A DNA stretch of 64,000 nt from Ascidiella aspersa (GCA_963924565.1 OZ004614.1:3844001-3908000); one strand, 5' to 3'; positions 1-64,000 are shown, numbered from the stretch's first letter. Notes: generated from the sequence alone by a model not told the origin. Numbers and translations: made by a program.

Positions 1-1129
1 TTATCCTGTGTGCAATGCAAACCGTCAACAATGGTCTTTTGCGCGTCAAAATCCCGGTAAATCATTACCCCAGGTTTGGGAGAAGATGTGCTGGGATGCA
101 TAACAACAGGTAACCCTCAAGAAAACAGCTTAATGTGTAGGTGTGTGAGTGGAAGGTTTTAAGGAAGTCTGTTCAGTACATGTAGGCTATAGTGCCACTC
201 CGAAAAAGCCACGGCTGTATTGTACAAACAAAACATCGTCAGAAAAGATAAAGGTATGTGGCTGTATTGTAAAGATTTTATAGTCACAGACTTGAGTTAA
301 GTGCATTAAAATGACTTGCGTTAGGTTTTTAGGCAAAATGACTTGACATTCGTCATTCCACAATTGAAGTGAACTTAGGCTAAGCTAATTTGGCATAGGA
401 CTTAGATTAATCCCTAGTATTTGAATGGGAAGCCATTTCGTAAAATGGAATATTTAATCGCAATTTTAGAAGTGAAAATTTCGCCTCTATTTTTTTGGTT
501 TTAGTTTTGCTATGCGAAATATTGCCCAAAAAATGCATTTCTTTTATTTTGGATGCCAATAACTTGCTGTAAAATTGACTTATTATTATGGCAAATCCCA
601 ACTAATGATTCGGACTAAGACTTTATAGGTTATTTATTAAAAAAAAATTGGCTTTCGCTCAAGCTACTTACCAAATAACTTGTTTACAACACTGATGTGT
701 AGGTGTGTTTTATGAATAGTGCCACTTCGACAAAGTAACGGCTATCTTGTGCAAACAAATGATCATCACGTGAATTCGTTGTAGTGGTACCGGGTACCTA
801 ACCCTAAAGTATACCAAGAGTTATTTGAGCGTTTTTTTTTTATTTGATAACAATTCTTCTTTGTTAGGAATTGCTTATAGACAACTAAAAATAAACTTTT
901 TAGCTACTATAATGATAGCAGAATTCTAAATTATTAACCTCTTTTTGTGGACCTTTTAGTAATTTCGTGTGAAATTTTTTCTATTTGTTTAAACACATTT
1001 TAAAAAGACGATAAACATCATCACATATCGACCTATCAGAGTTGCTATACCTACTACAGCAGTCAGAAACAAGTCCAACTACAAAGCGGTTTTAACAAAC
1101 GTGCAAGAGCAATGGGCCCTTTGTCATCA

Positions 1130-1180
1130 ACTTATCTTCCGGTTCCGCTAAGAGGTTTTCAAAATACGTGACGTCAAGTT
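1130..1180. promoter_or_regulatory. Candidate promoter of the CRACD-family gene
   Basis: ETS-like CTTCCGG (1136-1142) and CRE palindrome TGACGTCA (1169-1176), ~0.8 kb upstream of the ATG. Confidence 0.3.
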
Positions 1181-1952
1181 CTCCGCTCGAAGTAATTGCG
1201 TTGACATGGCAAAATCAAACAGATCGAAACTTGGTTAGAAAATTACAAAAGGATGAGGGTTCTTTATCCTGGAGTACTTTTGTGTCCTGTTTTAACTTTA
1301 GAAGTTTTATTAAAAGGCTATTTAAAAGTAAAAGGTTCGTGGAAATGCTTCAGAACGAATTTAATTAACTGAGCATTCTGGTAACAAACACATTACTTGT
1401 CAAATTGAACAATAAGCTTAAGCATTTAAAGGCTAGTAATATGTTTCTACTTTAAACCATAGGAAATTTAAACGTTGACGGAATGTCTTCTCCGCATTAT
1501 GCTATTTACAGTATTTGCAGTGAGATTTGGCCTTAATGTTACTGCTTTGTCTCGTGCAATCGAGTATGATATTGAAAACTGAAGATTGTAAACAAGAGTC
1601 TCAACAAAATGAGATACTTTGCCTTCATGGGAGACATATTTTGCCTATTTCATCTGAAGTAGCAAATTATAAATAACTCTCCTGCGAAACAAACCTTTGC
1701 TGAAAACATCAAAATTTTACATTGATGATGTTGAAACTGAATAAAGAGTTATTCGAAGCGTTCAAAATAAATGATACCTACTTCTGTATGGGCTTTGATA
1801 TTCTTATTACGTATTTTTACATTGTTTCGATACTTAGAAATCTTAGAATTACCGATCATTTGTTTACAGATTTAATTTTTTAACCGACGGTTTAAATATG
1901 AAATAGTGCTTTGTGGTAAAAACTTTTAATCTGACACGAGGACTAAGGCAAG

Positions 1953-4900
1953 ATGGAGTCGACTTCTGCGGAAATGTCAAGGTCAATGGAGGATGGCCTC
2001 AATCAACTGGAACCATCGGGTAAATATAACATTGTGACGTCACTATAAAAGCAAAATTTTCAGGGTGTCCTTACTTACTCTTAGTTACGGTAACGACATA
2101 GAATGGAACACGCACCATAGAACAGACTTGGACAGTTAGATATAATTCCAGCTTTTTTATTGACATAAATAGAGCAAAATGTAGCTAATTTTAGTCGCCA
2201 GTTTTGCTCGAGGTCGTAGATCCTGGATAGAAGCGTTACACACTTGATAACCTGTGGAATCGGTTCTAATGATTTACGATAGATAAATGATGTTTTCGAT
2301 CCTTGTTCCAAAAATCTTGTCGCACTCGCACTATATGCTACCTGTGTATATTTCAAACATTGACCACCGTGTTACCTGATTCCACTGAAACAAACTGCCA
2401 CAGCATTTTAAATGGCATACTGTAAGGTGGCTAACAGAAATTAGCTTTCTATTTTTTGAGTTGCTTGTTTGCTCTAGTTCTGTCATTACTCAGGTTTTAC
2501 CCAAATTGGTACTCTAACGGCACTTTTGTTATCTCAGTCAAAACAAAGGATTTGAATAAATAGACTGCTCGTTGGTCGGAATAACTTGTAGGTGATTTTC
2601 ATAGTGTGAAAAGCATGATATATAATATTAAGGAGTGTAAAAATTAGCACAGAAATTTTGCCATTCAAAATTTGTTGAGAATAAATTGCCATTTAAAATA
2701 AATTTAAGGCCAGTTAATTAAATGTAATTCTGGTTCAAATGATATAAGTTTTCAGGAATTCGGTATTTTCAATTTTAGTCTAATTTGAACAAAGTGAAAT
2801 AAATCTCTTTGTCCATGTCTGAAATTTTGTGAAGATTCTTACAGCATCTATACAATGTTAATTACAACGATGAATGATCGTATCGCTTTACAGCAGGGAT
2901 TCGAAACATGTTTTCACCGTCCCCCCCACCCCCTTTTAAAATTCGGAGAAATCAATGGCCCCCCAATTTTTTTCAACTGTTTAAAAAAAACTAAGGAAAC
3001 GTCATGTTAGTTGAAAAACAGTTTTATACAATTACCGGTAGTTAGAGTGGAGTCGACTTAGAAACGACAGATTAAAAAAATATATTTTTTCAAATGGGCA
3101 CCTAGGTTGGGAACACTTGCATTACAATAATAACTTTATTTAATTCAGGCGATCGAAAAAAGTTCAAACCCTTCAAGGCGCTTCGAAGAATGTTCAAGGA
3201 AGGAAGAAACAAGAAGCACGTGACCAAATCACGTGGTAACTTGGCCGGCGCTATGTCGGATGAGGAGGCGGATGACAAGGCAGTGTACAGGTCAGTGGAC
3301 AATATGGAATTAGAAAATCGGATTCTTAATCGGTTTTCAAGCCTCATCCACTGAGAATTTCCAGTATATTCCAGCATTTTGATGATAAAATAAATGTTAT
3401 TTTTATTTCTTGTACATTGGGACCCATGCCTGTTCCAACATTACCAGTTGTTGATTTTCAAGCCATATCGTGAGATCCAAAAATAACAAAAAGGTTGAAA
3501 AAACCAAATTCATTAAAATCAGAATACGTTTTTGCCAAAAGCGATATCATCGGCGCTCCTTTTAAACTGCAAATACTGTACGATATTCACTGTCAGTATC
3601 CTTAAAAACCCAATGCGCTAAAGGCCCTTCATATAGCTTATATTGCGACGGTAACATTTTGTGCGCCAGAAGGTAAAAATATTTGGCGTAAATCTCAGAG
3701 GAGTTTTAATTTAGTTCGTTAGGCCTCAAGTTATTTGGGAAGTCAATCAACGAAAGATTCAGGACTTCCATCATGACTTGGACCGAAAAATGATCTTCCA
3801 AAATAAAAATGATGTAAAATTTGCTATGCTTTTCAAAATACAAATTAGTGCACGATTTTTAAAAGAGCAAATTGAAAAACTTGTTAGACCGACATTTTTG
3901 GGGAAGTATGTAATTTAACGATACAATACTTTAATCTTCCAAACTAAATATGTTCAAAAAACAGCATTCCTTTTTGACGTCACACATTCATTGAAACGAT
4001 CTCTCTGGTTCTAATTTTTCCTCGTGTCAGAAGTAAGAGAAATAAATTTGGCAAGCGAAAATATAAAAATATGTATGAAACTTGTCAATCAGAAAATAGA
4101 GGCAGCTATAAAATGTGACTTGCCAGTTGTGAAAAACAAAATCGGCCCGAAAACAGAACAATATAGAAGCGAGAAAATATTATCAAAACTAAACCAGCTT
4201 TACTTTCGCGTCAAAGATTTAAGAGAGGGATGCTGAACAGAAGGATCAGCCTACTGTAATAAAATGAAACATATTATTCGCATAGAGGGGCGCGAGTTAC
4301 GATAAATTGTGCCAAGGGGGGCGCGGCCCATAAAGTTTAAGAACCCAAGCCCTTGTCAATAACCTTTGAAAATTAACGCTCGATATTGTCCCTTCTTTCA
4401 CATAATTGCGACGGAAACAATTTTAAACCAGCTTCACTTTGGGCGTCACAGATTCAAGGGAGGGATGCTGAACAGAAGGATCAGCCTTTCCCATGACAGC
4501 ATCTTCACTCCCGAGCTTCCCAAGATCAACCCGGAGCTTCTCAGGAGCCGGCTGGAGGAAGATAACAAAGATCCGACGTCGGAAGACAAAACCTCTTTAC
4601 ATGAGGAAGACGAAAAAATGGAGGTCGTTGAACCCGAGGTTACTTACAGTGTTGTAATGACTTATGTAAATGACTTGAATTAAGTACACGAAAGTCAACA
4701 TTTTCAAATGGTGGCTAAATGACTTTAGTTGAAAATAAAGTTTTGTCATTAAGCATTTTTTCAAATTGGGTAATTTATCAAGTTTTTGACTATAACACAA
4801 TTTGATTCGCTGTATCTTGGTGGGTTAGGGAATATCGCTGAGAACTAAACACAAACAATAAGTTCATTAATGTCGTATAATGCGTGTTGGGAGATTGATG

Positions 4901-7900
4901 TTGCTCACTCACGCACCGCTTTGTACAAGAGTTGTCACGCTTTAGCAGTGCTTTCTTTACCATGTTAAAAAGAAACAATCCGAACCATTAAAAATATGCA
5001 ACCTAATTCTGCACATGCTCTGATGTTCATTTAAAAAATAAGTTCTTTAAGAAATTGCCAAGCCAAATAGGTCGAGTAGATCGACATCATCTTGATTAAG
5101 ACGTTTCGCTACGAGCTTGTATCATCTTCAGTTAATGTGAAGGTGCTAAATAAAGACCTAACTATAGAAAACCTCGACTAATAACAATTGCGTCCCAAAT
5201 TTGGTAAGTGATGCTTGGATTTCTTTTCAGTCACATTAACTGAAGATGATACAAGCTCGTATTGAAAATGGTGTAAATTTACTCGACCTTTTTGGCTTTG
5301 CAATTTATTATTAAGCTACATTACAGATCCGTACAGTGTGCCCAAGTTCTTTAATGCCACATGATTCGTGCTGGGAGACTATTGTTTTTTCACTTGTACA
5401 CAACGTTTTCAGCACAGAGTTATCACACTTTAGCAGTGATTTTTTACCAATTAAAAAATTGATATGGTAAAATTTGCAACCTGCCACCTACTTCTGTATA
5501 TAGGCTATGGTATTCATAGGTTTATTGCGGTTACATGAACCGTATTAGGATATTGATGTTGCTGACTTACACAACACGTTGTCACAAGAGTTATTAGGCT
5601 TTAACAGTGATTTTTTACCAAGTTAAAAATGAATAAAGTGTAATTCGTCACCTCCCACTTATACTTGCATATAGGTTATGATATTCATAATGTCATGGCT
5701 GTCGCATGAACCGTGCTGGCAGATTGATGCTGCTCACTGACGCAAGTTGTCAGCACAAAAGTTGTCACGTTGACACTTTGAACGCAGGTTGAACCCGCTC
5801 AGGCCGAGACCGAAGACTCCCAAGCCATAACGTCACTTCCGCCCGCCCAGGACCATCAAGGCGTGACGCAGGATGACGTGGGAGGCGTGACGTCAGTACC
5901 GCCCAAACCCAAGGTAGGAACTGGAAAAGTTAACACGTTTTGGAGCGATTTTTACTTTGTGTACGTGACCAGGTTTTTTTAAAGAAAGGAGACCGCTATA
6001 TACAAGTATGAAAAAGATTACGTAGCTGCTGAAACGATATATATGCATATATATAGGCCAGTGTTTCCTAACCTTTTTAGTGCTTGTACCCTCTGAGCTT
6101 TCATGAAATTTTGTTGTACCCCAATGTCCGACGGAATTAAACAAAATTGTAAGCATAGGAATTTAACTTGGTGTATTTACAAGTTACGTGTTAAATATAT
6201 GAATTAAATACAGTGTTGTAAGGTCAACAATATTTACAACACACAAACAATCAGTCATTTTACTAAAGGCTTTTTGTTGTTGATTTTTGACGAAAATCTT
6301 CAAAAATATAAATCTTCAAAACTATGCCTAAATAGCGCATAATTTCACACAGCATGTCGTACCCCTGCTAGGGGTATACGCACCCCTGGTTAACAATATA
6401 GGGTATTGTTCTGGGGACTTTGGGTAATTTGATTTATTTTTTTGGAGCCTGGTGGTGGCATTTGAAAGACCGTTCCTCAAAAGATCTTGAAAACACTGCT
6501 TGTAGGTATCTGTTTTAGCTTTACAAACTTTATCACCTGATAAGAGCGATATAACTATTTCATCCAAGAATGAAAAAAAAATAACCATAGTTGCTAAAAC
6601 TGCTGTATATAGTTACATAAGTAAGCTATGTTTTGAAAGATCCCTCAAAACGCTAAACATATTATACGTGACTTAATTTTACATGAATTAGTGTTTTTGG
6701 AACAGTGAAAATGGCTAAAAAACCCGTGTATTGTGTTCCAATGTTTTTGATGAATTTAGTTTTTTTACAAGATATTTTGCACGTTTTCTAAATGGAACCA
6801 CCCTAAAACCAATACAAGGTTTTAAAGGTTATTGCCCGACACAAATGTAGTTTTAGGCGTATTCATTTAAAAATAAAACTGCACATAGACAGCGAAAATG
6901 CCTTTCCGCGTCTAGTCAAGCTGGCCTTGTAGTATCCTAATACAATTCAAAAGCAATTGATTGAACAGACATTATTTGAAAAAGTATGAGATTTTTATCT
7001 CGTATTTTCCTCGAAATAAATATTTCATAAAATTACTGACATCGCTAAGGTTTCGACATATTTCAACATTAACTGACAGGACTATCCTAAACCAAAGTTG
7101 TCATTTATATGTGGGGTTGGTAATTAATAATTAATTTTGGTAGGGTATCGCAGCCAACAATCGCTTCAGCAAAGTCACATTCCTTAAAACCTGCTTTCGA
7201 TTGATTTTTAAATTTAATTTCTGTGACATTTTAAATGTTTTTAGTAATATAATAATATTGAACTAAATGTTACAAGCTAAATAAAATCTGAAACGACTAA
7301 TACGACAAATTAAGTTTGTTTGCATGCTTAAGTTTAAATTGCCGCACGGTTTTTGGAGGAGCATATTTAAAAACTAAATAGTCAAACATTATGTTCTTTG
7401 GGGCAAATTTAAATGCCCCATCGATGCTTAACTACAAGAAAGGGTATTTTAAAACACATACCTATAACTCCTTAACCATTAGGGCAGACTGATCACACAT
7501 CATTTGTAAACTTTGTAAAAATAACACGACGTAAAGACCAGTTTAAATTAAACCCAGATGAACCGCGAATACACAATCGGAGCGAAATGGATTTCATGCC
7601 ATTAGCACTCTACCCAATGAGTTGCAACGAGCTTTAACGAAAAATCAATCGGATTCGGCAGGATTAAACTCTAACGCAGCCTTAAGGCCGCTAATAAAAC
7701 GCTCAATCGCCCAGCCTTAATCGAGCACTCTACTGCTTCAGTATACAAACGCTATAATCACAGCATTCTTCCAAGGTCGTTTACCAGTGCGTATCTGATT
7801 TCTTGTGTAGACTGGTAAACGCTAAAAACCGAATGCTGTCAAATTAGATTTTCAACATTAGTTTTTTATATATCAAAAGAGGGTGAATGAATAGATAGCC

Positions 7901-10900
7901 CTGGCAGCTAAATAGTTGGAGGATGTAATGTAGTATTACATAGTAAGAATATGAAAGCCTATACGGAAGTAGGTAGCTTTTGTGAACGTTTCAATAAATC
8001 GTAAGATAATGGCTGGGGGTTGTAGTTAGAGAGTTGGATAGGTTCAGCTATTTAGAACCTTCCACAGAAGACTGTCGCGCATATTTCAAGGAATTGTATT
8101 AATTTGCAAAAAGAGCCTGAGAAACTTGAAATACGTTACAAACTTACAACAGAAAAAAAAAACGAAATATTTATACAATGTTGTATGCTTTCTGTATCAG
8201 CTACCATATTGGTTTCATGTCACGTCACAGAAAGTTGTTTTATACGTTGGAAACGTAACTAAGGGACGTATTTAGTTAAGGCATGACAGAATTGGACAAA
8301 TCACCAACTCAACAAAAAGCAAATTCCATTTTAGGAAAATTCCGCTGAAAATACATCATCAAAGCGCCTGTAGATTCTATATCATTTTACTATTAAATAT
8401 TGGAAAACTCTATGCGACCTTGAATAGGTTTTCAATTTCTAGTTGGAACATAATTTAACATTTAATCAGTGCAAATTAAGACATACCTATTGATGGGCCG
8501 TGTTTTCGAATGCGATCTGTTATATTTTACTTTTTAATGCGGGTTTGTGGTGATGCGTCAATCAAACGTGAAGTAGTGGGAAAAGTAGCACAAATATACA
8601 AGTTTTGAGTTTGCATCATAGTTTTAAATCATTATGCTAGTAAAAACATCATTTACGGCTGACTACTTTTAGGAAATTTTGGTAAAAACGTTAAGTGTTC
8701 AATTCAGCTGTAACGTTGGACCTGCTTACGCGTCTAAGGTCACAGGTCAGAACAATTTTGCAGGTAATCTATGTAAATATCTGAGCCCACAAAACGTCCT
8801 TCGTATTATTTTTGTATTTCAATCCGGGTTTATCGCCATACGTTACTGGAATGTGTAGAGGTTACCAAAGTAGCACACATAAACAAGTTTTGACTTCGCA
8901 TCATAGTTTGGCACATTTCCAGTATGTTAGTATACGGTTACCTGTGGCATTCAGTAATGTTTTGCAAAGTTTTTTAATATTGGAAAGTAAGTGTTAAATT
9001 CAGATGTAAAGTTATACCTGTTAATGACTCTTCATATGGGTAAAATGTTTCCGCAGTTAATCTATGCAAATATCTGAGTCGGCAAAACACCATTCAACTA
9101 GGCTGACCGGAAATGCGTTGTTGGCGCCATGTTAAGGTTAGTCACCTGCAAGACAAAAGAGAAGTGCTTCTGTGTTTCGAACAGCAGCTTTGGCGCCGGG
9201 ATTCAATCATGATTAGGCTTGGATTTGTGGATAAGTACGGACCGTAGGCTGGAAATCGATTTCGTGAGGTTTTCCGTCGTGGTCGTGAAATCCCAAGGGC
9301 GTAGGTTCGAAACTGGCGGCAGCACTTTTTGTAAAGCTTGAGCATGCAGAATTTATTAATTCATAATGAGAAATTGGGTAGAATAGTGTCGGGATGTTTT
9401 GTTACATAGGCAAGACATCCACATATATGTGCAGTAGAAACGTTTGAGGTGTTATTTTTGCGTTCAACCGACTCAAGCTCTTGAAGGAGATTGTTTGTTT
9501 CGTTGCTTTAAATTAAATTAATGCGATCTTTAGAGTTGAACAATCCATTTGGCCATGTTACCCGATAGAAGGTAGTAGTGGCTAAATTCAAAGTGTGTGA
9601 AAAGCCATAATGTAAATCAGTGCTCTGTAACCGGGACCGTGTACCCAAGTTATATTAGATCAAAGCTAAGGTATGCGACTGACAAAAGGTATACGAATGG
9701 TATACAAGTATAATGCATGTCACAAGTGAGACAGATTTATTTTAAGTCATCCTGCAATTTTATAAATGCCACGCAAAAGTCTGGTATCCTCTTCTAACTG
9801 AAATTTGTCTGTATTTTCGAGCCAAGATATGAGAGTAATGCCATAACTTTACCTAACAATTAATTAGTATTCGTTTTCACGGTCCCGGTATGGCCGAGGT
9901 CATATGTTCGAACCTCTTTTTTACATGCTAGTAATTTTCTAGCTTGCATTATTGATTGACAGATTCGGTGAGTGGCTTCCGGTGTACTAATGATAAGTAA
10001 GCCGCAATCGTTGGTCAAATGCAGCTTACTGTTATTGAACACGTATGAGTGTGCATATTTTATTGAATTATTTTTGCGTGGGTAGAAAGTTATTAATGAG
10101 TTGTTTAAAATAAATTGAGGAGCACTGACCTAAAGTTCGAGAAAGCCACAAATAAAAAGAGAGCCGGCCCGTTTAGAGTGGCCGTATAAACTGGCCGCGT
10201 TTAACGGCCGTTCACTGTTTGCAGCAAAGTACTTTAAGAGCATAAATTCCACGGTTTCAGATTTCATCGCACCGAACCACGTGCGTCCCCCGGCAGCTTT
10301 CAAGGTCACCTTGACCCATCGCCAAGGCCATTTCTTTGCTTGTCGCAGCGCGGTGACGAAACAATTGAAACGCGCGCGTGCCTTCGGGCAAGCGATTGAC
10401 GTTACGAAGTTAGTGCGGAAGTTTAATGGGTCGTCCTGTGCAAAGCGAGTGGCGAAAGTCGGGTAAATGCTGAAACTTGCAAGCCGTGTACTTTTGAAGG
10501 TGAATTTGCGCCATGTTGCAATCCACCACAGGACGATATTACGCCGTTTTAAAGATGGCCAATTTAATTGGGTTAAGTTATTTTCTATTTGTCATGTCGG
10601 GGAGTTTACAAACTTTAGCCAGCATTACGAAAGTTAGCCAGGCTGCCCAATGATTAAAAGCTATCCTGTAACCTGGCCCGAAATTGAAATAGCCAACTGC
10701 GATACAGTTAACTATGAATTTCGGAAGTTGTCTTCTTTTACTATTCGATGGTTTAAAAAGTCAGCATTACAAAAGTTAGCCAGGCTCCCTTGGATGTCGT
10801 TGTGTTAACTCGTTCGGGTTCAGGAAAAGTCAACATTGAAAACGTATTTTTAAAGTGATCTGGTTTAACATACGATGGTATATTTTAGGTTAGAAGCAAC

Positions 10901-13900
10901 AACAAAACCTAATTTATTAGATTTTAAAACCCCGAATATTATGAAATGTTAATTTTTGTAATCCTGATAATATCTGATCATTGTCAAACACTAGTTAAAA
11001 AATATAAATTTTTATTTCAAATTACTAAAATGTTACAAATAGTTTAACAAATTACAATCAAAACCCAAAATTACTAAGTGGCCATGTAGACTGGTATGCA
11101 AGATAACATTGAGTTGAGTTGGTATTAAAGCCACAGCAGACCGACAAACGCCACTGTAGTGTTGGTGCTAAGCTGAGCTGCTCGTTGCGGAAAGTTTACA
11201 ACGAAGCCCCCTTTGAACAGTTGCGTGTGCTTTTCGAAGTATAACGCGTCGTGCCTATAGAGACGGGTGATGATATAAAACTATAGGACGGAGAATTGGT
11301 CCAATATAGTTGTGATTTAGCAGTATAATTTGGAGCCGCTATAAAATAGAATGAGTGGCCAATATGCAAACAATATGGTAAATATTTAGACTGTGTAGTA
11401 AAAAGAGGTATAAATGCATAAATTATTTTCTTAAAATTAACATAATGCCTGTTCTTATACGGCGAAATATATATTTGTAATAATTTAAAAAAATTATTTA
11501 ATGTTTTATTATACCGTGTTTGCAAAACAGCCTGAATATCCACTGATCTTTCGTTTCCATTTTGATTGTCTGCGGGAGATTCTTAATATTTGAGCTAATA
11601 ACAATGCAGTTAGGCTTATTCAAAAGTTGGCTATCTTATTTGCAATACTATAAAACGGGGTATTTTAATAGCATGCTGTCAACATTTTGATTTTCAGAAA
11701 CCTGGTGAAAAACACGACAAACTACCATTTTGGTCGAATAAAAAACTTGACAGAATCCTGCCAAGGCCCTTTTTTGTTCAGTGGTTTTAAACGGGTTTTA
11801 CTAAGGGCTCGCGTTGAGACGACAATTGACTTGTTTGTGTGTGCGCCTGCAAGCCAAAACAAGCGTCTTTAGAAGCACTTCGTCGTCGTATCGGTGAATT
11901 TAAGTGGATTTTAATCGTAGTTTGGCTAACTGTACTACTTGAAAACGCAGTTTAAGGCAAGGTTATGCGCAGAAAAGCCTAAATTTGCATTTATTTAATA
12001 ATTGTGGTATCACCCTGAAAAACTATTTTATTTGGTATAGGAGTAAGGCAAAACAGGAAAAAACAGGCTCAAATGAAATATAAAAATTCATACAGAATGC
12101 AGCTCTTTTATAACAAGATGTTAAATAAAGATTGGTTTGAAGTAGTTACAAAATCTTCCGTATGGCTTTCAATGTTCCTACTACTTTTAAAAACAACCTT
12201 TAAAGTAGCCAAACGTTATTTTGGTTAACAGAACCAGGATATTTCTGATAAAGTTAAACATACAAAATTTGAAAGCATTTCGAAAAACTGTAAGTTTGTT
12301 TTCAAGGCAATAGCCTAACCTAGCTTTAAAGATCGTAGTACGGGCGTTGTCGTTTAGTAATCATTTTAAGAGCGTGGGATTTGATGAAGGTGCAGCATCA
12401 AAGCGATAGTTTTCATGTTAGGAGGGCGTTGTATACACAGAGGTGCCACCATTAGGCTAATTGGGCATTCTATGGACCAAATTGGAAGGCGCACAAATTC
12501 AACATTTGTGGTAAAGGCCGGTAAATTGTGCTCATAGAATTTAAACCTAATGTTGAATGGACGGAAGCAGCAATAGAGTGGTAGTAAAAATATCAAAGTG
12601 TCAACGTTTAGAAAAGGTTAACATAATGGCTGGAGGTTGTAGTTAGACGAAGTAAGAATATGAAACCCATACAGAGGTAGGCATCATCCTTTAAAGGTTT
12701 CCAATAACTCTTTATAGGAAGAAGTGTTATAGAACCCCTGGCCTATGCATTCCAGGTCTAGCTCACATTGTGTGAAACTGCTGTATAATTAAAACCGCAA
12801 GAGAATGCACAACCGCTGATAACTAAACGGGGGTTTCTCTTCGGTATTAAACAATAGCGTGTTCTTGTTCTAAAGATATCGCATTGTCAGCCGGTTAGTG
12901 ATGCCTCCTTTACTGCTTATCAGCACAATATTGGCCCAAATTACTGGCCGTTTGAAAAAGCACCTATATCCACTTTTTGTACCACCTGTGTTGCGATACT
13001 TTGTAGACAGTAAAAAACAAAAAAATAGAGCCTAAAAATAGAAATCGCACTATGCTTAAAGTGACCGAGAAAAACGAACGTGAGCTTCAAAAAGCACAAA
13101 AATATGACTGAAAACTGGTGGCTGGAACTCTTTTATAGGCCGTGTGAGCTGGCCCGTCGATAACCCGGTGCGTTGTTGCACGAGAGGTGGGCACTTCCTC
13201 GTTTCGCCTGAACCTCATTGCGCCTAATTAAATCGCTAAGCACATCTACAGCAGTGAGAAACTTAGACGCTGGTCACATTATTGTATGCAAGATGCCCTT
13301 TACCTATATACGCAATTGCACGGACGCTAAAAGTGCAATTAGTGCAGCGCAAGCACGCACGGGTTTACAAAAGGGCAGAGCATAATTAGACCGCGCACTC
13401 TGATCTGACGTATACAGGTTCTACTGGCGAAGGTGTTTATATTTGTCGCACCCACAAATCTGTAAAGACTGCACGGAAGCGTTTTACAATCCTGCCAGAT
13501 TAATAACCTGCGAAGATCAGACTGTTTGTTATAATAAAGCCTAAAAAACTGGTCGCATCCACGTATGGTTTTGATACGTGTTAAAAACGTGCGCTTTTCA
13601 GTTTAATTTCACAACATCAGGTATATAGATATATGTTGTAGCGGTGTAAACTGTTTGACACTAGATTTTGACGCACTCCGAGCTATACAGGTTCTATTGG
13701 CAAAGGTGTTTATTTTGTCGCACCCCAAAGCTGTAAAGATTGCACGGAAGCGTTTTACAGTCCTGTCAAAATCGTAACCTGCATAAACCAGAATGTTCGT
13801 TATGTAACCAAAGAACTGCCCCACTCCCAAGGTACCAGCAGTTTATCTAAGTCGTAGTTGATGGGGCTTGTTGTAGCCAGTCTTTCTGAAAAGAAAATTT

Positions 13901-16900
13901 AGCCTAATTGTTCAACTTAAGCAAAGAATTAGGCTAGTAGTAAATACCAAGATAGTTGTTTATATAATTACGGTCTTAAATATGCATTAGCCAACCAAGC
14001 CAAAGCCCAAAAACCATGGGCCACTTACGTGGTACAGCTTTGACACTCTTGTTTAAAAATGTTCCATATGCAGTTAAATTAAACAACAGCACGTTTGTGT
14101 TATCACGCAGTTAAGTAAACCATGGGGACTCAAATGTTATTAAATAAACTGTTTGTAAATATGCAAAATACTTCAATACAAGCAGGACTATTATCACGAC
14201 GCTATTCTAGCGTATAAATAAAAAGCTTGTGAGTCAGAACAGGTAGAATTAGTCAATGTATCTAGACTATACAGGAAATAAAAATTGGAGTTCAACCGCC
14301 TGATGTTGTGATTTTACCTTTGCGTCAGGCAAAAAAGCGGATATTTCCAGCCCACTATATAACCGACAGTAATCTTTCGCAGCGCATTTAATAACAAAAG
14401 TGCTACCTACTTCTGTATGGGCTTTAATAATAATCATTCAACGTCTTAGTACAACCAAACATTATGCTCAAAGGCAAAGAGATTTACGTTTCGCAGTTTA
14501 AAAGAAAATTTCGAAAAGTGTATGGAAAAAAGATGACTTCCGTGTACTCTCCAATACTTTCACAGAATTTGTTTGCCCTGTCATAAAAAACGGCAAAAAT
14601 GACTACCGCTCGTGTGTAAACTTCGTGTAAGGATTAACTGACCAAGCCAAGTCGTAAAGCCAGGAAGAACGCTCACACAGGCTGAAGTATGGATACCAAG
14701 GTTTCGCTGTGTGTGATAACGGAAGTACACAAATGAATGGGATATTTCGTCATGTTGTTAGTGAATGGCTGAAGTGCTTGCGTGCCAACAGGAGGTCTAT
14801 TCTAAAAGCGCCCTGGTCTGAATTTTATGCAAATGTTTGAAGTGTCGTTGAGCTGAACTGAGATACCCTAAGACTGATGGTCGCTTTATAGTCATGGTAG
14901 GGCAGGTATAGAGCATAGGCTAGGGTAAAAACGGGTTAGGTTACAGCTTTAAAAAGCAACCGACTCGCTTTTTTTTAGTCCAATATTTTGCCATTTTTGC
15001 ACCGATCTAACGTTTAACTCGACTTTGGGTATAAAGAAGGAAAACCTGGAGATTAAAGGCAGTTGTAGTGCCGCATTGAGTTTTAATATTTCACAGATTG
15101 CAGTCTCGTAGAAACGCCTATATTAGACACTTCAGTGTAAATCATTTAATTTGGTGGCCGTTTATTTCGGTTGGTTCGCTTACTGCATTCTGTATATAGA
15201 TTGACATTTGGTTAAAGATTTATTGACATTGGTTGTAAGAAAAATGTTGCTGAAAAATTAACAAAAATAGCGTAAGCAGTACGACCACCGAACTAATACT
15301 AATTTCAATCGAACTTATTAATGCTAATGTACAATGGTATATGTTTGCCCACGGCATGTTCAATGAAACGTATTGGGCAGCCAAAGCTTTGCTGTTATAT
15401 TTTCGATTAATATCTGGGTCGCCGCGTTTTGGAGAACGTTTCGGAGTCTTTATTCATTTTGAGTACATGATTTATATTGACTATGTGACCATGGTAAAAA
15501 ATGAAGCTTAATGGCTTCAAAGCTTTGACAAAACAAAGCTATATAGCAGTTGTGCTCAAACTGTGCATCGGTGCTCATAATGAAGCTTTAAAACAGCCGT
15601 ACAAACGTAACTGTCAACAGTCGAACTTCTGCGTTTAAAACTCATTAGCTTGCAAAAAATCGATCACTAAAATCCTACGAGGCCCCAGCAAGGATTCCAC
15701 TGACTGACAAAGATTGTTTTCCAAAGGTGCCGCGTTATAGGTTTTTAAACGTCAATACAAAAAAGTGAAGTGCCCAAAAGCTTCAGTCCACTGGCCGTCC
15801 GCCATTTCAGCAAGATGCCTCTGATGAAAAAACGACCGGGCAAGGTTGCCCCGGGCAACGGCAACAACAACGACAAACGGGCGGAAATACCCACCGGACG
15901 AAAGTCGAACGGACTTATCGGATTATTGAATAAACGCCAGACGGCGCCACGAAGTCCGCTCGCTTCGGCATCGCAAAACACGGAAGCGGAGTCTCACGGA
16001 CTCTCGCCCGAAACGCGGAATTGCGGACTCGATTCAAAGGAAAATGAGCGTTCGCTCGCCGGTTCGTCTCCGCAACTGCGTGAAAGCGAAAACAGGGAAC
16101 GCGGCAAATCCGCAAAGCGGTCCACGCGTCCGCTCTTTCGACCTTTTTCCGCCTTTTTGCCGGCGATGCGACGCGCCGCTGCAGGGAAGTCGAAAAAGCG
16201 CGCAAAGGGCGAGAAAAAGAACAAGGTAGATGCACGACTGCCGCACGGTGGCGCTGTTGTTGTGATTTTGTTAGTAAAAGGTTCTCTGAGGGGAGGGGGG
16301 GTGGGGGGGCAAGTGATGCTAGTTTTATTTTTTGACAAAAATAACTAAAGTCCAAGTAAAGCCATTTGAAAACAGTGGCGTAGACTTAAGTTGAATTGTT
16401 GACTGAAGTCATTACAACACTGGATATTGCATATAAACATGTATGTGGTTCTTGTTAAAAACAACAACAATTTATTCACTCTATTTTACTGGGTTCCTGT
16501 GTATATTTATGTGCATTTTAACAGAAAACATCACAATTTGATTTTTTACAAGGTTAAACTATAAAGGAAATATTGACAAAGTTTAAAACAAAAAATGCTG
16601 CTAGTTTCTTTGTGTTTCTCAGCCTTTCATGGCTAGCGGAACCTCTTAGAAATAATCAATAGATTGCCGAACCCCTATAAGATTTTCCAGTAGGTAAATC
16701 ACTAGAATGTCGCAATAAACAGAACTGGAACAACAAACATCAACTTTACACAGCGCAGGAAGTTATAGTTGGATTTATTCCACTATAGTCTTACACGAAA
16801 ACGTGTAAGATTTGAATAAAAATCAGATACTTAAAGATTCCAAAATAGGTCACGGCACCCCTTAGGATTAGAAATGGCACCCCGGTTGAAAACCACTGTT

Positions 16901-19900
16901 CTAGCCGATGACGCCACGACCAAAGACTTAAAATATATAGAGATTGCAAAGTTGAAACATAAAACAGACGCAAACATATGAATCAGCCCAACCCCTAAAA
17001 ATTATTTTCCAATTTTAGAATTTCCAGCAGGTTGTAAATTGTGGTTGGATCACCCGCCACAAAAAATGTGGGACAAATTGACATGTCGGTAATACTCCGA
17101 CAACGTATCGATGATGCACATTGCATTGTGCTTCTGGGCAGCAATTGTTACACACTCTGATAAAATCCCTGCAAAGAAGTTTTGTGAGAATATTTTAGCG
17201 GACAAATTTCTGTCTATACTTGATCACGAAATTGTATATCTATGAATGTTTAAAGTCGGAATTATTAGCACACCAATCTAAAAAAATAGCTTAAAGAATC
17301 TTCAATAACTGTAAAATCAAACCCTGTAAAATCTAAGGATGACTAGTTTTATGAAAGACACACACATACACACATATTTATCGAATGATACGGTACTATT
17401 GAACCTTTTTTTGCTTGTTCCAGGTTCGAAAGAGCAGATTGTTCGGCGGGAACTCAACAGCGCCGACAGTGGAAGTTACTCAGGCGGAAAGCGACCGTCA
17501 ACTTTTGGAAGGTCAGATTTAGGAATTAGTTTTTTCAAAAAAGAATCTCACTGAGCGAATAATCTGAAGTTACCTATTTTTGCCAAAAAAATTCTTTGAA
17601 TATTTTAAAGAAACGAGTTTAATTAAAAATAAAACGTTTTATCACTGAATGTGTATATACTCTATTTTTCTTAAATCATCAGAATATTTCTGAAAGTCAA
17701 TTTGTTTTGTGACGTCATTTTTGAAATTTTGGCCCAAACCGGATAGCTTTCGTAAAGGTGGTTACCGAAATCAGTCAGTCTAATCAGGATTGCAGTGGAA
17801 GCTAGGTCAGGCTTGAAAACAACTATGGCCTGCGGTGGGGTTCGAACTCACGACGTCGGAAATACATAAACTCGATTAATTAATATGAATATGTCGTAAT
17901 CGCTGATTCGCTGGTCAGTACGTTTTTAGGAGGCCCTTTATCGGTTGGTTGTGAACAGAAAATGTTATTATATTGTTGTGTTCATATAGACATATTTGGT
18001 ACACTATAAACTAATCTGTAACGTAGCTTGATAAGGAATAAGCCAAAAGAGTCGAGTAAATCGACATCAGTTTTACAAAGACATTTTGTTTCACACTTCG
18101 TCGGGTATACCTTGGTTTGAAGCAGATAAGAAAAGTATGCAAAAATTAAATTTCAAAGTATTTTGTGTAAAAAGGCCAAGTTATATACCGCAATTCTAGA
18201 TTTTAAACGCAATAAATATTGTTGGATGAGAAATAACTGTCTTAAAGCATACTTTCAATTGTAGTGTGTTCAGTAAATTTAATTTGCAAATACACTTTGC
18301 TTCAACCTAAACACCACATTTATCACCCAGCGCTCTGATGTTTAGTTTTTCCGGCGGATCTTCGAAATAAAGAATACAAAACGTTTTTTTAGCTCTAACA
18401 TTCACCAACAGAAATTAAAACGTAAGATTCTTAGAACCTTATAGCTTGCCCACCTTGTACGTTACGTACGCGTTATTTTGGGCTGAATGTGTTAAGGTAC
18501 ATTGCCAATGTATGGCGTTAAATTAGGTTAAGAGCCTTTTCACAGCAAGGCAAACGCGACCTGGAACATATAAAGTTGTTCCCAATCAGCTATTCATGGA
18601 TCATGGGTTTGTTCGCCAATTTTAAACTTATCAGAAACGCGATTCAGAAGAATTTAACCAATAAATAGGACGGGTAGAAAAATGACTAGAAAATCGTGCC
18701 TTCAATAAGACGTTTTAATGCAACGTTCTGCTGTTACAATGCAAGATTTGGTTACACGGAAAAGTGTTTGGTTGATTTAAGTAAGTTTTGACTGTGCTAG
18801 CAAACTGGTATTATGGTTGAAAACAATTAAGGATTAGTTGGTAAGCGTTATATTTCAGTTATAAGGCAATTTGTTTCAAAAGAACAAGTGGTAAAGTAGC
18901 TTAAATTCGTGGTATAAAAGGCATAAGTATAGTCACGCATAATTGCCTACTAACGGGTAGACATGTAAACCAATGGGTTAAAAGTATGGTTACCCAAAAA
19001 TATCGGTTTGGAGCCGATACAGGAGGCCAAGTGGTAACACCGAAACTCATCCGATATGAGGGTGGTATGGGTGCTGATCCGATACCAAAATGACTTATCG
19101 GTATGTAAATAAAATACCAAGCATCGTTCATGCGTGGTAAGCAGTAGAAACAAAAAATACTTAACAAGAGTGCCGGCCTTTTTTCAAATTGGCCACGCAG
19201 GAGGCCAGACGGGAGGCGCGATATTGATACGTACTACGGGGTAGGCGTCGATTTCCTAAACAAAGGCGAGTTATGTTACACGATATGTTTTGGCCATAAC
19301 ACGCCTGTTCAAAGCATTGCTGGTGCAGAGATTTTGCCATGTTATCGAGGGACAAAGTGTCACGTCAATGAAAGGTTTGTGAGCTATAAGAACGCTCTGC
19401 TACAAGTTAAGCATAATGTAGTTGGCTTCGGTTGTTCTGTGATTATACATCGATGCGCTCTGTGCAGTTTTATAATGTTGTGACTTTGAAAAAAGGTTAA
19501 GTTTAAATTTGAAATAGAATTGAAAAAGTTTAAACATAATGCGAATGTCAAAGAGCAGTTAGCCTTAAGTCGGTTGGAAATCTTAGGCAAAACGGAACTT
19601 ATGTGGTGCATTTAATAAAGGCATTTTAAAAGTATTATTATTGGAAAGTTAGGGACCTCAAATTTGTCTTTTTACTTTTTCGAATTTTTGTTTTCATTTT
19701 TTCCGGAAATTGCTTTTTGTCTCTGTAGTGGACCGATTGGGTTCGAAAAGTTAGATGTAGTAGGACAGGGGTTCTTAAACTGGGGTCCATGGACCCCTCA
19801 GGGGTCCGTGTACTAGTTTTAGGGGGTCCGCGAAGACCAAATTGAAATATTCGTATATATTTAGGAAGTAATAAATTTTTCTAGAGAAAGAGTTTAATTA

Positions 19901-22900
19901 AAAATAAAACATTTTTGCACTGAATGTCTCTGTTTCTATTTTCCTTTTCACATTTTGTGGACCTAAAACTGCGGATTTCTACAGTCTATTTGTATTGTGA
20001 CGTCGATTCATGACGTCATTTCTATTAAATTTCCTGCTTACTGTGGTCCACGTGAAGCAAAAACAATTTTTTTGAAAAAAAGTTTAAGAACCCCTGTAGT
20101 AGGAGCATCAAAGTTAATATACTGTACAGTAAAAGCAGGTAGCATTTTTAGCGTTTTGAATATCTCGTTACTCATTTTGATAGGCAATAGCCTACAGCAA
20201 AGTATGCTATGTTTATCTTAATTTTTCTTCGCTGTTACGAAAATAATATTATGCTCGCTATCTTAGGATGCACTTCGACGCTTTTAAGGCAATATGAAGT
20301 GCATTTGGACGTAAAACGAACGGTCCGTTGTAAATATAGTTCCTTTTATTGCAACTAGCGCTATTTCGCCAGAAGTGTGTGTTTTACTACATTACTTTTC
20401 AATTAACAAAACACGACTTGGGAATGTCTGGTTGTTTTTGTCAAACAACTGTACTTCAAAAATAGCGCGTTTAGAACAATATTTTAGTTTTTTTAAAAAG
20501 TATTCTTTAAAGCAAATCTGGGTTTTGCAACCTTTACGGCAAAGTCAACAACATTTGTTTTTCCTGCATTTTAACGAAATTCAACCAAGATTAACGGAAT
20601 TTGTGAGCATTTTTAACGCAATCGATTAGTTAAACACAAAATTGACGATTGTATCAAAACGAAAGTAATTTTAATGTCATTTTCGGCTGTTTTTATTACT
20701 AGAAGAGCACGTCTTAGTCAATTTTACGCTTTTACAAGCAGATATTTTTGACGTCGTTCTTCAAATATTTGCACCGTTTGTTTAAAAATAAATTTTAAAT
20801 TGCGATTTTATTAAAGTGTCGATATACAGTTTCACTTTATTTCGCCTGTAGCTCTATTTTTGTCTAAAAAATATAAGATTTATTATCGTGACGCACACTA
20901 CACAGGCAAACACCTATTTTTTTTAGAAAATCTTGCTTTTGTAAACAAAGCGATTTTCGGCTTGCAAAGATGGCCTGAATATTTATATATTTGGTGGCGA
21001 TTTATGTACTAAGGTAAATGACCTATTGTTTCAAAAGCCTAACTATTGATTTGAGCGCAGGCAGCGACCGACACTGTTGAAAACAATTATGGTGTTTATT
21101 ATATGTTTATTATTTCTGTTTATACTTGATATTTAAAAGGCGGGTCAAACTGTTCTGGCCGAGTAACGTCTGGTGGCTTTTACTGAAATCGCGTAAAAAA
21201 TACGTTTATTTAAGACGAAATACGAAAAAAACTTTTCTCCCAGTGCTTTCAGTCGGTTTAATTTGACAACTTGACAACGAAAGGATACAATTTATGCCCC
21301 ACTCGTGACATTACATCTCCGAAAGGAAGTTGCTGTTTCTCAGCCCATTGGTCGCGGCCAAAGATTGTGTCTCGTTTGATTTGGTTTGGTTTGGTCACCA
21401 ACTGCAGTAAATTCAAGGTTAGGTTTATTGGAATTCGTTTCGTCCAAGATTTCTCGAATACCTGAGAAAAATGCGGAAAGCAATACGAAGATGGCTCGTG
21501 AAAATTAAGCTTAAACCTATTTGGGTCGCCGCGAATAAAAGTTGAGAACCACAGCCCTAACGCAATGTTAAATAATCAAACTATTTGATAATAAATCAAC
21601 GATGTTGACCACTGCAATAGGCGACCCATATGAATTAGGCGGCTCCAATTTTGAACACTCATGGGTTAAAAACCACTGCCTTTAGGCAGAGATAAATATT
21701 CAAACGTATTTGACAATAAATCTAACGATGTTGAATACTGCAATCGGCGATTCGGCCCATTGTATATAGCGCCAAACACTGCCTAACGCTAAAATATTTT
21801 TAACAGCATATGTTGAGTCACACTGCTACAACGCAAAGTTAAATAATCAAACGTATATGATTATAAATCTAATGGTGTTAAATACTGCAATCGGCGATCA
21901 GGTCCATTGTATATAGTGCCTTGGGATTGAGAACAGTGCCTAACGCTAAAAAGTGATTAAATCAACAACGCTGTACAGCCTTAAACTTGTGGCATGTTCA
22001 GGTACAGGGAAAACACTGAATATACAAGGTTTGCCTCTTGCCAGCAGTTGCAGCCACCCACACGTGTACTTGTGTGTATGACTGTAGGTTCATGAGAAAA
22101 TCGTCGCCTTTCGTATACGCGCGCCCCTTTAGAAGCCACGTCGCTTATTTGTGGAAGACAGCTTGATAATATGTCCACGTTTGTCAAAAGTACAGCTCTG
22201 TTGTCGTGACACGGTTCGCAGAAATAGGTTAGAGAACCAAAGGAAAGCATGCAGCTCGAATTTTCATTAGTATTTTTTTGGAAAAGTCTGATTGCTGGAT
22301 AAGTTAGGATTGAGTAATGTGTAAAAATTTCTAAACGATATCTTGTGCACTTCCGGAGATATTACAGGATAAAATTTTGAGCTACATGTTTCCCTTTGGT
22401 GGTTGGATGCCAGTAACAACTAGTCAAGATCAGCCAGTGTCACTTCCATAAATGTTAATACTTAGCAAGCACTTTTAATGAGCATATAAATTTTCAGGCG
22501 GAGCGTCTCTATCGGGTAAAACAAGCCACTAATCCTAAATCGTACAATTGATCAGCAGTGTTACCTTATTATAAAGTTTACGATCAGTCAACACATGTGA
22601 TTAAAGGCTAAAAAACATGCAAAAACACAACCAGCCAAAGCATGTTTCGTAAAGTATGCCAGCAAACGTAAATCCGCAGCCTTGTTTTTCAGAATCGATA
22701 GCACACAAACGTGATTAAAGTCGTCTTTAAAAATAGAACGTTTGGGTAGGTAGAGCTAGGGTAGAGAGAGATTGTCAGGTCACGTACAACAGCAAACGCA
22801 GGCCTTTTCATCCGCTTAAAAGCGACTGCGACATGCGGGGAAACAGCATTTCAAAGGAAGCAGTAGATGAGAAGCGAGTTTCACGGTGTTGTCTATGTTT

Positions 22901-25900
22901 GCACCTGAACAGACTGTTTTTAGATTACAGCAAGTTTAAAAGTTGTTGTAAGACGATGGATCTTAACCCGAAGGTTACCCATAAGGGATAGTTTGACAAA
23001 GTATATCAGCCTACCCCCGAAAGAGTTTTTGACAAACCAAAGGGTAGTTTTGACATAGTAGGAGATGTTTGTTTGACTGAAAGCAAAATGTAGTAGCCCA
23101 GTCTTTTCGATTGTCTGAATTTTTAATGCTCAACGTATATATAGGAATCAAACTAATCAAGTTTATTTCAGAGCTTACAAAACTAAAAAGGTTAAGAACC
23201 GCTGTTTTGAAACGTTAATTTGTGCAAAAATTTTGGGGAGTTATAGAAGTTTTGACGCAAAGAAAAGGGTTGAACGAATGTAAACCCAATTCCAAATTTC
23301 TTACAAAGAAACCTTTCTGTCAACAGTGACATCCGATTGCAGTTTTTAAATTGAAAAAAGAATACGATGTCAAATTCCAAGTTTTGTTGTAATTACCATC
23401 GTTTTGAGTCGCTTTTTGCTGCAAAGTTAGGGGACGTAAAACGTAAGCAAGTATAGGCCTATGTTTGCGCTGCAAAATCTTTGCACTGCTTTCGTGTCAC
23501 GTTTGCGAGTTAAAACAAAAACAGACAGTTTTTCATAACAAGCAATGTCCGTTAGCCAGAGAGACTGATAAAAAATTCAAATGCCAGGTCGCAATGTTGC
23601 CAGGAGCTTTTTGGACCAGTCGTGAAAAAATTGACAAGCGAATTTTAATTTAAAAGTATTTTACTAGCAAGTAACTCGTGGGATTGCGTGTGTCTTGTGT
23701 AAATAACGCTGGCCGTAATAAAAATCTTGCCTTCATGCGTGTAGTAGCGATTGAAAAATGACTACTCAGACTACTACGTATAGGGAACCATTTTGCTTTT
23801 TAAATCCCAGTACAAGTCGTCGTTCGACCTAAAACTCCCCTCCCCCAACACATCGGAAGCTTAGGCTAAATAAACGGGAAAAGCTAGGATACTAAATAAG
23901 TGTCAATAACCCAAGTCAAGCAACGTTATCTTGGGCAGCTAAGCTCCTGTTGGTAATGACATTATGCTTTTAGATATCAATCATTAACTTTATTGCAGTT
24001 TTCAATATCTGTATAGGATGGTGTTATCCGTACTTTAAGGCTCATTTTACAGTTGTAAAACATTTAAAACAACAACAAACGTTAGAATTGAATAGAGAAA
24101 CGCTACTTGGTCTATAATCGCGAATATGTTGTTGTTGTTGTTGGAAAACGGACATTATTGTTTACACCCTGCAAATTTTCAAATGTGTATCGCTGTGGCT
24201 AAGGCCAGTTTAACTGACAGCAACCCAACATATTTCAGTATATTTGAATCCACGAGCAGCCTATTTCAATAGGGCGACGCAGCGGTGCTGCAATTTCGCA
24301 CAGCGCAATTCAACGTACGGCCCTAACATGTCATTAAGCAATCCCGCACGGCATGATTGGCTGTACACACGGGTATCTACTGCTACTCTGTTGGTGCCTC
24401 TGCTGCTGTGAAAGACTCTAAGGGAAATTAACGCACGCCGTAGCTTCCTGTAAGCAAGCTAGACCAACTCGTGTTTTGATGCTTTCGAGGCTGTTTTACG
24501 CTGCTGGGAAATTGCTGGGCGGTCTGCGGGTGTTAAAAAGTTGCTCTTTTTTGCTATACATGCTGTGTTGGTGGAGTTTAGATAGCGCTTTAAACTAACT
24601 ATGGTGCCGTATTTCTAGTGGGATGAGTCCCGATTGTGAATATGCGAAATGACGCGTTGTCTAATGATGCAAAGTTTCAAAAAGCTTAGTTTGTTTCAGA
24701 ATGGTTAATGTTGAATTCTATTTTTGTCAGCCGCACAAAGCAAAAAGGTCGGGTAGCCTAGGCTTATACATAAAGTAAAAGGTTAGAATCCGCCTACTAT
24801 ATTACTGAAGTTCAGAATAAAAACGTCATAAATGACCGAAGAATAACTATTTTTATGCCTTTTTCGACGATATTCTTTTTCGACGATATTCAGGTTTAGC
24901 AAAAAAGGCAACTACCCAAATGTTTTTTTGGAACCCATTCAGTGAAATAACGTATGCGATCGAATTAAAATCGTTGCAGACCCTGTCAGACGTTAATTGC
25001 TATTATTGCAGCGTAAAGATTGTTAAAACGTTTAAAAAATAAACTATTTCATGTAAAACCTAAAATAAGTTTTGAACTTTGATCAAAAAGTTTAAAATCA
25101 GCCGCAAAGTTTAACGTGGATGAATTGGTCTCACTAGCAATTTAACCAAACTAATAATAACAATCGAAAATGTTTTATTTCCCATTGGCTCTACCGTCTC
25201 ATGTCCCTAAGGTTCACAAAATAATTAACCAAGAAATGTAACTTTCTAAATTCTAATCTCTTACAGTGAATATAGTAGGTGGTCGAATTGAAACCGTAGC
25301 AGACAGTTGTCTGCGGCATTGTGCTTGCCGTTGTATTTGCTTGGCGCTGCTAACTCAGCTGACCTACAAGACGTTTCTCCTTAGATATGGAGGCGGCGGT
25401 AAATTCGAGCGCCGTTCAACCCAACCTTAACAACACGGCAGCCTACGATAAGATTGCAGCGCGGCCTAAAAACAGAAGAGGCAACAAACGACCACGAAAA
25501 GCAAAGGTTGGTGTTGTTTTGAGTTTAATAATAATCAATGACATGTCATTTAAGTCCCTGTTTTTACGATATGACTTGAATTGACTTAAAATGTAGGACT
25601 ACGTTGGTCTAAATGACTCATCTTGATTTTAGTAGTTTGGGCAAAATGACTTGACTTGGACTTCCACTTTCCATTTGCTACTGGGATGAAATAAATACGG
25701 GAAAATAAATATAATAGTAATACTTAAAACGCTGATGTTTAGATATTTAGGCAGATCACAGTGTGTAAAATAAACCAAAGTGTTTGGAATTAAAGTAAAA
25801 TGGGGTGATGTTCTAGAATCCTACCAAATCGTTCAAACAATTGTTAAATCAACACACAATGTTTGGGTAAGGGTGCGTTTAGTGTTTGGGTGGGTTAAGT

Positions 25901-28900
25901 ATTATTATATTTAATAATAACGCTAAACCTACCTAAACTTAAACGCCTACCCACACACTAACTCAACTAATATTCGCTGTTGTAGAATTCTAGACCAGCG
26001 CCATTTAAATGGTTTATTTACTATAATTATAGAGGTAAAAATTTGCCTACCATTTGATATACTTTTAATGTTTGGTAAGCAAAACATTACTTGCATCGCA
26101 ATGAATTTACTAATTTTAATAGTTCAAGTTTAAATGCCAATGATATTAACCTGGGAATTGACCTAAATTATGTAACTGGTGACTTGGTTTGCGACCTGGA
26201 ATTGACTTAACCAATGATTTGGCCTGCGATTTTTAAAAGTTTGTTATATATCCTAATCCTTCTTGTTTTTCACCAAATTCTTATTAAGTTGGGGTTTATG
26301 GCTCATCCTATTTTCAGCTGTTTTAAAATCCATGCTTTTTAAATGCTTGAAAATAAAGTTAAAACTAGATAATAGTTGGCACAAAGACAAATCTCGATTA
26401 AATTAGATGCTAAGAAAAAGCTGTAAATTCAAAATCCGAACGTTAAAATATTGCAACTAAACCTTTTGAAGTTTATTGCGGTCACTACATTTAGTTGTTT
26501 TTTCATTATTAATAAGTGACAGCTCCTGGTGCTATTAATATGTGTGTGCAATACTGTTGTTTAGTACAAAATCAGAGAATCCAGATTACAGTATTGCGTT
26601 TGTCTTTGTGTGATTAGTATTAAACCCATTAATGTTTTTATCAAAATGACAAATTAATAAAAATAAACCTTTAAAATGGATTTTCAGAGACCTGCGTCTA
26701 CAGGATCGGAATTGTCAACAGATCTTGCTTTTTGGGATAGAAATAACGATGTGTTCGATAAGTTCGAAACACCATCAAAACGAGCAGCAGGTTGTAAAAA
26801 CATTATTTAAAACATTTCTTTGAATAAAAATGGTTAAATTTCTTATTAAGAAGAAATGCTAGGGTGCTGGCCTAGAATCCTAACCCTTTCGGTTAAAGTA
26901 ACAAAACAAGTTGTCAAAAATTATAAAAGCAAGGCAGAAATAAATATGGGAGAATAAATATAACTTTATTACTTGACCAATCCAAATGCTAACTCGCCCC
27001 CTAACCCGAAGAATGTAGAAATATAATCCCCTGCCCCCACGGAAGAAAATGCAGTACAATTCGACACCAGTGCCAAAAATAGATTTAGAAATGTCACATA
27101 AGCAGCTTTGTGCCATTTTAGTCACTTTGTTTTTTGCTTCTGTACTATTTACCCGATTACCCTTTTGTTGACAAGTCATGTGCACCAATCATAAATGGCG
27201 GGCATTTGCAAAGCTAACCTGCTTAGTGCCAGTGGTTTCCAAACTTTATTGATTTTTTGTGAACACTACTCGACCAAAGATACAGTAAACTAGTATAAAA
27301 ATATGTGATTTTTTAGTAAATTTAGCCAGTTCTTAGCAAACAATTTAAAATAATATGATGGCTTTAATAACTGCTAAAACTGTATATGATGCAATAATTC
27401 AGTATATATTACGATGAAACAAAGTTAAATCGTCGAAAAGCAAAGGCATAAAAAAACTTCATAGATTCAACAGTGCAATTTTGACTCCATTTAATACTTA
27501 CCTTTGAGGCCCATTTTTTACCCTTCATGACCCATACCGTGGAAACCACTGAGGCTAGTGCAAGTCAAAATTTGAATAGATTGTATGTCAAAAGTTTTGC
27601 CACACTTTTCCAAGAAATTGCCTGACTGTTTTTAAATGGAGCATACATATAGCCATCTAGTGTAGGAAATTGGATACAATTTTCAGACTATTTGCTTTTT
27701 TTAAACAAGCTACTTCACAAAAAATTTAGTTTGAGAAGAGGTTTGGTATTCAAGTAGCCTATCATGTCACTTAAATTGGTTAAAATGCTAGGCAAACACT
27801 TAACAGCCGTTTTGTGTTGGGGAACAGTTGCAGTGCTGTAGAGGAAATGACATCACAATGTAAGCAACACGCAATCAATGAAAAACTAGGCCCTATTATT
27901 GCAGAAATTTCATGATATTTGTTACTATTTAGGGTTAAAAATGCAACATTTTTTAGAAATTTATTTCTATGTTGAATAAGCAATGTACTGAAATGTAAGC
28001 ATATTATTAATTTGCTATTGTGTGAAAAATACAAGTTAATATGGAATGTATTTCACAATAAACATATATACCGGTATACATTTTAAACACAAGAAAAATC
28101 TAGTCAATTGAGGTATTTACAACAATAGTCCTTTAGTAATAAATATATTTTTGTCAGGCAATTTTAATTTTTTTAATTATTGACAGTGGTATTTTATGTT
28201 TTTATCAAATATAATCCTAATTTTACTTGACCTAAATTCTTTTATATATATAATCAATTTATACTCTTATAATCATTATATTGTATTTACAGCAAGAGTG
28301 CTTTATGAATAAATATGATTTTTTTTTTTTTGAAAAAAATTGTCTTGCATTGAAAACAGAAATTAGTGTTGTTTTTTTTTTTGACTTACAGTTTTTCATC
28401 TTGTTTAAATTATTTTTAATTTTTAGGATCTAAAACAGAAGTGCCGAGTGCAAAATCAAGAAACAGCCTCCTCAAAGAGGAACAGCCACCTGAAGAAGCT
28501 GACCGCAAAAGCGTCAAGAAAGCGCATTCCTTCAAGGGCCCAAGCGTTCTGCCTTCGCTGGATGACATGAAGCACATAAAGCTGAGGAAAACACCATCAA
28601 AGTCAAATGAAAATGATGTGACGGTTAATTCACCAAAATCTTCCCAGGTTGCTCCGTCACCAAAGCCAAGGTGGAATAAAACCGCCAACAATTCATTGTT
28701 TTCGTCAAGTAAAGTCGAACCTAAGCTTGAAGCGGAGAATTTGAAGTCCGTTTCAAAAGTTAACAAAGAAAAACTCGATTCGCCACCCAAAGTCAACACA
28801 AATAAACCATCATCATCGCTGGTTAAAAAGAACTCTGACAAAGAGGTGAAATCTACTTCTGTGGTAAGAAGTAATTCGAATCAAACCAGTGAAAGCAAAC

Positions 28901-31900
28901 CTTCCTGGGTGAAACGTAAAGATGAACTTAAACCTGAAGCATCAAGTTTAAAGTCTGCCAAAGAAGTCAATGAAGAGAAACTTGAATTTCCAAGTATCCA
29001 GAAAAATAAACCATCTTCAGTGACCAAAAAGAACTCTGACAAAGAGACAAAATCTACTTCTGTGGTAAGAAGTAATTCAAATCAAACCGGCGAAAATAAA
29101 CCATCGTGGGTAAAACGTAAAGATGAACTTAAACCTAAAATAGAAAGTGTAAAATCAGATGTCAAGGTTGACAAAAAGGAACTTGATTCCCCTACTAAAG
29201 ATGAAAAAGACAAACCATCCAAAAAGGGCTTGGAGAGAGAAGTCAAAACTAATTCAGTTGTTCGAACGAATTCAAATAAAACTAATGATAATAAACCTTC
29301 CTGGGTTTCCAGAAAAGATACAAAAGAAGAAGAAAAAGCCAATGTGGCAACAGTTGCAAGAAAAGAGTCGGATAAAACCTCCAGAACCTCTGCAACAACA
29401 GTTACCAGAAAGGAGTCAGACAAACAAGTTACAAAAGCTAAGGAAAACGAAACCAAAACAGACATCAATTCTCCTGTGCCTAGTGCTAAAAAACGAAGCA
29501 CATTTGAAAAGAAGCAGGGAAAAGATGATGTGGCCATGGCAATCAGGTTGTCAAAACTGGATAAGTCAGAAGGACAAAATAAGACCGATCCCTTTAAGCC
29601 GAAATGGTTGAACTCAACGCCAAGTAAAGATCCAGATAAGCCAGCTAGCCCCCATAAAACAGTCTCAAAAACCAGCGAAGAAAAACCGTTGGACAACGCA
29701 AACTCCAAAGTGGACTACTTGAATGTTTTGAGTAACAAGCAGAAATCAAAGAGAAGTAATTCAACTGAAAATGAAAGTGATGGGGCAAAAGACGATCCGG
29801 CCCAGAATGAATCTGCTAAATCACCATCTTACAACTCCAAAGAACAGACTCCAGAAAACCCGATTTTAAAGCTAAAAAAGGTGACAAGTGAGCCAAAGAA
29901 AGCAATAAAATCACCAGAAGTCCAGGCTATGCCTAAACTGAGAACTCCACAAGCAAGGTCAAATAACGCAAGACCATATTCAATAGCGGTAACAGAGAAA
30001 AGTTCACTTCAAGTCGCCGAAACGACACAAGTAAAACGAAACAACTCAGACAAGAAAAGTACCAAGCCTAACTTTGAAGGAAAAAGCCCTACGGCAGACA
30101 ATAGTCAAACTAAGAACAAAGCAGATAGTCTTTCCACTGTTAAACTTAAAAAAACAACTGTTCAGACGAAGCCAGAGATAATAACGCCTGATGTTTCTCC
30201 AATGAATGATGAAATGAAGACAATTGAACGAACTTCTCAAAAACTTGACGAGGTCCTTGATGCTAAAAAAGCAGAGAAATCACCCGCTACAAAATCGCCA
30301 AGAAAATCTGTGACGCCAAGAAAAGCAACAGCAAATAACACAGAGTTGTCGTACCCACCGAAGCAGAAAATCTCACCCACAACCGAGAGTCCAAAAAGCA
30401 GTGAAAAACCTGCTCCAAAGTGGAAAATGGTAAAAGAATCCGACCATCTTCCTGAAAAATCCAAAATTAATGGTCAAATAAAAACAGAAAAAGCGGCTGT
30501 ACAAAGGAAAAAGACCCCGCCTAAATCACCATTAAAACCTTCTGGATTTGTATCAGGAAAAGCGGCTTCTTTTAATAAAAACAACAGCAACACTGTGAAC
30601 AGGGACTCCGGTGCAGAACCAAACTACCAAAAACAAAACAGCACCAAAAAGCCCGGCAGCGAAAAACTTGTGATAGAAATTCAGGAGGTCACATCGCCAG
30701 TCATCAAGGACAAACATGACCATTCGAGGATGAGCAGAAAAGGCAGTACTCTGACTTCCGAAACAGATGACAAAACGCAAGTAGGCAATGGGTCTGTCAA
30801 GGAAAGCAACAGTGCCGAAAGTCCGCAAAACGAGGAAGCAAAAGAAAATCACCCATCTGGAGGTTCTGCTCCATCGTGGGTTTCAATGGCTCGGAGAAGA
30901 TCCAAAAAGTGGGAGAACATCATTTCAAAACCACCGCCTGAAAAATCTACAACCTCAAATCCACAAAATAAGGTAGGGCAGTTTATAAATAAGGTAAAAT
31001 TTGACGAATGACACTTTAAAACAGTGGTTATTTTTAGCCTTTGACACACTAAGAAAATCAACACTTTCAACAATCAATAATATCATAACTTGACAATTGT
31101 TACATAGCAAGGCCATAGATTAACATCATCGTATTAGTGCTAATCAGGGCTGGGGAGCCACCGTAAAATAGCATTAGCTCCGGCTCCAGCTCCGGAGCCA
31201 TCAGGCAATTATTTAATGGCTCCGGCTGCATTAAAAACTCAATCCTTTGGCTCCGGCTCCAGCTCCGGAGTAGTAAAACTCATATCCTTTGGCTCCGGCT
31301 CCAGCTCCGGAGCCATCAAACACACACCCAATGACTCCGGCTCCAGCTCCGGTGCCACCAGTCACTTATTCAATGACAAGTTTTAAAAATTGCTTTTGGC
31401 TAACTAACGTTGGAGATGGAACAAAATATATTTTCTTAGCTTTAGCACCACAAATTGAAAAATGGCTCCAGCTTCACAAAAATAATAAAAAGGGCTCCGG
31501 CTCTGGCTCCAGCTCCACAAAAATAATAAAAATGGCTCCGGCTCCGGCTCTGGCTCCAGAGAAAATGCTTAGCTCCGGGCTCCAGCTCCGGCTCCGGCTC
31601 CCCAGCCCTGGTGCTAATGAATATTGTGCATTTAAGGCTTAGATGCTTGACTGCATGCCTATTAGTTTCCCAAATAAATAAAAAATTGTGGCACACCACA
31701 GATTCTATGGAGGCACACAGTTTGAGAATTACTGCTGTAAAACCATAAAAAATATTAACACAATCCAACCAGTATAAACACCAATATTTTTATTTAGGTG
31801 ATAATCTTAAAAAATTTCTTACGACAGCTTTGGATATATGTTGTTCAACATACTAACTTTTTTCAGGTTACTGAGAAGTCGAACGAAGATAAAAAGATTC

Positions 31901-32235
31901 CAGAAAAGGCACAGCCACTCTCCAACCCAGAAAAGCACAGCGTGCCAACGAAGGACAAAAAAGTGTTTGAAGTGAAACCGGTTGCCATCGTTTCTAGCCC
32001 TTTCAAGCAGAGCAGTAAAAGTGTAGATGAAGCAGCAGCACACCAAAAGGGAAATATTGCCACTCGATCCATTAGCGCCGATGGGCAGCAATACAAGAAA
32101 ACAGACCTAGCCATTTCGGTCAGCTGCAAAGGTGACTCGAGCGAGATCGACTCTCATCAAGTTGGCAGTCCGCCTCCTTGGCTTGCGATCGCGATGCAAA
32201 AGCAAAAACGCTGGGTACGCGAAGAAACCGTATAG
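1953..32235 (+). CDS. CRACD: CRACD/CRACDL/KIAA1210 family (DUF4592) protein, ~1249 aa, 9 coding exons: 1953-2019, 3149-3290, 4452-4638, 5788-5913, 17424-17511, 25385-25506, 26688-26790, 28427-30972, 31867-32235
   Basis: Manual splicing gives an open 3750-nt CDS with compatible intron phases 1,2,0,0,1,0,1,0 and GT-AG boundaries. Family motifs appear in the expected order: RKKFKPFKALRRMFK, RISLSHDSIFTPE, LNNTAAYDKIAARPKNRR, and C-terminal PSWVSMARRRSKKW / PPWLAIAMQKQKRW. The donors at 4638 and 26790 are weak. Assignment among CRACD, CRACDL and KIAA1210 is unresolved. Confidence 0.8.
2894..3119. mobile_element. Degenerate hAT-type MITE ending ~30 nt before the exon-2 acceptor
   Basis: Ends cagggattcgaaac / gttgggaacacttg. 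Flanks ctttacag / cattacaa (6/8). Confidence 0.55.
4870..5770 (+). repeat. Four diverged ~170-bp tandem units, interrupted by a MITE
   Basis: The core cgtg.tgg.agattgatgttgct.act...gagtt.tcac.ctttagcagtg.tttt recurs near 4883, 5367, 5541 and 5712. Confidence 0.75.
5045..5338. mobile_element. Long-TIR (foldback-like) MITE
   Basis: Perfect 30-bp inverted block tacgagcttgtatcatcttcagttaatgtg plus outer inverted gtcgagta. Related copies at ~47700-48060 and ~18000-18090. Confidence 0.75.
8580..9090 (+). repeat. Diverged direct duplication with ~287-bp period
   Basis: aaagtagcaca..acaagttttga..gcatcatagttt and aatctatg.aaatatctgag are each present twice. Confidence 0.75.
13392..13830 (+). repeat. 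~160-bp direct duplication (~13392-13560 and ~13672-13830)
   Basis: tatacaggttcta.tggc.aaggtgttta..ttgtcgcaccc..ctgtaaaga.tgcacggaagcgttttaca is present twice. Confidence 0.85.
15815..16225 (+). CDS. Probable alternative first coding exon (137 codons) of the CRACD-family gene
   Basis: GC-rich ORF within an AT-rich intron. ATG at 15815, in-frame stop upstream at 15746-15748. Donor aag|gtagat at 16225 is phase 0, matching exon 17424. Confidence 0.65.
19766..20096. mobile_element. hAT (Buster-like) MITE
   Basis: Perfect 16-bp TIR caggggttcttaaact / agtttaagaacccctg. Perfect TSD tagtagga. Related copies at 47371-47690 and ~57980-58205. Confidence 0.92.
21559..21950 (+). repeat. Three diverged ~130-bp tandem units
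   Basis: tcaaacgtatttga.aataaatctaacgatgttga.tactgcaatcggcga recurs three times. Confidence 0.8.
25804..26002. mobile_element. MITE, same family as 39028-39230
   Basis: Ends tctagaatcctacc ... tctagaccagcgcc, with the same internal inverted structure. Confidence 0.8.
27230..27551. mobile_element. hAT-type MITE
   Basis: TIR cagtggtttcca / tggaaaccactg. TSD not clearly preserved. Confidence 0.65.
28427..30972 (+). CDS. CRACD: 2546-nt Lys/Ser/Pro/Glu-rich internal exon of the CRACD-family gene
   Basis: 856-aa ORF. Acceptor ttttag at 28426 (phase 1) and donor aag|gtaggg at 30972 (phase 0). Low-complexity composition typical of disordered regions. Confidence 0.92.
28727..29320 (+). repeat. Three in-frame ~201-nt (~67-aa) tandem repeats inside the large CRACD-family exon
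   Basis: aactctgacaaagag recurs at 28831 and 29032 (period 201). The protein unit KKNSDKE.KSTSVVRSNSNQT.E.KPSWVKRKDELKP occurs three times; the third copy is more diverged. Confidence 0.9.
31145..31610. mobile_element. hAT-type MITE with internal GGCTCC/AGCTCC hexamer arrays
   Basis: Perfect 15-bp TIR cagggctggggagcc / ggctccccagccctg. Perfect 8-bp TSD gtgctaat. Confidence 0.92.
31867..32235 (+). CDS. CRACD: Terminal coding exon of the CRACD-family gene
   Basis: Acceptor tttcag at 31866, in frame with the previous exon. Ends PPPWLAIAMQKQKRWVREETV-TAG. Candidate AATAAA at 33270-33275. Confidence 0.88.
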   Translation, partial: VTEKSNEDKKIPEKAQPLSNPEKHSVPTKDKKVFEVKPVAIVSSPFKQSSKSVDEAAAHQKGNIATRSISADGQQYKKTDLAISVSCKGDSSEIDSHQVGSPPPWLAIAMQKQKRWVREETV

Positions 32236-34693
32236 CTTCAGGTGCAGTTTGACACTGGAGGGATAGTTTCAGCCAAAAGTCGTTCTGGGATGAGTGATAA
32301 ATGAGGCAACGGTGGAACGTTTTCTGACATTTCTTTAAAAAATTGAAAAACTATGCCCACTCATAAAAATGCCAAATTTTACACATTTCGGGAATGTGGG
32401 TTGTGCGATAAGTAGAATTGTTTTGGCCATGTGAATTATCGCAGTCTGATCTATACTTGTAGCAGTGCTAACTGAAACTTGATTATAAACTTGAGATTAT
32501 AGGGAAAATTTCTTTAGGCTAAAAAAATGTTTCAGTATGACCTATTTTTTGTCAATTTTGCATTAGCAATGGATTGGACAGCTAAAGTTTTTTGTATTCC
32601 AGAAACATAATATAGCGCTAAAAACAATATATAAAATCATCTAGCCTTACAGATACATTTTGCTTTCCTATGAAAATACAAAGCAATGCTTCATGAACTG
32701 CAGTTTTGCTTTGGATGGAAAGATATTGTGAAAAACAGCACTCTATTAAATGCACTTTATTTAAAGGCGTATGTGCTATTGCTTCAATATATATATTCAA
32801 ACAATGTTGTATGCTTCACTGATTTGTTGTATCACTGGCCAGTGTGACCAGTTTCCAATTTTGTATTGTGTTCTTTTTTCTTTCTTTTGAGGCCTAACAT
32901 AGTCATAGTACAGAGTTTATAATTAAAGTTGCAGTATAAACTACATATTTATTTGTAGTATGTTGCATAAGATAATTTAATTCCCACTTTCTTTGTTGGT
33001 CATCTCAGCCATTCACTTTTTCATATGAAAGCCAAAATTGTTTAGTTTTTTTGTAATAACTATCGTTGCAAATATTTTGTGTGCATCATTGTGAGATAAT
33101 ATTGTAAATTATGTTTTTCTTGTTATTATCCTTTTGATGCAATATTTTCCTCTAACATTTCCTGTTATTAGAGATTATTTTGTCTACTTTTCGGTAACCA
33201 CATATTTTTGAAAAACAGGAATGGCAGTTAACTGTTTAACACTCGCAAATATTTTTAAAAGTTCCTAAAAATAAAATCTATTTAGTGTTTTAAATACCAC
33301 ACAAAACTAGAAGGCTGTTATATGGATTATTCAAACTTGTATGCATAAAATTATTACAGTGTATAACAGATATCGTGCCACTCTTGTTTTTAGTTAGATT
33401 ACCAATATGTGTAATGATAATAATGTTGCAGAAAAGTACACAAATAAAATGAAAAATCTTGTAAGAACCGGCTATAATATTAATCAAGTTCCTAAACTGT
33501 CAGCAGTAACAAAAGTTTATATCAGCTGTGTTAATACTTCTAGCTTAAACTAACATAGAGCTTATATATTTCCAATTATTAATGTTTTCCAGGGTATTTC
33601 ATAACTTACCTCCGACTTTGCCATTTCTTTTCTGACCTTGTACTTCAAAACTGATTATCACGAATGTAATTAAATCTGTTTCAGCTTTCATCAAGTTTGT
33701 GCTCTCACTTATTTTAAATCTTTTCTCAATTTGCAATTGTTGAAGAAAATCGTTTTACTTCTCTTGTGACTTTTTCATCTTTAAAAAATACAATAGCTTC
33801 CTTATTAGAAAACTAATGATTATAACTGTACTATGTGTACTTACTGTACAGCTATAGCTACAGCCGGAACAAAAGTAGATACTTTTTGATTTCTGTATTT
33901 TTTTGTATTTTCAGCTACAAAATGCCAGAATATCTTTCAAGTGTATTATAACACTCCAAATTAAAATAAATACGCATGTTCTTCACATAACCAAGGCACA
34001 AAATTCTAAACAACTTTTGTTACTTAAATTATCACTGTTTAAAAGTTATGTGAATACAAAAAAACTTTTATGATTTTTCAGGACAAAAAAAGTAAAACAA
34101 AATATCGTACCACAATACAAATTGCACAAATATGCATTCTATGGCAAAACTTAGTAATAATGTGGAACAAATAACTTAATCGCCACAAGTTTTTTGTGTG
34201 GTGTCCTCTTTATGTTAATGTTTGTCAATGGGTACTCCAACTGTTTGAAATAGCTTTGTTTTTGCAGAAAGACTTATAATGAACCATGTTTATTAGTATA
34301 GAAAATTATTTTATGTTACAAAAGACGGTAAAAACTGGCTTAAAATATGTTTTTTTATATAAATAAAAACCCTTTGGTAAGCTGTTTTTTTAACTTGGCA
34401 CTAACCTAATTTATAAGCAAAATTCAAGAAGAGCGTTTATAGCATTTAAAAATAAACGAGTTTGCAATAAACTATTTATTACAATAAGAATATATTATTT
34501 TAATCTAATATAAACAGAAGAAATATAAACTTTGCAAGAAATAAACATACATACAAAATGTACACAAAGATCTAAGTACATAGAAGCTGCTTTCTCACAA
34601 GCAAAGCATAAAACGCAGTACAGATGCCAAGGATTTGGCTTGCAGCGTTGCTTTTTTACACCGAGTAATAAAACAAATAATGGGATAAAAATG

Positions 34694-37600
34694 CTACGTG
34701 TAGGTGACAACCATCCAGGCAAGAATGAAGTAAAACAAACAAATGGGAAAGACCGCCAGGGCTTTTCGCGATTGCGGTTGACTATCACCGAGAAATGCTA
34801 CAGAGGCTGTAAAAAATATAAAATGAAACAATGGTTTGATTTCTATTGTAATTTTTTGAAAAAACTATTGCAATTTTGTCAGGTCCTGTTATAGTAATAT
34901 TTTACTACTTGTAATTGAAAACTTGACTTAACTTTTATGAATGACAACTCAAGTAATTTGGCGAAATTAGCAGATTTGGTTCATAGAATGTTTCAGTTTT
35001 ATTGCATGTACAATTATTTCTATAGGATTATGTAGACAATAAAATTAGCATAGTAATTTCTTTTAAAATATTATATCTATTGTACAAATCATAAAATGAG
35101 CAACAAGTTTTATGCAATTACTCGGGAGTATAGATATAAAAAGCTAACTGCAAGACATCAGGTAATGCCAGCTTATTATGATGGATAATATTGCTTTACA
35201 GGAGGTAAGCTAGAAAAATAAAAAAATAACTTAACAGAATCGATTGCAAGACAACAAGCAACAAATCAGTAGTTTTGCTCCGGTCGGGCTGTTATGACTT
35301 AGCACTTAAGGAACTATTTTCAATCGACTTGACAAAAAAATTAAGTGTTTCATTTAACATTTTTTATCCAACTTGGTTATTTAACTAAATTTTTGCATGT
35401 AAAACAATTTGCCTGCTATACCTTCAGTTTTGGATTTAAAGTTGTTTACAACACTGCTGGGCAATATCTAACTTAACAGGACTAATTTATACTCACCGAA
35501 AATAGACCAGCCATAAGCTGCAGCTACAACGATGCAGCGAATAGCGACAAACACGGCTGATTGAACGAACAACTTTACCAAGATCCAACAGACTAGCATG
35601 GCAACCACCAGAGGCAGTATGCAGTAGCCAAGAACACAGACACTCTGAAAAAATGATCTGAAATGCAACAATTTATACAAATTATTTATCAAATCACTTC
35701 CAGTAAACAGAATTACGAAGCACTAAGGAAAACAAATTAAACAAAATAATAAAATTAACAAAGGTATAATTCCTTTTTTCAATGGATAATTTCAGTTGAG
35801 TTTTATGCCTTTTAAAATAAATTAATTACAATAGTTTCTATTTGGCAAATGCATGTGCCTTTGCCAGTGTTGTAATGACTTAAGACAATGACTTGACTTA
35901 AGTGCACTTAAGTCGTTTAAACAGATTGAGCTATTTATCACAATATTACTTTACTTGCACACAAAACAATTTGCTTGCTATAGTTGCAGTTAATATATAT
36001 TTTACTTGAGGTATTGCTCATAATCGGACATAACGTTTCATTTTTTTGACAACGACTTGACTTGACTGGGACCTAAAGTTATTTCAAAATGACTAGTTTA
36101 AGGATTTTCATGTATATAAGGTAAGGCTAGAAAAACAACCAGTTTGTAGTGAGGTTAAAAATCACAACCTCAGCCATACCAGGATCGTCGCTACCGGGAC
36201 CAACTGGGGTCAGTTTGACTTATGGAAGGCTAGATTGCAGTGGTGTTTAATGTTTTAGTGATCTGCTGATTATAGTAATTGCATGATTTAATAATAAGTT
36301 TGTATGGGTTAGTTTTATGTACGGAGTGGTTCAATATGGGAATAATACAGTATTATCAAAAATTTTGGATAAAGACCGGACCAGTTTTCAGAAACTATGA
36401 CAAATTAAAAACTTACATTTTGCCACCGAGCAGTTGGGCATTGAGTGTTACGATTCCTGCTCCGACCCAAACAACGACAAAAACCTCAGCAAACTGTGGG
36501 CCATGTCCACTTGAATCATCACCAGCACCTTAATGGAAGAATAAGTTTGAAATTAGGGAGATTAGTTGGATATTGTAAGTAATATAAAAGCCCATTATAG
36601 AAGTACTGTAGGTGGCAGTCCGGTGATGTTTCAAATAAATTTTAAGATAATGGATGGTGGTTGTAGTTAGGCATCACAGGTAGGGGTCAGTTTGTTAACG
36701 TTTCAAATGAATCTTAAGAAAAAGTCTGCGGGTTGTAGTTACAACCAAAGGCCAAATAATATTAAGTAACTTTGATAATATGGGAGTATGGGACCCATAT
36801 TCTGTACGAGCTATGTGAAAGCCAAAATACATGGTCTGAGCTTGCTAAAATGTTTGAATTTGTAATATATATTAGAATGAGCGATAAAACAAAAGGTTTT
36901 AACCTTGAGCTTACAGCTTTCTCTTATAAAGATAATTTTTGGAACTACCTGGCCTAATGGAACAATATTCAGTCCAGCACTACATCTTATGTATTAGGCA
37001 AATAGCCAGTTGAGTCACTATAAAATTAATCAGTGAAATCGAGTAAGTACTCACCATTTAGTAATATGGCCAACACAACACACAGAATCAAGGGTCCCCA
37101 TAAATCCCCTGCAACAAAACAAGAAAGTAAGTTAGACATGAAAATCTTTAGCAATAAATCACATACAGACATTAATTGCCAGCTAGTTTAACTAAAATCT
37201 ATAAAAATATAAATGTCTTACAAAAATTAAACTTATCTCTAAAATGTATATATTCACATGTAAAACATTCATAAACATGTTGCTAATATTATGTAACCAA
37301 GCCCTTCAGAAGTCAAACTGACCAACAAATAGTACACTTAACCGAAAGCCTTCGGAAAGACAAATGCCATTTAGACAGCCTAATTAGGATTATCGTCTAA
37401 ACGAGGCAAGGGTAGAAAAAATCTGGTTTGTGGTGAGGTTTGAACTCACGCCTTCTGGCAAATCCGTGACTGATCCGTAAGAGCACTGTTTTGCTTGTAC
37501 GATAGCCCTGATTAGGGCGACTGATTTTGGTAACCCTTTATGAAGGTATCCGATGAACTATTCATATCTATATCGAGAAAGATAATTAAGGGATGTTAAA

Positions 37601-38623
37601 GCTGAATAACTTACAATCTCTAAGCAGCATTGAATTCTTTCTTGGGTAAACTATGTGAGCGAACTTTGACCCAATAACTTTCATATCCCGAACCTGAAAA
37701 CAATATACAACAACTATTACGATTTATTTAACCTTAACTAGAGATTTTTTGTGATTTCACTATTAACCTACATCGGCACTTGTAAGGCAGTTGCATATTA
37801 TTAAAGCAAGACAGATGTATATTAAAGTACCATAAAAAAACACATAAATTGATGTAGCACAGTTTCCTACGAATAATATTTTAACTGTTTTAACACAAGA
37901 CTAATACTATTTACAACATATGTTGGTTATAGTGCAAAAATGAAATCATAGCAAAAATTAAAAGTTTTAGGCAAAGTCCCAGTTTTGGTCTGTGATAAAA
38001 AAAAACAGCTGACGCACATCTAAACTGCCTACACTTTCGCTTAGTGGTGTTAATCATTTAGTGTGAAATATATTTACAAGGAACTACCTTGATTTTAACT
38101 GATGCAGATTTATTATAATAATATATATATATATATACAGATGTGCAAGGCTTACAAGTCCGATTGATAGAAGTTAGGACTCAGTAAGACATTTGTAAAA
38201 CTATCAGAGACTGGAGTCAGATGTACGCAAGCGCAGTACCAAATTTTACAACAGTTTAGTGAAAGGTGGATGAGTTATATGACACCTCTATTAGTGGATT
38301 GCTTCTGCCTGATTTTAGTTTTGTTAATCGGTGAAATACAGGCTGTACAATCAGACCTGGACTAGAGACTCAATGAAATTGCCACATTTGGCTGAATTTG
38401 CTTTCACCCGAATTCTTTTTGTGCGTCCCTGTAGCTGTGACATGAAATCCTTAAGCTTAAGTGTTAGAAGTCTAGCAATATTAACACAAACACATACAAA
38501 TGTGTCTTTAACTGGTTCGTCCAAAGTTGAGAGTTCGTCTAAATCTTCATCAAGGTCTACCGGGGGCTGGTGAATCTCCCCCTCAACCGGCATATTATAC
38601 GACACTTCTTGAAAATCTGTCAT
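34694..38623 (-). CDS. YIPF6: YIPF6 (Yip1-domain Golgi membrane protein), 214 aa, 6 exons: 38623-38498, 37693-37615, 37108-37055, 36528-36417, 35657-35497, 34806-34694
   Basis: The spliced 645-nt CDS is open. Motifs: STLDEPVKDT, LLRDWDLWGPLILC, GPQFAEVFVVVWVG, LLGGKISFFQSVCVLGYC, FLGDSQPQSRKALAVFPICLFYF. Minus-strand AATAAA at 34475-34480. Confidence 0.95.
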
Positions 38624-39027
38624 TTTTTATAACAACTTTTTCCAAAATCAAACTAAAGCTGTAACATAGAACTGAAAAATATAATCTACTTGTAGCACTA
38701 CTCAATTAAACATATATATGAGGTGATCAATAGAAATGGACAAAAATTGTTTTTCACAAGTGTCATGATCTAAAAACAGTAAGCTTAATATTGGGTATCG
38801 GTATAGTGATATTTAACATGTCACATCCTTAGTTACAACCACAGAATCGACATGCAGTGTATCCAGGTTATTTTGATAATAATAACCTCCTCTGGTAATT
38901 GTAATTTATGTTAAGCAACGTTTTCGGCAACCTATTCAAATCTTTTTTGAAATCGCACTTCGCAAGGACTTAAATCCCAGTAGAAGTCATCAGTTGTCTA
39001 AGTCAAGTCATTCATATAACATAAATC

Positions 39028-39230
39028 GGCGCTCGTCTAGAATCCTACCACAACGAACATTACTTGGGTTAGGGTGCAGGTTAGCGTTTGGGTTTGGGTG
39101 AGTCCAGTAATAGTGTTAAACAATATTACTTGACCTACCCACACCCAAACACTAACTGACACCCTAACCCACATATTATGCATTGCTTAATAATCATTTC
39201 AACGTTGTGGTAGGATTCTAGACCAGCGCC
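39028..39230. mobile_element. MITE with GG termini, ~28-bp TIRs and GGGTTAGGG-like internal motifs
   Basis: TIR ggcgctcgtctagaatcctaccacaacg / cgttgtggtaggattctagaccagcgcc. Perfect TSD cataaatc. Further copies at ~25804-26002, ~26862-27074 and ~63932-64000. Confidence 0.9.
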
Positions 39231-41597
39231 CATAAATCAGTTCGATTTGATGAGCAATAACTTTCTAAAATAACAACACACAATATAAAACAAGAAGTTG
39301 TTTTACATGCGAAAATTTAAATAAACAAAGTAATTTCATTCAAAAATATTGAATAACACAGCTGATTTTTTTAAGTTTATGGACAGAATAACTTTAAAGT
39401 TAGTTGTCCAAAAGACTGTCAGGTCAAGTAATTTAAAAAAAAAGACTCCAGTGATATCAATTCACATCTAACTTAAGTCATTATATTGATTCTTACATAT
39501 TTATGCGCTCCTTGTTATTATAACTTTGACAACTCATCCTGTTAGAGGCGAAATACCACATAGGTTGTGGCTTTAGCTTTTCTACTGAGGCAAAACATTC
39601 ACGGTAGAATTTCTATTATTTACGTGTCTACATGAAAATTTTGCGACAATCAAGTAATCGTTCCACATGATTTATTTAAAATCAACGGATGACTGGTACG
39701 TTTTATGTTGAAAATCCAAAGAGATGTGAAAATCCAAGGAGATTTAAACCAATGAGTGGAAAGTTGAGAAAAATGTCGAATTTGTTTGGTCGTCTGTAAC
39801 GCTCTAATGAAGTCTCTTTGAGTATACTTTATAAGTTGTAAGTCTTCCCATTTAAGTAAAAGTCGCGGGCCAAAACCAACCTAAAGTAGGTCTCCGCGGG
39901 CCGTTATATGTTAGCTGTGTATACTTTACTCATCTTATTAAAACGTCAACGACATTTAATCAGGGATAAAACTAGGGTGTTTTGCGATTTACACTCGATG
40001 GCGGAACAAAATTATCAAAGCGCAAAATATTATTTGCTTTTTCGTAGTTGAATCAGCCAAAAATATGAAGAATGGCCTCGCGCCCAGTTTGTAAAATTGG
40101 TCGCGGGCCGGATGATTTGCGTTGGTGGGCCGTAAGTTGCCCACCCCTGATATATATAATGGTAGGCCTATAAGTTTTTGTTAAAAGTAACAGCAACACA
40201 GGCTAAGATGGAGCGAGTCCAGAAAGTCAACAAAAATTCAAATAAATAGAAACTTTAAAGTTCTTATACATCTAACGATTAAACCGATTTCCCACAATTA
40301 CGACATCTGAGCAAAATTGTGCGGATAAACCTGATAAACAACGTTTATGATTTCAATTTTTGTTAAGTAAAATAATTTGTTTTGAAATCAGGTGGTACCT
40401 ATAACCACTTTTGTTGTTCAGCAAATAACCACTTTTGTTGTCATCCAGGAAATGTTAGGAATCACTGTTTTAGGAGATCTTTAAATCCAAGATTTGCTGA
40501 ATTTTGAACAAAAAAATAAATATATTGTTCAAGGATTTGTTTAAATCAGTGTTTTATTGCCCGAACGAATTTGTCATTTTGCTGACGTCAACTTCTCATC
40601 CCGCGATTGCTGTCGATCATTCTCGCTTATGTGACATCACCAATATCATTTCCAATTAAAAAGTCAAGTGCCGTCGAAAAAATAGATTAGAGTTCAAACA
40701 CGCGCAAACAAATCACGAAAAGTAGAAGTGGTGTAAAAAAAGCTCTAAATAGCCGAAACAAGCACAAACATTAAATTGACAAAATTTGCCAGGTGTCGTT
40801 TAAAGTAAATTGATAAATAGGTTGGCTAGGCCGCTAGGGTTAAAATAAAGTTCCTCTATGAGAAGCTGTGTAGTAGTTCCGATGGTGATTCAATTTTTGA
40901 AGCGCTAAATCGATTTGACGCGAAATAAAAGTTGGAGGCAACTTTAGAAATTATATATGCATAGGTATGTCATAGCAGTTATATCTACTAACGATAAAAC
41001 GGCTCCATTCAGGCCCGAATTCAGCTCCGAATCCTATTGATTTGCCAAATAAAAAAATAATCGCATTTTTGGGCACCACAGAAAACAAAAATGGATTCCA
41101 ATTTAGTCTTAACCAAATAGGATTGTGACTATTTTGTTTTAGCTAATACCCATCTATCGCAACTAATATGCAACTATTCCCTACTAGGTGTGTTATAATT
41201 CTCAACACCCCACAACAAGTGGCGGTAAATTCTCCCCCTATGAGGGTTCACGTTTATGATTTAGAGTTTGCCGACACATCGGTTCAAAACTTGCTACTGT
41301 GCAAACGCACGTCGAACTAAGGACTCGGGAAGTCTTACTCGATTCCCGATTCCGGCACCGACCAACACTTTATACGAATCATTTCGTTTTCAGATGGTAA
41401 TTTGTTAAACAAGAGAAAGAGACTTTTTAACAATATGCAATCGTTTACGTTTCAATCACACGCGAAAATAACAGTGACCATGCAATAAAAACGAAATAGA
41501 ACACATACACTAACTGTCGTAAAACTCATTTTTCTTTAAAACAGAACAGCAACGAATTATTTCATAAACTATATAAGTGCACTCCAAAGTTATTAAT

Positions 41598-44500
41598 CTA
41601 CAAGTGGCCTTCTAACATAATTACAATAATCAATAGACACGATACGAATAGAATGATACATATTATAAACACCTATTCAAAACTTTTTTTATAGGTTCGG
41701 TGGACACATTGACTTGAATTTTTTAGAAAAAAATAAAATCTCTAGGCAGTTAGAGCAAAGCAAGGCGTTGCATATTTTCAGTTGAATTTCGTAGAATTTT
41801 CTTGAAATAACAACACCAAAGTCAATCTTGAATTTCAGTAAGTTCTGAAACTAAAATAGAATAGTTTGGTTGATTTACTTGTTTGATCCTTATTTATTTG
41901 GAACGGAATACAATGCCTCCTAGGCCCTAGGGGTTCTAATAAAGGCAAGTTTATCAAATGTATGAATATCAATCTGACGTGAACTATACAAAATACAGTA
42001 TAATAAATATAAGTCATTCTGGTATAATTTTATTCTCGTATAATTTATTCTACTATGCCTGGTAGCAACAGCATATTTACTAAATGCAGCAGTGTGCTTC
42101 CAATAGGTTACTTGTCACCATTACTATTCTATGACAATTAATGCTTTTAGGGTATAAGGATAAATATTTTCACCTTCTTGGATCTTAATAAGACGTTTAT
42201 TCACTGGTGCATAGAAAATTGCCGACTCTTTACTTTGCAGAGGTACTATTTCTTTCACAATGCCGTGCACCAGCCATTTCCTTCGCTCGTAGCAAACAAT
42301 GGATCCACCCTTGCAGGTCTGGATTAAGTAAAACACAGCTCATAGGATTAAGTAAAATACAGCTCATAAATTTACTAAAAAGGATATTCGTGACATCGAA
42401 ACACGTTGTTTGACTTTCAAATACATTTTCTAACTTTCAAACAAACACAAAACAATTGAAAGCAAGTCGTTGAACGACAGTTTAAGACTACTAAAAATGA
42501 TCAAGATTGACAAGTTAGAAATATATAAATCTCACAACTGATTTAGAGCAATAAAACTAGGTATATTTAAGATTTAGAACGTGTCAAACAGGCTATTTTG
42601 TGGAATCGAAACACGGCATTTGACTTTTATTAACATTTTAAAGGCTAAAAGCAGGTTTTTGAAGGACAGCTTTACACTATAAGCAATGAACAACAATGAC
42701 GTGTTAGAAATATATAAATCTAACTATTTTTTGCACATAAATGATTTAGACGAAATAAACTAAGTAGGCTACCTATATTTAAGCTTAAGATTTCTTAAAA
42801 GTCTATGCACAATAAAAATATGGGTGAAACGACGTAGCACTCAATTAACTTGTAAATAGTTCTTCAATTAAATAGTTCTTTGTTACCTTTGGTATATTAA
42901 CTCCCTTGCTGGTTACCGCACACCAAAGTCCTACATGCGGTTTGTAATCAAGGTGTTCAGTGACATTGGCCATTTCTGATTGATTGATCATTTTCAGCGC
43001 CGCGGCGCCCTTTTGTGGCGAAAAACGTCCGGTTTGGTCTGTGAAAGCAAAATAAGTGAAACACAACAGCATTACAGATTGATGTTTTGCGTGTAGGCGT
43101 GTAGCTTAGTGCTTGGTGCCTTAAACTCTATAGTTGTAAAAATGTTTATTGTTTTGGAAGAGTTATGCAACTTATTAGCGGCTATTCGATGTTTTACAAA
43201 CTGACGATAATTAGCGATTTCGTTATTTGAAAAAATGATCAATCTGTCTCGTTTTATTGCTCAATAACCTATCGGAAATTTAAAAATGGATAAAAATATT
43301 GTCCTGAAAACTAATCTCCTACGCGTGTGAAAAATCTCATTGTCGTCAACTTAATGAACTACGTCACATCTTCACGAAGAGAGAAAAAGTTATACTTAAA
43401 CCTGCAATATTCCAGCCAGCAATGTAGCAGTTTGACTTTTTTCCGTTCTTGACCCTTGAACCCTTCGAAAACTCCCTGACAGGAACGGTGACGTCACTTA
43501 TACACGCTGACGTGACGTAAGGAGTGACGGTAAGTTTGCGTTCCAAGGTCATCACCGCGAACCCGGAATCGCCATTTTTGCTGTCGTCCGCGGTTCTTAA
43601 AAGCAATAAAAGTACTTTTGAGCTGCTGCAAACAGGGCTACATGCGGAGTCGGTTTATTTTTCTGGAGTCGGATTCGGGACTTGAGTTAGACCACGTAAA
43701 GTACCCGAGTCCGACGTGCGCATGCGCAGTAGCAAATTTCGAAATTAATATGGCCGCCAACTGTAAATTGTAATGGCGGGATAGAAAATAGTGTGATATT
43801 TTCCAACCACTTATTGTAGGTGGATGAGTTATATGACACCCACATGAGTGGATTGCTGAAAATCCACCTTATTTTAGTTACGAAATGGGTAAAATACAGG
43901 CTGTGGAGTCGCAACCGGACTCGGGACTCGACGAAATTGTACATTTTGCCGGATTTGGAATTGGGACTCGGGTTATTTGTAACCGACTCAGTAGCACTTG
44001 TTTCAATCGCGTGTTTCAACAGCGAAAAGCAAGCACGTCAAGGTTATTTGCAAATATTTTTCTATTACAAACCAGTCCGAAAGTATAGTTCTAAGTTCAA
44101 TTTGTTATCAAAGCAATACAGATACGTTTTGTGGGTTAATCTATTGATGCATATCAAGTAATTTCCCTTTGGCATATCGCTTTATTAAACTTTGTTTCAG
44201 TAGTTTAAATAAACACTCAAACACAATCCGCTTTTGATAAAAAAGTTACATTTCTTAATCAACTGAATGAAATGTTCACAAGTCAGCTGGTTTAGAGGCT
44301 GTTTAAGAAAAAGTTTTTTTTTTGCAAAAACTGGCATTCGTTTTCTTCGTTCTTGAGAAAGTTGTTTGAATTAAAAATACTAGCAAATAATAGACAATGT
44401 TCTTGCGTCTCTTACCGATATACCTTTTTGACCGCAATCCTCTGTTCCGGGGATTCTCTCATCGTCATAACGTGTTTGCCAACGTACACCACAATTCCAT

Positions 44501-47500
44501 TGCTGAACACAAAATGCAGTTTTATTTCTCGCGAAATCAGTACAACTCAACATAGTTTAAAGGTTAAACAAAAAGCCGAACTTGTACAAATACAGCTCAG
44601 TCATACTCCCATACCTTCGAAAATCCCTCACGCAATCCCATGACGTCACGATATGCGTTAATGACGTTATGGTCCCCTGGCAAATGATCCCGTAGGTCCT
44701 ATTGGTCAGTTGGTCGGTTGTTACCATGGCAACCCACGGCCAGTAGCCCTCGTTTTGGCTCCTTATGACTGCGACCGAATTCTGCATAAAGCATAATGAC
44801 GTTTGCTTTGATATAGTTAGGAGGTTGTTTTACTTGGTAACATTTTACCGCCTTTTGTTCCACTCTTGTGAAGATATTATATTTTGTTTGCGGTGTATCC
44901 GTTTTAAAACAGATTTTTTTTCTTTTGTTCTAATTTTTTTTGTTTAAGCCTAAGTTTTTGGTTTCTGCTAATCTGTTAAAACTATTGGCCTTGATTAAAA
45001 ATGTGGCAGCTAACAACTTTGACGGTTTGATTTTTTATTGATGTATTGTATGATTTGGGGATATGATAGACTGATAGATGAAGGATTCCAGCGCAAAAAA
45101 ATCAACATCGATATGTAGTTTTTCATTCAAAGTATTGTTAGTTCTGTAAGATCTAAACAGATTGCTGATTATCACAAGTACTAGAGGCAGCATTAAGCGA
45201 AGTTGACTACACAACCTTGGTATTTGGTTCCGGTAAGGAGGACATTGCACACCCAATGTCTTCTTCTTTGTCTTCAAACCCTTTTCCGTGACCGCCCTCT
45301 GTAAAATAATGAGTTGAAGCTTAAAGTTATTGATTAGGGCAGGCTGATGAGGATATTTTAATGGCGTTAATTTATCATAGAAAAGCATAAACAATGCATG
45401 AAATTCGAAGACACCTAACTTGTTTTTGTTTATCCAATAATCTAGAGTTATGCCATTATGTAACTTTGTTTGTACTTAGATAAATCAAACACCATACGTC
45501 ATTAATTTTGTCATATGTATGGAAAAGTTAAATTGAGGTTTTCGTCATATATATATTTAAGAAGCAGTGACAATAAAGAGATGTTGCTGCCATCAACATT
45601 GTTTGTTTTATGGCCTGATATTTAAATTAACCAAAAAATGAAATTGTCCCTTTAATATTTAAAAAGTTTGTAAATCTTATATCAAACGAGAATTTTAAAG
45701 TTATACTACAATTCTAGTTTTAACCAATTTGTTAATGCAGAACACATATTCAATAAAGTCGATATTGCGCTGTTTACAAACGTTTTGTTTTTGTTATCGT
45801 TACTTTTTTACACTGATGTTAGCTGTATTACAGGAACTTTGGAAACAGCGGAATGTCGATTTTATCGAATATAGTTCATTTCTTATTTTGACAAATTCAA
45901 TGAAGCAGAACAAAATTACCCTTACCACCAGACGTCCAGCGAAACGTGAAACCACGTGACATTACATTTTCTTGTGCGTAATAAACCAGCACCAATGAAT
46001 TTCCGCTTGCGCTGAAGAAGTTATCATCTAAGCGATGGTGGCCGCACATTTTTTTGACGTTCAACTAAAATAAATTGCGAGCATTTTTTTTTGTGTTTTG
46101 CAAAATCAAACACGACCCTGGCACGATCATGAATGTATCAAAAAACTTTATGTTAATTGCTTTAAAGCGATTTGTTAACCAGAGGGGTGCTCAACTGTTC
46201 CAAGGGGATGCGGGGATGCTAGATTGGGAAGAAAAAATGTGTTACTGTAATTCACTTCTTCGCTCAGTTAAAAATAAGCCTAACTCACATTTAGGTATTT
46301 TGTTACTGTGCTATAAGTTACACAAATTACAATGGTTTTGTTATTTAAGCAATTCTAGAAAGGGGTTTACAAGGTGTGCGAGAATTAGTTCTGGTGATTT
46401 ATATATTTCAGAACGTCAGTTTTACATTTAAATTTCTACCAACACCCAATTTTAAGTAGGTAAATTTTTTTTGAAAAGATGACAATTTTTTTTTGAAGTT
46501 TATTGAAATTTTTAAATAAATCTTTGTTACTATTTTTGTTTAAATTTCTACCAACATCCGAGATAAAATTTGAGGAAAACATTCGTTTGAAACCTTTTTC
46601 ACAAACGTAGTCTTCCTGTCAAAAATGTCCACGTAAGCGAAGCGGCATCCGTTCGACGTCGGTAGGTCAAAGTGATCGAAGGTGGAAGTCAGGTTCTGAA
46701 GATAAACAATGCATTTCAATAAAATTGGACAACAAACTTATATATACATCCTAGGACAGCCTAAAATGACTAGTTATACCAAATGTCGTTTTTTTCGCGC
46801 ATTGGCAACATACAAGTTAAGTTAAATTAGGAGCTAACTGTAATTGGTTAATCAGTTAAGGATTCCGTGTGATGTGATTTAAGACAATGACCTCACTTAA
46901 GTGCACTAAAAGTGATTGGAGTTAAAAGTCAGATTCTGAATAAAATCAATTCGTTTTAAGGAAATGAACAACTAAAATCTTACAGCCGAGAAATATCAAA
47001 TGTCGTACAAAAAAAATCGCGCATTTCCAACATACTATAAAACATTTTAACTAAAACCAACTAGCAGCTAACAAAAATCAGTTGATTAAATAACAGTTTT
47101 ATGAAGCCGGGCTAAAAATTAATTTGCAATGAGGTTTAAACTCAAAATCTCTGCCATACCCCGGGACACATAATTTGTGATTTATTGCTTTCGCTAATTT
47201 AATGTAGTGCTCCGTTGGCAAATATTTCTTTTGCAAACTAAATTATTTGTTTTATCCTCTTGCAAGAATGCACAACTAGTCGAACGAAACCACTCCTGTT
47301 TTTTCTTCTCAAAATGATTATTGTCTACAAATCGTTTCTTTTTAATTAGCCAAAACAAAAGGTAGTCGAGTAAGGGTTCTTAAACTGGGGTCCATGGACC
47401 CCTTAGGGGACCGTGGACTAGTTTTGGGGGGGTCCATGAAGGTCTAATTGAAATATTAGTGTATATTTAGGAAGTAATCAATTTATCAAACAAAACTGTT

Positions 47501-49063
47501 TATTTAAAAACAAAACGGTTTTGCACTGAAACTCTCCATTTCACTTTCACATTTTTTGGACCGAATTCAGCAGATTTAAGAAGTCTATTTGTATTGTGAC
47601 GTAAATTTTTAACGTCATTTTGCCTACCGTGGTCCACGCGAGCCCCCAAAAATTTTAGGGGTCGGCGGTAAAAAAGTTTAAGAACCCCTGTAGTAGCGTA
47701 TACTATGGACGGATCTGTTATGTAGCTTGAGAATAAATTGCAAAGCCAAAACAATCGAGTAGATCGACATCATCTTGATTTCGTATCGAAACGTACTTGG
47801 CCATGTTTAGTTAATGTTACTGAGAAGTAGTTCAAGCATCACTTATAAATGGTGGGACGCAATTGTTATCATTCTGAGTTTTTGCGCCACACCTTTTAAA
47901 AGTTATGGATGAATTACTCTCAATTTACATCAACTAAAGATGATACAAGCTCATATCTAAACGCCTTAATCAAAATGGTAGTAAGTTTGAAAAAAAAACA
48001 GTTATGTCTTACTAATGTTTTATACCGAAAGGTCTCAACGTTTGTTGATTCGTACAGACAAGGAGCTCAAGTTTATTATTCTATAACAAGCTCGGTCGTA
48101 ATTCCACAAGATACCATACCGTGTTTGCAGGGGTGGAAATCAACCATTCGTGTCTCACGATGTCCGTACTCCATGCAACTGTACCGGGTGAGCGAATCGT
48201 ACCACTGTGTTCGTTTCTCACGTGCTTTTTGACGCCTGCGATTTAAAACGTTTTAGCAAAGCTCAGTCCGTCATGTTTAAAAGAGTTAAAAAAAAAAATT
48301 GGTAAAATTTAAGTTAAATCAACTTTAGACGCTTGGCACGAAGGGATTGCTTACTTCCAGGGTGCTTATTTTTTTAGTATTCGCAATAACCTGATGTTTT
48401 CACTTTAGACAAGAAATAACAAAAAATATTTTGTTTATTTTACAGTTCATTTTTCAACTGGAATAACAGTGATTTAAAGTTAACTCAAATGGCAATATAT
48501 TTGTTTCCAATCAATTTAACATTTTACATATCAGTCAACAATATTAAAAAGAGGCTACAAGAACTTACATTGCGATTGATGGGCCTTCGGAAAGCAATTA
48601 ATGAAACAAATACGTTTTAGCAAAAAAACTAACAGCAAGCATTATGGGTGTTTTTGTTGTCATTAAATTAAAAAGATAAGCAAAATCAACTGAAGCAAAA
48701 ACGAAAATTCAGTGCACCTTACCACTACGTTAATATTAATTTAACTAAGCTGTGATTTAAAATTGTAAATAAACAAAAATCGTAAATAAGATTTATACAA
48801 ATCTTAGCTGCTTTATCTTAAAGCAGAATAATGCAAGTACTAAAATGGCGGCCAGTTCTGGTAAAAGCTTTGATTTAAATGCATGGGAAAAGGCAGAGAG
48901 CGTTAAAACAGGAATAGATCCGCAAAAAAAGTTACAAAGCTCCATCAATTTAAACTGTTAAGTACTCACCAACGGTCGTGGCGGCGACGGTTTGATATAG
49001 GCAAACAGAAGCTACACAAAAACACAGTAAAAACGCCTTAAACAAAGTCATAGTTACAAACAT
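41598..49063 (-). CDS. Secreted CUB-domain serine protease homologue (catalytically inactive), ~430 aa; exons 49063-48970, 48235-48120, 46695-46594, 46064-45926, 45298-45216, 44781-44615, 44502-44416, 43595-43402, 43038-42887, 42318-42174, and uncertain last exon 41611-41598 (alternatively read-through to the stop at 42124)
   Basis: Signal peptide MTLFKAFLLCFCVASVCLYQTVAA. CUB motifs SGTIRSPG, FDHFDLP..GCRFAYVDIFD, MCG..SGNSLVLVYY..RGFTFRW. S1-fold motifs NEGYWPWVAM, ICQGT, TPYVTSAC, CYIAGWN, GGSIVC..WLVHGIV. Triad positions read TSWDC, SGFAVM and TCKGG. The frame is open through all exons. Confidence 0.85.
43633..44000. mobile_element. Putative MITE with ggagtcgg/gactcg subterminal repeats
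   Basis: Begins cagggct. Internal ggatgagttatatgacacc..agtggattgct..aatacaggctgt is shared with a copy at ~38200-38400 in YIPF6 intron 1. Confidence 0.7.
47371..47690. mobile_element. hAT MITE, same family as 19766-20096
   Basis: Shares ggttcttaaactggggtccatggacccc, internal sequence and the right end agtttaagaacccctg. TSD is degenerate. Confidence 0.85.
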
Positions 49064-49137
49064 AGAGGATCTGTGAAGAAAGGTCAGAATATACGACTGT
49101 TGATAAACCCCAAATGGCTTGATGTTTGTCTGCCAAA

Positions 49138-49515
49138 CAAAGTGGTGACTGTCGCAATCACACTCAACCAACAACCTGGGTTCTCCCCTCAGGTGGGTGC
49201 CTATCGGGTTTTCCCCAATAAGCGACACCTGAGAATTTTAATCCAGGCAAAGCGGTGACTGGCGCTGTGATTTTATGTGGCACATGCCTTATCATGCCTG
49301 TTAACATTTTTGGCGATATTTCAAATAATGGATTTTGGCTGTAAGCCTATGAACCGAGTGTTCTTCTAATAGTAAGATATAAATTATAAAAATTATTGGC
49401 ATTTAACTGTTATTGCATAACAAAGCGGTGAATGTCGCAATCACCTTCATAAAACAACCTGGGTTTTCACCTTGGGTGTATGCCTATCGGGTTTTCTCCT
49501 ACAAGCGGCACCTGA
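49138..49515. promoter_or_regulatory. Duplicated ~95-bp module upstream of the pseudo-protease, with Rel/Dorsal-type and E-box motifs
   Basis: Copies at ~49138-49232 and ~49421-49515. GGGTTTTCCC at 49206-49215, GGGTTCTCCC at 49178-49187, and CAGGTG/CACCTG E-boxes. Function is inferred. Confidence 0.4.
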
Positions 49516-49899
49516 TTTTTTTAACCGTGACGACTAGGTTGAAAAGAGAAACATTTGGACATCACTTAATAATGCAAACATCGCGAAGTTTATTTTTTTG
49601 CCAATTGCCAGAGGAACCTGTTTTAAATATACTACGCCTGGTAGCAACAGCATATTTATCGCGAAGTTTAGTTAGTTAAACATCATGGAGGTATTTCAAA
49701 TTAAAAACGACCAATATCGTTCCACATAATGTTCTTTAGAAAGTGGTGGATCTAAACCAACGTTTTCAAGCATTCATTGCATCCTAAAACACCATGTCCC
49801 TAAAGGAAAAAAGTGGTTGTTGTTGGGTAAAGTTTCGAATTAAAGCCTATTTATTTTTAGCACAGTTAGATGCAGGCATATTTAGCTTAGATGCTAGAG

Positions 49900-50390
49900 C
49901 AGTGGTTCTCAAACTTTTTTAAGCGCGACCCAAATCTGAGTTTTATGAGCATCTCACGACCCAAGTCTCAAACATCAAAAAATGTACTTTTTCTGATATG
50001 CATGAAATAGAAAAAAGACACAGACAACCATGAAACAATGATTGATTACAAACAGTGATTGATTTATTTTAGTGTGATTGGTGAAACTGAATTTTTTCAT
50101 TTATAATATCAGTGTGGCTTTTTTGAGCTTACACCAGTCTTAGCAGCTACTGTAGCTGGCTGCCATCAAAACGTTCATAAAACCACTTATGATGCAATAA
50201 TCCAGGTTACAGATTTGAAGCCACGTGAAAAGCTTATAATGCAACAATTCAGTCATAATTGAATTGAAAATATTCTAAAAATGAAATGAAAAAAGTTCGT
50301 TTGCGCAAGATTGAGCCACCCTTGAGCGACCCATTTTTTGACCCTGTGCGACCCATGTTTGGGTGGCGACCCATACTTTTTTTTTTTAAT
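49900..50390. mobile_element. hAT-type MITE with a degenerate right end
   Basis: Starts cagtggttctcaaact. Subterminal gcgaccca repeats at both ends. Confidence 0.65.
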
Positions 50391-50826
50391 TATGTAGCCT
50401 AGCAATTACCCTACCGCAAGGCAATATGTAAAGACCTTTTTTTAAATTAAATCGGTAATCGAAGTCTATACAGAAGTAGATAGCATTTTGAACGTTTCGA
50501 AAAACTCTTTGAAGGTTAAAAATGACACCCACTTCTGTATGGGCTTTGATATTCTTACTACGTCTTACTCCAACAATTATGCTCCAAAATCGGTTAATAG
50601 TTACGCATTTCAAATTTTGCATTCTGCATGCCTACGAGTTGATTATTTTCCGAAATTATCAATAGTTCTGCTTCTGCGGAACACTTTAGCTCACACTTTA
50701 ATATAATTAATCACTCGAATACACTACTGGTGCAAGACACAGCGGTATACCTTATTCTATTTCTTATTTACATACGAAACACTGTTGGATTTGCACTGAG
50801 CTTCATCACACAATTTCTTTTTATGT

Positions 50827-51714
50827 TCTAGCGGAACCATACTATGACGCAACAGTGTGGCATTCAGATGGCGAAACTCTTTCAAACGTCACAATAGGCT
50901 TTCACCGGTCGACCTTCGGCGCGTGGTGTTTACCCAAACTAGAATGGAATGCAGATTATGTGACAAGCTCCTACACCAGGGATGTCCAACCAGCGGCGGT
51001 TGAAATTTGTTTGCGGCAAAGTACCATTTTAAACGTTCAATTAGCCTAATTAAAATGTACCAGTCAGCCTTTAGGGGCGCAATAATAGTATAGTATGGGT
51101 AAAAAAAATATATATGTAACTCTAAAGGTCCGTTATAACTCTAAAGGCCAATACTTAATCTTGAAACGTAATAGGTTCTGCGGCCTATTAAATTATTTCA
51201 AGTGTTAATGCGGCCCACTATAATAAAATGTTGGAAATCCCTGTCCTACAAACATGTACGACTGAATATGTTTTAATGCAACTCTATTGACCCTTGCAAG
51301 ATAAATGTCGACCTTAATTCCTGATCAGTAAGCAGAATACTCTAGCAAACCTAGTAATTCAAGTCAGACACAATTAAATGATTTTAAAAGATATAGATAT
51401 ATTTCGACAGCAAAGGCGTCGTTTGTTTATCTTAGCTAGAATAAATCAAATATCTTTTAAAATCTTCTTTGCTAGAGTGTTTTGCTGTTACTGATCAGGG
51501 ATTAAGTTCGACATTTATCTTGCAAGGGTCAAGGTGATTTCCATTATCCCATATTCAGTGCAATGTGTGTGGGAGCTTTTGTACACCAAATCTGCATTCT
51601 AGACAGTTTGGGTAAACAACACCTGCTGAAATTAGACTAGTGAAAACGTATTGTGACGTTTAAAAGAGTTTCGCCATTTGATTGCCACACTGTTGCGTAA
51701 GAGTCTCTGCTAGA
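50827..51714. repeat. Long imperfect inverted repeat (arms ~50827-51394 and ~51450-51714) between the two divergent CUB-protease genes
   Basis: Blocks acgcaacagtgtggca, atggcgaaactcttt, aaacgtcacaata, tgtttacccaaact, ttgacccttgcaagataaatgtcga, ctgatcagtaa and gattttaaaagatat recur as reverse complements in mirror order. Confidence 0.92.
50977..51243. mobile_element. hAT-type MITE inserted in the left arm of the palindrome
   Basis: TIR cagggatgtccaac / gttggaaatccctg (13/14). TSD tcctacac / tcctacaa. Absent from the right arm. Confidence 0.85.
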
Positions 51715-53161
51715 GTATTGTAAAGCCCTAACACAGGTATCCCGCCTTTTAATATGCTGTATAATCGCCCCAAAAGAGCGTCTGTTGTGCTGTCCGTTGG
51801 TTTGCCAGTCAAGCGGTGAAACTTTACGAGAAACGCGATACTGGCTAACAAACGCGACGAAAATCACACACAGGCCAAGATAGAGTGTAGAGCTTAGCTC
51901 GCATTACGGTTACGACTGGTAGGTTTAGGACATTAAGCAATAGAGATAGCCAGATGTCTTTTTCATCAAAATGGAAAACGTTTTAAAATACATTTATGTA
52001 GAGGGTTTGTACAACATGATAGAGAAGTGCGTTTAATCTATTAAATGCCTAAAGCTTACAGTACTGTAGGCTACTGGTTTAACCTGACTTAAATTGTGCT
52101 AAGACTTAGGTTTTTAAAGTTGTCGAGGTTTTAAAGTTGTCGTTCATTGCAACAGGTTTAGAATAAAACGTTTTTCAACACTAATTGCAGCGTTACATAT
52201 AGGTATATTGCTCTAGCACCATATCGCCGGGTGTTATTCGGCTTGCAAAATGATACGTAAATCATGTAACTTGTCTTCTATTAGGCAACAACGCCTGCAT
52301 ATTTAAAACAATGGTTACGGCTTGCCTGTTCACTTACCCTTATGCTGTAAATCCAGGATAACACAACAAATTTTAGCTGTAAAACTTTAAAACACGACTG
52401 ACACAGCATATAATTGTCATTAAGTTAGGCGGATACACCTGAGAAGGCAGAGTAGGCTACTTGAGGGCAACATCCGTTATTGTTGTAGGTGTGCACGTCG
52501 ACTGGCGTGCCTTTGTCTGGCCCACTTGCCATAGAAAAGGCTGATTCTGGCTAAAGAGAGAAAGTGGGTGTCAACAGCTTTTTCGCTTACAGTGTTAACC
52601 TAAAGGGGAAGTACCCGTTGCTCACCCTTCTGAGATTGCGCTTTGGCTTCAATGGTTGGAAAAATGTATCTAGGAAAGGCTGTTTAAACCGTTAGCTGTC
52701 TGTTGTTGAATTACCTACTCTTCATGGCATTGCTTTATATGATGTAAGAGGTTTATCAGTATCCAGTTTCGATATTGCAGTTATTTGTGAAGGCTGTAGG
52801 CTACATTGAAATGAAAGCAAACTTCAACAGTGCTTATTCGTGTTGGGGCATTGCCCTCGAAAAGCCAGGCCGCGTATTTGGTTAATTGTCACAGTGTTTG
52901 TGTGTAAGTTTTTGTTTTGATTAGAGGGGGGTCGCTATTATGAGTAGCATAAATGTAATATGATTTTTTTTCTTTTAATAGCACATCACGTTTGACCAAC
53001 TATATTAAACTAAAAATCAGCAGAACATTTAACTAATTTGTGACACCCCAATGGATTTTCTTGCGAAATGCGATGTTTTAGAGCCTGGTTTTAATCTGGC
53101 CCAAGCGACATCATTACAATTGTTTAACTGTCTTGTGTTTCTAGCCTTGAATAAATTCAAA

Positions 53162-56100
53162 ATGAAGCATTTGGCGTTAATAATTTTGCTGTTTCCACCG
53201 CTTGTGCATTGTCTGATGGACCCGGAGTTGGTTGAACTAATCAAGATTAATAGATTGCTAAAAGAAGTACAGACAACCACGAGCATGTGTAGGTTACTGA
53301 TGCTAAATTATATTTTTTTAATTTCTTTCTTTGTTTAGTAATATTGTTTTGCTTGTAACACATACGTCCACATGGGAAAACACAGTAGGACCTACACAGT
53401 AACAATACCTAAATAAATCTATAATATCATGGTATTAAGACCGATAATAAAGCATAAATAAAACCAAGTACGCAGTAATATCCAGGACAGAATACATACC
53501 TAATCCTCTGAATAAGACATAAATCCGCCGGAAAAGGTCCTATAATCATCAGAAATAGACCTAAATGGTCAAAACAACGCTTGAAACTGTAGAAATGGTT
53601 ATGGGAAGATCATGGGCCATGGGTCTCTGGCATCGGCCGAATGGTTGTCGACCTTTGGACGCCATAGTTTAAACGTCGCCGCTGTTTTGGAACGGCTTCT
53701 TATTGGGCCCTGTTTGGGGTTAGTGGCGGGTAATGGGTACGGTTAGAACAGAAATTATTAGGGAAGTTAATCCTGTTTTGGTCTTATTCCGAGCTGTGTT
53801 TTGATCTGACGGTGTCTTATTTCGATCTTATGGCATGAGTGCGTCCAACTACTATAAGTTATTGCTTAATTGGCTTTTCGTTGTATAGAGAACTAAATCG
53901 TTTATGGGCCGCTGTTCGATTGGTTGCAAATTTTCATTTTCACTGCAACGGTTCACGTATTCCGATTGATTAAGATTTTTATTTAAGCAATCCCTAAAAT
54001 TGCTAAAGGAAACGAAGGCATGGCTCATATTAAATAATTTTGACTTTATCAGCGCTAATGGCTTCTTTGTGTTTTGCTCACCATAAGCTTACAAAACCCA
54101 GCGAAGTTATTGCAAAACTCCAAGTTAATTTAAAAACTCCAAAGCTTCGATGTTGTACCTAGGCGTAGTATTTGGGCTGCCGCGGAAAAAGTTTGAGAAA
54201 CACTGATAAAGATACAACCTTCGAGATTGTAAAAACAAAAATATGTGAAAAATTGTTTTTGTAAAAAATAAATGACTATAAGGCTTATAAACTGCATTTT
54301 CACCATTGGTTAGCAAGTGCAGTCAGTTTCTCACGGTCAGTTGTAAATTTACAAGAAATAAACGCCGACCGATTTTATAAATCCGTGTTAAAGTCATTAA
54401 TAGGCAAGGCGGAACCCATGTCTGCAATGTCGGTGTGGGTTAACACCGCGTACTTCCCTTATTCCAACACCACGCAAAACGCCACCGCCATATAATCCAT
54501 TGTGATAAATAGAACTTTTGCTAAACATTTGCTATGAAAACACGACTGTTTGTATTGCGAAATCGCGTATACACGCTTGTGACAAGAAAACTTTCGCTGA
54601 TTAACCTTTTATACTTTTCAGTGGCCTGCAGTGATGGCTACGAATTCGACCCTACGCTTGTAGGGGAAATCTCAACACCAAATGGTCTCCAGTACATCAA
54701 TGGAACGAGCTGCGTTTGGACCATTAGAACAGCGAAAGACATGGTGAGAACGAATTCAGTGGTGTACTGGTATCCGACCACAAAATGCAGTATTCTGTGC
54801 TATTATCTTTATTTCCATTGCTTACCGGGTGTTTTAAGGCAGTAAAATACCAAAATCATTACTACTATTTACATTGATATTACCCCTGTCCTATAACCAA
54901 ATAAGCAAAAATGTTGACCTGCCGATGCACAGTTTTACTGTGGCCGCCCTACCTCTAAGTGGCGGCACCGTTTCCTTATGGGAGAATGGTTGTCCTGAGG
55001 ACTGGGTCTAAACATTACTGACATTTCAGGCATTCTCGGCCTACTTTTGGGTCAATGGGAAGAATACGCCACTACACGTTCACCATTTATTTTACATTTA
55101 CTTTGTTTTACTTAGTAACAAAAAAAACTGATGTCCATTACATAAAACACCTCCTTAGTTATTGTTTTAAAGTTAATTTGGACTGAATTTAGGTTGCAAA
55201 TAACTACAAATTTGTGACGTTTCAGATCTTGAAGCTCAACTTTGAAGAGTTCAGCATTCCGTTTGATGAATATTGTTTCTGGGGATATCTTGAGGTTTTT
55301 GATGGAAGCAAGCTTTCGGCAAAGGTAATACACCAACTTTTAGTTTAATAAAAAATATAACACGGTATTCATTTTCAGTATTTAATGTACTTATAAGAAG
55401 ATCAGATAATCTTGAATAAATATGTACATAACTTTAATAATTTAATTGCTCACTATAAATTAAAAACTTTGATTTAGTTAAAACGATTAAAACAGCATCC
55501 ATTTTTCTATATTAACAAAATACATGTTGGATTGCGGGTAGCACTATACTAATTAGACAAACCAGATTTGTTCAAGCTTATTCTGTCAATCTTGATTTAC
55601 GGACATTATATGATTACAATAGCAGATTGTTTCCCTTTGCTCGCCAACAAGCAAAAGGTGGATAACATTGCAAAATCACAACTTATACCCGTTTAAAAAT
55701 TTAGGAAATATGAAGTAAAGTGAATTTAATTGTTTAGTTGAAATCTTCCACTGAGCAGAGTTTGTGAGACAAACTACTGGAAACATTTTACTTATCGGAC
55801 AAGTTCCGATATCTGCGGCCAGAATGTTTTTTAATAGTTGAAATTATAAACTTCTGCTTTGAGTAAACTAACGACAAAAACAAATGTTAAATTCTACTGG
55901 TGCAGAATGTTTTCATAAATGTGATTATTCTGGAAAGGAAATAATCTTCACATTTATCGAAAAAAAAATATTTAAAAATCATCTATCATACAATCCTAAA
56001 AAATTGATATTGTCAAAACATGTTTTCACCATGATTTAAAACGTTTTTCCTCACGATTTTAACTGCGACAAACTTTAGATGGAAGATCGAAAGCTTTGCG

Positions 56101-59100
56101 GCCAGTTGCGCAACACCACGTTTGTGACGTCATCACACACGGCTGTGGTGACGTATTACGCGAGCGGGGCGACCAAGTATCGCAACTTCAGACTAAAGTG
56201 GACGAGTTTAAGTGAGAATCCTAATTTTTTACATATACCAAAAATGTTGTGCTATTCTAAGGAACCTTGCAATTGATTCGGCAAGACATATGCGTCCAAG
56301 TCTGTTTTATTATTTTTAACTCAAGATGTTATTAAGACTTAGTTGTAATTGTAATATTTGTCAATGCCCATATTTCTCTGATTCGAAACAAGGTAATCAG
56401 GTGGAATTTTTTTTATTTTGAAATAAAGTAATCATGTGGCAATTGTATAAAACAAATTGTATTGAATAATTATCGACAAGCTTTCGCACAACCGTTTTTC
56501 ATCAGGTCAAAGTAGAAATGCAGCATTTCGATATTTTTCTTTGCATAATGTCACCTGAACCCTATTTGGTAAATGTAAGTTCGTTTTTCCCGAAAGTGAT
56601 AATTTTTTAAAGTACAGTTAAACGAGTCCCGTGAAACTCGTGAATTCACCGGGATTAATAAAGCGACACAATTCAATATTCGCCTAAAATCGTTATTGTG
56701 TATATTGATGTTTAAAGCACACGCATACCAAGGTGATGGCAAAGTTGAAGTAAATGTTCCCATAATGTTTCTTTCATTTGAAAAAGCCTTCAATAGAAAT
56801 CTGATTTCTAGCTTATTTTTGCTTGTGCTAGAGCGACCATCTAAACAAAACAAGGAATGGGAAAAATGTGGAATGACTTCAAGGACTCCTGCTTACAACC
56901 AGGTCTGGTTTAACAATTTACCTCATAGGAGTGACATAAGTGTGCAATTTAAATTAGATTGCGTAACTCAAACTTTAAAAATTAACGTGTTCAGGAAAAT
57001 GGTAACACTGATAAAAACTTCCATGATTATTAAACTATAAGTACAGGATTTAGTAAGCCTACCATCAGTTTGTTTGAATGTTTTATGATAAATATATTTC
57101 GCTACTAAAAGCAATATCAGCATCTTTCAATTTGCATAAGATACTGATGATGCTTTTACGAGTGAATTATTTTCACATCCAAACAAACTGATTTTCGGTT
57201 TACTAAGTTCTATGCTTATTATTTAATCTTTATCATTGATGTGCAGCCAGAATCGTTTGTTTTTCGCCATTTGGATTCAGACAGATTTTGTTATTCGAAA
57301 GTATATTCTAAATAAAAACTTCCATGGGTGGAGATTTGATTTTAAATACATAGTTACTGTGAAGTTAAACTTTACGTTCCGAAAATTGAGACGAAATCTC
57401 AAAGTTGTTTTTGCAATCTCATAGTCTAAACCAGTGTCTGTTAACCTTTTTTACTTGGGGGCGCACCTAGAGACATATGAAAACGTGGCGGCGCACCTTG
57501 CGAGGGAAGCGAGCGCGAAATTTTTGAGGTGTACCCATATTTCTCTTAAATTGCCTGCAGTTTTCATTATATGGGTTTTATAGTTGCAACATTTAAAGGG
57601 ACCTCCATTCTTTGAGACTAAAAACGTTATTTTGTCGATCAAAGTCTTAATCCGATTAATTTTGCACTTATTTCGTCATGTTTTTCCTTTGGCTCGCGGC
57701 GCACCTAGCAACCTTCCATGGCGCACCAGTGCGCCGCGGCGCACCGGTTGAGAAACGCTGGTCTAAACATATAGTAACTTATTATATCGTGCGACGTTTT
57801 ATGTACAGCTATTTGACTACGACCGGATGCTACCAGTTACTTCAAACGAGGGATCTTGGCCGTGGCATGCTGGGCTGGTTACCAAGGGCTCTTACAACAA
57901 GTACTGCCAGGGGACAGTCGTGTCAAGCAAGTTCGTCCTCACTGCGGCTCATTGCGTTGAAAAGTAGGTTTATGTAGAGCAGGGTTTTTTTTTACCGTAA
58001 ACCTCTAATTTTTTTTTGTTTTACGTGAACAAAAGTTGGCAAGAAATTTTCAAAAATGACGTCAAACATTTGCGTCACAATACAAATAGATTTTAGAAAT
58101 ATGCTGATGATTTAAGTAAACCAAGTCTGAATACATTCAGTGCTAAAATGTTTTTTTTTAAGTAAAATATTTTCTTCGAAAAATTTTGGCCTTCATGGAC
58201 CCCCTAAAATTTCGAGAAACATTGATGCAGGGTAATTTGTTTAAAAAATAGGTAAAATTATTTAAAGTGAATCAAATCTTTGGCAGATTTTCTAAAATTA
58301 ACTATTTTTAGGTTAACGACTTCGGAAGTCCACTGTAGTCACATTTGCTTTTAGTTTTAAGCTAGGGCCGGCCGGTACTTTTTTGATACCGATATGTTGG
58401 ACAAAAAAAGTAACTTTAAAAAGTTTGAACCTACTGGTGATTACATTAAACATTGCCCAAAAAGTAGGAGCTTGAGGTAATATTAATTTTACATATTACA
58501 ATCCCGCTTTTTTATAATTATATATAAATCCATTTTTTGTGATTGCGTCTGAGCTACGAGGAAAGCTTATAACAATCCAATTTTAAGAAATTTCTTAGTA
58601 TACTGTAGTATTTATAATTGACCTTATACCAAATGATGTGTTTACAATGTACAGGCTCGAAAAAGGCGACTTTGAAATACTGGTCGGAAAGCACTTGTCG
58701 GAAGTGTGGGAACCAACTGAACAGCGATTGGCAGTTGCAAAAATTAGCTTGCCACCAGCAAGACAATTGTAAGTTGGAAGAAATAGTTACTTTCTGACAA
58801 CAAATTTAATGGGATTAGAATTTAAGCTAGGGTAGAATTTCCAGTTGAGTTAGTTGGACCGCAAAGCAACACGCAAATATTTTGATTTACTGTTTACGCA
58901 CAAGATACCAACATTACATTTCATATAACACCGTTTCTGTGAAAGGCACATCTCGCTAAAACTCACGAAGGTACAAACACGATACCAACACTTGTGATAC
59001 CAACATGATGCTACAAGATACACCATTAAAGATACCAACACTATAAGTTACCAACATTATAGATGCAAACACGATACCAACACTTGTGATACCAACATGA

Positions 59101-61984
59101 TGCTATATAAGATATCAAACCTACACAACATACTTTCTGAGGAACACACGAACATATGTTAGCTCTATCCATCTATAAGGCCGGGAGAGATACCCAGAAT
59201 ATACAGTATTTTAAGGTTGAATTATTTCTGCGCAGCAAAATGCTGCTCGAAGGATTAAAGAAAAAACTTCTCTTCGATTCGGTCTGGTCCGTGGTTTTTC
59301 CCGAGTTGGACATTTCACTGGTCGAGCTGAAAGGGGAAATCACCTTCACCCCATACGTCAGACCCATCTGTATGCCGTCACTTCCGCCCCAGGCCGGAGA
59401 TGACGCAATGTCCACAGGGTGGAATATAGCACATTTCGAAACTGTTGCAGGTAATATTACATTAGGTTAAAATTTACATGTTTCAATTTGGTTTATACAA
59501 CCTAAAATTTCAAATGCCAACCGCTGTTAGATAGCAACACTCAAAAAATGCGTTAAAATTGCCAAGTTTAACTGTTTGAAAGATTAAGTGAAAGCACACT
59601 AAAAGTGTTGACCAATGGTGTAAGCAGGAGAGTCAGGTTTGAACTTGCGACCTATACCCAAACAGACGATTTACCAACTGAGGTACCCAGGCCCAGAGAG
59701 GAGCGAGTCGAGATAAAAACATTGCTCTGTTGCCTTCTGCATCATGTTCGTAAAACTAGCCTGTGGTGAGATTTGAACAAACAACCTCTGTCAGACCAGG
59801 ACCGGGGCTAAGGTTTTAAAACTAAATCCGAAATTCACAATTTTCCAGGTCAAGTCCAATTCTGTGTCTAATTCGTACTCACATTTTAGCAATTTGTTAC
59901 TTTGCTTTTATTTACTTGTATAAAAAAATATTTTTTTTGTATTGTTAGCTCGAAGAGTAAAATAGAATCAGTAACGAATAAATGAAACAAGTATTTATAG
60001 CTTGGACAATTGGCAATTTACATAGCACAGACGAATAGTAATCACCACAGGCAAAACAGCAATGAAATGCGGTACAATTCACGTGAATGTGGAATGCGCG
60101 TACGCGATTACTGCTGTCTAGAAAGTGCACGAAGCGGAACCACAACAGAGTGATAGGGATTTTTACATTCCTTTATGAAATGAAGAGAAAGCTTGGCTAA
60201 TCTCACTTTACTCAAAAATTAAAATCATATTTTGTTAATTTATTATAACCTAATAAATATTCGCTCATTCTTAACGTTCAGGCAAAATGAACCAACTTCG
60301 CCCGAAACACCAGGAATTGAAGGAGATAATGGTTGAAATATCTGACCAAGAGTTGTGTGATTCACTGCTGGCTGTGAGCGAAATGGCGACAAGCGAAAAC
60401 CACGGCGTAATATGCACCGCTAGCGGGCGCCAGATCTCAAAGACAATTGCTGACACTGGACAAGTAAAAAGCTGCGTTCTTGTTGAAAGCTAGTTTTTGT
60501 AGCCTGGCCTTGCTTGCAAAGCAATCCTGATTAGGTGCATATAGGACGGGAATTTTTTTCCTGGAAGCCGTGGGTGGGATAGGGCGATGCATTAAGATTG
60601 AGGTTAATGTGGAATTTATAGGAGGTTAAGCATTAAAAAGCTTGCTTTAAAGAAATAAAACGCTTCGCCAATCGATGACAATATTTACTAAATTGCGCCG
60701 CATTTGTAACGGATGTGTTGAAAGCATACTTAAACTTTTAATTGCTTGTTTGTCTGATGATTAATTTTATTTTTTGTTCGTTTTTCGTTTATACCGATTT
60801 AGGTGTTACCCTTTTGGAAGAAACACGGTAAATTATGATGAGTATTGGTCTGTATTGTTGTTCAGCATTGCTAGACCACAGTATATATCCATGTGAACCC
60901 CATGGCTTAATAAGCATTGTATTTACCAAACAGTGCTCGGTTTTGTGTGCAGCTACTGTAGACCCTTGAAGCATTATTATTTGCTCCTTGTGGCTTTGCA
61001 AAACAAAGCTATCTACCACAATTTAGCAATATATCTAGACAAAGTCAAACCATTGGGAAAGTATTTTGGTTAAAATGAAATTTCGGATTTGTAAGCCACA
61101 AAGTTTGTAATTTATTTAGAAACCCTGCTAACTTAATTGTAATGCTGCATAGTCCATGGCGCCTATAGAGTTAAAACAAGAAGGTAAAACATATCAGATA
61201 CTAATAAGAATATGAAAGATGGGGTATCATTTTGAACATGTCGAATAACTCTTTATTAAGAAATATTCAAAACGTTCAAATTGCTACCTACTTTGTATGG
61301 GCTTTGATAGTCTTACTGCGTCTTGGTACAACCTCAAACCATTACGCTCCAAAATGTAAGACACTGATTTTCAGGGTGATTCTGGCGGGGGCATGTTCCA
61401 GCTTCACGAAGGAAGATGGGTGATTGCTGGTGTTCTAAACTCGGTCATTACACTAAACCTCATAGGTAAAGCAAATAGCCAGTGGAGCAGTGTACATCAC
61501 CATCTGCCCTGGATCAAACTAGGTAAGAAATTATTTATTGATTTGTAGTTAAAAACTGGTGTTCCGTTTTTCACCGAACTTTTCGAAATGAGGTTTTGCC
61601 TGTTGAGATTTCCTGCCTGTGCATTTGTAATTTCCCTATTACGACGATCTGCAAAGATACTCAGACTTCGAGTATTTATTAAGAGGGTACAGTAATTTTT
61701 TTTATAAGGATACATTGATTTACATTGTAGGTATGCCTTCCTATTTTCTTCCAACAAACCTTGATATTTATTAATTTTGGATTTACAGTGTGTATGGAGT
61801 TTCATAATTTTTTTTAACAATTTTTTTTTAAATGAAGTAAATCATGTTGATTATGTTGGCTTAAAAAATACATGATTAACTTTTGATTGCTCCTAAAAGA
61901 GGATGTACTTAAGTTTTTACAAATTTTTTTTCAAATAAATTTGTTTTTTTATTGTTTGCAGTGACAAGGAACACTGTCAACTGA
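53162..61984 (+). CDS. Secreted CUB-domain S1A (trypsin-fold) serine protease, 462 aa; exons 53162-53288, 54622-54743, 55226-55324, 56079-56211, 56832-56902, 57809-57963, 58655-58768, 59236-59450, 60282-60463, 61375-61522, 61962-61984
   Basis: The spliced 1389-nt CDS is open. Signal peptide MKHLALIILLFPPLVHC. CUB domain: GEISTPNG..CVWTI, LNFEEFSI..CFWGYLEVFDG, LCG..FRLKW. Protease motifs: GSWPW, LTAAHC, LDISLVEL, RPICMP, GDSGG, LPWI. Confidence 0.9.
57432..57760. mobile_element. hAT (Buster-like) MITE with subterminal gcggcgcacc repeats
   Basis: TIR cagtgtctgttaacc / ggttgagaaacgctg. Perfect TSD gtctaaac. Confidence 0.88.
58960..59105 (+). repeat. GATACCAACA-based minisatellite with a 39-bp exact duplication
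   Basis: aaacacgataccaacacttgtgataccaacatgatgcta occurs twice, with further gatacca units around it. Confidence 0.85.
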
Positions 61985-62608
61985 AAAGAACGCGCTGTGA
62001 TTCTTTTATTATATTTATGTGTTTCGATCGTTTTTCTTTGCTTTGCTTCGGCCATTTTCACTCGTTTTGTGACCGGTACTGTTATTTAAGCCACTTGAAA
62101 TGAGCCGGAGAAGCGTAAAAAATAACTCTTCAGAAAAAGTCGTTTTGAGTGACCAAAGTAAATGTTTAGCAATTATTGAGCAAATTTGTAACACTGTAAG
62201 ATTGTAGTTTTGCCCAAATGTTCACAACATTGCCAACTTTGTTGAAACGTATTTTGATGCACTTTCACGAACACGTACGTGTTAAAAGTTGAAATTAAAT
62301 AGGACAAAATGGGTAATTCTTGATAGAATTATGGTTATGCCAATCGCAAATTACACACTGTACTTTTGGTTTTTCGTGCTGTTCTCTGTTCGAAATTCTC
62401 AACAACATTGCTAATCGTTCCTCCATTATTCCATAGTTTTGTTTTGTTTTATTGTTCAAACGAATAAAAATCTACGATAGCCCAGGCAACGGTCATGTAG
62501 AAGCGTTGCACGCCACCATTTGTTTTTCTTTGGGATCTCCCGCTAATAACATAAACACCACAATTTATGAACCGAGACGACAAATACTTGTAAAGCATTC
62601 GCAGGACA

Positions 62609-63075
62609 CAGTGTTGTACACATGTCATTTTAAAATCACTCAAATCACAGTCAAGTCTAAAAAAATAGCAAGTTAAACTCCAGTCCATGACATCGGTTGC
62701 CCAAGTCAAGTCCCCGTCAAGTTATTATTAGAACAAGAATAAATATAAAATAAAAAAAGGACGAACTCTTCCGATTATGAGCAGTAAATCAACTAAAAAA
62801 TATCAAAAAACAACCTAGCAATCTAATTGTTCAAAGTGCAAAACTTAGAAAAATAACTAAATTTTAGAAAATAATGTTAAATGAAAACATATATTTTTAA
62901 CCAAAGTCATTTAACTTCAAGAATTAAATCTAATTGTTCAAGTCAAGATTTTGTCCATAAGACTTAAGTCAAATCATGTCATTCTGTCCACAAGACTTAA
63001 GCCAAGTCAAGTCAATTACCAGAACGACTTCAGTCAAGTCAAGTAAAACAGTGACTTAAGTTATTACAATACTAG
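62609..63075. mobile_element. Member of a dispersed repeat family with CAGTGTTGTAA termini and gacttgacttg/caagtcaagtc arrays
   Basis: Related sequence at ~265-693, 4648-4690, 16380-16422, 25545-25665, 35866-36100, 38965-39012 and 46880-46915. Confidence 0.6.
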
Positions 63076-64000
63076 AAGAACATGGCTTGAGTTCTGGGCA
63101 ACAGAGAAAAGCGAAATTTTGCTAAGGCTGAAGCACTTTTGACAGGATTTGCCGTCATTTCCCAAGCAACAACCCACGCTTTCAATCATCAATTAACGCT
63201 GCGCGTTGCGAAGTGCTGGAAGTCTATCGCAGTTTAACTGGCTTATTTCGGCTTTAGTTTCGGTTCTATGCAAGTTTCAAAGCAGCGCGCTTTTTATAAC
63301 GCACAGGCAAGAGCGAGTTTTTGCGTTTGTTGAAATGCTTGTTGCTGCAAAGGCAGCTTGCAACAAATGGGATCCCTTTTTGATTTGTCTATTTACTGAA
63401 GACTTGTGAAGTCCAATTGAATTAGTTTTTGAGCAACGGCTAAGATACCAAAGTTTGATCAGGATCTAGTACCTGCGTAGTATTTTAATGCAACATGACT
63501 TGAAGTTGTATATTTCAACAGGTGATCATGACCACCGTACTATCTGAACTCCACTATATCAAAACTAAACATACTGTCATTGAATTTCAAAGTGCATACT
63601 GTCAGCTCGCTTATAGATTTATTGTGCATTCACATAATCAGTAAGTTCGCTTTAAATAAAATAGCTTACAGCGCAGTAACAAGACGTGTTGTCAGTAAGG
63701 AGTGCATTGTTGACTGTAGTTTTTTATCCATGCAGTAGCGTTACACTATAATGACTATGTACCACAAGAGCGACTGCGATGGGGATTAACTAAGTCGAAA
63801 TGCCGGGTGGATTTGCCAGATCGGCGAGGAAAGGAAAAGAATATCGAGGTGAAATATTTAACACTTTACCAGGCAAACACGCTATAATTACAAGCACAGA
63901 AAATGCGTCGTTTCTCTACAAGTTCAAGTCGTGGCCCTCTTCTAGAATCCTACCGCAGTGTTCAAACAATTATTAAATCAAACACACAATATTTGGATTA

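What the first reader, a model, noticed from the sequence alone, without database searches (positions are those of the whole stretch)
41598..61984. Head-to-head enzyme / pseudo-enzyme pair of secreted CUB-serine proteases
Seen in sequence: two divergently transcribed genes (ATGs at 49063 on - and 53162 on +) share the architecture signal peptide-CUB-Cys linker-S1 domain. They have the same intron phase series (1,0,0,1,0,2,2,1,0, and a final 1 if the uncertain last exon is used). They also share unusual motifs: NEG.WPW, CQGT, VGKH..E..EQR.AV.K, TPYV, and GWNIA in place of GWG. One has an intact triad; the other has none but keeps an open frame. Established: inactive S1 homologues act as cofactors or regulators of active proteases (e.g. 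arthropod clip-SPH cofactors in prophenoloxidase activation), and CUB domains mediate dimerisation (C1r/C1s, MASPs). Inference: an old inverted duplication gave a co-regulated protease plus a dedicated cofactor or inhibitor, possibly a heterodimer acting in immunity, fertilisation or tunic remodelling.
Basis: partly seen in the sequence, partly recalled or inferred. Interest (0 to 1): 0.8.

Follow-up and report, generated by a model that had tools for sequence, protein, structure and literature searches.

The report
Paired live and dead CUB proteases
Two neighbouring sea-squirt genes that point away from each other encode related secreted proteins, one a probable protease and one that has lost its catalytic residues; the same pair occurs a second time on the chromosome, and the dead copy is still kept by selection, so this is a solid but fairly ordinary enzyme/pseudo-enzyme pair.

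Summary
Window 42124-49063 (-) and 53162-61548 (+) each give a clean 10-exon, GT-AG model: signal peptide, one CUB domain, a one-cysteine linker, an S1 protease domain. Intron phases are identical (1,0,0,1,0,2,2,1,0) and sit at the same alignment columns. The plus protein keeps His/Asp/Ser; the minus protein lacks all three.

New here: a second head-to-head pair lies 1.13 Mb away on the same contig (C8:5014918-5032811). Each gene's nearest paralogue is its counterpart there (52% and 44% identity), not its neighbour (about 25%). Both minus copies lack the triad, so the loss predates that duplication. Synonymous sites are saturated (pS about 0.72). pN/pS is 0.50 for the minus genes and 0.40 for the plus genes, and the dead S1 domain is as conserved as the live one (50% against 53%). 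The minus lineage is therefore a selected pseudoprotease, not a pseudogene.

In an S1 tree the four genes and one Phallusia mammillata protein form a clade (100/99).

Not shown: expression (no reads on the minus exons in about 6% of one RNA run), co-regulation, heterodimer formation or any biological role. The scan had not noted this on other DNA. It is a new member of a known kind, of moderate interest.

The parts
48970..49063 (-). minus gene exon 1: ATG at 49063, hydrophobic signal-like N-terminus; donor phase 1
48120..48235 (-). minus gene exon 2: CUB part 1. Both cysteines of the first CUB disulfide are missing, in minus2 as well.
46594..46695 (-). minus gene exon 3: CUB part 2 (YVDIFD)
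45929..46064 (-). minus gene exon 4: CUB part 3
45216..45298 (-). minus gene exon 5: linker with one Cys. This is the least certain exon; an alternative acceptor at 45280 is also in frame.
44615..44781 (-). minus gene exon 6: S1 start, NEGYWPW, CQGT, TSWDC (His57 replaced by Asp)
44416..44502 (-). minus gene exon 7: VGKH...EQRIAVKK
43402..43595 (-). minus gene exon 8: DSGFAV (Asp102 position is Gly), TPYV, GWNIA
42887..43038 (-). minus gene exon 9
42124..42318 (-). minus gene exon 10: TCKGGSIVC in place of the GDSGG loop (no Ser195); stop codon 42124-42126
49064..53161 (.). 4098-bp spacer between the two start codons. It holds a transposon-like inverted repeat (50841-51704) and a repeat at 50458-50590. 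It shares no other sequence with the 4069-bp spacer of pair 2.
53162..53210 (+). plus gene exon 1: ATG and signal-like N-terminus. The gtctga donor matches the gtctgg donor of plus2; an alternative phase-1 donor at 53288 is possible.
54622..54743 (+). plus gene exon 2: CUB part 1
55226..55324 (+). plus gene exon 3: CUB part 2 (YLEVFDG)
56079..56211 (+). plus gene exon 4: CUB part 3
56832..56902 (+). plus gene exon 5: linker with one Cys
57809..57963 (+). plus gene exon 6: NEGSWPW, CQGT, TAAHC (His57). Pfam Trypsin E 1.3e-8 on its open-frame piece 57767-57964.
58655..58768 (+). plus gene exon 7: VGKH...EQRLAVAK
59236..59450 (+). plus gene exon 8: DISL (Asp102), TPYV, GWNIA. Pfam Trypsin E 8.7e-5 on its open-frame piece 59141-59467.
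60282..60463 (+). plus gene exon 9: the Cys168/Cys182 pair, and Asp at the position of residue 189
61375..61548 (+). plus gene exon 10: GDSGG (Ser195); stop codon 61546-61548

Best explanation
Shown:
- A single-CUB, single-S1 secreted protease gene was duplicated in inverted orientation long ago in a tunicate lineage.
- One daughter (plus) kept the His-Asp-Ser triad. The other (minus) lost all three residues and the GDS loop, and became a serine-protease homologue (pseudoprotease).
- The whole head-to-head module was later copied again to a site 1.13 Mb away.
- Since then both dead copies have kept 10 intact exons and canonical splice sites. Their protein divergence is far below the synonymous divergence, and their S1 domains are as conserved as the live ones.
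- Each copy keeps the linker Cys, the Cys at the Cys122 position and the Cys42/Cys58 pair.

Inferred:
- The minus protein is a functional, secreted, non-catalytic binding protein. It uses its CUB domain and dead S1 fold to bind a ligand.
- Most likely it acts in the same pathway as the neighbouring plus protease, either as a scaffold or cofactor or as a non-cleaving competitor for the same CUB-recognised target.
- Plus1 probably cleaves after basic residues, because it has Asp at the position of residue 189. Its activation must be non-canonical, because the family has no R-IVGG end.
For: - Gene models and identical phases and positions.
- CUB identity. S1 identity.
- Second pair, collinear exon by exon.
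- Triad kept in plus1 and plus2, and missing in both minus1 and minus2.
- Selection: pS 0.72 (saturated) against pN 0.36 for minus1/minus2. pN/pS is 0.50 (bootstrap 0.43-0.57), against 0.40 for the plus pair.
- S1 domain identity is 50% for the dead pair and 53% for the live pair.
- S1 tree: the four genes and Phallusia P0115 form a clade at 100/99, with (plus1,plus2) and (minus1,minus2) each at 99-100.
- No other family member in the genome at exon level.
- The second haplotype seen in DNA run X1 carries 3 synonymous and 4 missense changes in exons 8-10, with no stop or frameshift.
Against: - No read on any minus-gene exon in the one RNA run of this species. About 6% of it was read (3.9 million pairs) and the tissue is unknown.
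- The plus gene's expression could not be tested.
- No splice junction is confirmed by RNA. All models are in silico.
- The two spacers share no sequence apart from a repeat, so there is no sign of a conserved bidirectional promoter.
- Keeping two neighbours together through a block duplication needs no selection.
- The plus proteins are atypical: no IVGG, no Cys191-Cys220, NSV/NGP in place of Ser214-Trp215-Gly216, and plus2 has Arg at Cys58 and Gly at position 189. Their activity is inferred, not shown.
- dS is saturated, so dN/dS values are rough.
Confidence: 0.6

Rival explanations
1. Neighbours by descent only. Both genes are functional, but they act independently, in different tissues or on different ligands. 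The head-to-head layout is just the scar of an inverted tandem duplication, and a later block duplication copied it passively.
For: - The duplicated block is small (about 18 kb) and would carry both genes automatically.
- The spacers share only a repeat.
- The plus and minus proteins are only about 25% identical, with a very long stem branch to the minus clade (2.55 changes per site). That is compatible with a wholly new function.
- Tajima relative-rate tests show no correlated rate shift between partners (10 against 14, and 14 against 20).
Against: Both pairs have stayed intact, in the same orientation and with nearly the same spacer length (4098 and 4069 bp), over a time long enough to saturate synonymous sites. 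This is suggestive but rests on two pairs only.
Confidence: 0.3
2. The minus genes are silent relics, meaning pseudogenes or genes on their way to loss. Their open frames are only a remnant of past constraint.
For: - Zero RNA reads on all minus1 exons in run X4.
- Exonic and intronic SNP densities between haplotypes are alike, at about 1.3%.
- The triad is completely lost.
Against: - Two copies separated by saturated synonymous divergence both keep 10 exons, all GT-AG sites and no stop.
- pN/pS is 0.50, with the bootstrap upper bound at 0.57.
- The dead S1 domain is as conserved as the live one.
- Only about 6% of one run of unknown tissue was sampled.
Confidence: 0.07
3. Neither partner is a working protease. 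The whole family (plus, minus and Phallusia P0115) has a non-canonical S1 domain used for binding, and the plus triad is retained for another reason or is only weakly active.
For: All family members lack the R-IVGG activation end and the Ser214-Trp215-Gly216 strand motif. The plus proteins lack Cys191-Cys220. plus2 has lost Cys58 and Asp189.
Against: His57, Asp102 and the GDSG loop with Asp194 and Ser195 are kept in plus1, plus2 and P0115 across deep divergence, whereas they were swept away in the minus lineage. This contrast is what continued catalytic selection predicts.
Confidence: 0.15

Closest known systems
HrOvochymase / HrProacrosin of the ascidian Halocynthia roretzi, and ovochymase-type polyproteases (PMC9265791)
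   Same: Secreted ascidian proteins that combine trypsin-like and CUB domains. According to PMC9265791, HrOvochymase has two trypsin-like domains, five CUB domains and a last serine protease domain that lacks a typical triad. Tunicate polyproteases (Styela P0090, Clavelina P0021) align to the window's models across a whole CUB-plus-S1 unit at 23-25% identity.
   Different: - In HrOvochymase the live and dead S1 domains sit in one polypeptide. Here they are two separate one-CUB, one-S1 genes in divergent orientation.
- In the S1 tree the window's genes do not group with the polyprotease domains.
- No role in oogenesis or fertilisation has been shown here.
Phallusia mammillata CAB3266626.1 / A0A6F9DUH5 ('suppressor of tumorigenicity 14 protein-like', P0115)
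   Same: The only database protein found that carries the family motifs (EGSWPW, CQ.T, VGKH...EQ, PYV, GWNI) together with an intact triad. It is 34% identical to plus1 over the S1 domain, its best match in this genome is plus1, and it lies in the same 100/99 clade.
   Different: - It is 318 aa with no CUB domain in the deposited sequence.
- Its position relative to the plus and minus lineages is unresolved (support 28/0).
- Its genomic neighbourhood was not available.
Non-catalytic serine protease homologues: arthropod clip-domain SPHs, vertebrate haptoglobin, protein Z and HGF (from general knowledge)
   Same: An S1 fold that has lost the triad but is kept by selection as a binding or cofactor protein. 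Protein Z is also encoded next to active paralogues (F7 and F10) and regulates the product of one of them.
   Different: - There is no clip, CCP, Gla, EGF or kringle domain here. The accessory domain is a single CUB.
- The relationship is analogous, not orthologous.
- Partnership with the neighbouring gene is not shown here.
MASP / C1r / C1s complement proteases
   Same: CUB domains N-terminal to an S1 domain, and a chain-linking Cys to the position of Cys122.
   Different: Their defining CUB-EGF-CUB-CCP-CCP-SP architecture is absent. The window's proteins have one CUB and a 24-27-residue linker only.

Membership tests
Peptidase S1 (Pfam PF00089 Trypsin) fold | Significant match of the sequence to the trypsin domain | tested here: met
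   Plus exons 6 and 8 hit PF00089 on their own at 1.3e-8 and 8.7e-5. The minus exons do not reach Pfam singly. The local minus1 model does align to S1 domains of fetched proteins (P0115, 26% over 253 aa, E 5e-18) and to plus1 (E 7e-27).
Active S1 protease (plus gene) | His57, Asp102 and Ser195 with the GDSGG loop and Asp194 | tested here: met
   plus1 has TAAHC, DISL and GDSGG. plus2 has TAAHR, DISV and GDSGS.
Active S1 protease (plus gene) | Canonical zymogen activation site (Arg/Lys followed by Ile-Val-Gly-Gly) and the Ser214-Trp215-Gly216 strand | tested here: not met
   plus1 reads DYDR-MLPVTSNEGSWPW, plus2 DYDL-MYPV and P0115 ESLYTNASEGSWPW. NSV or NGP stands in place of SWG.
Active S1 protease (plus gene) | Proteolytic activity | not testable with these tools
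   This needs recombinant protein.
Serine protease homologue / pseudoprotease (minus gene) | S1 fold with the catalytic residues replaced | tested here: met
   His57 is Asp in minus1 and Gly in minus2. The Asp102 position is Gly in both. The GDS of the Ser195 loop has no counterpart (TCKGGSIVC and TIEGGSIVC).
Serine protease homologue / pseudoprotease (minus gene) | Retained by purifying selection, meaning not a pseudogene | tested here: met
   Both anciently diverged copies have intact 10-exon frames. pN is 0.36 against pS 0.72, and pN/pS is 0.50 (0.43-0.57). S1 identity is 50% against 53% for the live pair.
Serine protease homologue / pseudoprotease (minus gene) | Expressed as a spliced mRNA | tested here: inconclusive
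   No read on any exon in about 6% of one RNA run of unknown tissue.
CUB domain (Pfam PF00431) | Match to the CUB domain | tested here: met
   Single exons give no Pfam hit. Exons 2-4 of all four local models align to regions that Pfam annotates as CUB: P0021 463-568, P0090 892-998 and P0146 435-544 (E down to 1.9e-11).
MASP / C1r / C1s | CUB-EGF-CUB-CCP-CCP-SP architecture | tested here: not met
   There is one CUB and a short linker, with no room for EGF or CCP domains.
Ovochymase-type polyprotease | Several S1 domains in one polypeptide | tested here: not met
   There is one S1 domain per gene, and the two genes are on opposite strands with separate start codons.
Arthropod clip-domain SPH | N-terminal clip domain | tested here: not met
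   The N-terminal domain is a CUB.
Enzyme plus dedicated pseudo-enzyme partner (functional pair) | Co-expression and physical or functional interaction | not testable with these tools
The only indirect evidence is that the pairing is conserved in two loci.

The most novel reading that the evidence does not exclude
The head-to-head unit is a selected two-gene module. A bidirectionally controlled CUB protease and its obligatory dead paralogue form a CUB-mediated heterodimer. This would be the split-gene equivalent of the live and dead S1 domains fused in ascidian ovochymase. The module as a whole, not the single genes, would be the unit that was duplicated and retained in this tunicate lineage.
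Probability: 0.2. Interest if true: 0.6.

Novelty: new member of a known kind. Interest (0 to 1): 0.4.

Why it matters
Catalytically dead protease homologues are common regulators, but their partners are usually hard to guess. Here the genome offers a ready-made hypothesis. A live and a dead paralogue have stayed head to head in two anciently separated copies, and the dead domain is as conserved as the live one.

If the two proteins work together, the locus would be a compact, testable case of enzyme/pseudo-enzyme co-evolution in a chordate relative. It would also give a split-gene counterpart to the fused live-and-dead domains of ascidian ovochymase.

If they do not, it is simply a small, lineage-restricted CUB-protease family found in this species and Phallusia.

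Tried and rejected
1. Candidate acceptors are weak, the peptides have no counterpart in pair 2, and minus2 has no donor before its stop. Rejected as unsupported.
2. RNA support. All 145 reads lay on high-copy intronic repeats (43600-43999, 47200-47999), and 142 of them fitted only partly.
3. A conserved spacer or bidirectional promoter. blastn of the two spacers found only a repeat that also occurs in a plus-gene intron. The 'palindrome' at 50841-51704 contains an element with more than 1400 candidate copies.
4. Orthologues in databases.
   - The profile search with exon 6 of all four genes returned mostly multi-domain polyproteases. Only Phallusia P0115 carries the family motifs.
   - The word search with P0115 found nothing closer than 30% identity.
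   - Weak single-domain orthologues below about 47 bits would have been cut from the top-150 list, so absence from other tunicates is not proven.
   - No minus-like orthologue was found.
5. Correlated rate asymmetry. ML branches suggest that both pair-2 genes evolve about three times faster than their pair-1 counterparts. Tajima tests are not significant, so this was dropped.
6. Pfam on single minus and CUB exons gave no hits.
7. The joined spliced models were not sent to any database search, family scan, fold prediction or look-up tool; those searches were done exon by exon. The joined models were used only inside local scripts. No structure or multimer prediction of the models was made.


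Full report
**What is in the window**

The window has no N and is G000:C8:3844001-3908000 of a 308.6-Mb, 75-contig assembly. Its closest protein relatives are ascidian, and an earlier follow-up on the same genome (s1-790874) also calls it a tunicate.

Stop-to-stop reading of both strands and a listing of GT and AG sites give one clean model on each strand.
- **Minus gene, 442 aa:** 49063-48970, 48235-48120, 46695-46594, 46064-45929, 45298-45216, 44781-44615, 44502-44416, 43595-43402, 43038-42887, 42318-42124.
- **Plus gene, 438 aa:** 53162-53210, 54622-54743, 55226-55324, 56079-56211, 56832-56902, 57809-57963, 58655-58768, 59236-59450, 60282-60463, 61375-61548.

Both models have ten exons, only GT-AG introns and no internal stop. 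Both have the phase series 1,0,0,1,0,2,2,1,0. When the proteins are aligned the introns fall in the same columns.

The least certain boundaries are the minus linker exon (45298 or 45280) and the plus exon-1 donor (53210 or 53288).

**Domains**

- Plus exons 6 and 8 hit Pfam Trypsin on their own, at 1.3e-8 and 8.7e-5.
- The short minus exons and the CUB exons do not hit Pfam singly.
- Exon by exon, plus exon 6 matches minus exon 6 at E 4e-10, and exon 8 matches at 7e-4.
- In local scripts the assembled models match each other at E 7e-27 over 385 residues spanning both domains.
- Exons 2-4 of all models align to stretches that Pfam annotates as CUB in fetched tunicate and annelid polyproteases: P0021 463-568, P0090 892-998 and P0146 435-544.

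The architecture is signal-like N-terminus, one CUB, a 24-27-residue linker with one Cys, and an S1 domain. The linker Cys and the Cys at the chymotrypsin Cys122 position (RPICMP and TSACIS) are present in all copies. This is the usual chain-linking pair.

**Catalytic residues**

| Position | Plus | Minus |
|---|---|---|
| His57 | TAAHC | TSWDC |
| Asp102 | LDISL | DSGFAV (Gly at the Asp position) |
| Ser195 loop | GQGDSGGG | TCKGGSIVC (the GDS has no counterpart) |

**The main new fact: a second pair**

Searching the species' own genome with single exons shows that each gene has a closer relative 1.13 Mb away on the same contig.
- The plus His exon is 67% identical to C8:5030033-5030197(+), and its exon 8 is 73% identical to 5031794-5031958(+).
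- The minus exon 6 is 57% identical to 5018325-5018516(-), and its exon 8 is 36% identical to 5016995-5017225(-).

I fetched C8:5006001-5046000. tblastx is collinear exon by exon on both strands. The same procedure gives two more 10-exon GT-AG models with the same phases:
- plus2: 5027110-5032811 (+), 456 aa
- minus2: 5023040-5014918 (-), 423 aa

The start-to-start spacers are 4098 and 4069 bp.

| Comparison | Identity |
|---|---|
| plus1 / plus2 | 52% |
| minus1 / minus2 | 44% |
| any plus / any minus | 24-26% |

plus2 keeps His, Asp and Ser (TAAHR, DISV, GDSGS). minus2 lacks all three (TSWGC, DSGLAV, TIEGGSIVC). The triad was therefore lost before the module was duplicated.

No third locus appears for exons 4, 6 or 8 at meaningful E-values.

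**Selection**

Nei-Gojobori counts on gap-free codons:

| Pair | pS | pN | pN/pS (bootstrap) |
|---|---|---|---|
| plus1 / plus2 | 0.724 | 0.289 | 0.40 (0.34-0.47) |
| minus1 / minus2 | 0.718 | 0.356 | 0.50 (0.43-0.57) |

Synonymous sites are at saturation. The module duplication is therefore ancient, and the corrected ratios (about 0.15 and 0.20) are rough. The direction is nevertheless clear: the dead genes have been under purifying selection.

By domain, the dead S1 domain is 50% identical between the minus copies, against 53% for the live S1 domain. The CUB domain is 44% against 53%.

A second haplotype in DNA run X1 differs in minus exons 8-10 by 3 synonymous and 4 missense changes, with no disabling change. 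That sample is too small to say more.

**Phylogeny**

A profile of exon 6 from the four genes was searched against 1.84 billion representatives. The list is dominated by multi-domain polyproteases. The only protein with the family motifs is P0115, Phallusia mammillata CAB3266626.1. It is 318 aa, has no CUB and has an intact triad. Its best match in this genome is plus1.

I built an IQ-TREE tree (LG+C20+F+G4) of 52 S1 domains.
- plus1, plus2, minus1, minus2 and P0115 form one clade at 100/99.
- (plus1,plus2) has support 100/99 and (minus1,minus2) 100/100.
- The stem to the minus clade is long, at 2.55 changes per site.
- The order inside the clade is unresolved (28/0).

The statement 'each other's closest paralogues' is true only at the level of lineages.

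Caveats:
- The bootstrap had not fully settled.
- The minus branch is long.
- S1 paralogues of this genome on other contigs were not modelled and are not in the tree.

A word search with P0115 found nothing nearer than generic S1 proteases. The family therefore looks lineage-restricted. Weak orthologues could still have fallen below the top-150 cut.

**Expression**

One RNA run of the species exists here (X4). I laid it on window 42200-48199, which covers minus exons 2-10. About 6% of the run was read (7.8 million reads). No read lay on any exon. The 145 reads that were laid sit on high-copy intronic repeats, and 142 of them fit only partly.

As a rough inference, this puts the gene below roughly 1 transcript per million in that sample. 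The tissue is unknown.

**Spacer**

The two spacers share only a short repeat (50458-50590) that also occurs in a plus-gene intron. The inverted repeat at 50841-51704, noted separately as s1-793724, contains an element with more than 1400 candidate copies in the genome. Nothing points to a conserved bidirectional promoter. At this divergence that is weak evidence either way.

**How it most likely works**

Shown:
- two sister lineages of secreted CUB-S1 proteins;
- one lineage with the triad and one without;
- both kept by selection;
- the head-to-head layout kept in two ancient copies.

Inferred:
- The plus protein is a protease. plus1 has Asp at the position of residue 189, which suggests Arg/Lys specificity, whereas plus2 has Gly there.
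- Its activation must be unusual. The whole family lacks R-IVGG, has NSV or NGP in place of Ser214-Trp215-Gly216, and the plus proteins lack the Cys191-Cys220 pair.
- The minus protein is a non-catalytic binding protein. Its most economical role is in the same pathway as its neighbour, as a scaffold, cofactor or competitor.

I put about 0.6 on that overall reading. I put about 0.9 on the shown parts and about 0.3 on the rival that the two genes are merely neighbours by descent.

**Comparison with what is known**

- **Closest described ascidian protein:** HrOvochymase of Halocynthia roretzi. According to PMC9265791 it has trypsin-like and CUB domains and a last serine protease domain without a typical triad. 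There the live and dead domains are fused in one polypeptide. Here they are separate divergent genes, and they do not group with the polyprotease domains in the tree.
- **MASP/C1r/C1s:** membership fails on architecture.
- **Arthropod clip-domain SPHs:** membership fails because there is no clip domain.
- **Protein Z next to F7/F10, and haptoglobin:** these are analogies from general knowledge, not relatives.

**Rule-bound omissions**

The joined spliced models were not sent to any database search, family scan, fold or look-up tool. Those steps were done exon by exon. The joined models were used only in local scripts, for alignment, dN/dS, the tree, and blastp/hmmsearch against proteins already fetched. 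No structure or heterodimer prediction was made.

**Verdict**

The finding is real and well supported. It is a lineage-restricted enzyme/pseudo-enzyme gene pair that is present twice, with the pseudo-enzyme under selection. It is a new member of a known kind, and I score its interest at 0.4.

Noticed in passing
window 50841-51704: The 'palindrome' between the two genes has arms at 50841-50940 and 51605-51704 (84% complementary) and inner arms at 51287-51331 and 51488-51532 (96%). It contains an interspersed element of about 230-290 bp with more than 1400 candidate copies genome-wide at 83-94% identity. It looks like a transposon or foldback insertion rather than a conserved regulatory palindrome, and it is absent from the spacer of pair 2.
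   Followed up: partly
window 43600-43999 and 47200-47999: These are high-copy repeats inside minus-gene introns. DNA word depth is 7,000-56,000 against about 57 elsewhere. They are the only places where RNA reads landed, and nearly all of those reads continue into unlike sequence, meaning they are transcribed copies from elsewhere.
   Followed up: no
window 50458-50590, 61185-61360; C8:5023997-5024220: A short palindromic repeat family is shared by the spacer of pair 1, intron 9 of the plus gene and the spacer of pair 2. It is the only DNA similarity between the two spacers.
   Followed up: partly
G000:C8:5014918-5032811 (L001-L004): The second head-to-head CUB-S1 pair. plus2 has Arg in place of Cys58, so its Cys42 has no partner, and Gly at position 189. 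Its intron 8 is only 64 nt long.
   Followed up: yes
G000:C2:14712639-14773524: A cluster of S1-protease exon matches with a weak CUB-exon match (E 0.1). It may be another CUB-containing protease array. It was not modelled and is not in the tree.
   Followed up: no
window 28441-31011 (+): An 856-aa open frame rich in Ser, Lys and Pro, with repeated 'KPSWV.RKDELKP'-like units and strong AT skew. It is probably a large exon of a low-complexity protein and is unrelated to the finding.
   Followed up: no
P0016 (JGI metagenome contig, 86 aa) and P0074 (ENA contig, 121 aa): These are environmental genomic fragments with family-like motifs (EGSWPWQAM, CQGT, VYVGKH...EQR) and an intact His. They also carry an insertion before CQGT like that of the minus lineage. 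P0074 reads through an intron, so it comes from a eukaryote. They may be relatives from unsampled tunicates.
   Followed up: no
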